From NCBI GenBank assembly GCA_043827405.1, contig JBDRPD010000034.1, positions 1 to 64,000 on the forward strand: a stretch of DNA of 64,000 bases. The letters run 5' to 3'. The stretch's first letter is position 1, and each line of letters begins with the position of its first letter. A program made the position numbers and the translations under genes. The notes below the pieces were generated by a model that made no database searches, was not told the origin of the DNA, and worked only from the letters and a program-made list of their open reading frames with translations. Origin of the DNA: Elusimicrobiota bacterium (GTDB lineage: Bacteria; Elusimicrobiota; Elusimicrobia; UBA1565). Shown here piece by piece: positions 1 through 64,000 of the stretch.

Positions 1-170
1 AAGGCGAAGGCCAGGATGACCAGGCCGGCGGTCAGGGAGGCGACCAGAGCCATGCGGCGGCGCGCCGCCACCGTGTCGCGCGAGGTCATCGCCAGGAAGG
101 CGGGAACCGCCGCGAACGGGTCGACGATCGCGAACAGCGAACCGAAAGTGAGCAGGGCGTATCCGAGCAT
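1..170 (-). CDS. marC: MarC family membrane protein (5' part; runs off window edge)
   Basis: Manual translation of the reverse strand from ATG at 170: MLGYALLTFGSLFAIVDPFAAVPAFLAMTSRDTVAARRRMALVASLTAGLVILAFA, which has the MarC N-terminal 'LFAIvDP...P.F..mT' signature. Not in the ORF track. Confidence 0.85.
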   Translation of the reverse strand, partial: MLGYALLTFGSLFAIVDPFAAVPAFLAMTSRDTVAARRRMALVASLTAGLVILAFA

Positions 171-245
171 GGCCTAGTATTGTACGACAAGATTGGCGGC
201 GGCCGTCTTGAGGCGGGTCAATGCGGCGGGTTGAGCGGGATCGGC

Positions 246-467
246 TTAGCGGTCGTCGGACGTCTCGGGCAGGGCGGCCGGCGCATCGATGAGCTTTTCC
301 TGCTCAATGAGGGCGCGCAGGTCCAGGCGGCTGACCTCTCCCGGCCGCAGCGTATGCTCATACTTTTTGGGGCTGGAGGCGGTCATCTTGTTGAGGATCA
401 CCGTCGGCCCCAGAAACATCGCGGCCAGCAGAAAGATTATCCAGATGATGGAGCTCCTGCCGTTCAT
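246..467 (-). CDS. Small hypothetical protein with one N-terminal TM/signal segment
   Basis: ORF 246..491. The preferred start ATG467 (MNGRSSIIWIIFLLAAMFLGP...) lies 6 nt downstream of a TATTAT -10-like hexamer. Hydrophobic N-terminus. Confidence 0.55.
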   Translation of the reverse strand: MNGRSSIIWIIFLLAAMFLGPTVILNKMTASSPKKYEHTLRPGEVSRLDLRALIEQEKLIDAPAALPETSDDR

Positions 468-623
468 GCCCATATAATAGCCGTACCCCATGCTTTCAGG
501 ATGGGCCTTTAGGCGAAAAATGCGCAGTTTTTAGGCCTAGCGCTCTCTGGGACAGTGGGGTGAAATTGGGGGGCGATGGGACCTAACAAGGTTTTTAGGG
601 CCTTTACGGCCGGGGGGCCCAGG

Positions 624-2711
<2,088 letters not shown>

Positions 2712-2796
2712 GGGCATAGTATACATTGATATATGTCAGCCCCTTTCTTAACAAAACCAATTTTATCTTTATCGCCGATGTGACAGAATCGCTGTC

Positions 2797-4875
2797 ATGA
2801 ATAGAGCGAACACTTCCCGACTTTTATCCGTTTTTGTCATGGCCCTGTCGCTGTCTCCCGCGGCCGCCGCCGCGCCGCATGGGCGGCTGCCGGATGTGAT
2901 TATCAGCGCCAAGGGCTATGCGTCCGGCGTTTTGGAGACACCGCATGCCGTGACCGTGCTCGGCGCGGAGGAGATTCGCCGCGCGGTCTACCCCACGCCC
3001 GGCGACCTGCTGCGCGGCCGGTCCGGCTTGGCGGTGCAGTCGGACGGCGCCTGGGGGATGAATCCGGTTATCCGCGGGATGAAGAAAGAGCAAATCCTGT
3101 TGATGATCGACGGCATCCGCATGAACTCCGCGCAGCCCTACGGCGCCGTGGCGTCTTTCGTCGACCTATATCAGGTGGAGCGGCTGGAGGTCGTCAAGCA
3201 TCCGGTCTCCGTGCTCTATGGCGCCGGAGCCATGGGCGGGGCGGTAAATATCGTGACCCGGCCATTGGTCTACGCCGCGCAGCCGCGTCTGGGCGGGAGC
3301 GTGATGGGGGCCGCCACGACGGTCAACGACGGCCTGCGCAGCGGGCTGGACTTGGATGTCAGCGGACGCGAGCAGGCGCTGAGCGCGAGCTACTCAGGGC
3401 TGTCTGTGGGCGACTATGATACGCCGCGCGGGCCGGTGTTTCGCAGCGGTTTTCGCCGGCACGCTTTTCACGGCAAGCTCGGCCGGCGGCTCGGCGACGA
3501 CGGCGCAGTTCGCGCGCTGCTGCAGCATCAAACCGATCTCGACGTATGGTATCCCGGTACGCGCGAATACCAGAATGTGCTGCTGGGAAATACGACCGTC
3601 CGTTCGCCGAATCAGAGCCGCGGACTGGCGGATATCGCGCTCGCCCGACGCTTTGCTTCCGGCTGGTCGCCCAAGCTTAGAACCAATGTTTACTTCCAGC
3701 AGTTCCATCGCGGCTTCTATATCCACAGCGATACGCTGGGGCGCGACTACGCCAAGGCGCTCGTTGACTTCAAGACCTACGGCGGAGCGGCCAAGATCGA
3801 GCTCGCGCCCGTGGAATCGAATATCCTCCTCGTGGGCGTCGACGGCTGGCGCACGCATGCGCGGCCGGAGAAGACGCTGTGCGCCGCGCCGACGTTTACC
3901 GCCTGCACGCAGAGCAATCCTTTCGAGCGCGGGAGGCAATGGTCGGTCGGGGTATTCGCGCAGGATGAGATCGTGCTGGAGCGCCTGTCGCTGAAGGCGG
4001 GCGCACGTTTTGACAGCGTGACCACGGACGCCGAAAGCATGGGAACCGGGGCCAGTCGCCGTTCGGGGGACCTCAAGAGTACGGATAATCTTGTCTCCTG
4101 GTCGGCGGGCGCCGTCTACCGGTCGCACGATCTCCTGCGGCCGTTCGCCAATGTTTCCATGGGCTACCGGGCCGGCGATATGCGGGAGCGCTTCGAGCGA
4201 ACGCCTCGCAGCGACGGTTTTCTGCACGTCGGCAATCCGGGCATCAAGCCGGAACGGATGTTTACGCTGGAGGCGGGGCTTAAGGGCGGTCCGGGAGCAA
4301 CGCGCTACAGCGCTTCGGTCTACGGCGCGCGCATCAAGGACTATATCGCGGGCCGGGCTACGGGCGCGGTCGATACTCCCGGCACCAACCGCAGCATCAA
4401 GGCGACGGAAAACCTTAGCCGGGTCGATATGTCCGGCGTGGAGTTTTCCGTGGAACAGGATCTCTGCCGTTTCGGAACGGGGTTCCTGGAGGGCGGGTTT
4501 CAGCGGGCGGAAAACGAGGAGGACGATGAGCCGCTGGAAAGCACTCCGCCGGGAGAGCTCAGTTTCGGCGCGCGCTGGCAGCCTGAGACCGGCCTTTCCG
4601 GCGAGGTCCGCATGCGCGCGGTGGCCGGCCAGAACCGGGTGGCCAGTCTTTTCAGCAACGGGACTGAGAATACGACGCCCGGTTTCGCCACGCTGGATCT
4701 CACTGCGGGCTACCGCTTTGGCGCCGCGTCTTTCCTGAAGGGCGGTGAGCTGCGGATCAGTGCCGTCAACCTGCTCAACCGCTTCTATCGGGAGCATCTA
4801 ACCGCGGGCGTCAGCGCGCAGGAGATCGCCGCGCCCGGGCGCAATCTTGCCCTGTCTTGGCGGATGAGTTTCTAG
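2797..4875 (+). CDS. TonB-dependent outer-membrane receptor (substrate unknown)
   Basis: Signal peptide, TonB-box-like 'DVIISA', plug motifs (PVIRG, LLMIDGIR, VERLEVVK...SVLYG.GAMGGAVNIVT), and C-terminal NLLNRFY.EHL...APGRN...SF ending in Phe. Confidence 0.93.
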   Translation: MNRANTSRLLSVFVMALSLSPAAAAAPHGRLPDVIISAKGYASGVLETPHAVTVLGAEEIRRAVYPTPGDLLRGRSGLAVQSDGAWGMNPVIRGMKKEQILLMIDGIRMNSAQPYGAVASFVDLYQVERLEVVKHPVSVLYGAGAMGGAVNIVTRPLVYAAQPRLGGSVMGAATTVNDGLRSGLDLDVSGREQALSASYSGLSVGDYDTPRGPVFRSGFRRHAFHGKLGRRLGDDGAVRALLQHQTDLDVWYPGTREYQNVLLGNTTVRSPNQSRGLADIALARRFASGWSPKLRTNVYFQQFHRGFYIHSDTLGRDYAKALVDFKTYGGAAKIELAPVESNILLVGVDGWRTHARPEKTLCAAPTFTACTQSNPFERGRQWSVGVFAQDEIVLERLSLKAGARFDSVTTDAESMGTGASRRSGDLKSTDNLVSWSAGAVYRSHDLLRPFANVSMGYRAGDMRERFERTPRSDGFLHVGNPGIKPERMFTLEAGLKGGPGATRYSASVYGARIKDYIAGRATGAVDTPGTNRSIKATENLSRVDMSGVEFSVEQDLCRFGTGFLEGGFQRAENEEDDEPLESTPPGELSFGARWQPETGLSGEVRMRAVAGQNRVASLFSNGTENTTPGFATLDLTAGYRFGAASFLKGGELRISAVNLLNRFYREHLTAGVSAQEIAAPGRNLALSWRMSF

Positions 4876-4884
4876 TCCAACGCC

Positions 4885-5412
4885 TCAGCTGATCTTGCCC
4901 AGCGAGATGCCGCACAGGATGGCCAGCCAGCCGCCGGCGATCGCGGTGTAGTGGAGGAGCTCCCCGGTATTGCTGAGCACTCCGGCGTAGGGCGAGTCGG
5001 CTTTCGGCGCCGGGCCGCAGCAGGAGCCTTCCGCGTCCGGGTCACAGCACAGCTTCTCCTTGCTGTTCTTCCCCAGAATGCGCGGGGCGAGGATGAAGAT
5101 GACGATCGGCAGCGCCGCGAAGCACATCTTCAGCCCGAAGAGCGCCAGTCGCGGCAGCCCGGGCGGTCCGCTGTGGGTGAAATGCAGCAGCAGCGCCCGT
5201 GAAACGCCCGAGAGGACGAGCAGGGCGACCACCACCCGAACGACCCGGCGAATCTTAGGGATGAGGTTGACGACGAGCCGGTGCCGGTCCTCGTATTCCA
5301 GGTTCGCCTTGAGCGCGGGCATCATCAGAAAAGTGGCGAAGAACATGGCGCCCATGAAGATGACAATGCAGATGACGTGCACCCAGTTGAGCAGAATATC
5401 GATCAGTATCAT
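4885..5412 (-). CDS. 4-TM membrane protein, CopD/DUF4149-like, with a CC-x7-CC loop
   Basis: Four hydrophobic segments, N-terminal 'WVHVICIVIFMGAMFF' resembling CopD-like TM1, loop LCCDPDAEGSCCGP, GGAGG SD upstream. Confidence 0.55.
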   Translation of the reverse strand: MILIDILLNWVHVICIVIFMGAMFFATFLMMPALKANLEYEDRHRLVVNLIPKIRRVVRVVVALLVLSGVSRALLLHFTHSGPPGLPRLALFGLKMCFAALPIVIFILAPRILGKNSKEKLCCDPDAEGSCCGPAPKADSPYAGVLSNTGELLHYTAIAGGWLAILCGISLGKIS

Positions 5413-5526
5413 GATCCCTCCAGTATGCGGTAGCGTAGAATAAATGCCCCCAGGATTCTTTGCGATTTGTCAGATGGAACTTTTTTCCGCCTCGCTCGTA
5501 AAAGATGGGAGAAGCAGGGGGGGAAA

Positions 5527-5853
5527 ATGGGAAAAAGAAATGAGGAGACGCCGGAGCTGGAGACCCGGGTTCGCGTATTCCGGGCCGAGGGCAAGGGAAA
5601 AGCCGATCTATTGGGCTACGCCGATTTGGTGATCGGCGGGTCGTTCGTGATCAAAAGCATTCGGATTCTGCAGGTTAATCCGGAAAAGGCGGGCGGCGAG
5701 ATCAGCGCGCCGTTCATCTCATTCCCGAGCCGGCGGGTCGAGAGGAGCGAAGAAACGCGCTATCTGGACGTCGCCCATCCGATCACGTCCGAGGCCTATC
5801 ATGCCGCGGCGGAGCTGATACTCAACGAGTATAACCAAGCCGCGGCGCGCTAG
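5527..5853 (+). CDS. spoVG: SpoVG family nucleic-acid-binding protein
   Basis: L.gYAdlvi...FVIksIRI...FisFPSR...YlDvaHPItsE...Il.eY is the SpoVG pattern. Start ATG5527 follows a G-rich SD. Confidence 0.85.
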   Translation: MGKRNEETPELETRVRVFRAEGKGKADLLGYADLVIGGSFVIKSIRILQVNPEKAGGEISAPFISFPSRRVERSEETRYLDVAHPITSEAYHAAAELILNEYNQAAAR

Positions 5854-5897
5854 CACCGCTGGACCGTCGGAAGGAAGATTTGTTAGCATATGCCACT

Positions 5898-6092
5898 ATG
5901 GCTTATAAGTGCACCATTTGCTTGAAGGGCCCCGTGGCCGGCAACAGCATCAGTCACTCAAACCGCGCGACGAAGCGGAAATTCCGCCCAAACCTGCATA
6001 AGCAGAAGGTTGTTCGCGATGGCCGGACAGTGACGGCCTACGTCTGCACCTCCTGCATCCGAGCCGGCAAGGCCGTTCGCCCCGCAAAGTAG
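5898..6092 (+). CDS. rpmB: 50S ribosomal protein L28 (zinc-ribbon type)
   Basis: MAYKCTICLKGPVAGNSISHSNRATKRKFRPNL...VCTSCIRAGK, with two CxxC pairs. Confidence 0.97.
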   Translation: MAYKCTICLKGPVAGNSISHSNRATKRKFRPNLHKQKVVRDGRTVTAYVCTSCIRAGKAVRPAK

Positions 6093-6101
6093 GACGCTGG
6101 T

Positions 6102-7778
6102 ATGGCCCGGTCGGCGGGTCGGTACCTGGCGGGCCTTTGTGCCGCCGGTGCCTTTGCCGTGCTCTGCCTGCCTATTTCCAACCCCGATATCTATTGGCAT
6201 CTGAGCGCCGCGCGCTGGATGGCCGAACATTTCGCCTGGCCGCATGCGGACTGGCTGTCGCATACCATGGCCGGCGCGCCGTGGTCGGATTTTGAATGGC
6301 TGACCCAGCTGATCTGGCTGGCGGCGTTTTCAGCCGGCGGCTTCGCCGGATTATGGCTGCTGAAGGTGGCGGCATACGGCGCCTGCGCCTATGTCCTCTG
6401 GCGGCTGCTCGGACTCTACGCCGCATCGGCCGAGCTGCGGGGCCTCGCGGTATTTATTTGGGCGCTGGCTATTTCACCGGCGAATGATTTGCGGCCGGAA
6501 AACTTCTCGGTGCTGGCGTTTTTGGGACTGTTGTATGCGCTTGAGGCGCGGCGTTTGGGCCGGCTTAAAAGCGCGTCCGGGCGGCGGGGCCTGGCCGCCG
6601 TCGCCGTGTTTTTTGCGCTATGGGCCAATCTCCATGCGGGGTTTATTTACGGCCTGATCCTGTTGGGCATCTATGCGGCATTCGAACTGGGGCGTCGCAA
6701 GCGCGAGCTCGCCGCAGGGTGGGCGGCGGCGGCCCTGGCCGCGCTCGTCAATCCCTATGGGGTCGCCGTCTACGGCGTCTTTTGGGAGCATTGGTCGGCC
6801 CTGCCGGTGCTGGAGAAGCATATCCGCGAATGGCAGGAAGCGTCTTTGGTGCAGCGCTGGCTGTGGCCTTTTTGGGCCGTGCTCGCGGCGAGCTTCGCCG
6901 CCGTGCTGGGCCGCTATGTGAAGCGCCGGGACGTTCCGCTGGAACATGTGGCGGCGCTCTGCCTCTTCGGGCTGTCCGCGTCGGCGCATGTGCGAACCGG
7001 CGTCTATTTCGTCGCGCTCGCGATACCGGCGGCAGCGGCGGCGCTGCTGCCCGGCCTGTTGGCCCGCCGGCCGGCCGCGCGGCGGGGGCTCTACGCCGCA
7101 TTCTTTGTCGCGGCCTGGGCGTTCTTTGCCGCCTACATCGCGCCGCCCCTGTCGCGGGGCGAGATCCGGCGCACCGCTTATATCCCGCAGCGGCTGACGA
7201 GCTTTCTGCATAGCGAGCGCGCTGTTTTGGGCAGGCTGAAGCTGCTCAATCCCTGGCACTGGGGCGGTTATCTCGGCTACGAACTGCATCCGGACTACCG
7301 CGTGTTTGTGGACGGACGCTATATATTCCATCACCTGCTTGAGCCCATGGACGAAGCGCGGCGCACGCCGGAGCGCTATGCGGCATTTCTCGACGCGCAC
7401 GGCATTGAAGCGGCGGCTGTCCTGCGTACCCGGCAGCTTATGCCGATGCGTTTCGGCACTCCGGATGGCGGGAATGTGCTGCTGCTGCGTCCTTTCTATC
7501 TGTTTTATCTGCCCAAGCGGGACTGGGCGCTGGTTTACTGGGACGAGCAGGGCCTGGTCTTCGTGAAGCGGGCGGCCGTGCCGGCGGCTTGGCTGCGCGA
7601 GCGCGAGTACCGCTACTTCCGGCCGGGCGACCACGAGGCCGTCATCCGTCTGGTGCGGGAGGGGCATATTTCCGCCGGCCAAGTGGCGGCCGAAGTCGAG
7701 CGGCATTTCGCCGGTCGCGGCGAGCCTGGAGCCGCGGTCGAAGTTGAGCGCTGGCTTTCCGGGGACGGCCCGGCGTGA
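6102..7778 (+). CDS. Polytopic membrane protein, probable GT-C-fold glycosyltransferase (paralog 1)
   Basis: N-terminal 'PDIYWHL..ARW', multiple TMs, LWANLHAGF, NPYG, WGGYLGY, VFVDGR, WALVYWD. This is a widespread uncharacterised GT-C-like family. Confidence 0.7.
   Translation: MARSAGRYLAGLCAAGAFAVLCLPISNPDIYWHLSAARWMAEHFAWPHADWLSHTMAGAPWSDFEWLTQLIWLAAFSAGGFAGLWLLKVAAYGACAYVLWRLLGLYAASAELRGLAVFIWALAISPANDLRPENFSVLAFLGLLYALEARRLGRLKSASGRRGLAAVAVFFALWANLHAGFIYGLILLGIYAAFELGRRKRELAAGWAAAALAALVNPYGVAVYGVFWEHWSALPVLEKHIREWQEASLVQRWLWPFWAVLAASFAAVLGRYVKRRDVPLEHVAALCLFGLSASAHVRTGVYFVALAIPAAAAALLPGLLARRPAARRGLYAAFFVAAWAFFAAYIAPPLSRGEIRRTAYIPQRLTSFLHSERAVLGRLKLLNPWHWGGYLGYELHPDYRVFVDGRYIFHHLLEPMDEARRTPERYAAFLDAHGIEAAAVLRTRQLMPMRFGTPDGGNVLLLRPFYLFYLPKRDWALVYWDEQGLVFVKRAAVPAAWLREREYRYFRPGDHEAVIRLVREGHISAGQVAAEVERHFAGRGEPGAAVEVERWLSGDGPA
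6195..6240 (+). repeat. 46-bp near-identical segment shared with 7868..7913 (paralog N-termini)
   Basis: tggcatctgagcgccgcgcgctggatggccgaacatttcgcctggc vs tggcatctgagcgccgcccgctggatgatcgatcatttcgcctggc, 42/46 identical by eye. Confidence 0.85.
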
Positions 7779-9400
7779 ATCCGCAGGTGGAAAGGCGCTG
7801 GCTGCGGGCCGGCTGGGCCGCCGTAATCCCTGTCCTGATAATGCCGATAGCCGATCCCGACCTCTGGTGGCATCTGAGCGCCGCCCGCTGGATGATCGAT
7901 CATTTCGCCTGGCTGCGTACCGATGCGCTCGCCGCTACCCAGTCCGGCCTGGAATGGATAAATTTTGAATGGCTCTCCCAGCTGGCCTTTTATGGTGCGG
8001 GCTGGACGGGAGGGCTGACCGGATTGTGGCTGCTGAAGATTTTACTGCTTGCGGGGACCGGCGCGGCCTTGCTGCGGACGCTGCGTCATATCGGGGTGCC
8101 GCCGCCGGCGCGCGCCTTGGGCTTCGCCGTTTGGGCGGCGGCGATGGCCGCGCGCTCGGATATTCGCACCGAGCTTTTTTCCTTCGTTCTGTTCGCCTGG
8201 CTGTTGTGCGGGCTCGAGCGCAAGGGACGGGTGCGGATGCCGCCCGCCGCCGCGCTGTTCATGTTCGCTTTTTGGTCGAACCTGCACGCCGGCTTCATCT
8301 ATGGACTGCTGCTGCTCGCCGCCTACGCGTATGAGGATTACCGCCGCGGCGGGAACTCCGGCCTGCTGACCTGCTGGTTGGCGGCCGCCGCGGGAACATT
8401 CATCAATCCCTACGGCTGGGGAGTCCATCGCGTCCTGGTTCGTCATGCTTTGGAAACCGGCGGGCTGGCGCCGTATATCGACGAATGGGGTCCGTTGGCC
8501 GTGTCCAACAGCGCCCACTGGCCGGTCTGGCTGCTCATGCTCGGCCTGGCGGCGCTCGCGGCCCGGCGCTTGCGCCGGCGTGCCGCCTTGCCCCTGGGCC
8601 CCGCAATTCTCCTCGTAGTTTTTGCGGCGGCGGCGCTGCGCCATTCGCGGTTGGCGCCGTACTTCGCCTTGTGCGCGGTGGTTTACGTGTTTCGGTTCGC
8701 GGCGGGGGACCGGGAGGTCATGGATGCCGTTAATCGCGGCCGCACGGCCGCCTTGGCGCTGGTTCTCGTCGCCGTGTTCGCGCTATGGCAGGGAGGGGCG
8801 CGTGTCGCCGGCGGCATCTTTAGCGACGTCTACACGCCGGTGCGTGCGGCGGCCTATCTTGAGCGGCATCCCGAGCTTGCGGGGCTGCGTCTTTACAGCG
8901 CCTGGGGCTGGGGAGGTTATCTCGGCTATCGGCTGGGCGGCCGCGTCCGGCTGCTGCAGGACGGCCGCTATATCTTTCACTCGCTGCTGATGGAGGGAGG
9001 GGCGGCGGCCGAAAAGCCGGACGTGTGGCAGGTTTTCCTCAAGCGCCGCGGCGCGGATGCGGCGCTGCTGCAGAACCGTCCGACCATGATGGGCACGACG
9101 CGGGTTTACCCGGACGGCTCCCGGCGGGCGATCCCGCGGCCCTATTACATCCAATATATGCCGCGGCCGAGCTGGGCCCTGGTCTACTGGGATGAGAAAG
9201 CCCTGCTGTTCGTGCGCCGGGAGCGGCTTAAGGATACGGAGCTCGCGCCGCTCGAGTACCAGCTGCTGCTGCCGCGCGACGGCGCGGCACGGCAGGATGC
9301 GCTGGCGCGCGGTGAGATAAGCCGGGAACAGCTCAAGAAGGAGCGGCTTCGTCTGCGGGCGGAGACGGCGGACCCGCCGCGACGCCCGGCGCTTCGCTAG
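7775..9400 (+). CDS. Polytopic membrane protein, probable GT-C-fold glycosyltransferase (paralog 2)
   Basis: Same motifs as the upstream gene (DPDLWWHL..ARW, WSNLHAGF, NPYG, WGGYLGY, DGRY, WALVYWD). 4-nt GTGA overlap with paralog 1. Confidence 0.7.
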   Translation: MNPQVERRWLRAGWAAVIPVLIMPIADPDLWWHLSAARWMIDHFAWLRTDALAATQSGLEWINFEWLSQLAFYGAGWTGGLTGLWLLKILLLAGTGAALLRTLRHIGVPPPARALGFAVWAAAMAARSDIRTELFSFVLFAWLLCGLERKGRVRMPPAAALFMFAFWSNLHAGFIYGLLLLAAYAYEDYRRGGNSGLLTCWLAAAAGTFINPYGWGVHRVLVRHALETGGLAPYIDEWGPLAVSNSAHWPVWLLMLGLAALAARRLRRRAALPLGPAILLVVFAAAALRHSRLAPYFALCAVVYVFRFAAGDREVMDAVNRGRTAALALVLVAVFALWQGGARVAGGIFSDVYTPVRAAAYLERHPELAGLRLYSAWGWGGYLGYRLGGRVRLLQDGRYIFHSLLMEGGAAAEKPDVWQVFLKRRGADAALLQNRPTMMGTTRVYPDGSRRAIPRPYYIQYMPRPSWALVYWDEKALLFVRRERLKDTELAPLEYQLLLPRDGAARQDALARGEISREQLKKERLRLRAETADPPRRPALR

Positions 9401-9884
9401 CGGAGGTTTCCGCCGGCGCCGCGGCCTCTGCCGCCGTCTTCGTCTCCGCTTTTTGGGGTTCGTCCTTATGCCGGTCGGTCTGGCGATCGCGTATCAGCTT
9501 GATGATGCGGTCCCGCAGGCTCACGTCCGTTCTTAGCAGGTCGAGGAAGGCGGACTGGGGCACCACATAGATCAGCGTACTGTCCGCTGCCGCCTTAATT
9601 GTGGCGCTGGCCATCTTGTACTCGATGATCGATGTCTCGCCGAAGATGTCGCCTTCCGCGAGCTCGGCGACCTGGACCCATGCTTTTTTGTCGGGCTTGA
9701 TTAGTACCGAGGCCTTGCCTTCCGCGATGACGTGGAGACCGTCGACGCTCGCGCCCTTGAAGAGGATGGTCTGCCCCATCTTGAAACGCAGCTGCTCGAC
9801 GCCCTGGGCCAGCGCGGCGATATGCTCCTGCGTAAGGCCCTGCAGGAAGGGGACTTTGGTTTGCAGAAACTCCTGAATGCTCAT
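9333..9884 (-). CDS. Stand-alone cyclic-nucleotide-binding-domain protein (no HTH)
   Basis: VPFLQGL...F..GQTILFKG...GLHVIAEGKASV...L.EGDIFGE...SATIKA fits the CNB fold. Ala/Pro-rich C-terminal tail. Confidence 0.85.
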   Translation of the reverse strand: MSIQEFLQTKVPFLQGLTQEHIAALAQGVEQLRFKMGQTILFKGASVDGLHVIAEGKASVLIKPDKKAWVQVAELAEGDIFGETSIIEYKMASATIKAAADSTLIYVVPQSAFLDLLRTDVSLRDRIIKLIRDRQTDRHKDEPQKAETKTAAEAAAPAETSASEAPGVAAGPPSPPADEAAPS

Positions 9885-9891
9885 GGCGACC

Positions 9892-11334
9892 TCATGCGAC
9901 GATGCCCTTTTCCCGCAGGTAGTGCCTGACCTTTGAGCGGGCGCGGGCCGTTTTTACGACGTTCAGCCAGTCCTTTTTCGGGCGCGAACCCTTTCGGGTG
10001 AGGATTTCGCAGACATCCCCCGACTTCAACTCGTACTCAAACTTTACCATCTTGTTGTTGACTTTTGCGCCCACGCAGCTGAGCCCGACTTCCGTATGTA
10101 CAGTGAAGGCGAAGTCGAGAGGCGTCGCCCCGGCCGGGAGCGCCTTGACTTCTCCGGCGGGGGTGAACACGAAGACCTGATGAAGCTCCAGGTCCGTTTT
10201 CAGGCTCTCAATGAACTCGCGCGGGCTCTTAAGGTCCTGCAGCCACTCGATCCATTGCCGCAGCCAGTTGAGCTTCTCCGTCAGATGCTTGTCGTCCGCG
10301 GCTTCTCCCTGCTTGTATCGCCAGTGCGCGGCGATGCCCATCTCCGCCGTGCGGTGCATCTCTTCGGTCCGGAACTGGACCTCGATGATGTCGCCGCGTT
10401 GGCTGATGACCGAAGTGTGCAGGCTCTGATACAGGTTGAGCTTGGGTACGGAGATGTAGTCGGTGAAGCTTCCGGTCACCGGTTTAAACTCGGCGTGCAG
10501 GAGACCGAGCAGCGCATAGCAGTCGGCGACGGTGTCGGTGATGATGCGCACGCCCATGATGTCCTGGATCTCCTCGAACGGTTTTTCCTGCCGCTGCATT
10601 TTTTGGAAGATGGAGTACAGGCTTTTGGAGCGTGCGAGGATGCGGTAAGGGATCTTGGTCGGCTTCAGCCGCTCATCGAGATCCGTACGAAACTCCTTTA
10701 GGGCGGCTTCGCGGCCCGAGACGAAGGCCTGCATGTCGGCGTGCAGCTTGGCGAACTCTTCCGGGTGGAGGTGGCTGAAGGCCAGGTCTTCCAGATCGCT
10801 CTTGAGCTGGAACATGCCGAGACGGTGGGAAAGCGGCGCGTAGAGCGAAACGGTCTCGATGGCGATGCGTGTCCGGCGCTCGGGTTCAAGGAAGTACAGG
10901 GTCTTCATGTTGTGCAGCCGATCGGCCAGCTTGATAAGGATTACGCGGATATCCTGGGCGGTCGCGAGCAGCATCTTGCGCCAGTTCTCGGCCTGCGCCT
11001 CGTCGCGCGAGTTGTACTTCAGCGAGTCGAGCTTGGTTACGCCGTCGACCATAGAGGCGATCTCGTCGCCGAATTCTTTTTTCAGCTGCTCCATGGTGAT
11101 CGGCGTATCTTCAACGACGTCATGCAGCAGCCCGGCGCAGATCGTGGGCAAGTCGAGCTTGAAGTCGATGAGCGTCTCGGCGACGGCGAGACAGTGAATA
11201 AAGTAGTGCTCGCCGGAGGCGCGCGACTGGTTCTTGTGCACGTCTTCCGAGAAGCCGTAGGCCAGCTCCAGCAGGGTCGTATCCACGTGCGGCGAGTATT
11301 CCTTAAAGCGCTCGAGCATCTCTTCAAGCGTCAT
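9892..11334 (-). CDS. rel: RelA/SpoT homolog (HD hydrolase + synthetase + TGS), lacking ZFD/ACT C-terminus
   Basis: H..QSRASGE.Y..H, LLHDVVEDT, IKLADRLHNM, RSKSLYSI..KM, YQSLH, EVQFRT, AHWRYK, TGS (VFVFTP...ATPLDFAFTVHT). Ends at 480 aa. Confidence 0.93.
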   Translation of the reverse strand: MTLEEMLERFKEYSPHVDTTLLELAYGFSEDVHKNQSRASGEHYFIHCLAVAETLIDFKLDLPTICAGLLHDVVEDTPITMEQLKKEFGDEIASMVDGVTKLDSLKYNSRDEAQAENWRKMLLATAQDIRVILIKLADRLHNMKTLYFLEPERRTRIAIETVSLYAPLSHRLGMFQLKSDLEDLAFSHLHPEEFAKLHADMQAFVSGREAALKEFRTDLDERLKPTKIPYRILARSKSLYSIFQKMQRQEKPFEEIQDIMGVRIITDTVADCYALLGLLHAEFKPVTGSFTDYISVPKLNLYQSLHTSVISQRGDIIEVQFRTEEMHRTAEMGIAAHWRYKQGEAADDKHLTEKLNWLRQWIEWLQDLKSPREFIESLKTDLELHQVFVFTPAGEVKALPAGATPLDFAFTVHTEVGLSCVGAKVNNKMVKFEYELKSGDVCEILTRKGSRPKKDWLNVVKTARARSKVRHYLREKGIVA

Positions 11335-11335
11335 C

Positions 11336-12061
11336 CTAATGCCCCGCCCGCAGCGCGACGATGATGATAAGCCCGGTAATAAAGAGCGCGAGGCAGCCCT
11401 TATCCTCGGTCTTGTGCAGCCGGGTCAGCACGTCGGCGGCGCCGATGTAAACGAAGGAGCCCGCGGCGAAGCCGAGGAGCCCCGACATCAGCGCCGGCGG
11501 CAGGGCCCGCATCTGCCACAGGCCCAGAGCGCTGCCGAAGGGGGTGGCCAAGGCGATAAGAAGCAGCGCGAGCAGCGCGCCGCGGCGCGAGTAGCCGCCC
11601 TGCGTCAGGAGCGACGTCAGGGTGAAGCCGTCTACGAGCTTGTGCAGCACGACGGAAGAGCCGATGACCGCGCCGGCGAGCGCTCCGGCCGAGAAGGAGA
11701 TCGTCAGGTTGAGCCCGTCGATAAAGGAGTGGATGAACAGGGCGACCAGCGCCGACCAGCCCAGCAGGTGCACCGAGCAGTTTTCCAGGTACTCCGGGCA
11801 GCTGTCCGACATCGCCAGGCTTTCCATGGAGAACAGCAGGGCGAAGCCGGCGAGCGCGCCCCAGCCGGCGGCCTCGGCGTTGTGTTCCCAGGCATGGGGA
11901 AGGATCTCGACGAAGGCGATGGCGATCAGGACCCCGGAGCGCAGCGAAAATAGACGCCACAGCCAGCGGCGAGAGAATAAGTTCTTGATGAGCGGGAGGC
12001 CGCCGCCGAGCAGGGTCAGGGCGACCGCGGCGACGTTAAAGCTGAGGAGCGCTCCGCTCAT
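11336..12061 (-). CDS. ZIP family divalent metal transporter
   Basis: HSFIDG and HKLVDG metal-site motifs, ATPFG, AAGSFVYIGAADVL, multiple TMs. Confidence 0.88.
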   Translation of the reverse strand: MSGALLSFNVAAVALTLLGGGLPLIKNLFSRRWLWRLFSLRSGVLIAIAFVEILPHAWEHNAEAAGWGALAGFALLFSMESLAMSDSCPEYLENCSVHLLGWSALVALFIHSFIDGLNLTISFSAGALAGAVIGSSVVLHKLVDGFTLTSLLTQGGYSRRGALLALLLIALATPFGSALGLWQMRALPPALMSGLLGFAAGSFVYIGAADVLTRLHKTEDKGCLALFITGLIIIVALRAGH

Positions 12062-13869
12062 GCCGGCTTCTCCTCGGGCTCCGTCTGCTGCAGCTCATAG
12101 AGCCGGCGGTAGAGGCCGTCGCGGCGCAGAAGTTCGGCGTGGGTTCCGGTTTCCGCGACCTTCCCGTTGTTGAGCGCGTAGATGCGGTCGGCCGCGTGCA
12201 CGGTCGAAAGACGGTGCGCGATAAGGATCACGGTCCGTCCCTGCATAAGATTCTCCAGCGCCTTCTGCACCTCGCTTTCGCTGGTTGAGTCGAGGTTGCT
12301 TGTGGCCTCATCGAGCACCAGCAGCGGCGGGTTGGTCAGCACGGCGCGCGCGATGGCGAGCCGCTGGCGCTGGCCGCCGGACAGGCGCGTCCCGCGGTCG
12401 CCGAGTATGGTGTCGTAGCCTTGCGGCAGGGCGAGGATGAAGTCGTGCGCGTCGGCGATCTTGGCGGCGCGGACGATGTCGTCTGCGGTCGCTTCCGTGC
12501 GGCCGATGACGATATTGGCGCGGACGTCGTCGTTGAACAGCACCGTCTCTTGGGTGACCAGGCCGATCTGCTTGCGCACGCTGCGGATGCGGAAGTCGCG
12601 CAGGTCTCTGCCGTCGAACAGCACCGCGCCCTCGTCCGGGTCGTAGAGCCGCAGCAGCATGTGGACGATGGTGCTCTTGCCCGATCCCGAGGGGCCGACG
12701 ATCGCGACGGTCTCGCCGCGCCGGAAGGTGAGGTCGATATCGTCAAGCGCCGGCAGCTCGCGGCTCGTGTATTTAAAACGCAGACCCTGGAGACGAATCT
12801 CCTCGCGCAGCTCGGTGAACGCCGTCGCGCCGGGCCGGTCGACGACGCTCGGCTTTACGTCGAGGATGTAGAAAATGCGGTCGGCTGAGGCGAGGCCGCG
12901 CTGCAGCTCCGAGTTGAGCTTGCCGAGGTTCTTGGTGGGGGCGTAGGCGGAGAAGAATGCGGTCAGAAACGCCGCGAAATCGCCCGCATCCATCCGGCCC
13001 AGCAGAATCTCGCGCCCGCCGAAGTAGAGCAGCAGCGCCAGGATCAAGGACCCGAAGAACTCCATCAGCGGTCCGGAGAGCGCCGTCGCGCGCAGATAGC
13101 GCATCATCTGGCTGAAGAAAGACGCGTTTTCCCCGCGGAATTTATCGATCGCTCCCTCCTCGTAGTTGAAGGCCTTGATCAGAGTCATTCCGTAAAGGCT
13201 TTCCTGAAAGCGGTGGTAGATATGTCCCATAATGGCCTGGCTCTGGGAGCTCGCGTCGCGCATTTTGCGGCCCAGGATGACGATGAGAACCGCGGCGATC
13301 GGGATCATGCCCAGCGCGACCAGCGCGAAGTGCCAGTTGAGGAAAAACAGCACGCCCATGAGCACGATAACGGTCAGCAGGTCGCGGATAAGGTAGAGCG
13401 GGACGAACTGGAGCATGGACTGCACCAAAGTGAGGTCGTTGGTGACGCGGGCCAGGACTTCGCCGCTCTTGTTTTCGCTGTAAAAGTCCAGGGACAGGGT
13501 ATGCAGGTGGCGAAACAGTTCTTCGCGCATCTCCTGGGTGACGCGTTGGCCGAGCCAGCTCATGAGGTAGTTCTGGATATAGGCGGCGATGGATTTGACC
13601 CCGATCAGCAGCGGAACGCTCACGGTAAGAATCGCCAGCGTCTGCGTCGAGGCGGTGAACTCCATGAACCTCTCGAGGATGTTGATGATCGCTTCGCCCC
13701 ACATGGAGTTGGAGATGTCCTTCCCCGCGAACAGGCCGTTGACGACGATTTTGATCAGCAGGACCGTCAATCCGTTGGCGGCCGCGACGACGATCATGGC
13801 GACGGCCGCCTGGTAGAAGCGCAGCCGGTGCGGCCGAACGCGCCGGAGCAGCCGTCCGGGAGCGCTCAT
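12058..13869 (-). CDS. msbA: ABC transporter permease/ATPase, MsbA-like lipid A flippase
   Basis: TMD plus NBD (GPSGSGKST, LSGGQRQRLAIARA, LVLDEATSNLD, IAHRLST), directly after lpxB. The start is ATG13869 (MSAPGRLL), overlapping the lpxB stop. Confidence 0.88.
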   Translation of the reverse strand: MSAPGRLLRRVRPHRLRFYQAAVAMIVVAAANGLTVLLIKIVVNGLFAGKDISNSMWGEAIINILERFMEFTASTQTLAILTVSVPLLIGVKSIAAYIQNYLMSWLGQRVTQEMREELFRHLHTLSLDFYSENKSGEVLARVTNDLTLVQSMLQFVPLYLIRDLLTVIVLMGVLFFLNWHFALVALGMIPIAAVLIVILGRKMRDASSQSQAIMGHIYHRFQESLYGMTLIKAFNYEEGAIDKFRGENASFFSQMMRYLRATALSGPLMEFFGSLILALLLYFGGREILLGRMDAGDFAAFLTAFFSAYAPTKNLGKLNSELQRGLASADRIFYILDVKPSVVDRPGATAFTELREEIRLQGLRFKYTSRELPALDDIDLTFRRGETVAIVGPSGSGKSTIVHMLLRLYDPDEGAVLFDGRDLRDFRIRSVRKQIGLVTQETVLFNDDVRANIVIGRTEATADDIVRAAKIADAHDFILALPQGYDTILGDRGTRLSGGQRQRLAIARAVLTNPPLLVLDEATSNLDSTSESEVQKALENLMQGRTVILIAHRLSTVHAADRIYALNNGKVAETGTHAELLRRDGLYRRLYELQQTEPEEKPA

Positions 13870-15011
13870 GCGGCGGCCCTCCGCGTGCCGACGGCGTTGA
13901 GGATTATTTCGGCCGTGCGGTCGATGGCACCGGGTCCGCGCAGCTTGGTGCGCAGAGCCGAGAGGTCGCGGCGCAGTTCCTGGAGGCGGCGCGGATTGCC
14001 CAGGATGTCGAGCGCTTTGCGGGCGATCTTTTCCGGCGTGGCTTGATGCTGGACCAGCTCCGGGACGAGCTCGCGCTCCGCCAGGATGTTGGCCATGGCG
14101 ATATGCCGCACCCGGATCAGCGAGCGGGCGATGAGATAGGTCGGCCAGGCGACCTTGTAGATTACGACCATCGGGATGCCGAGCAGCGCGTTTTCCAGCG
14201 TGGCGGTCCCGGAAGAGGTGAGAAGAAAGTCCTGGCGCGAGCGCTCGGCGTAATCGGCTTCGCGTACCAGCACGGGGCGCAGGGTTTCTGCGGTGCGCCG
14301 GCGGTTCAGCCAGCGCGTGTAATGGCTGTCGTTGAGCTGCGGTACGGCAAAGACGCGGATTTGCATATGCGGGAAGTCGCGCCGGATGCGCTCCGCGGCG
14401 CGCAGGAGAACGGGGAGATGACGCTGAACCTCCGTCGAGCGGCTGCCCGGCAGGATTCCGAGCCGGAGCGTCCGGGACGGCGAGCGGTGGTTCGGCGGCG
14501 GCAGGACATCGAGCAGCGGGTGGCCCACCCAGGTGACCGGCACCCCCGCCTTCCGGTAGAGCTCCTCTTCGAAGGGGAAAATGACGAGCATGCGGTCGAC
14601 GCAGCTCTTGATGTGCCGGATGCGGCCGGCGCGGGTCGCCCAAACCTGGGGACTGATGAAATACAGCGCCGGTACGCCGCAGCGCTTGGCGGCGGAGAGA
14701 ATGTGCCGGTTGAAGCCGTAGAAGTCGATGCAGACGACGGCGTCGATCGCGCCTTGCTCCATGCGCGCGCGCAGCTCGCGGTGCAGCAGAACAAACGTCG
14801 GCAGGCGCTTGATCGGCGCGATGAAGCCGGTGACGCCGAGCGAGGCCAGGTCGCTGTGAAAAATGTCGCCGGCGGCGAGCGTGGCTTTCATCAGCGGTCC
14901 GCCCACCGCCTCTATGCGCGTGCTCCGCCGCGCCCGCCGCAAGGCGCGTATCAGCAGGGAGCCGTAGAGGTCTCCCGACGGATCGCCTGCGACGATGAGG
15001 ATGCGCGGCAT
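13866..15011 (-). CDS. lpxB: Lipid A disaccharide synthase
   Basis: ILIVAGDPSGD, IDFYGFN, YFISPQVWA, IFPFE, VGHPL, LPGSR, SGTATLE.ALLG.PMVV.Y. Confidence 0.96.
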   Translation of the reverse strand: MPRILIVAGDPSGDLYGSLLIRALRRARRSTRIEAVGGPLMKATLAAGDIFHSDLASLGVTGFIAPIKRLPTFVLLHRELRARMEQGAIDAVVCIDFYGFNRHILSAAKRCGVPALYFISPQVWATRAGRIRHIKSCVDRMLVIFPFEEELYRKAGVPVTWVGHPLLDVLPPPNHRSPSRTLRLGILPGSRSTEVQRHLPVLLRAAERIRRDFPHMQIRVFAVPQLNDSHYTRWLNRRRTAETLRPVLVREADYAERSRQDFLLTSSGTATLENALLGIPMVVIYKVAWPTYLIARSLIRVRHIAMANILAERELVPELVQHQATPEKIARKALDILGNPRRLQELRRDLSALRTKLRGPGAIDRTAEIILNAVGTRRAAA

Positions 15012-15015
15012 GGCG

Positions 15016-16059
15016 CTATCCTCTCCGGCCCCGCACCGAGCGTTTTATCGACTGAGCAATTTTTTCGAGCGGGTTGTCCCATTTCGGCAGGACCGTCTTG
15101 GTTTTAAAGCCGGACAGCTCGTAGCGCTTGAGCTCTTCGGTGATCTGCAGCGCAAGCTTCAGCGCCTTAAGGCCGTGCTCGCCGGAGGGCCACGGTTTCC
15201 GGTTGTTGCGGATGCAGTCGAGGAAGTGGTTGATCTGGTTGGACAAGGGCTGCGTTTTGTCCATGCGCGGAGCGATGTGGCGGATATCCTTGAGGCTGCG
15301 TATCTCCGGTTTTTTCTTCTCGTATATTTGCAGCGACGCGTTGAGATAGTCCAATGAGATATAGCTGCTCTCTTGGAATATCCGTATCTTGCGGCAGCGT
15401 TTGAGCGAGATGCGGCTGGCTGTTAGATCGGCGATGCAGCCCGACTTGAAACGGATGCGGACATTGGCGATATCCTCGTGCCGGGACAGCAGCGTCGCGC
15501 CGAGGGGCTCCATGCTTTCGACCTCGGAGTTGACCAGCGTGAGGAGAATATCGATGTCGTGGATCATGAGGTCGAGGACCACGCCGATGTCCTGCATGCG
15601 CGGGTCATAGGGGCCGAGGCGCTCCACCGTGATGAAGCGCGGATGCCGGATGTGCTCGATCGCCTGCAGGATCGCGGGGTTGAAGCGCTCGACATGGCCG
15701 ACCTGGAGCTGGACCTTATTCTCCTCGGCCAGGGCCAGGAGCTTGTGCGCCTCCTCAACGGACGAGGCCAGCGGCTTCTCGATGAGGCAGTGCGCGCCCG
15801 CCGTCAGGACCGCTTGGCCGACCTCGAAGTGCAGCGCCGTGGGGACAGCGACGACGACGGCGTCGACCTTGCCGAGGAAATCCCGATAGTCCTTATGCGC
15901 CAGCGCACCGCTGCGCCACGCGGCGACTTGCGCGCGCCAGACGTTGGTGTCGCTCACGCCGACCAGTTCGATGTCGGGGTGCTTGCTGAGAGTGCGGGCA
16001 TGGTGGGTTCCCATGCGCCCGGCGCCCACGACACCGAAACGAATCTTGCGCTTGCTCAC
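15016..16059 (-). CDS. Gfo/Idh/MocA oxidoreductase, GnnA-like UDP-GlcNAc 3-dehydrogenase
   Basis: GVVGAGRMG, IEKP, VGHVERFNPA, DLMIHDID, LTASR. Located between lpxI and lpxB. Confidence 0.75.
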   Translation of the reverse strand: MSKRKIRFGVVGAGRMGTHHARTLSKHPDIELVGVSDTNVWRAQVAAWRSGALAHKDYRDFLGKVDAVVVAVPTALHFEVGQAVLTAGAHCLIEKPLASSVEEAHKLLALAEENKVQLQVGHVERFNPAILQAIEHIRHPRFITVERLGPYDPRMQDIGVVLDLMIHDIDILLTLVNSEVESMEPLGATLLSRHEDIANVRIRFKSGCIADLTASRISLKRCRKIRIFQESSYISLDYLNASLQIYEKKKPEIRSLKDIRHIAPRMDKTQPLSNQINHFLDCIRNNRKPWPSGEHGLKALKLALQITEELKRYELSGFKTKTVLPKWDNPLEKIAQSIKRSVRGRRG

Positions 16060-16904
16060 GTGGCGGCCTCCTGCGTCTCTTCGTCGCGGGCGACGACGGC
16101 CAGCTTCATGCCGTCGGCGCCGCGCAGAAACTCATCCTTGTCGATAATCAGGGTTTTGCGAGCCTCGACGGCGACCGCGGTGACGCCCGCTTCCCGAAAT
16201 ACGCGCAGCGAGTCCGGTCCCAGCACGGGCAGGTCGAAGCGAAAGTCTTGTTCCGGCTTGGCGACCTTAACCAGCACGAGTCCGGGCTTTCTGCCGTGCG
16301 AGCGGACCAGTTCGGCGGCGCGCAGCAGCAGCGCGTCCGTTCCTTCCATCGCCTCGACGGCGACGACGGCACGGTCCCGCACCACCACGCTCTGGCCGAT
16401 ATCAAAGCCGGCGACGGCCTTGCCGGCGCGCCAGCCAAACTCGATATCTGCGGCTTCCGCCTTTGACGGCGCCCGCCGCGTCAGCACGCCGGGCTCGGGC
16501 ATCAGCCGCGAGAGATGCGTGGCCGAGGATATCAGCTCGATCCCCTCTTTCTTAAACTCGTCGGCGATGGCGCGCAGGATGGTGTCGGTCCGGCGGTCCT
16601 TAAGCCCCGCGAGGATCTTGATGGCCCGCAGGTCCGGCATAATGCCGCCGAATAGCGAATTATGCTGGACCTTGCCGGCCATGACGGCGCGGCGTACTCC
16701 CGCTTTTTTGAAGATCCGCAGCGGTTCGCTCACCTTGCCGAGCTTGAACGTGTGGACCTCGTCCGCGATCTCGGACAAGGAAGTTTCGGTTACGCCGGAG
16801 ATGCCTATTGCGACGACGCGATGGCCCTGCCGCTTCGCCTCTTGTGCGAATAAGAGGGGAAAGCGGCCTGAGCCGGCAATCAGGCCGATCGTTTCCGTAG
16901 GCAT
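16056..16904 (-). CDS. lpxI: UDP-2,3-diacylglucosamine diphosphatase LpxI
   Basis: IGLIAGSGRFP, DIGQSVVV, AVEAMEGTD, K..KP.QD.RFDLP..G. Confidence 0.95.
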   Translation of the reverse strand: MPTETIGLIAGSGRFPLLFAQEAKRQGHRVVAIGISGVTETSLSEIADEVHTFKLGKVSEPLRIFKKAGVRRAVMAGKVQHNSLFGGIMPDLRAIKILAGLKDRRTDTILRAIADEFKKEGIELISSATHLSRLMPEPGVLTRRAPSKAEAADIEFGWRAGKAVAGFDIGQSVVVRDRAVVAVEAMEGTDALLLRAAELVRSHGRKPGLVLVKVAKPEQDFRFDLPVLGPDSLRVFREAGVTAVAVEARKTLIIDKDEFLRGADGMKLAVVARDEETQEAAT

Positions 16905-16924
16905 GGCTGCGCTGCGGGCCGCGG

Positions 16925-17734
16925 TTAGGCCGTCACCTCTTCTTCGCTTTTGACGTCGCCTGGGCGCGTGATGCCCCGGCCCTTCTGCGCCGCCTCGATG
17001 AACTGGATCATGTCCTGGACCGGCGGCGGCGGCGAGGAGGCTTTGAGCTGCGCCAAGGCCGCCTCAATCGGCTGGCCGGAAAGGAACAGCGTCCTATAGG
17101 CGCCGCGGACGGCCTTGACCACGTCGCGCGGCAGCTTGGAACGGCGAAGCCCCACGACGTTGAGCCCGCGCAGCTTGGCCCGGTCGCCCTGCGCCGTGCA
17201 GAACGGCGGGATGTCCTTGCCCACCTTGGAGCCCGCGCTGATCATGACCATGCGGCCGACGCGGACGAACTGGTGGATGCCGACATGTGCCGACAGCACG
17301 CAGTAGTCCGCCAGCTCAACGTGGCCGGCCAGCGCCGCGAAGGACACCATGATGACGTTGTTGCCGATGACGCAGTCGTGCGCCACGTGAGTGAAGGCGC
17401 AGAACAGGCAGTTGGAGCCGATCACGGTCTTGCCGGTGGCTTTAGTGCCGCGGTTCATCTGCACGGCTTCCCGCACCGTGTTGTTGTCGCCCATGATCAG
17501 GAGCGCGCGCTCGCCGGCGTACTTCAGGTCCTGCGGCGCAGTGCCGAGAAAGCAGCCTGGAAAGATGCGGTTGTTCTTGCCGATCCGGGCGTACTCGATT
17601 ACCGCATGGGAGCCGATCGTGGTGCCTTCTCCGATCTCCACGTCCTCGCCGATGACGGCGTAGGGGCCGACCTGCACCGAGGGGTGGAGCCTGGCGGAAG
17701 GGTCGATGATCGCGGTGGGGTGGATGCTGTTCAT
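16925..17734 (-). CDS. lpxA: Acyl-ACP--UDP-GlcNAc (or GlcNAc3N) acyltransferase
   Basis: IHPTAII, PQDLKY, RGT, HVAHDC, LAGHV, HQF, GLN.VGLRR. Confidence 0.96.
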   Translation of the reverse strand: MNSIHPTAIIDPSARLHPSVQVGPYAVIGEDVEIGEGTTIGSHAVIEYARIGKNNRIFPGCFLGTAPQDLKYAGERALLIMGDNNTVREAVQMNRGTKATGKTVIGSNCLFCAFTHVAHDCVIGNNVIMVSFAALAGHVELADYCVLSAHVGIHQFVRVGRMVMISAGSKVGKDIPPFCTAQGDRAKLRGLNVVGLRRSKLPRDVVKAVRGAYRTLFLSGQPIEAALAQLKASSPPPPVQDMIQFIEAAQKGRGITRPGDVKSEEEVTA

Positions 17735-18210
17735 TTCTTGTTCTTGTCGGCGAGGATGAACGACATCTGCGCTTCGGTGGCGATCTTGCCGTTGATCATC
17801 GCCGTGCCCTGGAACTTCCCGGAGCGGCCGCCGAGCTTAAGGACCTCGACTTTGAGCTGGAGGATGTTCCCGGGCGTCACGGGGTTGCGGAACTTGGCGC
17901 TCTCAATGCCGAGGAAGAACGCGATCTTGTTCTCGAAGCCGCCCGTGGACATAAGCATTACGCAGGCGGTTTGGGCGAGGGCTTCAATAACGAGCACTCC
18001 CGGCATGATCGGATGGTCGGGGAAGTGTCCCTGAAAGAACTCTTCGTTCATTGTTACGCCCTTGGTGCCGATGGCGATTTTCCCCTCTTCTATGATGTCG
18101 ACTCGGTCGACGAGCATGAAGGGGTAGCGATGCGGTAGCGCCGCTTTTACTTCCATGGGCGAAAGGGTGCGTACGGGTGCGGGTGCGGTTTCCGTTGTCT
18201 CTGTCGTCAT
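17731..18210 (-). CDS. fabZ: 3-hydroxyacyl-ACP dehydratase
   Basis: LPHRYPFMLVDRV, FFQGHFP..PIMPGVL.IEALAQ. Confidence 0.97.
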   Translation of the reverse strand: MTTETTETAPAPVRTLSPMEVKAALPHRYPFMLVDRVDIIEEGKIAIGTKGVTMNEEFFQGHFPDHPIMPGVLVIEALAQTACVMLMSTGGFENKIAFFLGIESAKFRNPVTPGNILQLKVEVLKLGGRSGKFQGTAMINGKIATEAQMSFILADKNKK

Positions 18211-18224
18211 GATTCCTCCGTTGC

Positions 18225-19109
18225 TCAGCCTACGGGATTCCTGCCCCGCATTTTTATGGCTGATTGGTTGAGAAGCTTTGCGAACTCAATATTGTGGGCA
18301 TGGCCGGGCCGTACGGCTTCGATATGCATCTTGAACAGCGAGCGGCCGATCAGCGTTAAATCGCCGATCAGGTCCAGCACCTTATGGCGGACAAACTCGT
18401 CTTTGTAGCGCAGTCCTTCGGCGTTGGTGTGGATCTCTTCGCGACCGATTACAATCGCGTTCTCCAGGCTGCCGCCCTGCGCCAGGCCCTGGGATTTTAG
18501 AAAGGCGATCTCATGCTCGAAACAGAAGGTGCGCGCGGGAGCGAGCTCGGTCGCGTAGCTCTTGGTGTCTACCGTGATGGTCATCTCCACCCTCGGGACC
18601 AGCGGGTGGTCGTGGATCAAGGTCGCGTCGACCTCGAAGTTTTCGGCGGGCCGGGCGCGGTAGAAGGAGCCTTTGTCCTCGTAGGTGATCTCCTCGGGGA
18701 TCACCAGGTAGCGCTTGGGCTCATTGGGGTAGCGGCGCAGGCCGGCGCCCATCAGCGCCTTGAAGAACGGGAGCGCGGAGCCGTCCATGATCGGCGGCTC
18801 GTTGGCGGTCACCAGAATGTCGCAGTTGTCGATGCCGATGCCCGTCAGCGCGGAAAGGACGTGCTCGACGGTGTGGATGCGCGCCTCGTTGAGGCCGATG
18901 TTGGTGCCGCGGACCGTTGCCACGACGAAGCCGAGGCGCGCGGGGATTACCGGGCAGTCCGGCAGGTCTGGGCGAAAGAAGCGGATGCCCGTATTCGCCG
19001 GCGCCGGACGGAAGGTCAGGATGGAGGCGTTGCCGGTATGCAGGCCGATCCCCTCCAGCGTCACCTCTTTGTCGATCGTCGTCTGCGCGTCGATGTTATC
19101 CTTTGGCAT
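18225..19109 (-). CDS. lpxC: UDP-3-O-acyl-GlcNAc deacetylase
   Basis: QTTI...[55 protein letters not shown]. Confidence 0.97.
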
Positions 19110-20151
19110 GGGCCGTCTCCTTGCCGAGCATCTTTTGGGCTTTTTTCACAAAGCCGTATATGTCGGGGAGCTTCGACATGATCGCCTGCAGCTTCATGGC
19201 TTCCCGGTGCGGGCGCGCCGGCGAACCGAACAATATTTCCCCGGGCTTGACGTCTCCCATGACGCCCGTCTGGGCAGTTATAATGGCGCCGTCCCCGATC
19301 TTTAGGTGGCCGACGATGCCCGCCTGGCCGGCGAATGTCACCTGGTCGCCGACCAGCGTCGAACCCGCGATCCCCACTTGGGAAATTATCAGGTTGTTGC
19401 GGCCGATCGTCACGTTGTGGGCGATCTGCACCAGGTTGTCGATTTTGGTGCCGGCGCCGATGCGGGTTGCGCCGGTCGCCGCCCGGTCGATGGTTACGTT
19501 GGAGCCGATCTCGACGTCGTTTTCAATAACGACGCGGCCGACCTGATGGACCTTGCGATGCGTGCCGGTTTTGCGGTCGGTGTCGTAGCCGTAGCCCTCG
19601 CCGCCGATGATGGTGCCGGGATGGATGATAACGTTATCGCCGAGCTCGCAGAAGTCGCCGATAACGACCTGCGGATGCAGCACGCAGTTCTTGCCGATGC
19701 GGGCGTTGTAGCCGATGAAGCACTGCGGCGAGATGCGCGTGTTGTCGCCGATCAGCGTTCTTCCTCTAACCACGGAAAATGCGCCGACGCTGACGTTTTT
19801 GCCGAGGCGCGCTTCAAAATGGATATCGGCTTTGGCGCTAAGCACAACGGCCTCTTTGGGCCATTTTTCCTCGTAGATTTTCTTCAGGACCTGGGCGTAG
19901 GCCCACTTGGGCGAATCAGTATAGAGGCGGTTCCTTGGTCCGCCGGCCATATCATTTTTTGCCGCAAGGGGCAGGAGGATGGCTCCCGCGCGGCTGGCAA
20001 TGGCCTGCGCGGTGTACTTCGGATTTTCCAGGAAGGAGATGTCCTCCGCTTCGGCCTCCGTCACGCCGGCGGCGTTTTTGATTTCATATTGCGGGTCGCC
20101 GTCGAGTTCGGCCCCCGTGATTTCAGCGATTTCTCCCAGCGTTATTTTCAT
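19096..20151 (-). CDS. lpxD: UDP-3-O-(3-hydroxyacyl)glucosamine N-acyltransferase
   Basis: Hexapeptide repeats, [40 protein letters not shown]. Confidence 0.96.
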
Positions 20152-21101
20152 AGCGAGAACCCCTTGAGTTTCTGCAGCACTTTCGCGGTTAGATCCACGG
20201 TCGTCTGTCCGTAGAGAATCTGGTTCTTATCCACAACGATGCTGACGCCGTTCTCCTGCGCGACTTCGCGCACCGCGGTGTAGATCTTGCCCAGTAGGAT
20301 TTCCGTACGACGGCCTTCTATTTCAATTAGATTTTTCTCCACCGACGACTGGTATTCGGCGAAAGCGGCTTCTTTCTGTTCCAGCTCCGACCGCGCGGCG
20401 TTGATTTTTCCGTCAAGGTCGTCGAGCAGGCGCGCCCGTATATGGGTGGGCGTTTCCTCGGCCGCGACGACCTTCTCCTCGTCTCCCATCGGGTCATCGA
20501 CGCCCGGGATGTTTACCGGGCGATTTCCGCTTTTATCCGATATGCCCGGAAGGCCCCGCAGTTCTTCCGGTTCGAGGCGGGGGGCGGCGTCGGCCAGCGC
20601 GGCGGCGGTCGAGGCGGCGATGGCCGCCGTTGGCGTGCCCGTGGAGGGGACGCTCTCCGTCGCTAAAGTGCCGGTCGAAACGACGGGGGCCTCGACGGTC
20701 GTGGTGGTGGATGCCGTCGGGGCGCGCGCCGGCGCTTCCACGGGAGGGAGCGCCTCATCCTCGGCGGGAGCGGCCGGCTTCACCGGCGCGGGCAGCGACG
20801 CTTTTTCCAGCAGGTCGCGCTCCATCTTCATCCGCGACAGCTCCGCCCGCAGGGTAATCATCTCGCCCCGGCGAAGGTTTACCTGTTCTTCCGCTTGGCG
20901 AACGATCGCTTTGTAGGTTTGCTTCGCTTTGTGCGTCTCCGGGTAGAGGCGGAAAATCTTCTGGATGTCGACGAAGCCGATATTGCCGCGCTCCGCCTTG
21001 TTCTCCTCAAGGCTGATCTCGAGCGCGCGCGCCGACATCCCGGCGGCGCCCAGGAGCAGGGCGCAGGCGGCGAGCGCCCGCAGTTTGGTGAAGGTTCTCA
21101 T
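20148..21101 (-). CDS. skp: OmpH/Skp periplasmic chaperone with a long low-complexity insertion
   Basis: Signal peptide, [10 protein letters not shown] at the N-terminus and VA.ENG.SIVVDK..ILYG...DLT..VL at the C-terminus. Located between bamA and lpxD. Confidence 0.85.
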
Positions 21102-21102
21102 A

Positions 21103-23964
21103 TTAGAACAGGCTCCCGATTCCGAAGTTGATTTGCGATTTTTCTTCGCCGGGGCGATGCTGGAAGCCGTAGCCCCAGTCCAGGCGGATCGGGAACGCGG
21201 GGGTGACGAAGCGAATCCCGAAGCCGATGTCCGTCTTGAGGTCCCGCTCCCCCTTGCCGATGGTGAAGCGGGCGGAGCGCATATTCTCCCACGAGCCGCC
21301 CAGATCGAAGAACGTGACGAACTTTACGATTGTCTTGCGCCGTTCCCGGGCCAGCGGGAAGCCCAGCTCGATGTTGAATACGTCGTAGATCTTGCCGCCG
21401 TTGCGGGCGCCGACCTCGCCGGTCGAGGAATAGCCGCGCAGCGTGTCTTGGCCGCCGATGAAGAACCGCTCGAACACCGGAACCTCCCGAGTCTCATTGA
21501 ACGGCGTGATGTAGGAGGCGCGGTTGGAGGCGGTAAAGACCAGCGGATAGTCCCCGACTTCAAACAGGGTCTTATGGTAAGCGCTGGAGACGTACGGCTT
21601 GAAGAAGTGGATATCGCCCTGGAATATGCCGCCGGCGATGGAGCTGCCAATCGAATGCCGCGTCCCGCGGGCGGGATCCCAGATATTGTCGCGCGTGTCG
21701 CGGGCGAATTCGACGCCGACGGAGGACTGCACGCTGGTCCCTTCCGAGAGGGCGTTTTGGAACTGGCTCTGCACGCCCGTTAGGGAGATTTTCTGGAAGG
21801 TGTAGCTCATGTTTAGGCGGTACTTGTCGTCCTGGAAGCGCGGGCCGACGCGTACGGAGCCGCCCGTCCGCTTGCTGGTGAACGCGGAGTTGGAGCCCTC
21901 GAACGGGGAGATGCGCCGCGTACTGAAGGCGTCAAAGCCCAGGCTGACCGGTTTGTCGAGGATCCAGGGGAGGGTGTAGCCGAGCGTGAAGTCATTGACG
22001 CGCCGGCCGAACGACCATGACGCGTTGGCGCGGTGGGCGCGCCCCCACATGTTGAGGTGCTGGAGCGACAGCGTGCCGATTAGGCCGTCCAGGGACGAGA
22101 AGCCGGCGCCCGCGGTAAGCATGCCGGGCTTGCCCTCGACGACGCCGAAGGTCAGGTCGACAAGGTCCGGGTCAAAGGGGCTCTGGACGTCTAGTGAAAC
22201 ATCGTCGATGAAGCCGAGGTTGCGGATGCGCTCCTGGCTCTTGCGGATCTTTGAGACGGAGAACGGCATGCCCGGCCGGATGACCAGTTCGCGCTTGAAT
22301 ACGAAGGTTTTGGTGGCGCGGTTGCCCTCCACGTCGGTGTGGTCGACATAGGCGGTATTGCCTTCCACGATTTCGAAATGGACGTCCATGAGGCCGGTTT
22401 CCGCATTAAAGGTTCGGGTCGGATCGATTTCGGTTCGCAGGCGGCCCTTCTCGGCATACAGCTCGCGCAGGCTTTGGATGGTGAAGTCGAATTTTTCCTG
22501 ATTGAAGATTTTCTTGCGTTTGTAGTCGACCGCCTTGGCGAGCTCGGTGGAGGCATAGATGCTGTGGCCGTTGAAGGTTGTATCGCCGAAACTATAGAGC
22601 TTGCCTTCCGTCAGGGAGATGTCGATATGGATCTCGGTCTGGGCCTCGTTGAAAGTGATGGAGCTCGAGTCCAGCGTGTAGTCCAGGTGGCCCCGGTTCT
22701 TGTAGAACGTCTGTATTTTTTCCAGGTCTGTTTTGAACTTCTCCTGCGAGAAGATGTCGGCGCTGAACCACTTCGGCCGGTTCTCCATCTGCTTAACGAC
22801 CTTCTTTTCCTTGAACGACTCGACGCCGTGGATCCGGACTTTTTTGATCTTGGCCTTGGGGCCTTCTTCAATGAGGTAGGTGATATCCGTCTTCCAGGTT
22901 TCGGTCGACAGCTCGTCGCGGGTGTCGACCCGGGCGCGGTGGAAGCCCTTCTTCCGGTACAGCTCGAGTATCTTTTCGGCGTCGTCGCGCAGCTTCGCGC
23001 GGTCAAAGGGGTCCTTCTCGCGCAGGGTCAGCTCGTCTCGAATGCGGCCCTTGGAAAGCTTGTCGCGTCCCTCGAAGCTGATTTTTTGGATAAGCGGACG
23101 CTCCGTTACGATGAAGGTCAGGCGGATTTGGTGGCGGGAAGGGGAGGCTGACGCGAAGTGGGCCGGAACCTCCCGGTTGGGGAGCGCCGTAATGTCGGTG
23201 ACCACGCGGTCGAACTTGCCGAGCTGCATGATGTTTTCGTAGTCGTTGTCCAGGTCGCCGCGGTCGTAGAGGTCTCCTTCGCGCGCGTTGATCTGCCGGC
23301 GTACAACCTTGACCTTGGCGTGCCGCAGGCCTTGCAGGACGACCTCTCCCAGCACCCATGGAGGCTCGGGGATCTCTGGTTCGGCGGCGCCCAAAGTCTC
23401 CAGCGCCTGCTTCTCCGCGTCATCGGCGGCGGCGGGCGTCGGCAGGGATCCCGTAACCGGGGGGGGCGCGCCGGGAACCGGCGAGGCGCTTTGCTGCGGC
23501 TGGCGGGTCCTTTCGTCGAGGCGAATATCGATACGCAGAGTTGTGCTGGAGAGTTCTATCCTGCGGATGGCGGCGGAGGTGAATAGTCCGGAGCCGAGCA
23601 GCGCCGACAGGTCCTCCGACTCTTGAGTTCGGGTGTAGGGCGCCCACTGCTTCGCCTGTATTAGATCGCGGACCTGCCTCTCGAGCACGGTTTTGAGTCC
23701 GATGATTTGGATTTGCGCGACGACGGGGGCGACCCCGACGTTAACCGGTTTGGGCCTTGCGGCCGCCGCGGATTCGCCCGCGGGCGCCGGTTGGGCCGGG
23801 ATGGTCCGGGTTCCGTCCGGAAATTTACCGTCTGCCAGATCCTGCAGTGCTTGCAAGGCAGAATCGGCTTCGCCTGCGCCGCCGGCCTCTGCGGCCGAGG
23901 CGGCGGGAGCAATGGTAAGTGCCGAAAAAATAAGAGAAACAGCTAGAAGCAGGGGCAGGTTCAC
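21103..23964 (-). CDS. bamA: Outer membrane protein assembly factor BamA with N-terminal extension
   Basis: Repeated POTRA units, GN..TK..V.KRE, RFFIGG..TLRGY, G.GIR..TP..PIRLDWG, C-terminal F. Confidence 0.95.
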   Translation of the reverse strand: MNLPLLLAVSLIFSALTIAPAASAAEAGGAGEADSALQALQDLADGKFPDGTRTIPAQPAPAGESAAAARPKPVNVGVAPVVAQIQIIGLKTVLERQVRDLIQAKQWAPYTRTQESEDLSALLGSGLFTSAAIRRIELSSTTLRIDIRLDERTRQPQQSASPVPGAPPPVTGSLPTPAAADDAEKQALETLGAAEPEIPEPPWVLGEVVLQGLRHAKVKVVRRQINAREGDLYDRGDLDNDYENIMQLGKFDRVVTDITALPNREVPAHFASASPSRHQIRLTFIVTERPLIQKISFEGRDKLSKGRIRDELTLREKDPFDRAKLRDDAEKILELYRKKGFHRARVDTRDELSTETWKTDITYLIEEGPKAKIKKVRIHGVESFKEKKVVKQMENRPKWFSADIFSQEKFKTDLEKIQTFYKNRGHLDYTLDSSSITFNEAQTEIHIDISLTEGKLYSFGDTTFNGHSIYASTELAKAVDYKRKKIFNQEKFDFTIQSLRELYAEKGRLRTEIDPTRTFNAETGLMDVHFEIVEGNTAYVDHTDVEGNRATKTFVFKRELVIRPGMPFSVSKIRKSQERIRNLGFIDDVSLDVQSPFDPDLVDLTFGVVEGKPGMLTAGAGFSSLDGLIGTLSLQHLNMWGRAHRANASWSFGRRVNDFTLGYTLPWILDKPVSLGFDAFSTRRISPFEGSNSAFTSKRTGGSVRVGPRFQDDKYRLNMSYTFQKISLTGVQSQFQNALSEGTSVQSSVGVEFARDTRDNIWDPARGTRHSIGSSIAGGIFQGDIHFFKPYVSSAYHKTLFEVGDYPLVFTASNRASYITPFNETREVPVFERFFIGGQDTLRGYSSTGEVGARNGGKIYDVFNIELGFPLARERRKTIVKFVTFFDLGGSWENMRSARFTIGKGERDLKTDIGFGIRFVTPAFPIRLDWGYGFQHRPGEEKSQINFGIGSLF

Positions 23965-23982
23965 TGGAGTTTGACCAAGAGA

Positions 23983-24011
23983 AGTATATCAAATCAACGT
24001 CGGGCGGGCAA
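23983..24011 (-). promoter_or_regulatory. Putative sigma70 promoter of the bamA-lpx operon
   Basis: Reverse strand TTGCCC(24011-24006)-N17-TATACT(23988-23983) with a TGn extended -10, 18 nt before GTG23964. Confidence 0.6.
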
Positions 24012-24074
24012 TAAATACCGGGCGAGCTGCCGTACGCGCGCGGGCGACTGTACACATATACCCTAAATAGGAAC

Positions 24075-24587
24075 TTAGCTTGCGGGCTGCAGCATGAATG
24101 ACGGTATCTGCAGAGAGCCGGCGACCTTGCCCAGCAGGCTGCCGGAAAGGTCGATGACTTGGATTCCTTTTATGGGTGCGGTGGGCTGTATGCCGTGGGC
24201 TTCGATCGGCCGGAAGCCGAGCCGGGAGAAATACTCCGGATGGCCGATGACGAAAATAAGCTCGATGCCGAGGCCGCGGCAGCGGTCCAGCCCGTGCCGG
24301 ATCAGCCGCTCGCCGACCCCTTGCCGCTGGCGTTCGGGAACTACGCCGATCGTCGTCAGCAGCGCGCTCGCCTGGCCGCCGACGTGGGTGCGGCAGTATA
24401 AGGCGTAGCCGACGATTTGGTTGTCGTCGGCGGCGACGATCGAAAGCGCGGGATGGAAATGCTCGGAGGAGTCCCGGGCGGCATGTACGAGCTTCGCCTC
24501 GTCGTCGCGGCCGTACGCCGCCTGCAGAATGGCGGTGGCGATGGGAATTTCTTGCGCGGTTTCTGCGCGGATGATTATGCTGCTCAT
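24075..24587 (-). CDS. GNAT family N-acetyltransferase (YhbS-like)
   Basis: IR.E...I......A.....EA.LV...R, LSIVA....IVG, V.PE.QRQGVG.RLI, VIG.PEYF.R.GF. Confidence 0.9.
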   Translation of the reverse strand: MSSIIIRAETAQEIPIATAILQAAYGRDDEAKLVHAARDSSEHFHPALSIVAADDNQIVGYALYCRTHVGGQASALLTTIGVVPERQRQGVGERLIRHGLDRCRGLGIELIFVIGHPEYFSRLGFRPIEAHGIQPTAPIKGIQVIDLSGSLLGKVAGSLQIPSFMLQPAS

Positions 24588-26005
24588 GTGCGGGCCCTGC
24601 GGCGTCGGGTCGGAGTGTTTCCCGACAGCTTGCGTGGTCGGGGGCTCGGGGCCGCTACCGGTGTGCCCTTTTCCGCATCATAATAGTCGAGTCCGGAATG
24701 ATCGATGACCTCCTCGCCCATCAGCAGGCGCAGGGTATTCTGCAGCTTGAGGTGCTGTACAAAGAGGTTGTGTTCCGGCTGCAAGTCTTCCCGGCACTGC
24801 GGCGATTTAAAGAAAAAGGACAGCCACTCCTGGATGCCCTTAAGCTCCGCGCGCTTCGCGAGGTCAAGGAAAAGCGCCAGGTCCAGGACGATCGGAGCGG
24901 CGAGTATCGAGTCGCGGCACAGGAAGTTGATCTTGATCTGCATCGGCATGTCCAGCCAGCCGAAGATGTCGATATTGTCCCAGCCTTCCTTGGCATCTCC
25001 GCGCGGGGGATAGTAGTCGATGCGGACTTTGTGCGAGTAGTTGCCGTACAGGTCGGGGTACAGGCGGGGTTCAAGCATGGAGTCGAGCACCGACATCTTG
25101 CTCTTTTCCTTGGTCTTGAACGAGCCGGGATCGTCGAGGACTTCGCCGTCGCGGTTGCCGAGGATGTTCGTGGAGTACCAGCCGTTGAGCCCCAGCATGC
25201 GCGCCTGGATGCCGGGCGTGACCACGGTTTTCATCCAGGTTTGACCCGTTTTGAAGTCCTTGCCGCCGATCGGGCTGCCGGTTTGTTCCGCCAGCTCGAC
25301 CAGCGCCGGGATGTCGGCGCTCAGGTTGGGCGCGCCGTTGGCGTAGGGAATGCCGAGCTTGATCGCGGCATAGGCGTAGATCATCGACGGGGGGATTTCC
25401 GGGGCGCTTTCCTTGAGGCCGCGCTCAAAAGCCGCCAGGCTGCGGTGCGCCTTGGTGCGCGGCGGCAGGATTTCGGTGGAGCCGCACCAGATCATGACGA
25501 CGCGCTCGAGTCCGTTAACACGTTTAAACTCTTCGATATCGTCGATCACCTGCTGGGCGTACTGCCATTTCGTCTTCGCCTTCTTGATGTACGTCCCCTT
25601 GAGATTCTTGATGAAGCGCTGATCGAAAACTCCGCACATCGGCTTGATGGCGGCGAGCTGGGGCTGGACCGCTTTGAGTCGTTCGGGCGGCAGTACGCCG
25701 GCCTTAAGCGCCGCCTCGTGTACGTTCTCGGGGAAAATATCCCAGCCGCCAAAGACGAGGTTTTCCGTTTTTTCCAGCGGCACGAAGTTGCGAATCAGCG
25801 GGCGGCGCCCCTCGTAGCGTTTGCCGAGGCGGATCGTTTGATTCTGTGATATGGAGCCGATGAGCCGGCCCATATTTTTCCGGTGCAGTGCGATGCCGGC
25901 GATGAAGGTGCTGGTGACGGCCCCCATGCCGGGGAGCAGCACGCCCAGCTTGCCCCGGCAGGCAGGAATCTTTTGGCTCTGGTTTCTGTTTTTATGACTA
26001 GACAT
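24584..26005 (-). CDS. ino1: myo-inositol-3-phosphate (1-phosphate) synthase
   Basis: LGVLLPGMGAV.STF, FGGWDI, WCGSTE, NGAPN, GKDFKTGQT, STNILGNRDG, YYPPRGD.KEGWD, RDSILAAP.VLDL, FFKSP. Confidence 0.95.
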   Translation of the reverse strand: MSSHKNRNQSQKIPACRGKLGVLLPGMGAVTSTFIAGIALHRKNMGRLIGSISQNQTIRLGKRYEGRRPLIRNFVPLEKTENLVFGGWDIFPENVHEAALKAGVLPPERLKAVQPQLAAIKPMCGVFDQRFIKNLKGTYIKKAKTKWQYAQQVIDDIEEFKRVNGLERVVMIWCGSTEILPPRTKAHRSLAAFERGLKESAPEIPPSMIYAYAAIKLGIPYANGAPNLSADIPALVELAEQTGSPIGGKDFKTGQTWMKTVVTPGIQARMLGLNGWYSTNILGNRDGEVLDDPGSFKTKEKSKMSVLDSMLEPRLYPDLYGNYSHKVRIDYYPPRGDAKEGWDNIDIFGWLDMPMQIKINFLCRDSILAAPIVLDLALFLDLAKRAELKGIQEWLSFFFKSPQCREDLQPEHNLFVQHLKLQNTLRLLMGEEVIDHSGLDYYDAEKGTPVAAPSPRPRKLSGNTPTRRRRART

Positions 26006-26036
26006 GGCGCCGTCTCCCTATGGTGAACGATTGAGC

Positions 26037-27950
26037 CTACATTTTATTCTTTTTCGACGAAAAGCGCAGTAAAATCAGGACGGCGAGAAAGAGCGGGCTG
26101 CCCAGGCCCGCGGCCCACAAGAACGGGATCGTTTTATTGCCCAGCGCGAGAACGACGAAAAGATAAATAAAGTCTCTCTGGGTCAGGAGGTGCTCGATCC
26201 TGGCGAGCCAGCGCGTTAGGCCGCGTCCCTGCGGGTCGGCGCCGCCGCCGGCGATGTCGTCGATACCCTGGAACAGCGGGCTGTCATCGTTGCGCCTTTC
26301 CGCCCGCTCGACGGAGTGCCGGTAGACGATCAGCGCGGAGGCGAGACTGCATATCGCGGCGATCGCGCCCAGAAGGAGGCACAGCGCGCCGCCGCCGGCA
26401 CGAAATTGTCCGATGCCGAGACAGCCAAAGAGCAGGAAGTGGACGATGTTGTCGCCCCAGAAGTCGATCTCGCCGCCGCGACGGCTCTCCTGAAAGCGCA
26501 GGCGCGCGAGTTCGCCGTCGCAGCCGTCGAGCAGGGTGTGCAGCCAGATAATGAGGGCGCCGGCCAGAGTAAATGCGTAGCCGCCGCCCGCGAGGATGAG
26601 CGCGCCGGCGGCGCCGACGGCGGCGCTGAAAATTGTCATGTCGTTGGGGGTGATGCGGGTGTTCAGCAGGCGCTGCGTGACGGCGAGCGAGACCCGGCGG
26701 TCAAAATTCCTGGCCATGAAGCTGTCCTGGGCTTTGCGGGCTTCCTTCAGCAGCCAGCGGACCGCGAGGCGCTTGTCGGTGACCTTGGACAGGCGGAAGA
26801 ATGAGCCCCTTGGCATGGCCTCGCTCTCGAAGCCCACATGATGCAGCGAGGGTTTCAGCGCGATTTGGACGACGCCGTAATGGTTGCCGTCCTGGTATGA
26901 GGTCGGGAGCTTGTGGAATGTGGTGAATAGTTCGCGCAGCGCTTCCAGGCGGATAAAGTGGTCGCCGGAGACGCTGGCATAGGGAGGTTCGCACTGCTCG
27001 TCCTCGTCGCTCTTGTCGGCGGAATATTCATCTTCCGCCCACTGGGCCCAACGCACGGCCAAATCCTTCGGCCAGCGGAGAGCCTTGACGGCCTTTTCCT
27101 TCAGGGGGTGCGTGGAGAGCCAGACCTCCCGGATGCCGGCGCGCGCCAGCGTGAACAGCTGGCGCTCGATGACTCGCATGCCGCCGATGTCCTCAAAGAG
27201 GAGGAAGCGATGATCGACCGACAGTACGGCGCGCGTGATCCGCTCGGTTTGCGGCGGCGGCTCGGCGGGCAGCTTCTCCTTGCTGAGATGCCGCTTCTGC
27301 TGCGGTAAATTCCTGGCGAAGTCGGCGATTGGATCCGGGGGGCGCACGCCGTCAAGGTTCTCCGACGGCGGCGGGCTCTCGGCGGGGGTAAGCGTCAGTG
27401 GCGCGTCGGCGGCGGGTGCGGCGGGCGCCGGAGCGGGCGCCGCGGCATCCTGGTAGATTTCAATTGGAGATTCGACGCCTTCAACGCGGTGCGTTCCGGC
27501 GTCTGAGAACGCATGGGCGACGCTCCCCTTGATGTGGTCGTGGACTTCGCGGGAGAGGCAGATGCCGCCCGGCCGCGCGGCGGTGCACAGGCTCTGCGCC
27601 ACGTGCACGCTGCTGCCGTAGACGTTTTGTCCTTCGACCACGACATCGCCCAGGTGGATGCCGACGCGGGCGTGCAGCAGATCACCAGGAGGCTTGCCGG
27701 AATTGTAGTCGGAAAGCAGGCGGTGGATGTCGACCGCGCATTGGGCGGCGTCGACGGCGCTGTCGAAGCTGTAGAGGCAGGTATCACCGAAGTCTTTGAG
27801 CAGGCGTCCCTTGTGTTTTTTCCCGGCGACGCCCAGGATCGTGCGGTGGCGACGGACGAGATCCAGCGCGAACTCCTCTCGCCCGCGCAGCAGGGTTTGG
27901 AAGTTTTGGATGTCGGAGCAGAGGACGGCGGCGAGGCGTCTAGTGGGCAT
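26037..27950 (-). CDS. Fusion: class III nucleotide-cyclase-like domain + degenerate nucleotidyltransferase-like domain + CDP-alcohol phosphotransferase
   Basis: Starts at ATG27950 (MPTRRLAAVLCSDI...KDFGD...RVGIHLGDV...ARPGGICLS). Pro-rich linker, then a GGMRVIERQLFTLARAGIREV middle domain, then ITPN..T and DGCDGELARL...S..G..ID...D (CDP-AP signature). Confidence 0.85.
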   Translation of the reverse strand: MPTRRLAAVLCSDIQNFQTLLRGREEFALDLVRRHRTILGVAGKKHKGRLLKDFGDTCLYSFDSAVDAAQCAVDIHRLLSDYNSGKPPGDLLHARVGIHLGDVVVEGQNVYGSSVHVAQSLCTAARPGGICLSREVHDHIKGSVAHAFSDAGTHRVEGVESPIEIYQDAAAPAPAPAAPAADAPLTLTPAESPPPSENLDGVRPPDPIADFARNLPQQKRHLSKEKLPAEPPPQTERITRAVLSVDHRFLLFEDIGGMRVIERQLFTLARAGIREVWLSTHPLKEKAVKALRWPKDLAVRWAQWAEDEYSADKSDEDEQCEPPYASVSGDHFIRLEALRELFTTFHKLPTSYQDGNHYGVVQIALKPSLHHVGFESEAMPRGSFFRLSKVTDKRLAVRWLLKEARKAQDSFMARNFDRRVSLAVTQRLLNTRITPNDMTIFSAAVGAAGALILAGGGYAFTLAGALIIWLHTLLDGCDGELARLRFQESRRGGEIDFWGDNIVHFLLFGCLGIGQFRAGGGALCLLLGAIAAICSLASALIVYRHSVERAERRNDDSPLFQGIDDIAGGGADPQGRGLTRWLARIEHLLTQRDFIYLFVVLALGNKTIPFLWAAGLGSPLFLAVLILLRFSSKKNKM

Positions 27951-28953
27951 GCTGGCGGTAGATGTTTTCGATGATGGAGACGCAATGCTCCGCCTCGCGG
28001 ATGTTGCGGCCGCGCCGCCGGGAATCGGCGACGGCGGCGCAAAAATCCTCCAGCATGGAGTGAAACCACTCCGGATGGGCGGAGCCGTGCGAGAGCGCTT
28101 CCGGGAAGACGAAAACATGCGGCGGGCGTCCGCCGCGCACCACGCGCAGGCGGTCGTCGAGAATCTCGATCGATCCCTCGCGCCCGCGCAGGACGCCCCA
28201 GTGGCCGCGGCGCGCGGCGTTCCAGGTGAGATGTACGATCGCGCTGGCGCGGGGAAACTCGATAAGGCAGGTGGCCTCGCTGTCGGTGCCCCCGCCGTTG
28301 GCGCCGCTGAATTTGAGCACGCCGGAGCTGCGGCGCGGAATCGCGTCGAGCAGCCAGGCGACGAGATAGAAGGCGTGCCAGCCATGGTCGATCAGGATGC
28401 CGCCGCCCGAGAGCTTCTTGTCGGTTCGCCAATTGCCCTTGGCGGCCGGGCCCGCGACCACGGAGGGCTGGCTGCGCAGCACATGCCACTCCAGGTGCTG
28501 GACGGCGCCGATGGCGCCGTCGTCAAGCAGCGAGCGAAGCTTCTGAAACAGCGGCGCGTACTTCCAGTTATGGATGGTAAACAAGGCGCGGCCGCGCTTC
28601 TTGGCGGTGTTTTTGAGCGTCGCAAAGTCCTTGCGGCTCAGCACCAGGGGCTTTTCGCACAGCACGTGCCTATCCGCCCTTAGGGCCGCGAGACACAGTT
28701 CGGCATGCAGGTGCGGGGGGGTGGCGATGTCGACGAAGTCGAGCTCCCGCTCTTCGCGCAGCAGCCGGTCGCAGTCCGGATAGGTGCGTATCCCGGGGAA
28801 ATGCTTCTCCGCCGCGGCCCGCCGCTCGGCGCTGCCGTCGGCGGCGGCCGTGATGGAGACGCCGCGCAGCTTCTTCCAGGCCGGGGCATGCGCATTTTCC
28901 GCGACCGCGCCGAAGCCGATGATGGCGCCCTTAAGCGCCGCCGCTTCAGCCAT
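27940..28953 (-). CDS. Gfo/Idh/MocA family oxidoreductase (inositol dehydrogenase-like)
   Basis: AIIGFGAVA..AH.P, DFVDIATPP.LH, VLCEKP, GGGILIDHGWH. Confidence 0.9.
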   Translation of the reverse strand: MAEAAALKGAIIGFGAVAENAHAPAWKKLRGVSITAAADGSAERRAAAEKHFPGIRTYPDCDRLLREERELDFVDIATPPHLHAELCLAALRADRHVLCEKPLVLSRKDFATLKNTAKKRGRALFTIHNWKYAPLFQKLRSLLDDGAIGAVQHLEWHVLRSQPSVVAGPAAKGNWRTDKKLSGGGILIDHGWHAFYLVAWLLDAIPRRSSGVLKFSGANGGGTDSEATCLIEFPRASAIVHLTWNAARRGHWGVLRGREGSIEILDDRLRVVRGGRPPHVFVFPEALSHGSAHPEWFHSMLEDFCAAVADSRRRGRNIREAEHCVSIIENIYRQHAH

Positions 28954-30298
28954 TAAGCTCTCCCGAGACGGCCGCGAAAACTTCCTCGAGGATGTCCAGG
29001 CCGCGGTCCGCCTGCTCGCGGGTGATATTGAGCGGAGGGTTGATGCGGATGACCGGGGAGTAGGACATCGTCATAAGCCCCCGGCGCAGCGCCTCATCGA
29101 ATATCCTGCGGCAGGCGGTTTTTGCCAGGGGCTTTTTCGTGGCGCGGTCCTGCACCAGCTCGACGCCGATCAGCAGGCCTTGGCCGCGCACGTCGCCGAT
29201 AAACGCGAAGCGGTCCTGCAGTTTCTTGAGCCGCGCCAGCATGTGCGCGCCGAGGTCGCGGCTGTTGTCCACCAGCTTTTCATTCTTGAGGATTTTTAAG
29301 GCGGCGTTGCATGCGGCAGCGGCGAGAGGGTTGCCGCCGTAGCTCGAGGACGACCCGGAAGGGTCGGCGAAGGGCTTGGCAGCGGCGATGGCGCTTGGCG
29401 CGATGAGACCGCTGACCGGGAAGCCGCCCGCGATGCCCTTGCCGACGGTCATAATGTCCGGCTGCACGCCCTCGTGCTGACAGCCGAACCATTTCCCGGT
29501 GCGGCCGAAGCCGGTGATCATCTCATCGGCGATAAGCAGTCCGCCGTGCTCGTGCGCGATGTCGCGCAGTCCGGTTAGGAACCCGGGAGGAGGCTGTACG
29601 TTGCCGGCCGTCCCCTGGATCGGCTCGACGATGATGCCGGCGAGGTTGTTGGTCGTGGAGCGGCGGATCATGGTGCGCAAAAACTCGAGGCAGTGCGCGG
29701 CGCAGTCATGCTCGCCTTCCGTCCCGAAGGGGCAGCGGTAGGGGTTCGGGAACGGCGCGAGGTAGCGTCCGGGGGTGAGCGGCCCCAGACCATGCTTGAA
29801 GTTGTCGCCGAGCAGTCCCAGGACGCCGCCGGTTTTGCCGTGAAAACCGCCCCAGAAGCCGATGAATTCCGCATGGCGGGTATGGCTTATCGCCAGCCGG
29901 AAAGCGGCTTCCACTGCCTCTGAGCCTCCGGAGTAAAGCTGGAAGCGGTCCAGGCCCTTGGGAAGCACTTCCATGAGGCCGCGGCCGAATTCAACGCGGT
30001 TTTTGGTGGTGAAGCTGCCGACGTTGATGGCGGCCGCCTGTTCGGCGATGGCCCGGGCGTAGTCCGGATGGCCGTGGCCGATCGAGGCGACGCAGACGCC
30101 GGCCACGAAATCGATGTATTCCTTGCCGTCTAGATCATAGAACAGCGCCCCCCGGCCCTTGTCCAGCGTGATTTGGGAGAACAGCGCGATCGACTGCAGG
30201 CCGGGCGTCATGTAATTCTGTTCCTCTTCGAACCATTGTCGGGACAGCGGTCCGGTAATGGGTTCTTGGGAGGGAGATTTTTTTGTGGAGCTTGTCAT
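28946..30298 (-). CDS. Class III PLP-dependent aminotransferase
   Basis: D.DGKEYIDF, SGGSEAVE.A, GGFHGKT, IVEPIQG, IADEMITGFGRTG, PDIMTVGKG (PLP Lys). Start ATG30298 follows GAGGA. Confidence 0.93.
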   Translation of the reverse strand: MTSSTKKSPSQEPITGPLSRQWFEEEQNYMTPGLQSIALFSQITLDKGRGALFYDLDGKEYIDFVAGVCVASIGHGHPDYARAIAEQAAAINVGSFTTKNRVEFGRGLMEVLPKGLDRFQLYSGGSEAVEAAFRLAISHTRHAEFIGFWGGFHGKTGGVLGLLGDNFKHGLGPLTPGRYLAPFPNPYRCPFGTEGEHDCAAHCLEFLRTMIRRSTTNNLAGIIVEPIQGTAGNVQPPPGFLTGLRDIAHEHGGLLIADEMITGFGRTGKWFGCQHEGVQPDIMTVGKGIAGGFPVSGLIAPSAIAAAKPFADPSGSSSSYGGNPLAAAACNAALKILKNEKLVDNSRDLGAHMLARLKKLQDRFAFIGDVRGQGLLIGVELVQDRATKKPLAKTACRRIFDEALRRGLMTMSYSPVIRINPPLNITREQADRGLDILEEVFAAVSGELNG

Positions 30299-31152
30299 GT
30301 TGTCCTCTTGGTTTTGGGGAGGGCGAGCGCATGCTTCAGGCGTTTCTGCAGCTGCCAGGAAATCTGCACCGCCGCTTCTTTGCGGACCAGGGCGAAGCTG
30401 GGCCAGGAGTTGAAATCGAGTACCGTGATCGTTCCGTCCGGGGCGATGATGGCGTCGCCGCCGAAAATCTGCAGCGCCAGCGCCGTGGCGCCGGCCGCCG
30501 CCTGCGTGGCGAGCGAATCGACGTCGAATACGTGCCGGCACGCGCGGACCGCGTCGTGATAGAACCAGGTGAACCAGTGGCCGGGTCCGGCGCCGTAGAA
30601 CTTGATGAGATCGCCGTCGATGTGGGGCTGGATGATCCAGTGCGTAATCTCCCGCTTTTGGAAATCGGACACAATCTCACGCGCCCGCTCCCAGGTCTCG
30701 GCGCGCACAACGTCGTGGTCGCAGGTATTGTGCACGTCGCCTCGTTTGAGCCACCAGCCTTGGGGCGCCGGGAAGGCCGGCGGGTCGCCGGCTCCCGCCT
30801 CAACGGTGCGGACCTCGGTATCCGGGAAGCGGACCTCGCCGAGCGCCTGCATCGCGGGCGCCAGATGCGTTCGGTAGCAGTTGAGTACGGCGCGCGGGGG
30901 GTTCGCCCAGAGGGCGGTAGATCCTTCGGATTCCCGCAGCAGGCGCATAATGCGGGGATAGGATTCGCACATGGGGATGATCAGGTCCCAGCCGCGCAGG
31001 TCCAGGCCGTCGGCCTCCTCGGGCGTCACCGCCCGAGTCTTGAAGCCCATGGGCGCGAGCTGTTCAAGCACGGCTTGCAGGATCAGCGCGTCGTCGCTTT
31101 CGCGGTTGGGGGAGTTCGTTACTTCACGGAAAATGCCTAAGCACCGTAGCAT
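30295..31152 (-). CDS. ATP-grasp fold enzyme (ITPK1/RimK-like)
   Basis: Start ATG31152 (MLRCLGIFREVTNSPNRESDD). Motifs NPP.AV.NC.R, WLKRGDVH, IIQPHIDGDLIKFY, IFGGDAI, VLDFNSWPSF. Confidence 0.75.
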   Translation of the reverse strand: MLRCLGIFREVTNSPNRESDDALILQAVLEQLAPMGFKTRAVTPEEADGLDLRGWDLIIPMCESYPRIMRLLRESEGSTALWANPPRAVLNCYRTHLAPAMQALGEVRFPDTEVRTVEAGAGDPPAFPAPQGWWLKRGDVHNTCDHDVVRAETWERAREIVSDFQKREITHWIIQPHIDGDLIKFYGAGPGHWFTWFYHDAVRACRHVFDVDSLATQAAAGATALALQIFGGDAIIAPDGTITVLDFNSWPSFALVRKEAAVQISWQLQKRLKHALALPKTKRTT

Positions 31153-31877
31153 GAGATCACCTTTTCGGCCGCGGAAAGATCCTCCGGCCGGTCGACGTCG
31201 ATAGTATCCTGCAGGAGGACGCCGCGCACGACGGCGCCGCTGCGGATGAGATCGGTCCAATAGCTGCGCAGCTTGCCGTGCGCCGCCGCGGCGGGCATCG
31301 CCTCCGGCAAGGCTCGGGTTAAGGCGTATAGCCCGCAGGTTACGGATAGCCGCTGTTCAGGAGAGACGTCTTCGCCCAGGGCGCAAATGTTTCCGGCGGC
31401 GTCCCGCTGCGCCCATAGCGGCTTTTCATCTTCGACGAAGCCGGTCAGCGCGAGCGCGGCGGCGGGGGACGGCGCGCCGCCGGTTGCCGGGGCGAGCGCT
31501 TCGCCGGAGAAGCGCGCGATGTCGGCGGGGCGGATCAGCGCGTCCACCGTGCTGATCATGAAGTCGCCCGAATCCTGCGCCAGGGTTCGCGAGACGAGCC
31601 GGAAGCTCTCCCAGGAAGAGGCCGTGTCCCGGCGCAGGAAGCGCCAGTGAAGATCCGCGAAGTTTTCTTCCAGGTAGGTCCGCACGGCGTCGCCGGAGGT
31701 GTTGAGCAGGATCGTGATGTGCCGGATGCCGGCGCTGCGGAGGTTGGCCACCACCCAGTACACCAACGGTTTTCCCCGCACCGGCACCAGCGGCTTGGGA
31801 GTGTCGGGATGCGCGGCGGACAGGCGCGAGCCGAGTCCGGCGGCGATAATGCCGGCGCGCGCCAGGGGCGCGGTCAT
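31137..31877 (-). CDS. Nucleotidyltransferase (NTP_transferase; IPCT/sugar-phosphate type)
   Basis: AGIIAAGLGSRL...PKPLV.V.GKPL, STVD, DEKPL, IDVD.PEDL..A. Confidence 0.88.
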   Translation of the reverse strand: MTAPLARAGIIAAGLGSRLSAAHPDTPKPLVPVRGKPLVYWVVANLRSAGIRHITILLNTSGDAVRTYLEENFADLHWRFLRRDTASSWESFRLVSRTLAQDSGDFMISTVDALIRPADIARFSGEALAPATGGAPSPAAALALTGFVEDEKPLWAQRDAAGNICALGEDVSPEQRLSVTCGLYALTRALPEAMPAAAAHGKLRSYWTDLIRSGAVVRGVLLQDTIDVDRPEDLSAAEKVISCYGA

Positions 31878-32575
31878 GCGGCAGCCTCTTTGGGAAGCAG
31901 CAGGTCTTCCAGATCGGACAGCGCGTCAAGAATGGTCGCCTGCGCACAGCAGGCGTCCTTGCGATCACGTTCTCCGCGGACCCAGGCATGCGGCATGCCG
32001 AGCGCTTCCGCTCCGCGCATATCCCGCGGGACGGAATCGCCGACCATTAGGGCCGCTTCCGGAGCGACGCCCAGCAGGTCCGTGGCGTGCAGGAACAGTT
32101 TCTTGTCCGGCTTCAGAGCGCCGACTTTCTCGGAGTCCGCTACGGCATCGAACAGGTCGGCGAGGCCTTCATGCTCAAGGATAGAATCGAGATTGCCGTA
32201 GAAATTTGAAACGATGCCGAGGCGAAAGCGACGACGAAGGCGCTCGAGCAGTGGTCGATTAAGCTGGAGGGCCGTGCGCGACTCTTCCACGAAGCGGCGG
32301 GTGATCTTCTCAAGGTAGGTGCCGCGTGCCATATTTAGGGCGTCCAATACGCAGCCGGCCTGCAGCCGGACCGTCTCTTCTAAGGAAAGGCCGGCAAGAG
32401 CAAAGCGGGCGGGCAGGTTGTCGTCCGCATCATAGAAGGCGCGGTCGAATGTTTCGGGAGCGGCCGGGCATCCGCTATCAGCATAAATCCGCCGAAAACG
32501 CTCGCGCCAATGGAGTCCATTGGCATCTAGAGTCCCGCCAAAATCGAACAATACGGCCTGTATAGTTTGTGTCAT
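31874..32575 (-). CDS. HAD family hydrolase (phosphatase)
   Basis: VLFDFGGTLD, IVSNFYGN, KPD..LF, MVGDS...DM.GA..LGM. Start ATG32575. Confidence 0.9.
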   Translation of the reverse strand: MTQTIQAVLFDFGGTLDANGLHWRERFRRIYADSGCPAAPETFDRAFYDADDNLPARFALAGLSLEETVRLQAGCVLDALNMARGTYLEKITRRFVEESRTALQLNRPLLERLRRRFRLGIVSNFYGNLDSILEHEGLADLFDAVADSEKVGALKPDKKLFLHATDLLGVAPEAALMVGDSVPRDMRGAEALGMPHAWVRGERDRKDACCAQATILDALSDLEDLLLPKEAAA

Positions 32576-32634
32576 AAACGGGGGCGCCGGAGGGAATGAG
32601 CAACTCCGATGCATTTTACTACAAAAAATAGGCC

Positions 32635-32663
32635 TTGACAAACATTCACAATCCTGTTAAAAC
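32635..32663 (+). promoter_or_regulatory. Putative sigma70 promoter of the pilM operon
   Basis: Perfect TTGACA (32635-32640), 17-nt spacer, TG-t-TAAAAC (32658-32663, an imperfect -10) in an AT-rich divergent intergenic region. Confidence 0.6.
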
Positions 32664-32700
32664 TTCACAGACGTAGGTTCTTCTGGAACAAATAGGAGCG

Positions 32701-32745
32701 CGCCGAATGAGTCCTCGCGAGAGGAGCGTCGGCGTTTTTTGTTTT
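32701..32745 (+). terminator. Intrinsic-terminator-like hairpin in the pilM leader
   Basis: CGCCGA(32701-06)/TCGGCG(32729-34) outer stem, TCCTC-GCGA-GAGGA inner stem with a GNRA loop, followed by TTTTTTGTTTT. Confidence 0.6.
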
Positions 32746-32833
32746 ATTGTTCGTGCAGCTGCCAGCATGTTCGCGTGATGTGGCGGACGGGTGGCGCTTA
32801 CGGATGCGGTTATTTTTTGGAGGCACTTTCCAT

Positions 32834-33997
32834 ATGGCTGGCTTGGCCGGGCTGAAGGAAAAGCTTAAAAAGGTCGACTTAAAAGGACTGAAGGAGAAGG
32901 CAATGTCCTTGGTGGTCGGCCCGCAGGATATTATCGGCATTGATATCGGCAGCCATGCCGTGAAGGTCGCGGCCATCAAAAAAGTTAAGGATAAGCTGAC
33001 TCTCCATAGCTGGGGTTATCTGCCGCTTGATCCCAAGCCGGAAGCCACGGCGGATGAGAGGAAGCAGCAGACGATCAACCTGCTGAAGGCCTTCCTCATA
33101 CAGAAGAACGTGCAGATTAAAAATGTCGCCACGTCTATTTCCGGCAATGCGGTGATCGTGCGCTATGTTAAATTTCCTTTGCTGACCAAGAACGAGTTTA
33201 AGGCGACGCTCGCCACGGAAGCCGAGCCTTTTATCCCGTTCGATATCAACGAGGTTCAGCTGGGTTTCCATATCCTCGGCGAGCTGGTCGAGGAAGGGCA
33301 GAAAAAGATGGAGACTGTGCTGGTCGCGGCCAAGAAAGAAGCCGTGCAGATGCGGGTGGAGGTGCTGCAATCTCTGGGTCTTAAGCCGACGATCATCGAC
33401 GTGGACTCTTTCGCTCTGGAAAACGTATATGAGCGGATGGCGGAAGCGGGTACGGGCGGCGGCGCGACGCTTCTTCTTAACGTCGGGCACTCCGTTACCA
33501 ACCTCTCTATTATTGAGGAAGGCGTGACGCGCGTGGTCCGCGACATCCTGATTTCAGGGAATACCTTTACGCGCGCGATCATGAAGTCGCTGCAGTGTGA
33601 GTTCCCCAAGGCGGAGGAGGCTAAGAAAGCCTTCGGCATTCTCGTCGATCCGGAAGAGAAGGAGAAGGCGCTGCAGGCGGGCCAGCGGGAGGCGCTGGGG
33701 GTTTCCCAGGCCGTCACCACCGTACTCAAGGACATGGTCGGCGAGCTGCACCGGTCGGTCGATTTTTACCTTTCGCAGGGACCGGAGCGCTCGATCGGGC
33801 GCATCGTGCTCTCCGGTGGGTCGGCCGGGATGAAAAATATGGCCCGGCATCTGGCGGCCGAACTGAAGGTTCCGGTTTCGGTACTGGATCCGTTCGCCTG
33901 CCTTTCGGAGCTGCCCGCGGATATTCCCAAAGAGATCGCGCCCGGATTGGGCGTTGCCGTAGGCTTGGCCCTGCGCAGCAATAGGGACTGGGAATGA
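32834..33997 (+). CDS. pilM: Type IV pilus assembly protein PilM
   Basis: IGIDIGS..VK, EAE..IPFDI.EV, VLVAAKKE, IDVDSFAL.N, IVLSGG.A, AVGLALR. GGAGG SD before ATG32834. Confidence 0.93.
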   Translation: MAGLAGLKEKLKKVDLKGLKEKAMSLVVGPQDIIGIDIGSHAVKVAAIKKVKDKLTLHSWGYLPLDPKPEATADERKQQTINLLKAFLIQKNVQIKNVATSISGNAVIVRYVKFPLLTKNEFKATLATEAEPFIPFDINEVQLGFHILGELVEEGQKKMETVLVAAKKEAVQMRVEVLQSLGLKPTIIDVDSFALENVYERMAEAGTGGGATLLLNVGHSVTNLSIIEEGVTRVVRDILISGNTFTRAIMKSLQCEFPKAEEAKKAFGILVDPEEKEKALQAGQREALGVSQAVTTVLKDMVGELHRSVDFYLSQGPERSIGRIVLSGGSAGMKNMARHLAAELKVPVSVLDPFACLSELPADIPKEIAPGLGVAVGLALRSNRDWE

Positions 33998-34557
33998 TTA
34001 AGGTAAACCTGGTACCGGCGGAGATTCTGGACCGGGAGGTCCAGCGCCAGCGGGCGATCCAGGTGGGGATCGTCGCCGGCCTGGTCGCGCTGTTATTTGC
34101 GGGCGTTTCATTCACCCATTATCGCACCAAGATCCAGGTGACCAAGCAGCTCGAGGAGGAGAACGCGCGCTTAAAAAAGCTGGAGGCGATCGTCGCGCAG
34201 GTCAATGCCTTCGAGTCGAAGGCCGCCGCGGTGCGCTCGCGCTTGGGCGTGATGAACGATCTTTTGAAGTCGCGGGAGCTGTATCCTAAATTTATGGTCG
34301 ATATTATCGAATCTTTTCCGGACGGCGTATGGATCGGCACCTTGTCCACCACAAAAAAAGACAAGACCCTGTCGCTGTCAATGCCCGCTTTTGCCGCATC
34401 GACCGGCGATCTGACCACCTGGCTGCGCACGCTGGAGGAGTCAAAAATTTTTTCCGAAGCCAAGATCAGCGGGATAGCGATCGACCAGGAAGGCAAACAT
34501 ACTTTTAGTATGTCGATGATTTATACGCCGCAGGATGGGGAAAAGAAGCAGCCGTAG
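33994..34557 (+). CDS. pilN: Type IV pilus assembly protein PilN
   Basis: MIKVNLVP N-terminal PilM-binding motif, one TM, coiled coil, PDGVW. Confidence 0.88.
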   Translation: MIKVNLVPAEILDREVQRQRAIQVGIVAGLVALLFAGVSFTHYRTKIQVTKQLEEENARLKKLEAIVAQVNAFESKAAAVRSRLGVMNDLLKSRELYPKFMVDIIESFPDGVWIGTLSTTKKDKTLSLSMPAFAASTGDLTTWLRTLEESKIFSEAKISGIAIDQEGKHTFSMSMIYTPQDGEKKQP

Positions 34558-34566
34558 CGAGCGAGC

Positions 34567-35115
34567 ATGGCGAATATCCAAATCAAGCTGACCAAAGAGC
34601 AGCAGCAGTATCTGGTGTTTGCGGTGATGTTTTTGGGCGGCGGCGGGTATGCGTATGTGAAATATTTTTGGCTGCCGACTTCGGCGGCGATCACCAAGAC
34701 GAACGCCGAGATCGAAAGCGTCGTCAAGAAGATCACGAAGGCGAAGGGCGCCGCGGGAAAACTAAAGAAGATCCAGCAGGAACTCGAGCTGCTTAATAAG
34801 CAGGCGGAAGAAGCGGAAAAGCGTCTGCCGAAGGAAGAGGACTTCCCCACTGTCGTCGATACGATTACCGGCTTGGCCCGCAAGTACAATGTGGAGCTGA
34901 AGTCGTTCTCGACCGGCAAAAGGCAGGACCAGGCTCATTTCGTGCAGCTCACCTATTCGATTTCCGCTTCGGCGCCGTATCATGATTTGGGAAAGTTTTT
35001 TGCCTCGCTCGCTCTCGAAGAACGCATCTACAATGTGGAGAATGTCAGCTACTCTCCGGCGGAAGACACGGTGAGCGTTAATTTCCTGCTGATATCGTAT
35101 ATGTACAAAGGGTGA
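34567..35115 (+). CDS. pilO: Type IV pilus assembly protein PilO
   Basis: TM, coiled coil, LP.E...P, YHDLGKFF..L....RI.NV. Confidence 0.88.
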   Translation: MANIQIKLTKEQQQYLVFAVMFLGGGGYAYVKYFWLPTSAAITKTNAEIESVVKKITKAKGAAGKLKKIQQELELLNKQAEEAEKRLPKEEDFPTVVDTITGLARKYNVELKSFSTGKRQDQAHFVQLTYSISASAPYHDLGKFFASLALEERIYNVENVSYSPAEDTVSVNFLLISYMYKG

Positions 35116-35116
35116 T

Positions 35117-35584
35117 ATGAGGATTTATTGCGCGGCCGTTTTATTTCTATTTACGTTCTCTCGCGGCGTGGGGGCGGAGGAGTTTTCTGTTGCCGCTTCA
35201 TCTGCGGCCGTCAAGCCGCGGACAGTCAACGATATATACACCGGGGCGCATTATCGCAACCCCTTCACGGCGGTGGCGATCAAGAGCGGGGGGATTTCCT
35301 TCGCCGCGGCGGCGGCCTGGGATCCCGCGGATTTTAACATCCATGAGCTGGACCTAAAAGGGCTCCTGCGCGACAAAAATGGGGCCTTCGCCATACTTAC
35401 GGACCGGTTGGCCGGCGTGGGCTTCATGCTGCGCAAGGGGAAGCTTTATGATTACCGGAACAATCTCATCCCCGATGTGACCGGCAAGATAAATGTGGCG
35501 CAGAAAACGGTTTATCTGATAACCTCGGAAAAAGATGTCCAGACGTTGCATCTCGGCGAGGACAAAGATGATTCGGAGCAATAA
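35117..35584 (+). CDS. PilP-like periplasmic protein
   Basis: Position between pilO and pilQ, RNPF motif, L.LKG.......AIL. Lacks an obvious lipobox. Confidence 0.6.
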   Translation: MRIYCAAVLFLFTFSRGVGAEEFSVAASSAAVKPRTVNDIYTGAHYRNPFTAVAIKSGGISFAAAAAWDPADFNIHELDLKGLLRDKNGAFAILTDRLAGVGFMLRKGKLYDYRNNLIPDVTGKINVAQKTVYLITSEKDVQTLHLGEDKDDSEQ

Positions 35585-35599
35585 CGAGGAGATATCGTC

Positions 35600-37741
35600 A
35601 TGATCAGGGAACTCTTCAAAAAATGCATCGCCGTGCTCATCGCGCTGCTGCTGTCGGCGCAAGGTCAGGGCGCGTTGGTGTGGGCCGCGGAAGCGGCGAC
35701 GCTCGACGGCATCGAGGTCCAGCCGGATCAGGTGACGATGCACCTCAGCAAAGAGGTCCGCTATAATAGTTTTATAACGGTTGAGCCGCCGCGCCTGATC
35801 GTTGAACTCCTCAATACCGAGTTCGCCGCCGCGCAGAAGACTCAGCAGGGGCAGGGGACGCTCCTTAATCGCGTGCGCGCGGCGCAGTATCAGCGCGAGC
35901 CTAATCTAATAACCCGGATCGTGCTGGACCTTAAGAAGCTCGCCGCGTACCGGGCGAAGTGGGATGGCGGCAAGCTGATCGTCATTCTCATGGGCGGCGA
36001 CAGCGACAGCGATGAGGGCGCGGATGCGGTCGCGGACGAGGAGGCGCCGGCGGTAGAGCAGGCGCTCAAGCCCGCTATCGAGCCGGCCAAGAAAACCGTC
36101 GTCGAGCGGGAGTTGCGGCCCGTGGTCAAGCGGGTGCAGAAGCCCGTTCCCGTGCCGGAGCCCGCGCCGGTCATGCGCGATGCGGCCGCTGAGGACGTCG
36201 CGCCGGTGCCTGCGCCGGCGCTGAAACCGGAGGTCGCGGCAGTCGCGCCGGAGCCGGAGGCCGCGCCGAAGCCGGCCGCTATGCCGAAGCGGATGACGAC
36301 GCAGGCATCAGAGGAGCTGACCCGGATGGCTATGAGTTCAGACGTCCGTCCGGGAGCCCCGGTCGAGGCGGCCGGCCAGCGCCGTGCGAGTAAGGGCCGG
36401 AAGCCGGCGGATGCCGAAGCGCGCCGGGATATTCTGGCGACACTGTCCACGGACCCCATCACGCTGGATTTTGACAATACCAATATCCAGGACATTCTAA
36501 AACTCCTGGCGGTGAAGGCGAAGGTTAATGTCGTATACGGACCGGACGTTACCGGTGCCCTGACCCTGCATTTGTCGGACGTGCCGTTTAATGAGGCCTT
36601 CATGACGGTCCTCTCCATGCAGGGGCTGGTCGTCGCCCAAGTCGGCCAGAATATCCTGCGGATAATGACGCCGATTACGATGTCCAAGGAGCGGGCGTCG
36701 GCCGTGACGCAGACGCGCGTTATCCACTTAAACTACGTCAAGGCGGCTGACGTCAAGAAGGCGTTGGATAGCGTTCGCACGGCGGAAGCAAGGGCGGGTG
36801 TCGTGAATTTCGACGAGTACACAAATTCCTTAATCATTACGGACAGCCTTGACGGCATCGCCGCGGCCGAGCGGCTGCTGGCGGAGCTGGATGTCCGGCC
36901 CCGGCAGGTCATGATCGAGTGCAAGCTGGTGGAAGTTATCCTAAGCAAGGATTTCAACGTCGGCATTGAGTGGGACTATTTTAGCGTGGACCAAAGCAAG
37001 CAGTTCGGCCAGCAGGGCTGGGACGTCATCGGCACTGTGGCGAACCCGTTGGTTGTCGGCGGCGCCGTCGCCCGCCCGTTTGATAATAATGCGCAGCTCA
37101 ATGCGGTTGGAACGGCGATACCCGGCGCGGGCGGCCGCGGAACGGGCGTATTCCTGCCGGCGACGAACGTATTCGGCGCTTTCACCTATGGCCGCATAAC
37201 GAACAACTACTTTCTGAATGCGACCCTGACCGCTGCCGCCTCGCGCGGCAAGGCCAAGGTGCTTTCCGACCCCAAGATTTCGGCGCTTAATGGAGAGAAG
37301 GCGTCGATCGATATTACGACGAATATCCCTTACGTGACCTCCGAAACGGTGCAGGGCGCGACGCCGACCACGACGGAAAAGGTCTCCTATACCGTCACGG
37401 GTATTAAGTTGGAAGTCACTCCGAACATCAATAGCGATGGCAGCATCACTCTTGAGATTAAGCCGGAGGTCAGTCAGCCGTCTACGGTGGCGTCCGCCGC
37501 CGGTGGGACCGGAGCGATCTCTACCGACTCGCGCAGCGCGCAGACGACCGTGCACGTCAACGACGGCGACACCATCGTCATCGGCGGTCTCATCTCCGAC
37601 ACGGAAAGCGAGAACATCGCCAAAATCCCGCTGCTGGGTGATATTCCGATCCTGGGATGGCTGTTTAAGAAGAAAACAAACGTCCGCAACCGGACCGAGC
37701 TGCTGATCTTCGTCACCAGTAAAATCGTTAACCCCTCCTAG
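35600..37741 (+). CDS. pilQ: Type IV pilus secretin PilQ (AMIN-like domain, long Pro/Ala linker)
   Basis: PPRLIVEL / RIVLDL AMIN-like domain, ITLDF....I.DIL, TNSLII.D, QVMIE.KLVE, GI.LEVTP.I, DGDTIVIGGL, KIPLLGDIPILGWLF, ELLIFVT. Confidence 0.93.
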   Translation: MIRELFKKCIAVLIALLLSAQGQGALVWAAEAATLDGIEVQPDQVTMHLSKEVRYNSFITVEPPRLIVELLNTEFAAAQKTQQGQGTLLNRVRAAQYQREPNLITRIVLDLKKLAAYRAKWDGGKLIVILMGGDSDSDEGADAVADEEAPAVEQALKPAIEPAKKTVVERELRPVVKRVQKPVPVPEPAPVMRDAAAEDVAPVPAPALKPEVAAVAPEPEAAPKPAAMPKRMTTQASEELTRMAMSSDVRPGAPVEAAGQRRASKGRKPADAEARRDILATLSTDPITLDFDNTNIQDILKLLAVKAKVNVVYGPDVTGALTLHLSDVPFNEAFMTVLSMQGLVVAQVGQNILRIMTPITMSKERASAVTQTRVIHLNYVKAADVKKALDSVRTAEARAGVVNFDEYTNSLIITDSLDGIAAAERLLAELDVRPRQVMIECKLVEVILSKDFNVGIEWDYFSVDQSKQFGQQGWDVIGTVANPLVVGGAVARPFDNNAQLNAVGTAIPGAGGRGTGVFLPATNVFGAFTYGRITNNYFLNATLTAAASRGKAKVLSDPKISALNGEKASIDITTNIPYVTSETVQGATPTTTEKVSYTVTGIKLEVTPNINSDGSITLEIKPEVSQPSTVASAAGGTGAISTDSRSAQTTVHVNDGDTIVIGGLISDTESENIAKIPLLGDIPILGWLFKKKTNVRNRTELLIFVTSKIVNPS

Positions 37742-37743
37742 GC

Positions 37744-39228
37744 GTGATCCTGCCCGCGCTGCTGGCCCTCGCGGTTGCGCTGGGCCCGCTGTTGCGCGGC
37801 TGTTGGGATATCTGGGCGCAGGCGCTCATCCATCAGGCCGCGGTATGCGGCATTATCCTCTGGCTGCTGTCGCGCGTGATTGTGGGCTATGTGCCGCTGC
37901 CGTCGCGCCGGAACCTGTTATGGGCGGTGCTGCTGACGGCGCTGGGCACGGCATCCGTCGTGCGCAGTCCGGTCCATGCTCTGGTCCTGCCCGAGTGGTA
38001 CAACTTTCTCAACGCCCTGTGGATATTCCCCATTATGGCCGCGGTATCCAAGGACGAGCGCCAGCATGTCGATATCGCGCTGCGGGCGGCGGCGTGGATA
38101 CTGATGGCGCTCGCTTTTTATCAGCACTTCCGGCTGGGAGAAGCCCGGCCGGCCAGCGCGCTGGTCAACGAGAACGTCTTTGCCGGGACGATTCTGCTGC
38201 TGCTGCCGTTGGCGCTGGAGAAAAAGGATTGGCTGCTGGCGGGAGGGCTGTTCGTGAACCTCCTGTGGACGCGGAGCGTAGGCGCCTGGCTGGGACTGGC
38301 CGTCGCTTTGCTGGTGACGCAGCGGGGGCGGCGCGCCGTCTGGTTCTGGGCCGGTCTGGCCCTGGGACTCCTCTGCGCCGTGGCGGTTTACAATAAGCTG
38401 CAGTCCCCGGACGTGCTCAACCGGCTGTACTGGTGGCAAGCGGCGGTCGCGATGATCTGCGAGCGTCCGCTCACCGGCTTCGGGCCGGGGGCGTACGCGC
38501 CGGTGCTGCCGGCGGTCGCGGCGAAAGAGGGCGTGTTCTCCGGGTATGCTCACCAGTATTTCCTGCAGACGGCGGCGGAGTACGGTATAGTATTCACCGG
38601 CATCTGGCTTGCGGGGCTGTGGAGCTGCGTCGTGCGCGGAAGTTCCTACAAGAGGTTCGGCGCGCTGGCTTTGCTCGTTTATTCCTGCTGTGATTGGTCG
38701 CTGTCGATGCCGGCCAACTTATGGCTGTTCTCATATTTTGCGGCGTCCTCGATTTCGGAGGGCTCACAGGGCGTCAATGTCCCAACGCGTTTTAAGCTTC
38801 CCTGCTGCGCGCTGCTGCTGCTTATTGGAGGGTTTCTAACCGTGCGCATTCTGCATCTATGGGCCGCCGACCGTGCGAAGACCCGGGCGGTCGCGGCGCT
38901 GCATTCCGGCGACCTCGCGGCGGCGCGCGCCGCCGGGGAGGCGGCGGCGCGGCATGTCGCCCGTGATCCCGACACGCAGGAGCTGCTCGCCGCTGCCGAC
39001 CTGGGGCGGACCGCCGGCCGGGGCGCGGGCGATTCTGCGCTGCGTTCGGCGGCCGGACATCTTGAGAAGGCGGCGCAATGGAATCCGTACCGAGCTCGCA
39101 CTTGGGCCGCTCTGGCTGACGTGCGGGGCCGGCTCGGGGACGGCCCGGGCGCCGCGGCGGCACGACGGGACGGCGCCCGGTGGAGTCTGCGCTACCGGCG
39201 CGGACTGGAGAAAGAAAGTGCTCGGTGA
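37744..39228 (+). CDS. O-antigen ligase / O-oligosaccharyltransferase-like (Wzy_C) membrane protein with a TPR-like tail
   Basis: N.N.FAG, T.S.GAWL, R..WW..A..M....PLTG.GPG.Y, YAH..F.Q.AAE.G. Immediately after pilQ. Confidence 0.8.
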   Translation: MILPALLALAVALGPLLRGCWDIWAQALIHQAAVCGIILWLLSRVIVGYVPLPSRRNLLWAVLLTALGTASVVRSPVHALVLPEWYNFLNALWIFPIMAAVSKDERQHVDIALRAAAWILMALAFYQHFRLGEARPASALVNENVFAGTILLLLPLALEKKDWLLAGGLFVNLLWTRSVGAWLGLAVALLVTQRGRRAVWFWAGLALGLLCAVAVYNKLQSPDVLNRLYWWQAAVAMICERPLTGFGPGAYAPVLPAVAAKEGVFSGYAHQYFLQTAAEYGIVFTGIWLAGLWSCVVRGSSYKRFGALALLVYSCCDWSLSMPANLWLFSYFAASSISEGSQGVNVPTRFKLPCCALLLLIGGFLTVRILHLWAADRAKTRAVAALHSGDLAAARAAGEAAARHVARDPDTQELLAAADLGRTAGRGAGDSALRSAAGHLEKAAQWNPYRARTWAALADVRGRLGDGPGAAAARRDGARWSLRYRRGLEKESAR

Positions 39229-41221
39229 GGGCCGCGGCCGTATAACGCGCCGCGATATCGCCGGTCTTGCGGCGCTCACGGCGCTGCCCGCGCTGCTCTT
39301 CGGCCTGCGCTGGGTGTTCGGCCAGACATTTTTTTGGGGCGACCTCCTGTATCTGCATTATCCCTGGAAGGCCGCGGCGGCGGAGCGTGTGCTGCAGGGA
39401 GCCGTGCCGTTATGGAACCCCTATATCTATCTGGGCATGCCGCTGGCCGCCGAGATGCAGTGCGCGGTTTGGTATCCGGGCTCACTGCCGTTTTATTTTT
39501 TTAATTTTCCGACGGCTCTGGCGGTGTTTCATACCGTTCATTTCGGGCTGGTCGGCATGTTCTCCTATCTGTGGCTGCGGCGGCTGGGTTTTTCTCGTGC
39601 GGCGGCCTGGGGCGGGGCGGCGGTATTCATGCTGTGCGGCAGCGTGGTCAGCCGCATCCCCTTTCTGAACCATATTTCGACGATCATGTTTTTCCCCGCC
39701 CTGCTGCTGCTGGCGCGGTTCCCCGTGCTGTTGGGGCTGGTTTTCGCGCTCGCCTTCTTCGGCGGCTACCCCACTATGCTCATCGGCGAGATCGCCGCGG
39801 CCTGGCTGCTGCATGTGCTGATCGAGGGGCGGGGACGACGCGCGCTGCGGGCGGCGCGCGTCTGGGCGGCGGCGGCCGTTCTGGGCCTGGGCCTTGCGGC
39901 CTGCCTGTTCCTGCCGGCGGCCCAGTTGGCGGCCGGTTCCAAGCGCGGGCAGGGCATGGAGGCGCCGGAGGTGTTGACCTGGTCGTTTCGTCCGGGAGAT
40001 TTGGTGCAGCTGACCGCTCCGCCGCTGATACCCGCCGGCGAGTTCTCGCCGACGGGCTTATGGTGGAAGACGGTATATTTCGGCTTCGGCGGGTGCGCCG
40101 CCGCCGCCGCCGGACTGCTGGCCGCCGGTCCTGCGGCGGCCGCGGCGGCGGCCGGCTATATCGGCGCGGTGCTGCTGATCCTGCTGGGGGATGGAAATCC
40201 GGTCTCGCATTTCATTTGGACTTATTTTCTGCCGCTTAAATACGTGCGCTATCCCGGCAATATGGCGTACCTGCTGCTGCCGGCCGCGGCGCTGCTGATC
40301 GCCCGCGGACTGCATCGACGCCGCTGGGCATGGGGTGCGGCGGCGGTCATTGCCGTCGAACTGGGCGTGTATGCCGCGGTCTCGCAGCCCACGGTCAGCA
40401 AGGGTTATTTCGCCGACAGCGGCCCGCTGGTGCGCGTGCTGCGCCGGGAATTGGACGGGCATCGCTACCTGCTGTCGCCGCTGGCGCTGCATTGGCAGCG
40501 CGGGGCCGGCGGAGACTCGCCCGCCGCCTTTCGCGATCTAAAGCACCGCCTCTACGGTCTGACCAATATGCCTTATCATCTGGAGAGCGTCGGCAGTTTC
40601 GGCGAGCCGCTGGTGCCGCAGCCGTCCTATGATTTTATGGATTTCATCTTCAGTCGTCCCAGCTTGGCGGAGGCGGCGCGGTGGCTCCATTGGGCGGATG
40701 TCCGCATCCTTATGACGCGCGATCAAATGGCCGGCGGCGCGCTGCGCTACCTCGGCGACAGCTTATGGCATATCTACGCGAACACCGAGCCGGTTTCTCG
40801 AGCGTACTGGTTCGCTGAGGACGCCGGCGGAAATATCCCCGCCGTCCTCGGCCGGCTCCCGGGGGCCGATGTCGGGCGGGGCATACCGCTGTCGGTGGAG
40901 CGGTCGCGCGATGAGCGGTTTTCGATCGCCGCCTCTTTCCCGCGGCCGGGCTGGGTGTATGTCTCTGAACCGCTGGGCCCGGGTTGGAAAGTGGAGGTCA
41001 ACGGCCGCGCGGCGAGGACGGTTCCGGCGCTGCGCGCTTTTCACCGGCTGCGCGTGCCGGCGGGTAAGTGGCGGGCGGCGTTTCGCTATGAGCCGGTATT
41101 CTGGCGCCTGGGTTTGTGGCTGACTTTGCTCGTTCTGTGCGGCCTGACGGCATATTGGTACAACCGGCTTCTCATATATTCCGCAGGACAGGGCGTCCTC
41201 CAGCGCCGCTTGCGAGCATGA
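39218..41221 (+). CDS. YfhO-like GT-C membrane protein
   Basis: GDL...YP, PLWNPY...GMPL.A......YP, and C-terminal 'E...PGW.V.VNG...L.VPAG.....F.Y.P'. Start GTG39218 follows GGAG. Confidence 0.8.
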   Translation: MLGEGRGRITRRDIAGLAALTALPALLFGLRWVFGQTFFWGDLLYLHYPWKAAAAERVLQGAVPLWNPYIYLGMPLAAEMQCAVWYPGSLPFYFFNFPTALAVFHTVHFGLVGMFSYLWLRRLGFSRAAAWGGAAVFMLCGSVVSRIPFLNHISTIMFFPALLLLARFPVLLGLVFALAFFGGYPTMLIGEIAAAWLLHVLIEGRGRRALRAARVWAAAAVLGLGLAACLFLPAAQLAAGSKRGQGMEAPEVLTWSFRPGDLVQLTAPPLIPAGEFSPTGLWWKTVYFGFGGCAAAAAGLLAAGPAAAAAAAGYIGAVLLILLGDGNPVSHFIWTYFLPLKYVRYPGNMAYLLLPAAALLIARGLHRRRWAWGAAAVIAVELGVYAAVSQPTVSKGYFADSGPLVRVLRRELDGHRYLLSPLALHWQRGAGGDSPAAFRDLKHRLYGLTNMPYHLESVGSFGEPLVPQPSYDFMDFIFSRPSLAEAARWLHWADVRILMTRDQMAGGALRYLGDSLWHIYANTEPVSRAYWFAEDAGGNIPAVLGRLPGADVGRGIPLSVERSRDERFSIAASFPRPGWVYVSEPLGPGWKVEVNGRAARTVPALRAFHRLRVPAGKWRAAFRYEPVFWRLGLWLTLLVLCGLTAYWYNRLLIYSAGQGVLQRRLRA

Positions 41222-43089
41222 GAAAAAAAGACTTTTTTTTCATCGCGCTATTGGCGGGGGTCATCCTGGCGGTTCTCATGCCGGCGCTGCTGCAGCCCGC
41301 GAAGACGCTGGGAAATTTCGGCGATATCTACGCCTACCACCATCCGCTGCAGCATGCGGCGGCGTCCGAGATACAGTCGGGGCGCCTTCCATTCTGGAAC
41401 CCGTATGTATTCGCCGGCCTGCCGCTGCTGGCGAATTCCCAGTCGGCGGTTTTTTACCCGCCGGCCGTCCTGCTGCGGATGTTTCCTCTGGCTTACGCCT
41501 TCACGCTGTACGCCCTTCTGCATCTGCTGCTCGCGGCTTTGGGGATGTATCTGCTGCTGCGGTCATGCCGGGTGGATGCGGCGATGTCCGCTCTGTTTAC
41601 GGCGGCGTTTTCCCTGGGGCCGTTTCTGATTTATCGCATTCCGCAGGGTATCCCGACGCATTTATCGGCGCTGGCATTCGTCCCTTGGTGCTGGCTTGCG
41701 CTGCGCTCAGGCCGGACCGGGTATCTCGGCGGAGTATGGGCGCTGCAATTTTTTAGCGGCCATCCGCAGTTCGCGCTGATCAATGCGGCGGGGATGGGCG
41801 TTTATGCCGCGTTCGCGCTGGCCCGTAGGAACGCCGCCCCGTTTGCGGCGCTGGTTCGGGAGGGGGGTATCGCCGCGGCGCTGTGCCTGGTGCAGCTGTT
41901 TCCCATGGCCGAGTTCATCGCGCAGTCGAATCGCGCGGGGATTCCCGCCGCCTTTAAGACCGCCTATTCCATGCCTTTTTCCGCGCTGGCCACCCTGCTG
42001 CGGCCGTCCCTGTTCGGCGATCCCCTTGGCGGCGGCTTCGCTTCGGTCCCCTCCGTTTTTTTTGAGATGTACGTCGTGTATGTCGGATGGATTCCGTTCG
42101 TCCTGGCGGTTTTCGGCTTGTACGCCGCTTGCCGGCGTGACCAGACGGCCGGCCCGTTGGATCCGCGTCTGGGATGGGCGTTGGCCGCGATCGGCGTGTT
42201 CTTCGCCATGGGCAGCCATAACCCGTTGGCCGGGCTGATGCAGCACCTTCCCGTCGCGGGTCTTTCCCGGGTTCCCGCCCGTTTCACCTTGCTTGTTTTC
42301 TGGGGATTGCTGACCGCCGGCGCCGGGGGCTGGCTCGCGCTGCGCCGCCGCCATCGAGTGCCTCCTATGTGGAAGGCGGCGGCGCTGCTTCTCGTGCTCG
42401 CGGATGCGGGCTTCTGGGCGGCCCGCTTTGTCTACGCAGAGAATCCGGAGCCGTACTTGCGGCCGAATCCGGTGATGCGCCGCGAGCTGGCCGGCCGGCA
42501 GGTGCGCTTCGCGAGCAGTCCTGAACTGGCCAACCCGAATAAAGCCGTCCTGTATCGGGCGATGAACGTAAACGGCTACGATGCCTTTTACCTGGACAGC
42601 TATACGCGCTATGCGGCGCGCTCAGAGCGCGGGCCCGCCGGTGATCCGAGCCGGACCTATATTCGGCGCGCCGATTCCGCCGAGATGAAGAGGCTCGGCG
42701 TGGCGTATTATCTTGAGGTGAATGGTGGGATGAAGCTCCGCCGGCAGCCCAACGCCTACCCGCTCGCTTATATCGAACCGGCCGGCGGCGCGGCGCGGGC
42801 GACGCAGCGGGCGCCGGGGCGCTGGCTGGTGCGCGGCGCCGGTGCCGTTGCGGGCGCACGGTTGATTCTGAGCATACCGCGCTATCCGGGGTGGCGGGCC
42901 TATGTGAACGGCGGCCGCGTGCCGGTGTCGCTGCATGACGGGCTCGTGCAATCAATCGCGGTGCCGGCCGAGCAGCCTTTTCGCGCCGACTTCCTCTTTA
43001 TTCCGACCGCCTGGATGCTGCTGTGCGCGGTTTCGGCCGCGGCGTGGATCGCCTGGTCGGCGTTTTTCCCGCGGAGCGTGTTCGCATGA
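41218..43089 (+). CDS. YfhO-like GT-C membrane protein (second copy)
   Basis: GDI..Y.HP, LPFWNPY.F.G.PLLAN...A.FYP, GHPQ, SRVPARF, NGYD, YPGWRA.VNG. Start ATG41218. Confidence 0.82.
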   Translation: MRKKDFFFIALLAGVILAVLMPALLQPAKTLGNFGDIYAYHHPLQHAAASEIQSGRLPFWNPYVFAGLPLLANSQSAVFYPPAVLLRMFPLAYAFTLYALLHLLLAALGMYLLLRSCRVDAAMSALFTAAFSLGPFLIYRIPQGIPTHLSALAFVPWCWLALRSGRTGYLGGVWALQFFSGHPQFALINAAGMGVYAAFALARRNAAPFAALVREGGIAAALCLVQLFPMAEFIAQSNRAGIPAAFKTAYSMPFSALATLLRPSLFGDPLGGGFASVPSVFFEMYVVYVGWIPFVLAVFGLYAACRRDQTAGPLDPRLGWALAAIGVFFAMGSHNPLAGLMQHLPVAGLSRVPARFTLLVFWGLLTAGAGGWLALRRRHRVPPMWKAAALLLVLADAGFWAARFVYAENPEPYLRPNPVMRRELAGRQVRFASSPELANPNKAVLYRAMNVNGYDAFYLDSYTRYAARSERGPAGDPSRTYIRRADSAEMKRLGVAYYLEVNGGMKLRRQPNAYPLAYIEPAGGAARATQRAPGRWLVRGAGAVAGARLILSIPRYPGWRAYVNGGRVPVSLHDGLVQSIAVPAEQPFRADFLFIPTAWMLLCAVSAAAWIAWSAFFPRSVFA

Positions 43090-44069
43090 GGCCGGGCGGG
43101 CGGCAGGCGTCCATGGCCGTTGGGGTCGCGGTGGGGGCGCTGCTGTTGTGGTTCGCTTTCCGCGATGTGCGTCCCCTCGAGATCATCGGGGCGCTGGCTG
43201 ATTTCCGGCCGGTGTGGCTGCCGGTTATCATTTTTTTCCAGCTGCTGGACCTGTTGGCGCGGGCGGCCCGCTGGCAGGTTCTGCTGGCTCCTATGGTGCG
43301 TGCCGACCTGTGGCTGCTGTATCAGATCCAGACGATCAGCCTGACGATCAATAATCTCATTCTGATGCGGCTGGGCGAGTTCGCCAAGGGCGTCATCGGC
43401 GGACAGGAACTGAAAATCCCGACTATCAGCGTGTTGGCGACGGTGGTCGTGGAGCGTATTTGCGATACGATATCCCTATTGGTGCTGTTCGCCGGCTGCA
43501 GCTTTTTCGCGCCGGACTTCGTTGATGCGCGCATAAGAAACACCGCCGCGGCGGGTGCGGCGGGGCTGTTCGCGGCGCTGCTCGCCGCCGTGCTGGGCGG
43601 CGCTTGGCTGCGCGGCACGCGGCCGTTCGCGGCGCTGCGCAGTTATCCGGTAATCCATCGTCTGGCGGAAGATTTGATTCAGGGGACGCAGGCGCTGCGA
43701 TCCTGGTCCGCCGCGCTGCGCGTCGCGGCGTTCAGCTGCGGGCTGTGGCTCAGCGATGCGGCGATGTTTTGGGCCGCGGCGCGGGCGATGAACCTGGAGC
43801 CGCCGCTGCTTTTTACCCGTTCGGTGTTCGCCTTGGCTTCGGCGGCGGCGGCGTGCGCGCTGCCGTCGCTGCCGGGCGCGTTCGGTAACTTTGAGGCGGC
43901 GGTGAAGGCGATTATGCACCACCTGGGCTATTCCAAGGCGTTGGCGCTCAGCTACGGAGCTTTTCTGCACCTGATGGTATTTTCTATTGTCAGTCTTATG
44001 GGGGTCGTATTCTTTTACCGGCTCGGACATACGTTCGCCGGCCTGCGCCAGGCGGTGGAGAAAAAATGA
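43086..44069 (+). CDS. LPG_synthase_TM / flippase-like membrane protein (YbhN/AglD-like)
   Basis: RA.RW..LL, NN....RLGE, TVVVER..D, LP..PG.FG.FE. Start ATG43086. Confidence 0.85.
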   Translation: MRPGGRQASMAVGVAVGALLLWFAFRDVRPLEIIGALADFRPVWLPVIIFFQLLDLLARAARWQVLLAPMVRADLWLLYQIQTISLTINNLILMRLGEFAKGVIGGQELKIPTISVLATVVVERICDTISLLVLFAGCSFFAPDFVDARIRNTAAAGAAGLFAALLAAVLGGAWLRGTRPFAALRSYPVIHRLAEDLIQGTQALRSWSAALRVAAFSCGLWLSDAAMFWAAARAMNLEPPLLFTRSVFALASAAAACALPSLPGAFGNFEAAVKAIMHHLGYSKALALSYGAFLHLMVFSIVSLMGVVFFYRLGHTFAGLRQAVEKK

Positions 44070-45091
44070 AACTGCATCTGCTGCCGGTGCTGGCATGTCC
44101 CGCGTGCGAGGGAGATATCGCATATGAGTCCCTGGAGCGGCAGCCGCGCGACGGCGAAGAGATAGAGAGTGGCATGCTTAAGTGCGTGCGATGCGCACAG
44201 GAGTACCCTATTATCGACGGCATCCCCCGTCTATTCCCCGCCGAGGAGCTTGATGCGCGGGTGCGCAAGACCCGGGAGAGCTTCGGTTGGGAATGGCTGC
44301 GCTACCCCGGCTCGCGCCCGGAAGACCGGGACCTGTTTCTCGAGGAGACGCAGCTGGGAGCGGATCAGTGGCGGGACCGCTTTGTGTTGGATGCCGGATG
44401 CGGCATGGGGCGTTATACCAAGGTCGCGCTGTCTTTGGGGGCGGAAGTGCTCTCTTTTGACCTTTCAGACAGTATTCTGCGCCTGATTCCCGAAGCGCGG
44501 AAGAATCCCCGGCTCCATCTCGTGCAGGGCAATCTGCTCGCGCCGCCGTTCAAGCCCGGCCGTTTCGACACCATCTACAGTCAGGGGGTCATCCACCATA
44601 CCGCCGATACGCGGGGCGCGTTCGATGAGATATCGCGGCTGGTTAAACGTGACGGGCACCTGTCGGTCTGGGTTTACGGTACGCCCGGGTCCTATCGGAG
44701 TTTTTCGACCAACCCGCTGCGCAGCGGGCGAAGGTGGCTGGGGCGGGTTCTTCCTCTCGTCTGGCTCGCCGTTTGGGCGCGGCAGTTGTTGAGCGACGCG
44801 GTGCGCGCGGTGACAACCCGCATGCCGGTGCGGCTGCTGTATGCCCTATGCTATCCGCTGACCCTGCTGGGCGCGGTTCCGGTGGTGAAGTATTTGACGT
44901 TTTCAGTGGAGCCGGATTTCGGCGTTCGGCTGACCGAGAACTTCGACTGGCTGGCGCCGCCGTTCCAGACCAAGCATACGAAAGAGGAGGTGCGGGGGTG
45001 GTTCGAATCGGCGGGCTATGAGGTGCTGCGCCATCTGCCGCACGGGGTGGTGCCGAAGATCGGGATTTTGGGTATAAAGAAACAGGGATGA
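44066..45091 (+). CDS. SAM-dependent methyltransferase with an N-terminal Trm112-like Zn domain
   Basis: LACPAC...L.C..C..EYPIIDGIPRL, SFG.EW, VLDAGCGMGR, GVIHHT, FDWLAP. Confidence 0.85.
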   Translation: MKLHLLPVLACPACEGDIAYESLERQPRDGEEIESGMLKCVRCAQEYPIIDGIPRLFPAEELDARVRKTRESFGWEWLRYPGSRPEDRDLFLEETQLGADQWRDRFVLDAGCGMGRYTKVALSLGAEVLSFDLSDSILRLIPEARKNPRLHLVQGNLLAPPFKPGRFDTIYSQGVIHHTADTRGAFDEISRLVKRDGHLSVWVYGTPGSYRSFSTNPLRSGRRWLGRVLPLVWLAVWARQLLSDAVRAVTTRMPVRLLYALCYPLTLLGAVPVVKYLTFSVEPDFGVRLTENFDWLAPPFQTKHTKEEVRGWFESAGYEVLRHLPHGVVPKIGILGIKKQG

Positions 45092-46239
45092 GCACGCGGG
45101 GCGGCGGGATGACCGGGGTCGTGATGCTCACGCCGAACTTCCACCCGTATGTCGGCGGCGCCGAGAAGCAGGCCCTGGAGCTGTCGAAGGCGCTGAGCGC
45201 TTTGGGCGTTCGCGTGCAGGTGCTGACGCGGCGGGTGCGCGGTCTGCGCACCGAGGACGAAGTTTCGGGAATCCCCGTTTACCGCGCCTTCGCCTGCGGC
45301 GGCGGGCTGGTCAATGCCGTTACTTTTCTGTTTTCCAGTTTTATTTACCTGCTGCGGCGCTCCGCGGCGTATGACGTCATCCATGTGCATCTCGCGGGCT
45401 CGCCCGCCGTCGCCGCCTGCCTGGCGGGCCGGCTGCTGGGCAAGCGCGTCGTCGTCAAGGTCGGCGGGGGGCGCGGGATCGGTGAAATCGCCATGTCGCG
45501 GCGGACGCCGGCGGGGCGGCTAAAGCTGCTGCTGCTGCGCCGGATGAAGCCGCGGTTCGTCGCGGTGACTGAGGATTTGCGGCGGGAGATGATGGAGTTC
45601 GGCTTCACCGACGCGGTGCGGGTCGTGCCGAACGGCGTCGATATCGGCCGCTACCGTCCGGCGCGGGCGGATGAGAAGAGCGCGCTGCGCGCCGATCTGG
45701 AGTGGCCGGCGGGGACCTGCTTCCTGTACGTCGGCAGGCTGGCGGCGGAGAAGCAGCTGGATTTCTTCCTGCGCGCGTTTGCCGCGGCGATGGGCGGCTG
45801 CGCGGAGCGGGCCTTCTGCGTATTCGCCGGCGGCGGCGGCGAGCAAGCGCGTCTGCGGGACGTCGCGCGCGCCCAGGGCATCGCCGATGCGGTGCTGTTT
45901 GTTCCGCCGACCGACCGTATCGAGAGGCTTTACGCCGCGGCCGATGTATTCGTGCTGCCCTCGGTGTCGGAAGGTCTATCGAACGCGCTGCTGGAGGCGA
46001 TGGCGGCGGGGCTGCCGATTTTGGGCAGCCGCGTCGGCGGAACCCGGGAAGTCGTGAAGGACGGCGAGGCGGGGACGCTGTTCGCGGTCGACGATTTCGA
46101 CGGACTGCGGCGTGCCGTTGTGCGCTACGTGAAAGGTCCCGGCTTTGCCGCCGAGCAGGGACGGATCGCGCGCCGGGAAGCGGAACAGAAGTATTCGCTC
46201 GCAAGCGTCGCTAAACGTTATCTGGAGATCTACCACTAA
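45088..46239 (+). CDS. Glycosyltransferase family 4
   Basis: GGAE.Q, VPNGVD, YVGRL..EK, DVFVLPS..EGLSNALLEAMA.GLP. Confidence 0.92.
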   Translation: MSTRGGGMTGVVMLTPNFHPYVGGAEKQALELSKALSALGVRVQVLTRRVRGLRTEDEVSGIPVYRAFACGGGLVNAVTFLFSSFIYLLRRSAAYDVIHVHLAGSPAVAACLAGRLLGKRVVVKVGGGRGIGEIAMSRRTPAGRLKLLLLRRMKPRFVAVTEDLRREMMEFGFTDAVRVVPNGVDIGRYRPARADEKSALRADLEWPAGTCFLYVGRLAAEKQLDFFLRAFAAAMGGCAERAFCVFAGGGGEQARLRDVARAQGIADAVLFVPPTDRIERLYAAADVFVLPSVSEGLSNALLEAMAAGLPILGSRVGGTREVVKDGEAGTLFAVDDFDGLRRAVVRYVKGPGFAAEQGRIARREAEQKYSLASVAKRYLEIYH

Positions 46240-46245
46240 ATTATT

Positions 46246-48174
46246 ATGTGCGGAATCTGCGGGATAGTCTACGACGAGCCGGGCCGCATGAACCCGGAGC
46301 GGCTGCGGTCGGCCAACGGCCTGATCGAGCACCGCGGTCCGGATGAGGAAGGCTATTACTCGGATGATCGCGCGGGGCTGGCGATGCGCCGGCTGTCGAT
46401 AATTGATCTCGCAACGGGACAGCAGCCGATCGCGAACCCGGCCGGAACCGTGCATATCGTCTTCAACGGTGAGATTTACAACTTCCCGGAGCTGCGCGAG
46501 GAGCTGGCGGCGCAAGGGTATCCTTTCAAGACGCGGTCGGACACCGAGGTAATTCTCGCGCTTTACGAGAAGGATGGGACGGCCTGCGTCCGCCGCCTGC
46601 GCGGGATGTTCGCGATCGCTATCTGGGACAAGCCCCGCCGGCGGCTGTTTCTGGCGCGCGACCGGGTCGGCAAGAAGCCGCTGGTGTATGCCGAGGGGCC
46701 CGGGTATCTGGCTTTCGGCTCCGAGCTGCGCACGCTGTTTAAGTGGCCCGGCATATCCCGTGATATTGATCCCGTGGCCGTCGACCTGTTTCTTTCGCTG
46801 CAGTACATCCCCAGCCCGCATACGATCTACCGCGGCATCCGCAAGCTCCCGCCCGCGCATACTTTGGTCTATGAGAACGGCAGGGCGGTTGTGGAGCGCT
46901 ACTGGGACCTCCCCGTTGATTCGCCCCCGATCTCCTGCGATCCGGTCGAGGCCGAGGAGCTGATCCGGCTCAAGCTTCGCGAGGCCGTGAAAATGCGCAT
47001 GATCTCGGAGGTCCCGCTCGGCGCCTTTTTGTCCGGCGGCATCGACTCTTCGATCATCGTGGCGCTTATGAGCGAGCTGTCCGAGCGGCCGGTTAAGACT
47101 TTTTCCATCGGCTTTGAGGAAGAAGAGTTCTCGGAGCTGCCCTTCGCCCGGGAGGTGGCGCAGGCCTACGGTACCGATCATACGGAGTTTATCGTTACCG
47201 CGGACATGGCGGATGTGCTGCCCAAGCTCGCTTGGCACTACGGCGAGCCGTACGCCGATCCCAGCGCCCTGCCGACCTATTACGTGTCGCGGGAGACGCG
47301 CAAGCATGTGACGGTCGCGCTCAACGGCGATGGGGGCGATGAGAACTTCGCCGGCTACATTCGCTATTTCGCCATGAAGGCGGCGCGCTATTACGACGCG
47401 GTGCCCTATCCGCTGCGCCGTCTTATGCAGGCGGGCGCGGAGTTCCTGCCCGAGAAAAACGCGCCGATCAGCACGCTCTGGAAGGCCAAGCGGTTTCTGC
47501 GCTCGGCGGTATTTACCGACATGCCGCGGCGCCATCTGAAGATGGCGAGCTTTTTTTCGGACGAAGACAAGCGAGACCTTTATGCGCCCGGCATGCGCCG
47601 CGCGCTCGGGCTTGCCGCCGGCTGCGTGCCCGACTCCGCGGACCGCTATATGACGGCGGCGTTTGACCGCTGCCGCGGAGCGGATTTCGTCAACCGCCTG
47701 CTCTACGCCGACTTCGCCACCTATCTTCCCGAATGCTTGATGACCAAGGTTGATATCGCATCCATGGCCGTGTCTTTGGAGGGGCGTTCGCCGTTTTTGG
47801 ACCACGAGTTCATTGAGACGGTTTACCGCATGCCGGGCGATTGGAAGCTGCGGGGCTTACGGGGCCATAAGTGGATACTCAAGCGCGCTTTTCAGCGGCA
47901 GCTTCCGGAGTCGATCAGCCGCCGCGGAAAAATGGGTTTCGGTATACCCCTGGGCTCTTGGTTCCGCGGCCGGCTGAAAGAGTATTGGCGGGAGCATGTG
48001 CTTTCTCCGGAAGGGCTCAGCCGCGGCCACTTCCGCCCGGAAGCGCTGCGCGAGATATGGGATGAGCATCAGAGCCGCCGGCGCGACCACGGCTACCGGA
48101 TGTGGGCGCTGCTCATGCTGGAGCTGTGGCACCGGCAGTATGCGTCCGACTTCAAGGGCTGGGGCGAACCATGA
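46246..48174 (+). CDS. asnB: Asparagine synthase (glutamine-hydrolysing)-type amidotransferase, probably sugar amidation
   Basis: MCGICG, HRGPD, RLSIIDL, FNGEIYN, ARDR.GKKPL, LSGGIDSS, GDGGDE.FAGY, KVD..SM..SLE.RSPFLD. Sits in a glycosylation cluster. Confidence 0.92.
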   Translation: MCGICGIVYDEPGRMNPERLRSANGLIEHRGPDEEGYYSDDRAGLAMRRLSIIDLATGQQPIANPAGTVHIVFNGEIYNFPELREELAAQGYPFKTRSDTEVILALYEKDGTACVRRLRGMFAIAIWDKPRRRLFLARDRVGKKPLVYAEGPGYLAFGSELRTLFKWPGISRDIDPVAVDLFLSLQYIPSPHTIYRGIRKLPPAHTLVYENGRAVVERYWDLPVDSPPISCDPVEAEELIRLKLREAVKMRMISEVPLGAFLSGGIDSSIIVALMSELSERPVKTFSIGFEEEEFSELPFAREVAQAYGTDHTEFIVTADMADVLPKLAWHYGEPYADPSALPTYYVSRETRKHVTVALNGDGGDENFAGYIRYFAMKAARYYDAVPYPLRRLMQAGAEFLPEKNAPISTLWKAKRFLRSAVFTDMPRRHLKMASFFSDEDKRDLYAPGMRRALGLAAGCVPDSADRYMTAAFDRCRGADFVNRLLYADFATYLPECLMTKVDIASMAVSLEGRSPFLDHEFIETVYRMPGDWKLRGLRGHKWILKRAFQRQLPESISRRGKMGFGIPLGSWFRGRLKEYWREHVLSPEGLSRGHFRPEALREIWDEHQSRRRDHGYRMWALLMLELWHRQYASDFKGWGEP

Positions 48175-49190
48175 ACTGTCCCGCCTGCGGGACGGGGGCC
48201 GCGCCGCGCTTGCGGGAGACGCACCGGGATCCCATAAGCGCCGCGGAGTACCGGATTTTCGCCTGTGCCGGCTGCGGGGTGGAGTTCTCCGAGCCGCGCG
48301 CGGCGGTCGGGGGGGATTGGTATGCCGCTGCGGCGCCGCTGCGGCTGTCGGAGTTCGACCGCGCTCCGCGGAAGGATTTGAGGTTCGCGGCGTTTTTCGC
48401 CGAACGGCTGTCTCCGGGCAGCCTGCTTGACGTCGGCTGCGGCGACGGAGGGTTTTTGCTGCTGGCGCGGGAGCGGGGCTGGCAGGTCGCCGGCTTCGAT
48501 TACGACGAGCGGGTGGCGGCGGCGGCCCGCGCCGCGGGCCTGCCGGACGTGTCCTCTCAGGAGTTCGCGGAGTTCGTGCGCGGCCGCGCCGCGGGGGAGT
48601 TCGACGCCGTCACGCTTTTCGACGTGCTCGAGCATATGCCTGAGCCGCTGCGTTTTCTGCAGGAGCTCAAGCGGCTGCTTAAGCCGGGGGGAGTTATCGC
48701 TGTTACCTTCCCCAATGCGCGCCGCCCCATGCCTTGGGGGCGCGAGCTGCATGATTATCCGCCGCACCACTTCACGCGCTGGACGGGGGACGTCTTGCGC
48801 GGGTTCCTGGAGCGCAACGGCTTTTCGATTATCCGGCTCGAAGACCGTCGCCTGCGCGTCTACTATTTCGCCGAGCATTTATTTTTCTACGGCGTCATGC
48901 GCCGCCTGCTGCCGGTAATCAAACGCCTGCTGTTCGGCGCCGCCGCCGGCGCCGAAAGCGTCTCGCAGCTTTATGCCGCGGACGCGGCGAATACGCGATG
49001 CGGCCTGCGCGGGGCCTTTAGCGGCAAGGAGGCGCGGCACCGCTGGGTGACGGCGCTTAAGCGGTCGTTGGCGGTATTTATTTACCCCGTCGCGTTCTGT
49101 ATGGCCGTTTATTTTCGCCTGACCCGCCGCCGCTGCGGAGAGCATATCTTCGCGCTCGCGCGCCTAAACGTCCGACGGGAAAAAGTATAA
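48171..49190 (+). CDS. Class I SAM-dependent methyltransferase with an N-terminal CxxC...CxxC
   Basis: MNCPACG...CAGCG, LLDVGCGDG, FD.VTLFDVLEH..EP, PPHH...W. Confidence 0.87.
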   Translation: MNCPACGTGAAPRLRETHRDPISAAEYRIFACAGCGVEFSEPRAAVGGDWYAAAAPLRLSEFDRAPRKDLRFAAFFAERLSPGSLLDVGCGDGGFLLLARERGWQVAGFDYDERVAAAARAAGLPDVSSQEFAEFVRGRAAGEFDAVTLFDVLEHMPEPLRFLQELKRLLKPGGVIAVTFPNARRPMPWGRELHDYPPHHFTRWTGDVLRGFLERNGFSIIRLEDRRLRVYYFAEHLFFYGVMRRLLPVIKRLLFGAAAGAESVSQLYAADAANTRCGLRGAFSGKEARHRWVTALKRSLAVFIYPVAFCMAVYFRLTRRRCGEHIFALARLNVRREKV

Positions 49191-49191
49191 T
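49186..49191 (+). promoter_or_regulatory. Possible internal -10 element (TATAAT) overlapping the upstream stop codon
   Basis: Perfect TATAAT in GC-rich DNA, 17 nt before GTG49209. Confidence 0.35.
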
Positions 49192-49208
49192 CCCCTGCAG
49201 GTGAAATC

Positions 49209-49904
49209 GTGAGCGAACTCGATCTTTCGATCGTTATCCCCACTCTCAATGAAGCCGCTAATATCGGCCCCGTCCTGCGCGGAATTTGCCAGCAGGCCGA
49301 ACGCCTTGGTTTGCGCTATGAGGCGTTTATCGTCGACGGCCCGTCGACGGATGGCACGGGAAAGGAGGCCGCGGCGGCGGGCGCCCGGGTTGTCGAGGAG
49401 CATGCGGGAGGGTTCGGCCGGGCGGTGCGCCGCGGCTTGACCGAAGCGCGGGGCGAGTTCGTGCTGCTGATGGACGCGGACGGCTCGCATTCCGCCGCGG
49501 TATTCCCCGAGATATGGGCCAAGCGCCTGCAGGCGGACCTCGTGATCGGTTCCCGCCTGGTGGCGGGAGGGGGGATGGAAATTCCGCCGCATCGCCGGCT
49601 GCTGACGCATATTCTCAACGGATTTTTCCGGCTCCTCTTCGGTCTGCCCGCACGCGACTGCTCGAGCGGTTATCGGCTTTACCGGGCGTCGGCCGTCGGG
49701 AATGTGGAAGGCATCGCCCAGGGCTTCGATATCCAGCAGGAGAACCTTATTAAGATGGTGCGCGCCGGCGGTCGTGTCGCGGAGGTGCCGATCTACTATG
49801 CTTGGCGCACGGAAGGGGTGTCGAAGGCGAAGATATTGAAATTCGGTCTCGGGTACCTGCGCTTGGTCGCCCGCTATTGGCGCGGCGGTCGCGGCGGTGC
49901 ATAA
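49209..49904 (+). CDS. GT2 polyprenol-phosphate glycosyltransferase (DPM-synthase-like)
   Basis: SIVIPTLNEA, VDG.STDGT, MDADGSH, VIGSR..GG, D.SSGYR.Y, EVPI....R..G.SK. Confidence 0.9.
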   Translation: MSELDLSIVIPTLNEAANIGPVLRGICQQAERLGLRYEAFIVDGPSTDGTGKEAAAAGARVVEEHAGGFGRAVRRGLTEARGEFVLLMDADGSHSAAVFPEIWAKRLQADLVIGSRLVAGGGMEIPPHRRLLTHILNGFFRLLFGLPARDCSSGYRLYRASAVGNVEGIAQGFDIQQENLIKMVRAGGRVAEVPIYYAWRTEGVSKAKILKFGLGYLRLVARYWRGGRGGA

Positions 49905-51661
49905 TGTTTGATGTGCGCGGCAAAGAGTCCTATGCGCTGATTATTGTTTTGGGGCTGCTGCTGGGGCTCAGCGGAATCCGCTGGGGCATTCCGGAAGACG
50001 GCCGCCTGCGGCGCATTCTGCCGCCCGGCCTGCACGGACCGCAATTCCATGCGGAACTGATCTCGGCCTGGGAGGACATCCACCGGCGCTTGGGGCCGAA
50101 CCTAATGCTTAATCCGGAATCCTTCGCCACCTTTTCGCAGGTGCAGGACGCCCCGGCCGGCTGGCAAAAGCCGCCGCGGTTTCTGTATAACGCCGTGCGC
50201 TCGTTCCATGTGCGCTCCGTTCACGACGACGAGCAGTCCGTCTTTCTGGCGCTTTCCAAGATGCGCCCGCGCCGCCTGGACTTCAACCCCCACTTCTTTA
50301 CCTACGGCGGAGTTTACATTTACGGAGTCGGCGCCTGGCTGGGCGTCGGAGCGCTGCTGGGCGCGGTGGACCTGCACTCTTCGCTGCTGCCGTACCTCAA
50401 CGAGCCCGTAAAGATGGGCGGGATGTACTTCTGGGGACGGCTGCTGTCGGTTGGGGCCTATATCGGCTGCGGCCTGATGCTCTTCGCGCTCGGGCGGACC
50501 TTTTTGCGCCGCCGGGCGGCGCTGCTGGCGGCGGTGCTGTTTATGCTTTCGCCGGCGGTCGTCGTCCAGGCGCATACGATGAAGCAGCATTCGCTGTGGA
50601 CCTTCCTTTCCTTCGCGACGCTGTATCTCTGCCTGCGGGTTCGCGAGCGCGGCGGGTGGCGGGAGTATCTGGCCGCCGGCGCGGTGGCGGGGCTGACCGT
50701 GGGGGCGGCGCTTAACGCCTGGCCGACCTGCCTCTATATCGCCGCCGCCGCCCTGCTGCGGACGCGCGAGAAGCCGGCGCGGTGGCGGACGGAGCTGCTG
50801 CGTCTCGCCGCCGCCGCCGCCGCGAGCGTCGCGGTGTTCTTCGCGACCAACCCCTACTGGCTGCTGGATTATGCCCACGCGTATCAGGAGTTCGTGGTGC
50901 TGACAGGCTATACTACGGCGAACCTTCTGAGTCCGGTGCGGATATTCACCGGCAGCTTCCGCCACGCCGTGACGACGCCGGTTTTCCTCCTGATCTGCGC
51001 GGGGATCGCCTGGGCGCTGACCTCCGGGCGGCGCAATCAGGGCGCGCTGCTGTGTCTGTGCGCGTTTTTCGTCATGCTGGCGGCCTCGGTTACCTCGCAG
51101 CTCACGGTCGGGATGCGGCAGATCCGCTACTTCCTGCCCATTGTGGGGACGGGCGCGCTGCTGGCGGCCGGCTGTGCCGATGACCTGCTGCTGCGGTTTC
51201 CCCGCTGGCGCCGGACCGCGGTCGCGGGGCTGGCGCTCGTCGTCGCCAATGTGGGAATGGCCGGCGCGCTCTACGCCTTAAACTTTCAGCGTACGTCGGC
51301 GCCGGGCTCGAACCATTACCGGGCCGGCGACTGGATCGCCGCGCAGGTGCCGGCAGGCGCCGTCATCGGCATGCTGCGCGATCCCGCGCCGTCCAACAGC
51401 GCCTACTTCCCGCTGTATCGCTACGGAATCCGGCTTATTCCGCCGGAGCTCTTCGGGACGCTCGAGCCCGAGCGCCTGCCGGACTATCTTGTACTGTCGG
51501 TGCCGGACTACGGACAGCGGGAGTCGCTCGAACCGAATTTGTCGCGCGAGTTTGAGCCGGCCGCCGAGTTCCTGCGTCCCCGGCTGGCGTGGAGCGAAAT
51601 CCAGCTGAGCGCCACCACGGCCAACCCCCCGATCATGGTGTACCGGAGGAAAGCTAAATGA
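49904..51661 (+). CDS. GT-C (PMT/ArnT-like, GT39/GT83) membrane glycosyltransferase
   Basis: RWGIP, HDDE, NPHFF.Y, GRLLS, SP..V..AH..K, RYFLP. Start ATG49904. Confidence 0.78.
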   Translation: MFDVRGKESYALIIVLGLLLGLSGIRWGIPEDGRLRRILPPGLHGPQFHAELISAWEDIHRRLGPNLMLNPESFATFSQVQDAPAGWQKPPRFLYNAVRSFHVRSVHDDEQSVFLALSKMRPRRLDFNPHFFTYGGVYIYGVGAWLGVGALLGAVDLHSSLLPYLNEPVKMGGMYFWGRLLSVGAYIGCGLMLFALGRTFLRRRAALLAAVLFMLSPAVVVQAHTMKQHSLWTFLSFATLYLCLRVRERGGWREYLAAGAVAGLTVGAALNAWPTCLYIAAAALLRTREKPARWRTELLRLAAAAAASVAVFFATNPYWLLDYAHAYQEFVVLTGYTTANLLSPVRIFTGSFRHAVTTPVFLLICAGIAWALTSGRRNQGALLCLCAFFVMLAASVTSQLTVGMRQIRYFLPIVGTGALLAAGCADDLLLRFPRWRRTAVAGLALVVANVGMAGALYALNFQRTSAPGSNHYRAGDWIAAQVPAGAVIGMLRDPAPSNSAYFPLYRYGIRLIPPELFGTLEPERLPDYLVLSVPDYGQRESLEPNLSREFEPAAEFLRPRLAWSEIQLSATTANPPIMVYRRKAK

Positions 51662-52875
51662 TTTTTTCGATCGTCATCCCGGCCTACAACGAGGAGGGCT
51701 CGGTGCAGGAGATCCTCCGCCGCAGCCTCGCGGCGGGCGGACATCTGGTGGCGGCGGGCGCCGGCGTGACGGAGGTCGAAGTGATCCTGGTGAGTGACGG
51801 GTCGAGCGACCGCACCGAAGAGCTGGCGCGCGGCATTGCGGGGGTGAAGGTGATCGCCTATCCCCATAATCGCGGCTACGGCGCGGCGATCAAGACGGGT
51901 TTTGCGGCCGCGCGCGGCGAGTGGCTGAGCTTTCTGGACGCGGACGGCACCTGCGATCCCGAGTTTTTTCACGAGCTCCTCGCGGCGGCGCGCGAGGAAG
52001 GGCTCGATGTGGTGCTGGGTTCGCGGATGCATCCCGGCAGCAAGATGCCTCCCGTGAGGGTGCTGGGCAACTGGATATTCCGCACCATCGTCAATCTCAT
52101 CGGCGAGTCGGACGTTACGGATACCGCCAGCGGCATGCGCATCCTGCGCCGCAGCGCGCTCGACCGCCTGGCGCCGCTGCCGGACGGGCTGCATTTTACG
52201 CCGGCGATGAGCGTGCGGGCGATCCTCGATCCCGAGCTCAAGATCGGCGAACGGCCGATGCCGTACGAGGAGCGGGTCGGGCGCTCGAAGCTGAGCGTGC
52301 TGCGGGACGGAGTGCGCTTCCTGCGCGTTATCCTGGAGACGGCGCTGACCTACCGCCCGCTCAAGTTCTTCGGCTGGGCGGCGGCGGCGCTGGCCCTGCC
52401 GGCGGTCCTGCTGCTGCTGCTGCGCCTCGGCGGCCCCACCGAGGCGCCGGTTCCGTTCTATATCAGCCGCGGGCGTATCGAGGACTGGATGTTTTTCCGC
52501 CTGATTCTGACGTCGGTCCTCTTCGCTTCATCGGTCTTTCTTCTGTCGTTGGGCCTGGTCGCGCAGTCGCTGGTCGGCATCATCAACCATGAGAAAGCCG
52601 CGCCGGACGGCTGGCCGCGGGCGGTGACGGATCGCTTCGCTTTATGGGGGGCGCTTAGCTTGGCCGCCGCGCTCGTCATCAACAAGCGCCCGCTGCTGTC
52701 GTACTGGCGAACGGGAGAAATCCCGGCCGAGTTCTGGGTCTTCCCCGTCGCCGGGGCGCTGTTCGTTCTGATCGGACTGCAGCTGCTGGCGTTCTATGTC
52801 GTCGCCGGTCTCTCGCGGCTGCTGTGGGAGCGTGAGCGTTATCGACGGCCCTCCGCGGGGGAGGACTCGCAGTGA
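51658..52875 (+). CDS. GT2 glycosyltransferase with C-terminal TM helices
   Basis: SIVIPAYNEE, DGSSD.T, NRGYGAAIKTG, DADGT, D..SGMR, Y.ER.G.SKL...DG. Confidence 0.9.
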   Translation: MIFSIVIPAYNEEGSVQEILRRSLAAGGHLVAAGAGVTEVEVILVSDGSSDRTEELARGIAGVKVIAYPHNRGYGAAIKTGFAAARGEWLSFLDADGTCDPEFFHELLAAAREEGLDVVLGSRMHPGSKMPPVRVLGNWIFRTIVNLIGESDVTDTASGMRILRRSALDRLAPLPDGLHFTPAMSVRAILDPELKIGERPMPYEERVGRSKLSVLRDGVRFLRVILETALTYRPLKFFGWAAAALALPAVLLLLLRLGGPTEAPVPFYISRGRIEDWMFFRLILTSVLFASSVFLLSLGLVAQSLVGIINHEKAAPDGWPRAVTDRFALWGALSLAAALVINKRPLLSYWRTGEIPAEFWVFPVAGALFVLIGLQLLAFYVVAGLSRLLWERERYRRPSAGEDSQ

Positions 52876-54146
52876 CCGAAAGGCGCGCCCTGATTATTAT
52901 CCTGGCCGCCGCCTTCTTCGTCCGTGTTTTGTACTGCTGGGGCTTCGGTCCTTATGAGCCCGGCGGGGACATCCCGAGCTACGACCATTATCAAAATCTG
53001 GCGCACAGCTTGTATACGACCGGATCCCTGAGGCTGGACGGCGACTTGAGCGCCTTCCGCGAGCCGGCCTATCCGATGTTCCTCGCCGCGCTGTATCGTG
53101 TCGCGGGCGAGAGCTTCCCGGTGCTGTGGATCGCGCAGTCCTTGGTCGACGTTTTGACCGTCTGGCTGGTATTCCTGCTGGGACGGCGCATCTTCAGCCG
53201 CAATGTCGCCTGGGCCGCTGCGGTCTTCGCGGCGTTTTATCCGCAGATGATCTACTATGCGGCCGAGCCGCGGCGGGAGAGCTTTCTGGTCTGCGCGCTC
53301 GCCCTGGCGATGTGGGCCACCATCACCGCCGGAGAAAAACCGAAGGACGCCCGCTTCCTGGTGGCGGGCCTGCTGTGGGCGGTTCCGCCGCTGACCAAGT
53401 CGGTCTACCTGCCGGTCGGGGTGCTCGCGGCGGTTGTCGTCTGGCTGCTGGGGCGGCGGCGCGAACAGGACCTGCGGCGGGGAGCGGCGGTATTCCTCGC
53501 GGCTTTTCTCGGCGTCTATGCGCTGTGGCCGCTGCGCAACTACCTGGTATTCGGCCAGTTTATCCCCGGGATTACGGGCGGCGGGGGGCATCTCTACGTC
53601 GGCCTCATCGTTCCCGACAAGGATGCCGGGACGTCCGCCGAGGAAAAGTATATCCTCAACGCCGAGGGCATGAAGTCGGCGGCCCGGTTGGGCCGCGAGG
53701 GCAAGCTCAACGTCGCGGAGCATAATGAAAATCTTGACCGGCACTTCTACCGCGAGTCGGCGCACTGGATCATGAAAAATCCCGGGCGGTTCACTCTGCG
53801 CTTGATTCTGAGCGCGCTCAAGCTGTGGCGCTTGTACCCGTATGAGCGGGATTACGGAAGGAACTACCGCCTGCTTAAATGGGTCAGTCTGCTTTCCGAC
53901 GGCTGGCTGATTCCGTTGGCGCTGGCCGGCATGCTGTTGGCCGGCCGCAAGTTTCCGCCAGCCGATCTCTTTCTGGTCACGCTGTTGGCGGCGACATTTG
54001 TCTATATGATATTCTGGGCCGTTATTCGTTACCGGCTGCCTCTTATGCCTTATATATTCCTCTACGCTGCGTACGCGCTGGAGCGCGCGGTTCTCCGGGT
54101 TCGGCCCGGAGCCCTGCCGTTTCCCGCATCCAAGGAGGCTGCATGA
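52872..54146 (+). CDS. GT-C (ArnT/PMT-like) membrane glycosyltransferase
   Basis: Y..LA.SL, FREPAYP.FLA, A.YP....Y......E, W..RNY..FG.F, RYRLP..P. Confidence 0.8.
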   Translation: MTERRALIIILAAAFFVRVLYCWGFGPYEPGGDIPSYDHYQNLAHSLYTTGSLRLDGDLSAFREPAYPMFLAALYRVAGESFPVLWIAQSLVDVLTVWLVFLLGRRIFSRNVAWAAAVFAAFYPQMIYYAAEPRRESFLVCALALAMWATITAGEKPKDARFLVAGLLWAVPPLTKSVYLPVGVLAAVVVWLLGRRREQDLRRGAAVFLAAFLGVYALWPLRNYLVFGQFIPGITGGGGHLYVGLIVPDKDAGTSAEEKYILNAEGMKSAARLGREGKLNVAEHNENLDRHFYRESAHWIMKNPGRFTLRLILSALKLWRLYPYERDYGRNYRLLKWVSLLSDGWLIPLALAGMLLAGRKFPPADLFLVTLLAATFVYMIFWAVIRYRLPLMPYIFLYAAYALERAVLRVRPGALPFPASKEAA

Positions 54147-55144
54147 GTTTTTGGGACGGCAAGAAGGTCCTGGTCACCGGGGGCGGCGGTTTTATCGGCA
54201 GCCATACCGCCGAAATGCTGCTGACGGCGGGACAAGACGTCAAGGTCACGGTGGCCGATGATTTTTCGCGGGGGCTGCGTGAGAATCTCGCCGACATCAA
54301 GGACCGCATCCGTATCGAGCGGGCGCAGCTGCAGGATATGGCGGACTGCCGGCGCGTATGCCGGGGGCAGGACGTCGTGATCAACCTGGCGGCCAAAGTC
54401 GGCGGAGTGGGCTACAACGCGGTGCACCCGGCGACCATGTTCCGGGAGAATGTGCGGCTGAGCACCTATATGATGCAGGCCGCGCAGGAAGCCGCCGTGG
54501 AGCGGTTCGCGGTGATCAGTTCGGCCTGCGTATACCGTCGTCACTGTACGATCCCGACACCCGAGACGGAGGGCTTTGCGGGGTGGCCGGAGTTTACCAA
54601 CGAAGGCTACGGCTGGGCCAAGCGCATGGCGGAGTTCGAGGCGGAGGCGATCCATAAGGAGTTCGGCATGAAGGCGGCGATCCTGCGGCCCTACAACTGC
54701 TACGGCCCGCGGGATCATTTCGACCCCAAAACTTCGCATGTTATCGCGGCGCTCATCCAGCGGGTGCTGGGCGGAGAGAACCCCGTGCGCGTCTGGGGCG
54801 ACGGCTCGCAAACGCGGGCGTTTCTTTACGTTGAGGATTTCGCCCGCGGCGTGCTGGAGGTGACCGAGCGTTACGCGGAATGCGATCCGATAAACCTCGG
54901 CGCCGACGAGGAGGTCCCGATCCGCGACCTGATCGATATGATCATCGAGCTGACCGGCTCGCGGGCCGCGGTGGAATTTGACACCACCAAGCCGGCGGGC
55001 CAGCCCCGCCGCAACTGCGATACTAAAAAGGCGCGCGAGAAGACGGGCTTTACCGCGCAGGTGAGCCTCAAAGAGGGGCTGCGGCGGACCATCGAATGGT
55101 ACAAGAAAACCCATGAAACGAAGCTTGATTCTGCTGACGTATAA
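54143..55144 (+). CDS. NAD-dependent epimerase/dehydratase (GDP-fucose synthase / GDP-mannose epimerase-like)
   Basis: VLVTGGGGFIG, NLAA.VGG.G.N, SSACVY, YGWAK, YGP.D.F....SHVI.ALI, VWGDG...R.FLYV.D. AAGGAGG SD before ATG54143. Confidence 0.9.
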   Translation: MSFWDGKKVLVTGGGGFIGSHTAEMLLTAGQDVKVTVADDFSRGLRENLADIKDRIRIERAQLQDMADCRRVCRGQDVVINLAAKVGGVGYNAVHPATMFRENVRLSTYMMQAAQEAAVERFAVISSACVYRRHCTIPTPETEGFAGWPEFTNEGYGWAKRMAEFEAEAIHKEFGMKAAILRPYNCYGPRDHFDPKTSHVIAALIQRVLGGENPVRVWGDGSQTRAFLYVEDFARGVLEVTERYAECDPINLGADEEVPIRDLIDMIIELTGSRAAVEFDTTKPAGQPRRNCDTKKAREKTGFTAQVSLKEGLRRTIEWYKKTHETKLDSADV

Positions 55145-55802
55145 CGAGATAGAAGCCGCGCCGAAGGTCCTGGAGAACGTTCCGCTCGACTGCGCCGACG
55201 AGGTCATCGCGGTCGACGGCGGATCACAGGACGGAACCATCGACTTTTTGCGGTCCAAGGGGCTGCGCGTGGCGGTGCAGGAGAAGCGCGGCCGCGGCAT
55301 CGCCTTCCAGGTCGGGATGGAGGAGTCGCAGGGCGACCACGTCGTCTACTTCAGCCTCGACGGCAACGAGGACCCCGACGATATCCCGAAGCTCTTCGCG
55401 GTGCTGGAGGAGGGCGCCGATATCGCGATCGCTTCGCGCATGATGCGCGGCGCCTTTAACGAGGAGGATGTCCAGTGGATCCGCCTGCGCAAGTGGGTCA
55501 ACCACCTATTCTCCAATATCGCCAATATCCTATGGAATCGCGGCTGCTATGTCACCGACACGATTAACGGTTTTCGCGGCATCACTCGCAAGGCATTCGC
55601 CGCCGCCTGCCCGGACGCCGACGGTTTCGTTATTGAGTATCAGATGTCGATTCGGGCGATGAAAAAAGGGATGAAGATCGTCGAGATCCCCACCCATGAA
55701 GGCCAGCGCCTCGGCGGCGAAAGCACGGCCAAGTCATTTCCCACCGGGGTGATCTTTATTAAGCAGCTGCTTAAGGAAATCCGGTTAGGCCGCGCGTTCT
55801 GA
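55113..55802 (+). CDS. GT2 glycosyltransferase (DPM-synthase-like)
   Basis: TYNE, VDGGS.DGT, DGNEDP.DIP, ASR, TD.INGFR, EIPT.EG.R.GG. Confidence 0.87.
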   Translation: MKRSLILLTYNEIEAAPKVLENVPLDCADEVIAVDGGSQDGTIDFLRSKGLRVAVQEKRGRGIAFQVGMEESQGDHVVYFSLDGNEDPDDIPKLFAVLEEGADIAIASRMMRGAFNEEDVQWIRLRKWVNHLFSNIANILWNRGCYVTDTINGFRGITRKAFAAACPDADGFVIEYQMSIRAMKKGMKIVEIPTHEGQRLGGESTAKSFPTGVIFIKQLLKEIRLGRAF

Positions 55803-55816
55803 GCGGCGTTCTGCCT

Positions 55817-56512
55817 TTATATATTGAAGGTCTCGAAGCCCGTGAGCATCTTCACGTCGGCTCCCGTGTGCTCGGCAGCTATCTTCTTTAGGAATTCGGC
55901 GGCGGCCGTCTCCCGCTCCAGCTCGACCGAGTAGGTGAGGATCAGCCGGCCGCCGAGCACCTCCGAGCTTAGCAGGGAGCAATGGCCCCCGGCGAGCCGC
56001 CGCAGCGTTCGCTCTAGTTCGGAAGTGCGGTCGGAATCATCCGGCAGCGCGACGCGCACCAGCCGTTCCTCGCGGCGGATGGTGCCGAACTGAATGCGGT
56101 CGAGAAGAAGGACCATGCCGGAAGCCATGCCGGTGAAAATGATCGCAAACCAGTATAGTCGCACTCCGCAGGCCATGCCGACGGCCATCGATAGGAAGAT
56201 GAAGGCCGTATCGCGCGACTCGCGCACTGCGTTTCGGTAGCGGATGATCGACAGTGCGCCGACTAGGCTGAAGGCGCGCGCCAGGTTGCTGCCGATGATC
56301 AGCATGATGAACGAGATGGTCACGGCCATTAGAATCATGGTGACGCTGAATGAGCGCGAGTAGGATACGCCGGAGTGGGTCCGGCGATAGACCAGGCCGA
56401 CGACCATCGCTAACGCGAAGCTCAGCAGGAGGCTTATCACGAACTCAAGAGAGGTGAAGCCGGCGCCGTTTTCTGCAGACCGCACGGCGAGCTGTTTGAG
56501 GAATTCATCCAT
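55817..56512 (-). CDS. DUF4956 family membrane protein
   Basis: Y..TH.G.SYS.SF, IGSNLARAF.LVGALSIIR.R.A.....D..FIF..MA.GMA.G, with a C-terminal soluble domain. Confidence 0.88.
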   Translation of the reverse strand: MDEFLKQLAVRSAENGAGFTSLEFVISLLLSFALAMVVGLVYRRTHSGVSYSRSFSVTMILMAVTISFIMLIIGSNLARAFSLVGALSIIRYRNAVRESRDTAFIFLSMAVGMACGVRLYWFAIIFTGMASGMVLLLDRIQFGTIRREERLVRVALPDDSDRTSELERTLRRLAGGHCSLLSSEVLGGRLILTYSVELERETAAAEFLKKIAAEHTGADVKMLTGFETFNI

Positions 56513-57221
56513 GACGTGCCAGCTCCGGAACTAGGGGCGCGTGGCGCCGAAAGCGCTCGACGCCGCCCCCGTATTTTGAGTAGGCGCGCGCGAAAAGCTC
56601 GAGGTCGGCGACCGTCTGGGAAAGCCATGTGGGTATCCGGTGATCGAACTTGAGTTCGAGCACGTGCAGCCCCGGCGGCAGGACGCGCAGGTCGTCGATT
56701 CCGACCGGCCGCGAAAAAAGATCCGGTCCGCCGCAGCGGACGTTTTCGTCGAGCGTGACGCGCAGGCTCGAGCCGAGAAGGTCGACAAGGGCGATGCGGT
56801 CATAGGTCACGGTGAGGATCGGAAGGTGGGGGCGGCGCGCGATTTCCGCAGTCGCGGCGCCCAGCGCTCGCCCCAGGGCGCTGGCGAAAGGATCGTGCAC
56901 CAGGTCGAGGGCCTCCGGCAGTGAAGCGGGAGCGCGCGTCTTCTCGACGCTGCGGTAACGGCGTGTTTTTACCTCGAAGAAGCCGCGCTCTCCCGCGGCG
57001 TCGTAGCCGCGCAGGCGGAGCTTTCGCTTGATGCAGTGGCCGTCGACAATGTCGCGGTAGTGCCGCAGGTCGGCGGTGTCGAAGTACAGCGAGCGGACGC
57101 GATAGTGCCGGCGGCCCTCGAGGTGGGGGTCGTGCCGCATCCAGCGTGACGCCCGGGCTAGAAAGGCCTGCGCCGTCCGGCGGTGGATCACGTATTTGAT
57201 CTCGTAGCGGTTGCGCGCCAT
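56505..57221 (-). CDS. VTC (polyphosphate polymerase / CYTH-like) domain protein
   Basis: RYEIKY, Y.V.SLYFDT, K.RLR.Y, F.E.K, Y.R.A, RVT.D, VLELKF, SKY. Start chosen as ATG57221 (an alternative ATG lies slightly upstream). Confidence 0.88.
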   Translation of the reverse strand: MARNRYEIKYVIHRRTAQAFLARASRWMRHDPHLEGRRHYRVRSLYFDTADLRHYRDIVDGHCIKRKLRLRGYDAAGERGFFEVKTRRYRSVEKTRAPASLPEALDLVHDPFASALGRALGAATAEIARRPHLPILTVTYDRIALVDLLGSSLRVTLDENVRCGGPDLFSRPVGIDDLRVLPPGLHVLELKFDHRIPTWLSQTVADLELFARAYSKYGGGVERFRRHAPLVPELARHG

Positions 57222-57288
57222 GCGGTAAGCTCTTGATCCGGCCATATCATACTCATTATCGGAGCCATTTGATAAAATGCGCCCGTTC

Positions 57289-60219
57289 ATGCCGCATCCT
57301 ATTCTCCGGCCGGTGCGCCGTCCGCGAAAATCCGAAACCGCTTTGCTGTCCGTTCTGGTGTTGGCGAGCGCCGTGTTGCTGACTTTCTGGATCCGAGGGG
57401 GCGAGAAGAAGTCGGCCGTGCCCGCTGGCGAAGAGATGCCGTCCTTCCGAGCTCCGGCGGCCGGTGGGCTGTTCGCTTTGCGGCGGCTCCCGCATTTTAG
57501 TGTCGACGTCGCACCCGAGTTCCTGCGCGCCTTGGACCGGGCGCGTCCGCCGGTGCCCGTGAGCTGCCGCAAGGTGCGCTATAAGTACGTTCCCGCGCGT
57601 GGCGCTGGGCTGGACGGAGAGGCGCTGCCGGGGCCGTATCGGCTTAGATACCGAGGTTACTGCGCCCCGCACTGGCGGCATCGGCAGAGGTCCTTTAAGC
57701 TGCGCGGGCCGGGTGGACGCTCTCCGTACGGCTACCGCACGCTGAACCTCAACGCACTGGCGATCGATCCCTACCTCTTCGAGCCGTGGGCGGCTCAGGT
57801 CCTGTACCGGTCGGGCGGCATCGCCAGCCGGAGCGCTTTGGCCCGGCTGACGCTTAACGGGCAATACGATGGGCTGCGTTCTCTGAGCGAGAACCTGGAT
57901 GCGGACCTTTTGGCGCAGCAGGGCCTGCCCGAGGGCGCGCTGTACCGGGAGCGGGAGCACGCCGCGCTGGGGCGCCAATATGACTCGCTGGCCGAGCTGA
58001 AGGATTTCTGGCAGGCGAATACTCGGCAGAGCGGCTGGCAGGATCTTTGGGCGCTTAACGCCGCGATCCGCGGCTCGGTGCGCGACGGATCGGCCGAGTT
58101 CCGGCGGCGCATCAACGTCCCGCACTACATCAACTACAGCGCTGTCATCACCATAACAGGGACGAGACATCTCGGCGACCACAACATCCCGGTATATCGG
58201 CCGGGATGGGAGCCGCGATTTATCCCCGTCGGGTACGACTTCTTTGAGAACGCGATGGGCGAGCTCGGCGGCAGATTCGTCGCAGCCCAGACGCCTTACA
58301 TGGCCATGAACTGGCTGTCGCAGCTCTTTTGGTCGGACCCCGGCCTGCGCCGGCAGGTACACCGGCGGGCGGCCGAGATCCTGCGGCGTTTCCCCGACCT
58401 CGCCGGCTGGTACGACGATATCCTAAAGACGGCGGAGCCGGCGTTGAGCGAAGACCTCCCGCGGGGGAGGGCGCTGTCGCATATCGGGAGCGTGTCAACG
58501 CTGGCGGACTACCGCGAGAGCAATACTGTGCGGCGCCGGCTACGCATGCGCGTCGAGTTTCTGCGCCGCGCCTATTTGAGTCCTGCGGCACGCATTACGC
58601 CGCGTTGGAGCGGCCAGCGCGAGGCGCAGCTGGCGATCGAAGGCGCCGGAGCCTATTCCGTACTGCTGGCTCCGGAGCGGGACGTGTGCCGGAAAGGCGA
58701 CATGGTCCGTGTCCGCGTCCATAAGGGAGCTTGGCGCACGGTCATCGCCTGCGCGGCGGGCAAGCCCGCCGCGCGGGAGTTTTTGGCCGAGCGCAACGAT
58801 ATCGAGCGGCCCGAGCTGTCGACGCCCGGCGGCGTCCTGCGCAACAGCATCGGCGCCGTGCTCGTGGATATCGAGAACCGAAGCGGGATGCGGCTCATCC
58901 GGCCGGTGATCCGGTCGCTGCAGACCGGAGCGGACGTGCCGGTTAGCGAAGACTGGCCGTTTGACATCCGCCGGCTCGCCAACGGCAAAGCGGCGCTCGG
59001 CGCTCCGGCGCTGCCCTACCGCGAAGACCTGAGCGCCGGAGACGGCTATACTTGGATCGCCGTGCCGGAGCGCCAGACGCCCTTCTCGTATGACGCGGCG
59101 GCGCATATCTTAACCATCGACGGAGGGGTAGCGGGGTCCGAGACTTTCGGCTCCTACGGCCCGCTGCTGTGCTGGCGCCGTGACGGGCGCGGCTTCTGCT
59201 ACGAGTTCAACCGTTATTATGCGGCGGGGGATGAGCCGGCGGCGGAGCCGTCGCCGGCGGCGGATTGGAGGACGCTGGACGCAATCGGCCTGGCGCGGAA
59301 GATCGGCCTGCACAAGGTCGCCCCCGGCCGCTGGCGCGTCCGCCGGTCGGCTGTGCTGCCCGCGGGCTTGGCGCTCGAGTTCGCCGCCGGAGCGCGCCTG
59401 TACTTCGACCCGGGCGTCTATCTTATTGTGCGGGGCGACGTCAGTTTTCCCGCGACGGGGGAGCACGTGACGTTTACGGCTTACGATAAGGAATGGGGCG
59501 GCTTGGTGCTCGCCCGGGACGGCGGAAGCGTCGAGGTCAGAAACGCGCACTTCAGTCGTGCCAACGAGTTCTATCACCAGGGGCGACGCTACACCGCGGC
59601 GCTGACCATCGACGGCCCGGCAAAAGCGCGGATTGCCGCCTCCGCCTTTACCTCTAATTTTGGCGACGACGGCCTCAATGTCGTCGGCGCCGAGGCCAGC
59701 GTTACCGGCAACATATTCCTCGACAATCGCGACGCCATGGACTTCGACCGATGTAAGACCATGCTGTGGGAGAACATCGTGGCACGTTCCGCCGACGACG
59801 GCGTCGACTTCGGCGGCGGCACGGCCGCGTTGTGGGACAATATAGTCTGCGGCTCCGGCGACAAGGGGATATCGGTCGGCGAGGGCGCCGAGGTCCGCGT
59901 CTCTAGTTCGCTGGTCGCGGGCAACAACGTGGGCATCGGCGTCAAGGAAGATTCACGCGCGGTCCTGCGCTCCGTGCTGCTGAGCGGTAACCGCATCGGA
60001 GCCAACGTCTATAAAAATCCGGAGGCCTCGGCGTCGGCGCCGCCGGGGGTTGTCGCGGGAGCTTTTCTGCTTCACCGCAACGAGACGGACTACCAGAAAG
60101 ACGGCGTCCCGGAGAAACCGGACGGCGGCGCGTCGGCGCGTCCTGATGACCCCGTTTTCCGCTATCTGCTCTTTGAAAGCAAACGGCGGGGCAGGAACAT
60201 CTGTCCGGGGCTGCCTTAG
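57289..60219 (+). CDS. CotH kinase family protein with a C-terminal right-handed beta-helix
   Basis: N-terminal TM. YRG....HW....SFKL, LNL, L.LNG.Y.G.....E, HN...Y, F.P.G.D. C-terminal DDGLN / DAMDFD / DDGVDF / DKGISVGE repeats. Confidence 0.75.
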   Translation: MPHPILRPVRRPRKSETALLSVLVLASAVLLTFWIRGGEKKSAVPAGEEMPSFRAPAAGGLFALRRLPHFSVDVAPEFLRALDRARPPVPVSCRKVRYKYVPARGAGLDGEALPGPYRLRYRGYCAPHWRHRQRSFKLRGPGGRSPYGYRTLNLNALAIDPYLFEPWAAQVLYRSGGIASRSALARLTLNGQYDGLRSLSENLDADLLAQQGLPEGALYREREHAALGRQYDSLAELKDFWQANTRQSGWQDLWALNAAIRGSVRDGSAEFRRRINVPHYINYSAVITITGTRHLGDHNIPVYRPGWEPRFIPVGYDFFENAMGELGGRFVAAQTPYMAMNWLSQLFWSDPGLRRQVHRRAAEILRRFPDLAGWYDDILKTAEPALSEDLPRGRALSHIGSVSTLADYRESNTVRRRLRMRVEFLRRAYLSPAARITPRWSGQREAQLAIEGAGAYSVLLAPERDVCRKGDMVRVRVHKGAWRTVIACAAGKPAAREFLAERNDIERPELSTPGGVLRNSIGAVLVDIENRSGMRLIRPVIRSLQTGADVPVSEDWPFDIRRLANGKAALGAPALPYREDLSAGDGYTWIAVPERQTPFSYDAAAHILTIDGGVAGSETFGSYGPLLCWRRDGRGFCYEFNRYYAAGDEPAAEPSPAADWRTLDAIGLARKIGLHKVAPGRWRVRRSAVLPAGLALEFAAGARLYFDPGVYLIVRGDVSFPATGEHVTFTAYDKEWGGLVLARDGGSVEVRNAHFSRANEFYHQGRRYTAALTIDGPAKARIAASAFTSNFGDDGLNVVGAEASVTGNIFLDNRDAMDFDRCKTMLWENIVARSADDGVDFGGGTAALWDNIVCGSGDKGISVGEGAEVRVSSSLVAGNNVGIGVKEDSRAVLRSVLLSGNRIGANVYKNPEASASAPPGVVAGAFLLHRNETDYQKDGVPEKPDGGASARPDDPVFRYLLFESKRRGRNICPGLP

Positions 60220-60223
60220 ACGG

Positions 60224-61231
60224 CTAGAGTCGGGCGGCTTCTTCCAGGCAGGGACGGATCGCCGCTTCCGCGCGGCGGTAGGCCGCCGGAGCCAGCCAGG
60301 CATGATAGCGCGTTTTCAGGTAGAGTGCCCGGGCGCCTTTGAGCGCGCCGAGCAGGGCGGCGGGCAGCAGGGTCTTCTTGTAGAGGGGATGCGACGGGGC
60401 CCGTTCGCGGAATTCCCGGATTAATACCTTGCGCGCCTCGTCGGGCCTGAGCCCTTTGAGCAGATAGGTCGCCACTTCGACCGCCAGCGCTTCGCGCTTT
60501 TTTTCCAGCACATCCGGGGGCGGGTTTCCCGACTTAAGCGCCAGGAGCGCCTCTGCGAAGTCTTTGTGGTAGTCGCCGGTTATCTGTGCCTCATGGATGC
60601 GCCGCACCGACAGCGGTTCGCGGATCGCGCCTACCAGCATCCCGGCGCCGAGCATGCGGCTGTAGAGTTCGGTGTCTTCCAAAATCTTTAGGTCTTCGCG
60701 GTAGTAGCCGTGCTCGGCAAAGGATTCCCGGCGTACCGCGATATTGGTCGTCACGTAGGGCAGGTGCTCGTCGCCGACGGCGTAGTAGCCGGGAACCGCG
60801 CCCTCCGGGATGTCCCGGTCGGGAGCAAAGAGCGGGCCGATGATGCGATCAAAGCGCCGCACATAGGCGTTGGAGAACCAGAATCCGATCTCGGGGCGCC
60901 GCTCCGCGGCGGCGCGGAAGCGGCCCAGGCGTTCGGGCAGATACAGGTCGTCGGAATCCAGGAAAGTCACGAATTTGCCGCGGGCGCGGCGGATCGCCAG
61001 GTTGCGGCAGACATGCTGCCTGCGGTTTTCCTGCTGGTGGATGATGTTTAGGCGCGGATCTTTGGGCAGGGCGCCGAGCACTCTGCGGGTATCATCGGTG
61101 GAGCCGTCATCGATCACCAGGCATTCAAAATCCCGCTCCTTTTGGCGCAGTACGCTCAGCACCGCCGCCGCGGCCATGCGGGCCCGGTTGTAAGTGGGGA
61201 GAATAATGGAAAAAAACGGTTTCTCCGCCAA
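60224..61231 (-). CDS. GT2 glycosyltransferase
   Basis: FSIILPTYNR, IDDGSTD.T, RN......G....FLDSDD...P..L, ED.EL..R. Confidence 0.9.
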   Translation of the reverse strand: MAEKPFFSIILPTYNRARMAAAAVLSVLRQKERDFECLVIDDGSTDDTRRVLGALPKDPRLNIIHQQENRRQHVCRNLAIRRARGKFVTFLDSDDLYLPERLGRFRAAAERRPEIGFWFSNAYVRRFDRIIGPLFAPDRDIPEGAVPGYYAVGDEHLPYVTTNIAVRRESFAEHGYYREDLKILEDTELYSRMLGAGMLVGAIREPLSVRRIHEAQITGDYHKDFAEALLALKSGNPPPDVLEKKREALAVEVATYLLKGLRPDEARKVLIREFRERAPSHPLYKKTLLPAALLGALKGARALYLKTRYHAWLAPAAYRRAEAAIRPCLEEAARL

Positions 61232-61234
61232 GGA

Positions 61235-61768
61235 CTAAACCTTCGGTTTGTGCAGGCCGTGCGTGAACTTGAAGAGCGCGAGACAGATCAAGACGATGAA
61301 GATGCCGTACGCTCCCTGCTCGGCATATCTCGCGGCGGAGTAGGCTTCGGGCCGCAGCATCTGGATCACCATGAGAGCTATTAGTGCGGCATAGGAGGTG
61401 GCGAGGGTCTGCATTTGGGTTCCGTAGAGCGCCGACCCCATGGGGGAAAGCAGGAGCAGCAGCCAGATCGGCTTCCAGTAGAATCCGAAAAAGTAGACGA
61501 GGAGGATATTGGTCGCGGTGTTGAGCCAAACCCGCAGCAGGACCCTTTTTCTCCGCTGCTCCGGTGAAGTTCCCAGCCAATCGAAGGATATCATGTTGAG
61601 AAGCGCGGAGAAGACGATCAGGCCGATGATAAACTCGCGCTTGGGGCTCGGCGGCATCGAGACGATAAAGCCGGATCCCACCAGAAAGATCGAAAGCGGC
61701 GTGAAGTAATTACTGACGGTATGCGTCATCTTCTTGCTCGTGTCGGCGGGTTTGTTAGTCATATTCAT
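61235..61768 (-). CDS. Hypothetical polytopic membrane protein
   Basis: 177-aa ORF with about 5-6 hydrophobic segments, abutting the pilin-like gene and GT2 on the same strand. Confidence 0.7.
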   Translation of the reverse strand: MNMTNKPADTSKKMTHTVSNYFTPLSIFLVGSGFIVSMPPSPKREFIIGLIVFSALLNMISFDWLGTSPEQRRKRVLLRVWLNTATNILLVYFFGFYWKPIWLLLLLSPMGSALYGTQMQTLATSYAALIALMVIQMLRPEAYSAARYAEQGAYGIFIVLICLALFKFTHGLHKPKV

Positions 61769-62206
61769 TCAATAGGTGGACCATGCCGTGCCCTTGCCGT
61801 CGGTGTGGGTGCAGTTCACCCATACATTCCCATAGTCGGGCGCGGTCGCATCGTTGTTGTATGCCCAGCCGCCGGCGTCATCGATGCCGTTCGGGCTGGA
61901 GACGTTCAGGACGGACATCGAGTCGGGGTGATATTCCTTCAGCGACGTTTTGGGAATCTCCGCCAGATAACGGCCATTGACGGTGAGCGCTCCCACCTCG
62001 TAAGGGTGCTGCGTCAGGACATCCGCATAGTAGATCGAAAGGGCGCTGCGGATCGAGCCGAGATTGCCCTTGGTGGCCGAATCCCGGGATTTGCGCATCA
62101 CGGTTCCGAGCCGCTGCAGGGCGATCGTGCCGAGGATGCCGATGATAACCGTGACGATCATCAGCTCTATGATCGTATAGCCGCCGTGTTTTCGCAGACG
62201 CTGCAT
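61769..62206 (-). CDS. Type IV pilin/pseudopilin-like protein (prepilin N-terminal cleavage motif)
   Basis: Basic leader, G|YTIIELMIVTVIIGILGTIA (E5 conserved), ATKGNL..IRSAL..YY.D. Confidence 0.88.
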   Translation of the reverse strand: MQRLRKHGGYTIIELMIVTVIIGILGTIALQRLGTVMRKSRDSATKGNLGSIRSALSIYYADVLTQHPYEVGALTVNGRYLAEIPKTSLKEYHPDSMSVLNVSSPNGIDDAGGWAYNNDATAPDYGNVWVNCTHTDGKGTAWSTY

Positions 62207-62240
62207 AATCCGATTCTACCAGTTTCTCGCGCCCAAACTC

Positions 62241-64000
62241 CTACGGGAGCGCGCCGCGGGGCGCCGGCGTTCTCTCTATGCGGAGTATATGCGCCGGTAC
62301 TTCGCGGGGACGAAGCTCCACGTAGTTGCGCCTTCCGCGCCACGGGTAGCGGGCGTCGGTCAGCAGATCGTGTACCTGATAGGGCTGGTTCTCATCGAGG
62401 CCGAAGTCGGCAAGGGGGAGGTCTACCCAGCCGGACTGCGGGCGCAGAGGGTCCAGGCTGATAATCACCACCACGGGGTCGTTCGGGGACTCCTCCGCGT
62501 GTTTGCTGTAGCACAGGATATTATCGTTGTCCACGGCGAGGAATCGCAGGCTCCAGTCGTTGTGCAGAGCCGGAAGGGCTCTTCGTATGCCGTTGACGCG
62601 CGCGATAAGCCCTTGTATCCCGCGTGAGTCTCCGCGGTTCCAATGCCGGAGCTGATACTTTTCCGAGTTCAAGTACTCTTCCTGGCCTTCCGCTTTCGCG
62701 CTGCTTTCGCAGAGCTCGAACGCCGGTCCGTAGATGCCGTAGCTGGCGCCCAAAGTGGATGCGAGCAGGTAGCGGACCATGAAGGCGGAATGCCCGCCTT
62801 GTTGGAGGTAGGCTATGAGGATGTCGGGCGTATTGGTCCATAAGTTTGGACGGTAGAATTCCCGGACTTCGCTCTGCGTCAGTTCGGTGAAGTACTCGAT
62901 GATCTCGTGCTTGCCGGTCTTCCAGGGGAAGTAGTTGTAGGACTGGGTAAATCCCAGCTTGGCGAGCCGGTACATTATCTTGGGCCGGGTGAAGGCCTCG
63001 GCCAAAAACAGGACGTCCGGATGCTGGGTGCGAATCTCCCGGATCAGCCACTCCCAGAACTCAAAAGGCTTGGTGTGCGGGTTGTCGACGCGAAATATCC
63101 GCACCCCCTGTTCTATCCAGAATAAGAATATGCTCCGGCATTCCTCCCAGAGTTCGCGCCACTGCGCGCATGCAAAGTCGAACGGATAGATGTCCTCGTA
63201 TTTTTTGGGCGGATTTTCGGCGTATTGGATTGTGCCGTCGGGCCGGCGGCGGAACCATTCGGGATGTTCCTTCACGTAGGGATGGTCGGGCGAGCACTGC
63301 AGGGCGATATCCAGGGCGACTTCCAGTCCGCAGCGGGAGGCCTTCTCGATTAGTTCCCGGAAATCGGCCAGCGTGCCCAGCGCGCCGTGGATGGATTTAT
63401 GGCCGCCCTCTGCGGACCCTATCGCCCAGGGGCTTCCGGGATCTTCCGGTCCCGCCGTGAGCGCATTGTTCTTTCCCTTGCGATGCGTACGCCCGATGGG
63501 ATGAATGGGCGGCAGATAGAGGACGTCGAACCCCATATCCGCGATGTAAGACAGCCGGCCGACGCAGTCGCGAAAAGTTCCGTGCTCGCCGGGCTTCGGG
63601 GCGCAGGAGCGAGGAAACATTTCGTACCATGCGCCGCAGCGCGCCCGGTCCCGGTCGATCCATGCTTCCAGCTCTTTCCCATAGCTCGCTATTCGGCGGC
63701 GGTCGGGGTAGCGGCGTGCCAGTTCGGCTATCTCCGGGCCGAGGATGCCGCGGATACGCTCGCCGCTGCCGGTTTCCTGGCGCAGTTTTTGCGCGCAGGC
63801 GCGCAGGCGGCGCGCATCGGCGCCGGCGGCGCGCCGGGCCGTCTGCTCCAGGCGGCCGGCTCCGATGAGCAGATCTACCCGCAAATCCTGTCCTGCCGCC
63901 AGGCGCTTGTCGAGGTCGCGCAGCCATGTCATGAAGGGGTCGATCCATGCCTGGGCCGTGAATTTATAGCGTCCGATCTCGGTCGCGGTGAATTCCGCCG
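62241..64000 (-). CDS. glgE: Alpha-1,4-glucan:maltose-1-phosphate maltosyltransferase GlgE (5' end outside window)
   Basis: AWYE.FPRS, GFDVLYLPPIHPIG...RKG.NN, PGSPWAIG, QCSPDHP, YAENPPKKYEDIYP, FRVDNPHTKP, FLAEAFT, NTPDIL. The frame stays open to the window end (AEFTATEIGRYKFTAQAWIDPF). Confidence 0.95.
   Translation of the reverse strand, partial: AEFTATEIGRYKFTAQAWIDPFMTWLRDLDKRLAAGQDLRVDLLIGAGRLEQTARRAAGADARRLRACAQKLRQETGSGERIRGILGPEIAELARRYPDRRRIASYGKELEAWIDRDRARCGAWYEMFPRSCAPKPGEHGTFRDCVGRLSYIADMGFDVLYLPPIHPIGRTHRKGKNNALTAGPEDPGSPWAIGSAEGGHKSIHGALGTLADFRELIEKASRCGLEVALDIALQCSPDHPYVKEHPEWFRRRPDGTIQYAENPPKKYEDIYPFDFACAQWRELWEECRSIFLFWIEQGVRIFRVDNPHTKPFEFWEWLIREIRTQHPDVLFLAEAFTRPKIMYRLAKLGFTQSYNYFPWKTGKHEIIEYFTELTQSEVREFYRPNLWTNTPDILIAYLQQGGHSAFMVRYLLASTLGASYGIYGPAFELCESSAKAEGQEEYLNSEKYQLRHWNRGDSRGIQGLIARVNGIRRALPALHNDWSLRFLAVDNDNILCYSKHAEESPNDPVVVIISLDPLRPQSGWVDLPLADFGLDENQPYQVHDLLTDARYPWRGRRNYVELRPREVPAHILRIERTPAPRGALP

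Follow-up and report, generated by a model that had tools for sequence, protein, structure and literature searches.

The Elusimicrobiota protein P0001 joins a class III cyclase-like domain to a CDP-alcohol phosphotransferase in one chain, and the sequence of the cyclase domain indicates that it is likely catalytically dead yet folded. With moderate confidence, we regard this domain as an appendage that probably acts as a dimerising or scaffold module and does not control the attached transferase. Both halves of the protein are of known kinds; the novelty lies in their combination, and in the gradation of cyclase domains, from intact to dead, inside one family. The features of the gene and its operon within the window (the whole stretch of 64,000 nucleotides that was analysed) are listed in Table 1.

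Table 1. Positions of the fusion gene, its domains and the surrounding operon genes in the window
Feature	Position	Strand	Basis or remark
Fusion gene P0001, 637 aa	26037..27950	-	Single ORF without stop or frameshift
Class III cyclase-like domain, residues 1-168	27447..27950	-	Pfam, alignment, AlphaFold model and Foldseek
Degenerate specificity and transition-state motif NVYGSSVHVAQSL, residues 109-121	27588..27626	-	Sequence; alignment to 3MR7 and Ma1120
Pro/Ala-rich linker, residues 169-236, predicted disordered	27243..27446	-	Model; bridged by contig from an independent run
Cytidylyltransferase-like domain without GxGxR loop (AF2299 type), residues 237-392	26775..27242	-	
CDP-alcohol phosphotransferase membrane domain	26037..26774	-	Intact DxxDGxxAR...GxxxDxxxD motif at 26451-26528
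myo-Inositol-1-phosphate synthase	24584..26005	-	Pfam
Gfo/Idh/MocA oxidoreductase	27940..28953	-	3' end overlaps fusion start codon by 11 bases
Class III aminotransferase	28946..30298	-	Pfam
Conserved hypothetical protein, likely ATP-grasp-like	30295..31152	-	No Pfam match; RimK in 14-16% of look-alike cluster members
Stand-alone NTP transferase with GLGSR loop	31137..31877	-	
HAD-family hydrolase, first gene of the operon	31874..32572	-	Pfam

Domain architecture of P0001

The original prediction placed a cyclase, a Pro/Ala linker, a nucleotidyltransferase-like domain and a CDP-alcohol phosphotransferase in one frame, and the ORF, the Pfam matches and the structural models bear this out. Every motif quoted with it (SDI, KDFGD, NVYGSSVHVAQSL and the CDP-alcohol phosphotransferase signature) is present in P0001. 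Pfam matched PF00211 to residues 8-166 with 24.3 bits, barely above the cut-off of 21.9, and PF01066 to residues 433-545. For residues 1-168, AlphaFold predicted a class III cyclase fold (pLDDT 75-93), which Foldseek aligned to 3MR7 with an E value of 1e-13, a TM score by target of 0.89 and an rmsd of 2.1. Residues 171-228 were disordered in the AlphaFold model, whose remaining part matched AF2299, and the cyclase and transferase parts are predicted to be separated by a flexible linker of about 60 residues.

For residues 236-637, a deeper model (pLDDT 90.9, pTM 0.88) showed a multi-helix membrane fold, and the membrane domain matched PgsA1 (6H5A) with a VIA Z of 17.2 over 192 residues. Its signature reads D475-G-C-D478-G-E-L-A-R483...G492..I-D496...D500; D475, D478, G479, A482, R483, G492, D496 and D500 were invariant in 8/8 sequences, and the Asp, Gly and Arg positions of the motif in 53/53. 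The middle domain adopts a nucleotidyltransferase fold, with a VIA Z of 13.7 to IspD over 154 residues and values of 12-14 across IspD, MurU and other nucleotidyltransferases, and the GxGxR loop is absent from its sequence. It had been described as a remnant; the loss of the loop is correct, but the domain is no special remnant, as it follows the known AF2299 arrangement.

AF2299 of Archaeoglobus fulgidus (4O6M, 4O6N, 4Q7C) likewise consists of a cytidylyltransferase-like domain and a CDP-alcohol phosphotransferase. It was the best sequence match of P0001 (E 1e-38, about 20% identity) and the best Foldseek match of its core (TM 0.63/0.73, 415 columns), but it has neither the cyclase domain nor the linker. 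AF2299 uses CDP-glycerol (PMC4634129). The middle and membrane domains also resemble IPCT/DIPPS (4MND; VIA Z 25.7, rmsd 3.4, 337 residues), a likeness that extends to the inositol-phosphate synthase encoded near P0001. However, P0001 scored 68.6 bits with NF041135 (IPCT/DIPPS), below the family cut-off of 580, and its alignment to 4MND begins behind the GxGxR loop and contains a gap of ~58 residues in the middle domain. Moreover, unlike that of the bifunctional IPCT/DIPPS, the P0001 locus has a separate upstream NTP transferase.

The fusion is genuine and rare

Run X1, from which the window possibly derives, has one contig that extends over the whole fusion gene. A 473-base contig of run X2, which belongs to another study, covers positions 27166-27638 with the full linker, showing 15 differences and no gap. 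Because this second contig bridges the linker and ten other proteins share the architecture, the fusion is no chimera; a mis-assembly across the linker had been raised as a concern, and both contigs are continuous there.

Seven other proteins aligned to 97-100% of P0001, with identities of 41-57%. When 1.84 billion representatives were searched with a profile, the fusions P0139, P0140 (the fusion protein of genome G008) and P0142 were recovered in addition, together with P0219, a piece consisting of the cyclase only. The total is 11 fusion proteins, with 41-57% identity for those measured. Matches to both the cyclase and the transferase profile were found in 14 of 403 proteins compared, all in the P0001 family, and the fusion occurred in no unrelated clade among them. 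At a strict threshold of E 1e-28 and with no more than 4 candidates evaluated in each genome, 2 of 401 Elusimicrobiota genomes (G000 and G008) carried the fusion. These counts rule out a common or widespread architecture. Of 40 relatives, one had the cyclase part attached to the transferase, and when short fusion fragments were sought among the best 120 of 4137 matches, generic cyclases alone were recovered.

All close homologues with names belong to the Elusimicrobiota, in which class III cyclase domains of the P0001 type are joined to many different partners. Searches of the open-access literature returned no report of a CDP-alcohol phosphotransferase fused to a class III cyclase, in agreement with the earlier remark that IPCT-DIPPS fusions are known, but none with a cyclase domain. 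The automatic IMG names of three members already combine 'class 3 adenylate cyclase' and 'phosphatidylglycerophosphate synthase'.

Loss of catalytic residues in the cyclase domain

In class III cyclases, one monomer provides two metal-binding Asp residues and the beta-4 Arg, and the other provides the helix-4 Asn and Arg and the beta7-beta8 Lys (PMC2576301); a Lys and an Asp choose the base (PMC4215837). According to the alignment, P0001 has both metal Asp residues, D13 (SDI) and D56 (KDFGD), as well as the beta-4 triphosphate Arg, R95. In the base-specifying pair, K52 is present and the adenine-specifying Asp is replaced by N109. The transition-state Asn and Arg are replaced by H116 and S120 (alignment to 3MR7 and Ma1120), and the beta7-beta8 triphosphate Lys by E157. 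P0001 thus keeps 4/8 catalytic residues (D13, K52, D56 and R95). The losses at N109 and E157 had been missed in the original prediction.

Among unfused relatives, the adenine-specifying Asp is found in 126/128, the transition-state Arg in 124/128, and the triphosphate Lys in 124 of the 126 with a residue at that site. All eight canonical residues occur in 1 of 12 fusion-clade domains versus 118 of 126 ungapped unfused relatives, the 128 controls having been picked by likeness to the intact P0139 and therefore being biased to intact domains. P0139 retains 8/8 residues. The remaining fusions keep 1 to 6 of the 8, with different losses in each lineage: P0005 and P0007 are down to 1/8, a deletion runs through the motif in P0008/P0140, and P0006 as called lacks its first residues. 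Since P0139 is complete and the other lineages lost different residues, the degeneration follows no conserved design, and a conserved His/Ser arrangement in particular is ruled out.

The short-arm cyclases 3MR7 (Silicibacter), Ma1120 and Rv1900c/LipJ matched P0001 with E values of 2e-24, 2e-11 and 1e-8, respectively, and share its cyclase fold and motif layout. Their partners are a hydrolase or a TPR domain, whereas that of the P0001 cyclase is a membrane transferase. Ma1120 and Rv1900c have in common with P0001 a non-Asn residue at the first transition-state site: Rv1900c carries His there and is active (PMC4886424), and Ma1120 carries Ala, is active and keeps the transition-state Arg (PMC4215837). 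His at the Asn site is therefore not disabling alone. Compared with all three enzymes, P0001 lost the transition-state Arg, the specificity Asp and the triphosphate Lys. Activity of the P0001 cyclase is unlikely because the Arg was lost along with two more residues, so that the proposed pseudo-cyclase stands for P0001, with R120S, D109N and K157E making the case instead of H116.

Origin of the fusion

In a careful tree of 17 rows, the cyclase domains of the fusions formed one clade (94/97, not starred). Unfused Elusimicrobiota cyclases with full motifs were their sisters in a quick tree of 54 rows (SH-aLRT 97); one of two sister proteins has a cyclase-kinase-membrane architecture and the other a cyclase-membrane architecture. 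Of the 101 genomes examined in the order, 3 encoded a donor-type cyclase at >=55% identity, and none of these belonged to the window's family. In the transferase tree, a clade of the fusions alone was rejected (p-AU 0.0019), because P0014, which has no cyclase domain, is the sister of P0007 (100/99); a clade of the fusions plus P0014 was not rejected (p-AU 0.36). This result and the single cyclase-domain clade led us to set aside several independent fusion events. A tree of neighbouring genes joined the three fusion loci weakly (78/78). We infer one gain plus one loss, or a short gene call, as the simplest history.

Most likely, the fusion arose once, from an intact cyclase gene. A membrane-anchored cyclase would have given the N-terminal domain and the linker in the ancestor of a subclade of one Elusimicrobiota family. 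Since P0139 retains all its catalytic residues, the fusion probably began as an active adenylyl cyclase, and several descendant lines would then have lost the base-choosing and transition-state-stabilising residues separately.

Operon and pathway

The seven genes of the operon are ordered HAD hydrolase, NTP transferase, ATP-grasp-like protein, aminotransferase, Gfo/Idh/MocA oxidoreductase, fusion gene and inositol-phosphate synthase. Promoter and terminator scans gave results near chance. At the loci of 20 mapped relatives, the last four genes from upstream to the transferase were in the same order in 20/20, and the synthase was in the locus in 14/20. Bacteroides vulgatus has an alternative inositol lipid cluster (Heaver et al. 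2022; PMC9246714) that, like the P0001 operon, contains MIPS, an NTP transferase, a CDP-alcohol phosphotransferase and a HAD hydrolase; the P0001 operon adds the Gfo/Idh/MocA oxidoreductase and the class III aminotransferase. A CDP-inositol route was proposed for that cluster and is described as unconfirmed, and the accessible portion of the report mentions no cyclase domain (PMC9246714).

The stand-alone NTP transferase is likely the active cytidylyltransferase of the pathway. It would make a CDP-activated polyol, with inositol or a modified form of it as the likely polyol, and the membrane domain of P0001 would transfer this onto an acceptor alcohol. That the donor is such a soluble CDP-polyol we infer by analogy, from the likeness to known enzymes and the neighbouring NTP transferase.

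The cyclase part was present in 1/20 mapped relatives' operons and missing in 19/20. Among the best 80 of 519 metagenome loci, many of them short, 2 had the cyclase part and 78 did not. Because so many loci do without it, the pathway does not need the cyclase domain, and the transferase itself likely does not need the dead domain either. The original prediction had the domain gating inositol phosphodiester or lipid synthesis. Such gating is possible, but the 19 operons that lack the domain leave it unsupported. The fusion family comprises about a dozen sequences in one subclade, and most relatives manage without the cyclase domain.

Selection on the cyclase domain

The cyclase domain of P0001 was about 1.4-4.8 times more distant from those of the other ten fusions than the transferase. 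Between G000 and G008, identity was 31% in the cyclase domain versus 59% in the transferase domain, and the intact cyclase-RDD protein was 76% identical. In the two best-preserved fusions, the cyclase was 62% identical and the transferase 54%. The faster divergence of the cyclase domain therefore indicates that the catalytic constraint was released.

The constraint on the fold is not released, as seen from the core Gly/Ala positions, which are retained in 11-12 of 12 domains, and from strain differences. In the cyclase domain, the X2 strain differences comprised 6 silent codons and 4 with a replacement, each of them mild; there were 7 silent and 0 replacement in the middle domain, and 9 silent and 6 replacement in the transferase domain; these counts are small, include 11 of the ~14 differences in the cyclase part, and come from contigs with a depth of 4-6. 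The corresponding pN/pS values, with transitions uncorrected, were about 0.22 for the cyclase, 0 for the middle domain and 0.23 for the transferase, and the cyclase-domain differences departed from neutrality with P 0.02. This suggests purifying selection on the cyclase domain.

Possible roles of the cyclase domain

Class III cyclases are dimers. The CDP-alcohol phosphotransferase family is dimeric as well (PMC4634129), and since both partners form dimers, two dead cyclase domains, each tethered by a flexible stretch of 60 residues, would pair and serve for dimerisation or as a scaffold, perhaps retaining a residual metal-phosphate site. This dimerising or scaffold role is the reading that we prefer. 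Retention in 11/12 clade members across genera is long for a piece that adds only dimerisation to an existing dimer. Long retention and rare changes of the metal Asp residues fit a ligand-binding or half-cyclase role equally well.

The domain could instead be a nucleotide sensor, whose dimer would bind a metal-triphosphate (ATP or CTP) or pyrophosphate, tune the transferase and thereby tie the inositol pathway to the nucleotide state; CTP is a candidate because base selection is relaxed. We consider this role unlikely. Within the fusion clade, D13 is kept in 9/11, D56 in 10/12 and R95 in 11/12 domains, compared with 3-6 of 10-12 for the base-choosing and transition-state residues. On the cyclase tree, each metal Asp changed twice, which is in the top quarter of columns, and R95 once, versus 3-8 changes at partner-side sites. 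Together with the strain-level purifying selection, this pattern would suit a ligand site. Nevertheless, the noncanonical domains of unrelated tandem cyclases also kept the Asp pair (38/44 and 41/44), so its retention is common in this cyclase subclass. That control is imperfect, as many of its domains may be active, but it weakens Asp retention as proof of ligand binding. Further arguments against a sensor are the loss of the second Asp in P0005 and P0007, the altered G-F-T phosphate loop of P0001 (QNFQ), the ~60-residue disordered linker between cyclase and transferase, and the absence of the domain from most relatives.

Another explanation, which we find distinctly doubtful, is that an active cyclase fused by chance is now useless and decaying, and is kept only because the start codon is coupled to the upstream gene and because the domain must not misfold. 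The lineage-specific losses, down to the single residue in P0005 and P0007 and the motif deletion in P0008/P0140, would be expected of such a passenger, and P0014 does without the domain as a close relative. Between codons 203 and 257, the region in which unfused relatives start, the reading frame offers no ATG, GTG or TTG, and P0219 resembles a frameshifted gene of the P0006 type, as deduced from the protein alone. However, 11/12 clade members retained the domain as their transferases diverged by up to 1.0-1.7 changes per site, a pN/pS near 0.22 speaks for constraint, and P0014 may be a short gene call.

A heterodimeric cyclase was also part of the original prediction: the P0001 domain would be a metal-binding half that pairs with another cyclase, most plausibly the intact cyclase-RDD membrane protein, to give one working site. 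P0001 resembles the monomer-A (C1-like) halves of pseudo-heterodimeric cyclases in keeping the Asp pair and the beta-4 Arg and in having lost the monomer-B residues, namely the helix-4 Asn and Arg and the beta7-beta8 Lys (PMC2576301), with K52 as the one monomer-B residue that is kept. G000 (L165) and G008 (L057) each encode an intact cyclase that is likewise of the short-arm type, and 10 cyclase and 21 cNMP-binding matches were obtained in G000. Despite this, we regard the pairing as very unlikely. The cyclase-RDD protein is complete alone and present in unfused relatives too. No dedicated complementary half, that is, no Asp-less partner-side domain of the same type, was found among the 9 other cyclase domains of G000 and the 16 of G008 (genomes 98% and 93% complete); L164, the one G000 domain that lacks the first Asp, is a long-arm domain, and L174, the long-arm domain of G008, is intact. 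Unlike pseudo-heterodimeric cyclases, P0001 therefore has no such half, either on its own chain or elsewhere in the genome, and unlike in monomer-A halves, the pattern of losses varies between fusion lineages.

Finally, that P0001 is still an active, noncanonical cyclase like Rv1900c or Ma1120 is extremely improbable: these enzymes are among its closest solved relatives, they tolerate His or Ala at the Asn site (PMC4886424, PMC4215837), and both Asp residues, K52 and R95 are present, but P0001 has Ser in place of the Arg found in Ma1120 (PMC4215837) and nearly all unfused relatives, and it has also lost the specificity Asp and the triphosphate Lys.

Implications for the family

The fusion family spans the range from the complete active site of P0139 to the almost fully eroded ones of P0005 and P0007, and thus offers a series for studying how a pseudo-enzyme emerges after fusion. 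Tentatively, a P0139-like ancestor may have made cAMP at the place of inositol head-group synthesis, and the P0001-like cyclase may now be a sensor of metal-CTP or pyrophosphate that gates an amino-inositol phosphodiester pathway. We doubt this scenario; if true, a single protein family would display, in nature, the successive steps from enzyme to regulatory pseudo-enzyme. Should the intact form make cAMP, or the dead form bind a nucleotide and tune the transferase, second-messenger domains would be linked to the synthesis of inositol lipids or solutes in bacteria.

Cyclase domains in the fusion family and in related genomes

The fusion family includes one member with a complete cyclase site. 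P0139, a metagenome protein of 670 aa, carries all eight canonical cyclase residues; the domain fused to its CDP-alcohol phosphotransferase is a candidate for an active adenylyl cyclase. In the cyclase tree, a cyclase-only protein of 219 aa (P0219) is sister to the fusion-family member P0006. Because its tail resembles the P0006 linker read in a shifted frame, P0219 may be a fusion that has undergone a frameshift, or the shift may stem from an error in sequencing.

The unfused relative closest to the cyclase domain of the fusion is a protein from another genome (L041:2551-4830; G034:C2), in which a Ser/Thr kinase and a membrane region are joined to an intact cyclase. An intact cyclase is also found in a cyclase-RDD membrane protein, a family conserved in the order and present in both genomes in which the fusion was found among 401 searched in the phylum (L165:3757-4674 in G000:C36; L057 in G008:C27); the cyclase domains of these two proteins are 76% identical. 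G000 encodes a FIST-domain, long-arm class III cyclase as well (L164:376-2190 in G000:C73). Its first metal Asp is missing and the Asn site is occupied by Arg, which makes it a second degenerate cyclase for G000.

Other fusions were observed in the same CDP-alcohol phosphotransferase family. P0198 has a C-terminal NTP transferase attached, P0247 is fused to an NTP transferase and an LPG-synthase membrane region, the transferase is doubled in P0270, and P0227 has a long unassigned region at its N terminus.

The seven-gene operon and the genes that follow it

The gene order of the operon is conserved throughout the order, and also in distant metagenome loci. As the operon contains an oxidoreductase and an aminotransferase, we suggest that the head group of its pathway is an aminated inositol. 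Inositol-phosphate synthase is absent from the locus, the only region this count refers to, in six of the 20 relatives (L022, L025, L026, L028, L031, and L034).

Position of the operon and of its neighbors in the window
Feature	Coordinates	Strand	Location
Seven-gene operon	24584-32572	-	
GNAT acetyltransferase, then bamA, skp, lpxD, lpxC-like, fabZ-like	21103-24587	- (same as operon)	3' of operon

In most mapped relatives, bamA adjoins the operon, consistent with an envelope role.

Follow-up and report, generated by a model that had tools for sequence, protein, structure and literature searches.

A candidate (amino)inositol head-group kinase of the ATP-grasp superfamily encoded in an ino1 operon of Elusimicrobiota

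What could be the function of an ATP-grasp enzyme whose gene shares an operon with ino1, the gene of myo-inositol-3-phosphate synthase, in a bacterium? The question is raised by a stretch of 64,000 nucleotides (hereafter the window; contig JBDRPD010000034.1, positions 1 to 64,000, assembly GCA_043827405.1) of an Elusimicrobiota bacterium, in which the initial annotation had recognized motifs of the human inositol phosphate kinase ITPK1 and had proposed a bacterial inositol (poly)phosphate kinase working directly downstream of Ino1.

The open reading frame running from 31152 to 30295 on the minus strand is free of internal stops and translates into a protein of 285 amino acids containing all the motifs that had been quoted for it; an AGGTG element is found 7 nt ahead of its ATG. 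The genes of the operon are transcribed in the order HAD, NTP transferase, ATP-grasp, class-III aminotransferase, Gfo dehydrogenase, CDP-alcohol phosphotransferase, ino1 and GNAT, and the features concerned are the following:

32613..32641, minus strand: sigma70-like promoter candidate upstream of the operon (10/12 consensus positions, a consensus match only)
31874..32572, minus strand: hydrolase of the HAD family, predicted to dephosphorylate a cyclitol phosphate or a lipid phosphate (coordinates from the ATG at 32572)
31137..31877, minus strand: NTP transferase, predicted from domain matches to be a head-group cytidylyltransferase (both nucleotide and substrate being predictions)
30295..31152, minus strand: ATP-grasp gene whose family has no name; its product of 285 aa is a candidate kinase for the (amino)inositol head group (translation, fold model, profiles)
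28946..30298, minus strand: class-III PLP aminotransferase (domain matches), ATGA-coupled to the ATP-grasp gene
27940..28953, minus strand: Gfo/Idh/MocA NAD dehydrogenase, matched by the IolG model below its cut-off
26037..27950, minus strand: CDP-alcohol phosphotransferase carrying a cyclase-like domain at its N-terminus; AF2299 and IPCT/DIPPS are the structures nearest to it
24584..26005, minus strand: ino1, myo-inositol-3-phosphate synthase (domain match)
24075..24587, minus strand: GNAT acetyltransferase, accessory, seen in 7/59 well-flanked loci

For the HAD gene the ORF finder gives a different start, TTG 32641. The junctions HAD/NTP transferase, ATP-grasp/aminotransferase and ino1/GNAT are ATGA overlaps, three others are overlaps of 8–16 bp (six overlapping junctions in all) and the seventh, between the CDP-alcohol phosphotransferase and ino1, is a 31-bp gap. 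The coupling of the ATP-grasp gene and ino1 within a single operon is thus borne out, with overlaps or the 31-bp gap throughout, but the two genes are not adjacent, ino1 being located three genes and 4.3 kb downstream.

Judged from its AlphaFold model (pLDDT 96.9), the window protein is a member of the ATP-grasp superfamily with the three-domain ATP-grasp fold, the best fold scores reaching a Z of 21.4 over ~250 residues with an rmsd of ~3 Å; neither Pfam nor NCBIfam models provide a family name for it. The structural comparison with ITPK1 and RimK that had been suggested gave a divided answer: the ITPKs are close, within ~2 Z units of the ligases, but they never rank first, the ligases being tied or ahead in four fold searches. 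In the whole-protein search (VIA), RimK, ArgX and LysX score Z 21.0–21.4 vs. 19.5–19.8 for human ITPK1, and with Foldseek Ddl comes first and maize ITPK1 second. Modeling the C-terminal half of a relative (L001) yielded Z 10.0 for VanA/DdlA vs. 7.8–8.4 for the ITPKs, with Ddl first in Foldseek also for this half, even though the highest structure-based identities of the C-terminal half are with ITPK4/AtITPK4 (22%) and human ITPK1 (21%). The nearest named clusters in the Atlas are mostly RimK-like, an Asgard ITPK cluster occupying rank 11 with a score of 0.95. As far as the models go, the fold alone leaves ligase and kinase undivided, and modeling of the C-terminal half brought no separation. 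A single-sequence PDB search yielded nothing but noise, its matches to AmpC β-lactamase being rejected on account of their fold mismatch.

In global fold comparison the RimK/LysX/ArgX/PsnB/Ddl ligases score highest or share the top (Z 19–21.4), which favors an alternative according to which the enzyme is an amide or ester ligase of the RimK/LysX/PsnB kind, attaching a carboxylate to amino-inositol or to a different acceptor within the pathway. The whole-length profile speaks for the same alternative, since PsnB comes first (2.4e-8), followed by AtITPK4 (9.1e-7), four RimK entries and human ITPK1 (4e-4). A profile restricted to residues 130–266 and built from 46 of the 160 loci places AtITPK4 first (6.8e-5), then four human ITPK1 sequences (2e-3) and below these PsnB (0.042), with RimK unlisted at E ≤ 10. 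At the level of sequence comparison, the C-terminal half is nearer to the ITPKs than to RimK.

The family to which the window protein belongs was delineated from 3,567 candidates, 2,050 of which are relatives; clustering at 50% identity leaves 1,089 groups, of which 368 have E ≤ 1e-30. The family is a widespread bacterial one, as had been surmised. The closest relatives of the window protein are from Elusimicrobiota, most genomes have one copy, and a search for a phage homologue found none. Residue conservation was assessed on 122 sequences about as long as the window protein, which was itself included together with four close relatives and 117 of the 150 listed representatives, fusions and fragments being excluded. 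The positions that vary little or not at all are R9, S14, D21, M61, R94, K136, D147, K184 and Y186 and, toward the C-terminus, G231-G232-D233, D246, N248, W250-P-S-F and R257. The conserved arginines are R9, R94, R137 and R257; the ITPKs have N-terminal phosphate contacts at K18/K59 and a basic pocket. Three motifs bear on the choice between kinase and ligase:

30712..30747, minus strand: K136-R-G-D-x-H141...D147, in which K136, R137, D139, H141 and D147 are conserved and H146 is not (alignment)
30595..30603, minus strand: K184-F-Y186, aligned to K-F-Y of AtITPK4, RimK having R-C-F (alignment)
30394..30417, minus strand: D246-x-N248-x-W-P-S-F, aligned to ITPK D-x-N-x-x-P, RimK/PsnB having E-x-N (alignment)

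In the window protein the first of these is contained in LKRGDVHNTCDHDV (K136, H141 and H146) and the second in IIQPHIDGDLIKFY, which holds K184, and they are followed by FGGD (D233) and VLDFNSWPSF (D246 and N248). Both K184 and Y186 are present in 121/122 representatives, D233 in 121/122 and D246/N248 in 122/122, whereas E-x-N is found in none (0/122). The use of the ITPK1 substrate lysine and of D-x-N in place of the E-x-N of RimK, both of which had been noticed in the window protein, are therefore family traits, the lysine being aligned to AtITPK4 K-F-Y and D-x-N to human ITPK1. In the printed alignments AtITPK4 shares with the family K-F-Y and D-x-N-x-x-P-S-F, RimK having R-C-F and E-V-N; similarly, LFGID and IDINAFPGY of human ITPK1, quoted in the initial annotation, appear in its printed alignment to the family profile. 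Human ITPK1 also possesses a K/H/H and a QNFINH stretch. The identical K-x4-H-x4-H spacing, however, belongs to the window copy and is to be rejected as a family signature, because it occurs in only 4/122 diverse representatives, column 146 being mostly E, G or D (His in 38/161 locus sequences).

The conserved K184 and D-x-N weigh against the ligase, in which E-x-N and an Arg stand where the window family has D-x-N and Lys; moreover, the FRSN large loop of RimK has no conserved counterpart in the family, and neither a peptide nor a carrier-protein gene was found among the neighbors tested. By themselves, on the other hand, D-x-N and K/R-L-Y do not mean inositol, since they recur in unrelated ATP-grasps: a second Elusimicrobiota cluster, consisting of three ATP-grasps, a mannitol-dehydrogenase-like gene and an MFS gene, passes the PF05770 cut-off, and such mannitol-dehydrogenase-linked triplets contain D-x-N or E-x-N with P-x-Y/F as well as D-x-N with K/R-L-Y, so that D-x-N was rejected as a marker specific to inositol clusters.

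To what extent is the protein an ITPK? The likeness to the ITPK family (human ITPK1 2QB5/2Q7D, AtITPK4 7PUP, EhITPK1 1Z2N; PF05770) and to Lokiarchaeal LcIKA-D consists of the ATP-grasp fold, the K-x-Y at K199, the G-x-D and D-x-N-x-x-P metal motifs and a genomic tie to inositol-3-phosphate synthase. Nevertheless, the family remains below the Pfam cut-off: PF05770 does not match the window protein, exceeds its cut-off in 0/41 related genomes and matches 5 of the 122 representatives at E ≤ 0.01 (best 2.5e-4). A match at E ≤ 1 is present in 12 related genomes; in the 11 examined, it falls inside the family gene in seven and elsewhere in four, among them the window genome, whose weak match lies outside the ATP-grasp gene studied here. 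Among H167, K199 and R212 of ITPK a conserved family counterpart exists for K199 only, H167 (five residues after H162) being in what we take to be the register of column 146, and the AtITPK4 Lys matching R212 (K199+13) falling at columns 198–200, where no basic residue is conserved. These three residues are the most conserved inositol phosphate contacts of ITPK (PMC6900528), while the K-x-Y of the family corresponds to Lys198/Tyr200, named as phosphate contacts in ZmITPK1 (PMC7614388). The window family is further distinguished from ITPK and LcIKA-D by its own invariant R9, S14, D21, M61, D147, H177 and W250 and by its ties to lipid head-group genes and, in the window, to amination genes. Membership in the ITPK1 family is consequently not sustained by the PF05770 scores, the H167 and R212 columns or the fold rankings; an ITPK-like mode of action is conceivable, yet the protein fails as a member of ITPK (PF05770).

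The gene neighborhood was counted on those 59 of the 160 loci that are flanked to either side by 6 kb or more. A HAD gene is present in all 59, NTP transferase and CDP-alcohol phosphotransferase genes in 56 each and ino1 in 48; the aminotransferase together with Gfo was seen at 45 of these loci, an LPG-synthase-like gene at 12; both amination genes are missing from 14, which thus encode no amine acceptor nearby. Loci devoid of partners are limited to three short or scattered ones out of 160. The same partners reappear in the fusions, in that 41/43 long homologues carry the Pfam domain of an operon partner (overlapping counts: NTP transferase 35, CDP-alcohol phosphotransferase 3, HAD 3, aminotransferase 2). 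That a class-III aminotransferase adjoins the ATP-grasp gene in 118/160 classified locus sequences, and is fused to it twice, would fit amide ligation, but the active-site set is unchanged in the clusters that encode no aminotransferase, which argues against an amide ligase. Also at variance with this alternative is the production of PI-DHC by B. vulgatus and P. veroralis reported in PMC9246714; all considered, we hold the ligase to be unlikely.

The survey of co-occurrence with ino1, carried out on Elusimicrobiota genomes, revealed a tight link. Among 76 genomes of the window's order, which are kin, the family and ino1 occur together in 67 and are both missing from eight, while the family stands alone in one and ino1 alone in none; in a sample of 201 genomes of the phylum the family is present in 24, ino1 in 28 and both in 23, i.e., in 23/24 family genomes. 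A P0001 search of five ino1-only genomes found nothing, and in two of the three scanned (four loci fetched of five) a CDP-alcohol phosphotransferase lies beside ino1, accompanied at one of these two loci by PgpA, as in the BT-like route. From this distribution, the ATP-grasp family goes with the NTP-transferase route. With its DIPPS/AF2299-like CDP-alcohol phosphotransferase, NTP transferase, HAD and, often, an LPG-synthase-like gene, the neighborhood suggests a lipid head group and, for the window, an aminated ring.

A lipid route with these components has been outlined in Bacteroidetes. The family is the gene left without a role in their “alternative” inositol-lipid cluster (Heaver et al. 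2022, PMC9246714), for which these authors propose CDP-inositol chemistry, the pathway itself being putative; “ATP-grasp” has no match in the text and eight supplementary files of that paper, and from the spacing of the tags the family member in the cluster would be BVU_RS13100. The expectation of similar reading frames in Bacteroidetes inositol-lipid clusters proved correct, the family gene being located between NTP transferase and phosphotransferase in named records of B. finegoldii, P. distasonis and P. nigrescens. The window operon holds all four of MIPS, NTP transferase, CDP-alcohol phosphotransferase and HAD; with the alternative cluster of Bacteroides vulgatus/Prevotella it shares these and the family gene, but the scheme given in PMC9246714 is without a kinase step and the window adds aminotransferase, Gfo and GNAT. 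The published scheme thus omits a gene that is a constant member of the cluster and that frequently forms fusions with its partners.

A second precedent is offered by IPCT/DIPPS of Archaeoglobus (4MND) and IPCT/BEPIS of Rhodothermus. For the window phosphotransferase the best match is AF2299 (1e-20), followed by IPCT/DIPPS (3e-15), whereas the window NTP transferase matches IPCT weakly (2XME, E 0.043) and those routes activate Ins3P directly. Because the Rhodothermus IPCT route is described without a kinase (as cited in PMC4587543), we infer rather than observe the need for one in the window.

The substrate may be reflected in a single position of the protein:

30964..30966, minus strand: residue E63 of the window protein, Glu/Gln with aminotransferase and Gfo, Arg without

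When 160 locus sequences were classed as amino (118, to which the window is added), plain (32) or unclassified (10), column 63 was found to be Glu/Gln in 119/119 amino and Arg in 30/32 plain sequences. The plain-type members of P. distasonis (WP_122115030.1) and B. finegoldii (WP_007749659.1) have Arg63. The two Glu-bearing “plain” exceptions, L072 with a scattered context and L156 on a 2.9-kb contig nested among amino rows, were dropped afterwards; with these excluded, none of the 264 columns except column 63 gives a complete separation of amino (119) and plain (30), column 10 coming near to it. In a quick tree of 84 rows there are three amino/plain label changes, two of which are forced by starred branches, and in both local tree contrasts column 63 alone has the plain sequences L089, L155 and L163 match the main plain clade and differ from the amino sequences next to them. 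The one aminotransferase fusion that could be tested has Q63, as predicted. That residue 63 tracks the amination genes suggests that the cyclitol is the substrate and that this substrate changes upon ring amination, in a column chosen post hoc and with two to three independent switches.

We consider it probable, therefore, that the enzyme is a single-step kinase of (amino)inositol or of an inositol monophosphate feeding a CDP-inositol-type lipid route, and not a polyphosphate kinase; of the initial proposal the ATP-grasp fold, the ITPK-like C-terminal half and the link to ino1 are retained and polyphosphate synthesis is abandoned. We infer the kinase chemistry, the substrate, the order of steps and the lipid product to be as follows. 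Ino1 would supply Ins3P, from which the HAD enzyme would strip a phosphate; in amino-type clusters, including the window, Gfo would oxidize a ring hydroxyl and the aminotransferase would aminate the ring. The hydroxyl through which the linkage is to be made would be phosphorylated by the ATP-grasp enzyme, on the (amino)inositol or, where the cluster is plain, on Ins3P, and with this one phosphate added the NTP transferase could activate the cyclitol, yielding a CDP-cyclitol from which the CDP-alcohol phosphotransferase would hand the cyclitol moiety to the lipid alcohol.

An alternative that we regard as quite improbable is that of an enzyme relocating the phosphate, with ADP/ATP as carrier, alone or together with HAD, from D-3 to D-1, so as to give a eukaryote-like 1-D-linked phosphatidylinositol via the CDP route. 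The ITPKs are indeed reversible phosphotransferases (PMC10765375), HAD is present at every well-flanked locus and Arg63 of the plain clusters could hold the Ins3P phosphate; but the linkage stereochemistry of the alternative-route lipids was not found in the literature examined, and relocation overlaps with the single-step kinase if the intermediate is Ins(1,3)P2. Least probable of all is a true ITPK1-type enzyme converting Ins3P processively into soluble InsP2–InsP5/6: human ITPK1 carries Ins3P as far as IP5 and the ITPK genes of Lokiarchaea lie next to IPS genes (PMC6900528), the C-terminal profile ranks ITPKs first and 7/12 of the weak PF05770 matches are the family gene, but the window copy is not the match of its genome, the family stays below the cut-off wherever tested, and the loss of the polyphosphate contacts H167 and R212 argues against InsP5/6 synthesis, as does the usual presence of one copy, with a phosphatase and lipid-type transferases as its constant neighbors.

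The single-step kinase, if real, would change a pathway that is common, though putative, in human gut Prevotella, Parabacteroides and Bacteroides, would bear on the origin of ITPK-type chemistry and would provide a candidate bacterial inositol kinase, none having been found in T. forsythia, an organism without ino1 that makes inositol ceramides from imported inositol (PMC4587543). A search of the literature, mostly outside subscription papers, found no description of the ATP-grasp family; in the passages seen, PMC8024741 and bioRxiv 10.64898/2026.05.08.723234 mention prokaryotic ITPK for archaea only, and PMC13384419 gave no match when searched for bacteria. T. forsythia is not among the 120 listed of 6,313 matches to the P. 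distasonis query, which is uninformative either way.

More tentatively, and with some doubt, the family can be envisaged as the missing bacterial inositol/amino-inositol kinase, related to ITPK, in which residue 63, presumably in the pocket, would set the substrate: Arg for the inositol(-phosphate) of gut Bacteroidota, Glu/Gln for an amino-inositol in environmental bacteria and in Elusimicrobiota, the operon of the latter two building a so far undescribed phosphatidyl-aminoinositol lipid; the residue-63 contrast does point to an amino-inositol lipid. In the single family-only genome (G018, 97% complete), in which two queries did not find ino1, the rest of the operon is kept and joined directly to bamA; if the missing-kinase reading is true, such ino1-less strains, possibly including Tannerella forsythia, could build these lipids from imported inositol.

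The operon that carries the ATP-grasp gene, a candidate (amino)inositol head-group kinase, and ino1 were each found without the other in related genomes, as two loci illustrate:

L168 (genome G018), 6964-12754: operon otherwise entire, ino1 missing from the locus
L169 (genome G119), 6899-12744: ino1, CDP-alcohol phosphotransferase, PgpA, LPG-synthase-like gene and MMPL transporter

A search of the rest of the G018 genome (97% complete) did not find ino1 either, and it is possible that this organism uses imported inositol. The gene set of L169 is a BT-like inositol-lipid route, present in Elusimicrobiota without the ATP-grasp family.

A different gene cluster, with ino1 absent from its neighbourhood, is conserved in three further loci, where three ATP-grasp genes lie together with one mannitol-dehydrogenase-like gene and one for an MFS transporter:

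L164 (genome G090), 4593-9612: triplet cluster
L165 (genome G119), 5800-11016: same cluster
L166 (genome G208), 6970-11914: same cluster

Since all three ATP-grasp genes of L164 pass the cut-off of PF05770, the Pfam ITPK family, they are by Pfam more ITPK-like than the gene studied here.

The layout of the operon also varies. In L028, L075 and L077 ino1 directly follows Gfo, and CDP-alcohol phosphotransferase was not found in the fetched flank; in seven plain clusters, lacking aminotransferase and Gfo (L125, L130, L131, L138, L141, L154 and L159), 1.5-3.7 kb of other genes separates the ATP-grasp gene from CDP-alcohol phosphotransferase.

Two features belong to the window itself:

27423-27950, minus strand: class-III nucleotide-cyclase-like domain, fused N-terminally to CDP-alcohol phosphotransferase
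19096-24587, minus strand: stretch in which the operon passes directly into an outer-membrane biogenesis block (bamA, skp/ompH-like gene, lpxD)

The cyclase-like fusion is present in just one of 80 related Elusimicrobiota loci (L004), and the catalytic motif of the window's domain looks degenerate against the consensus. The operon–bamA junction is common to the window and G018.
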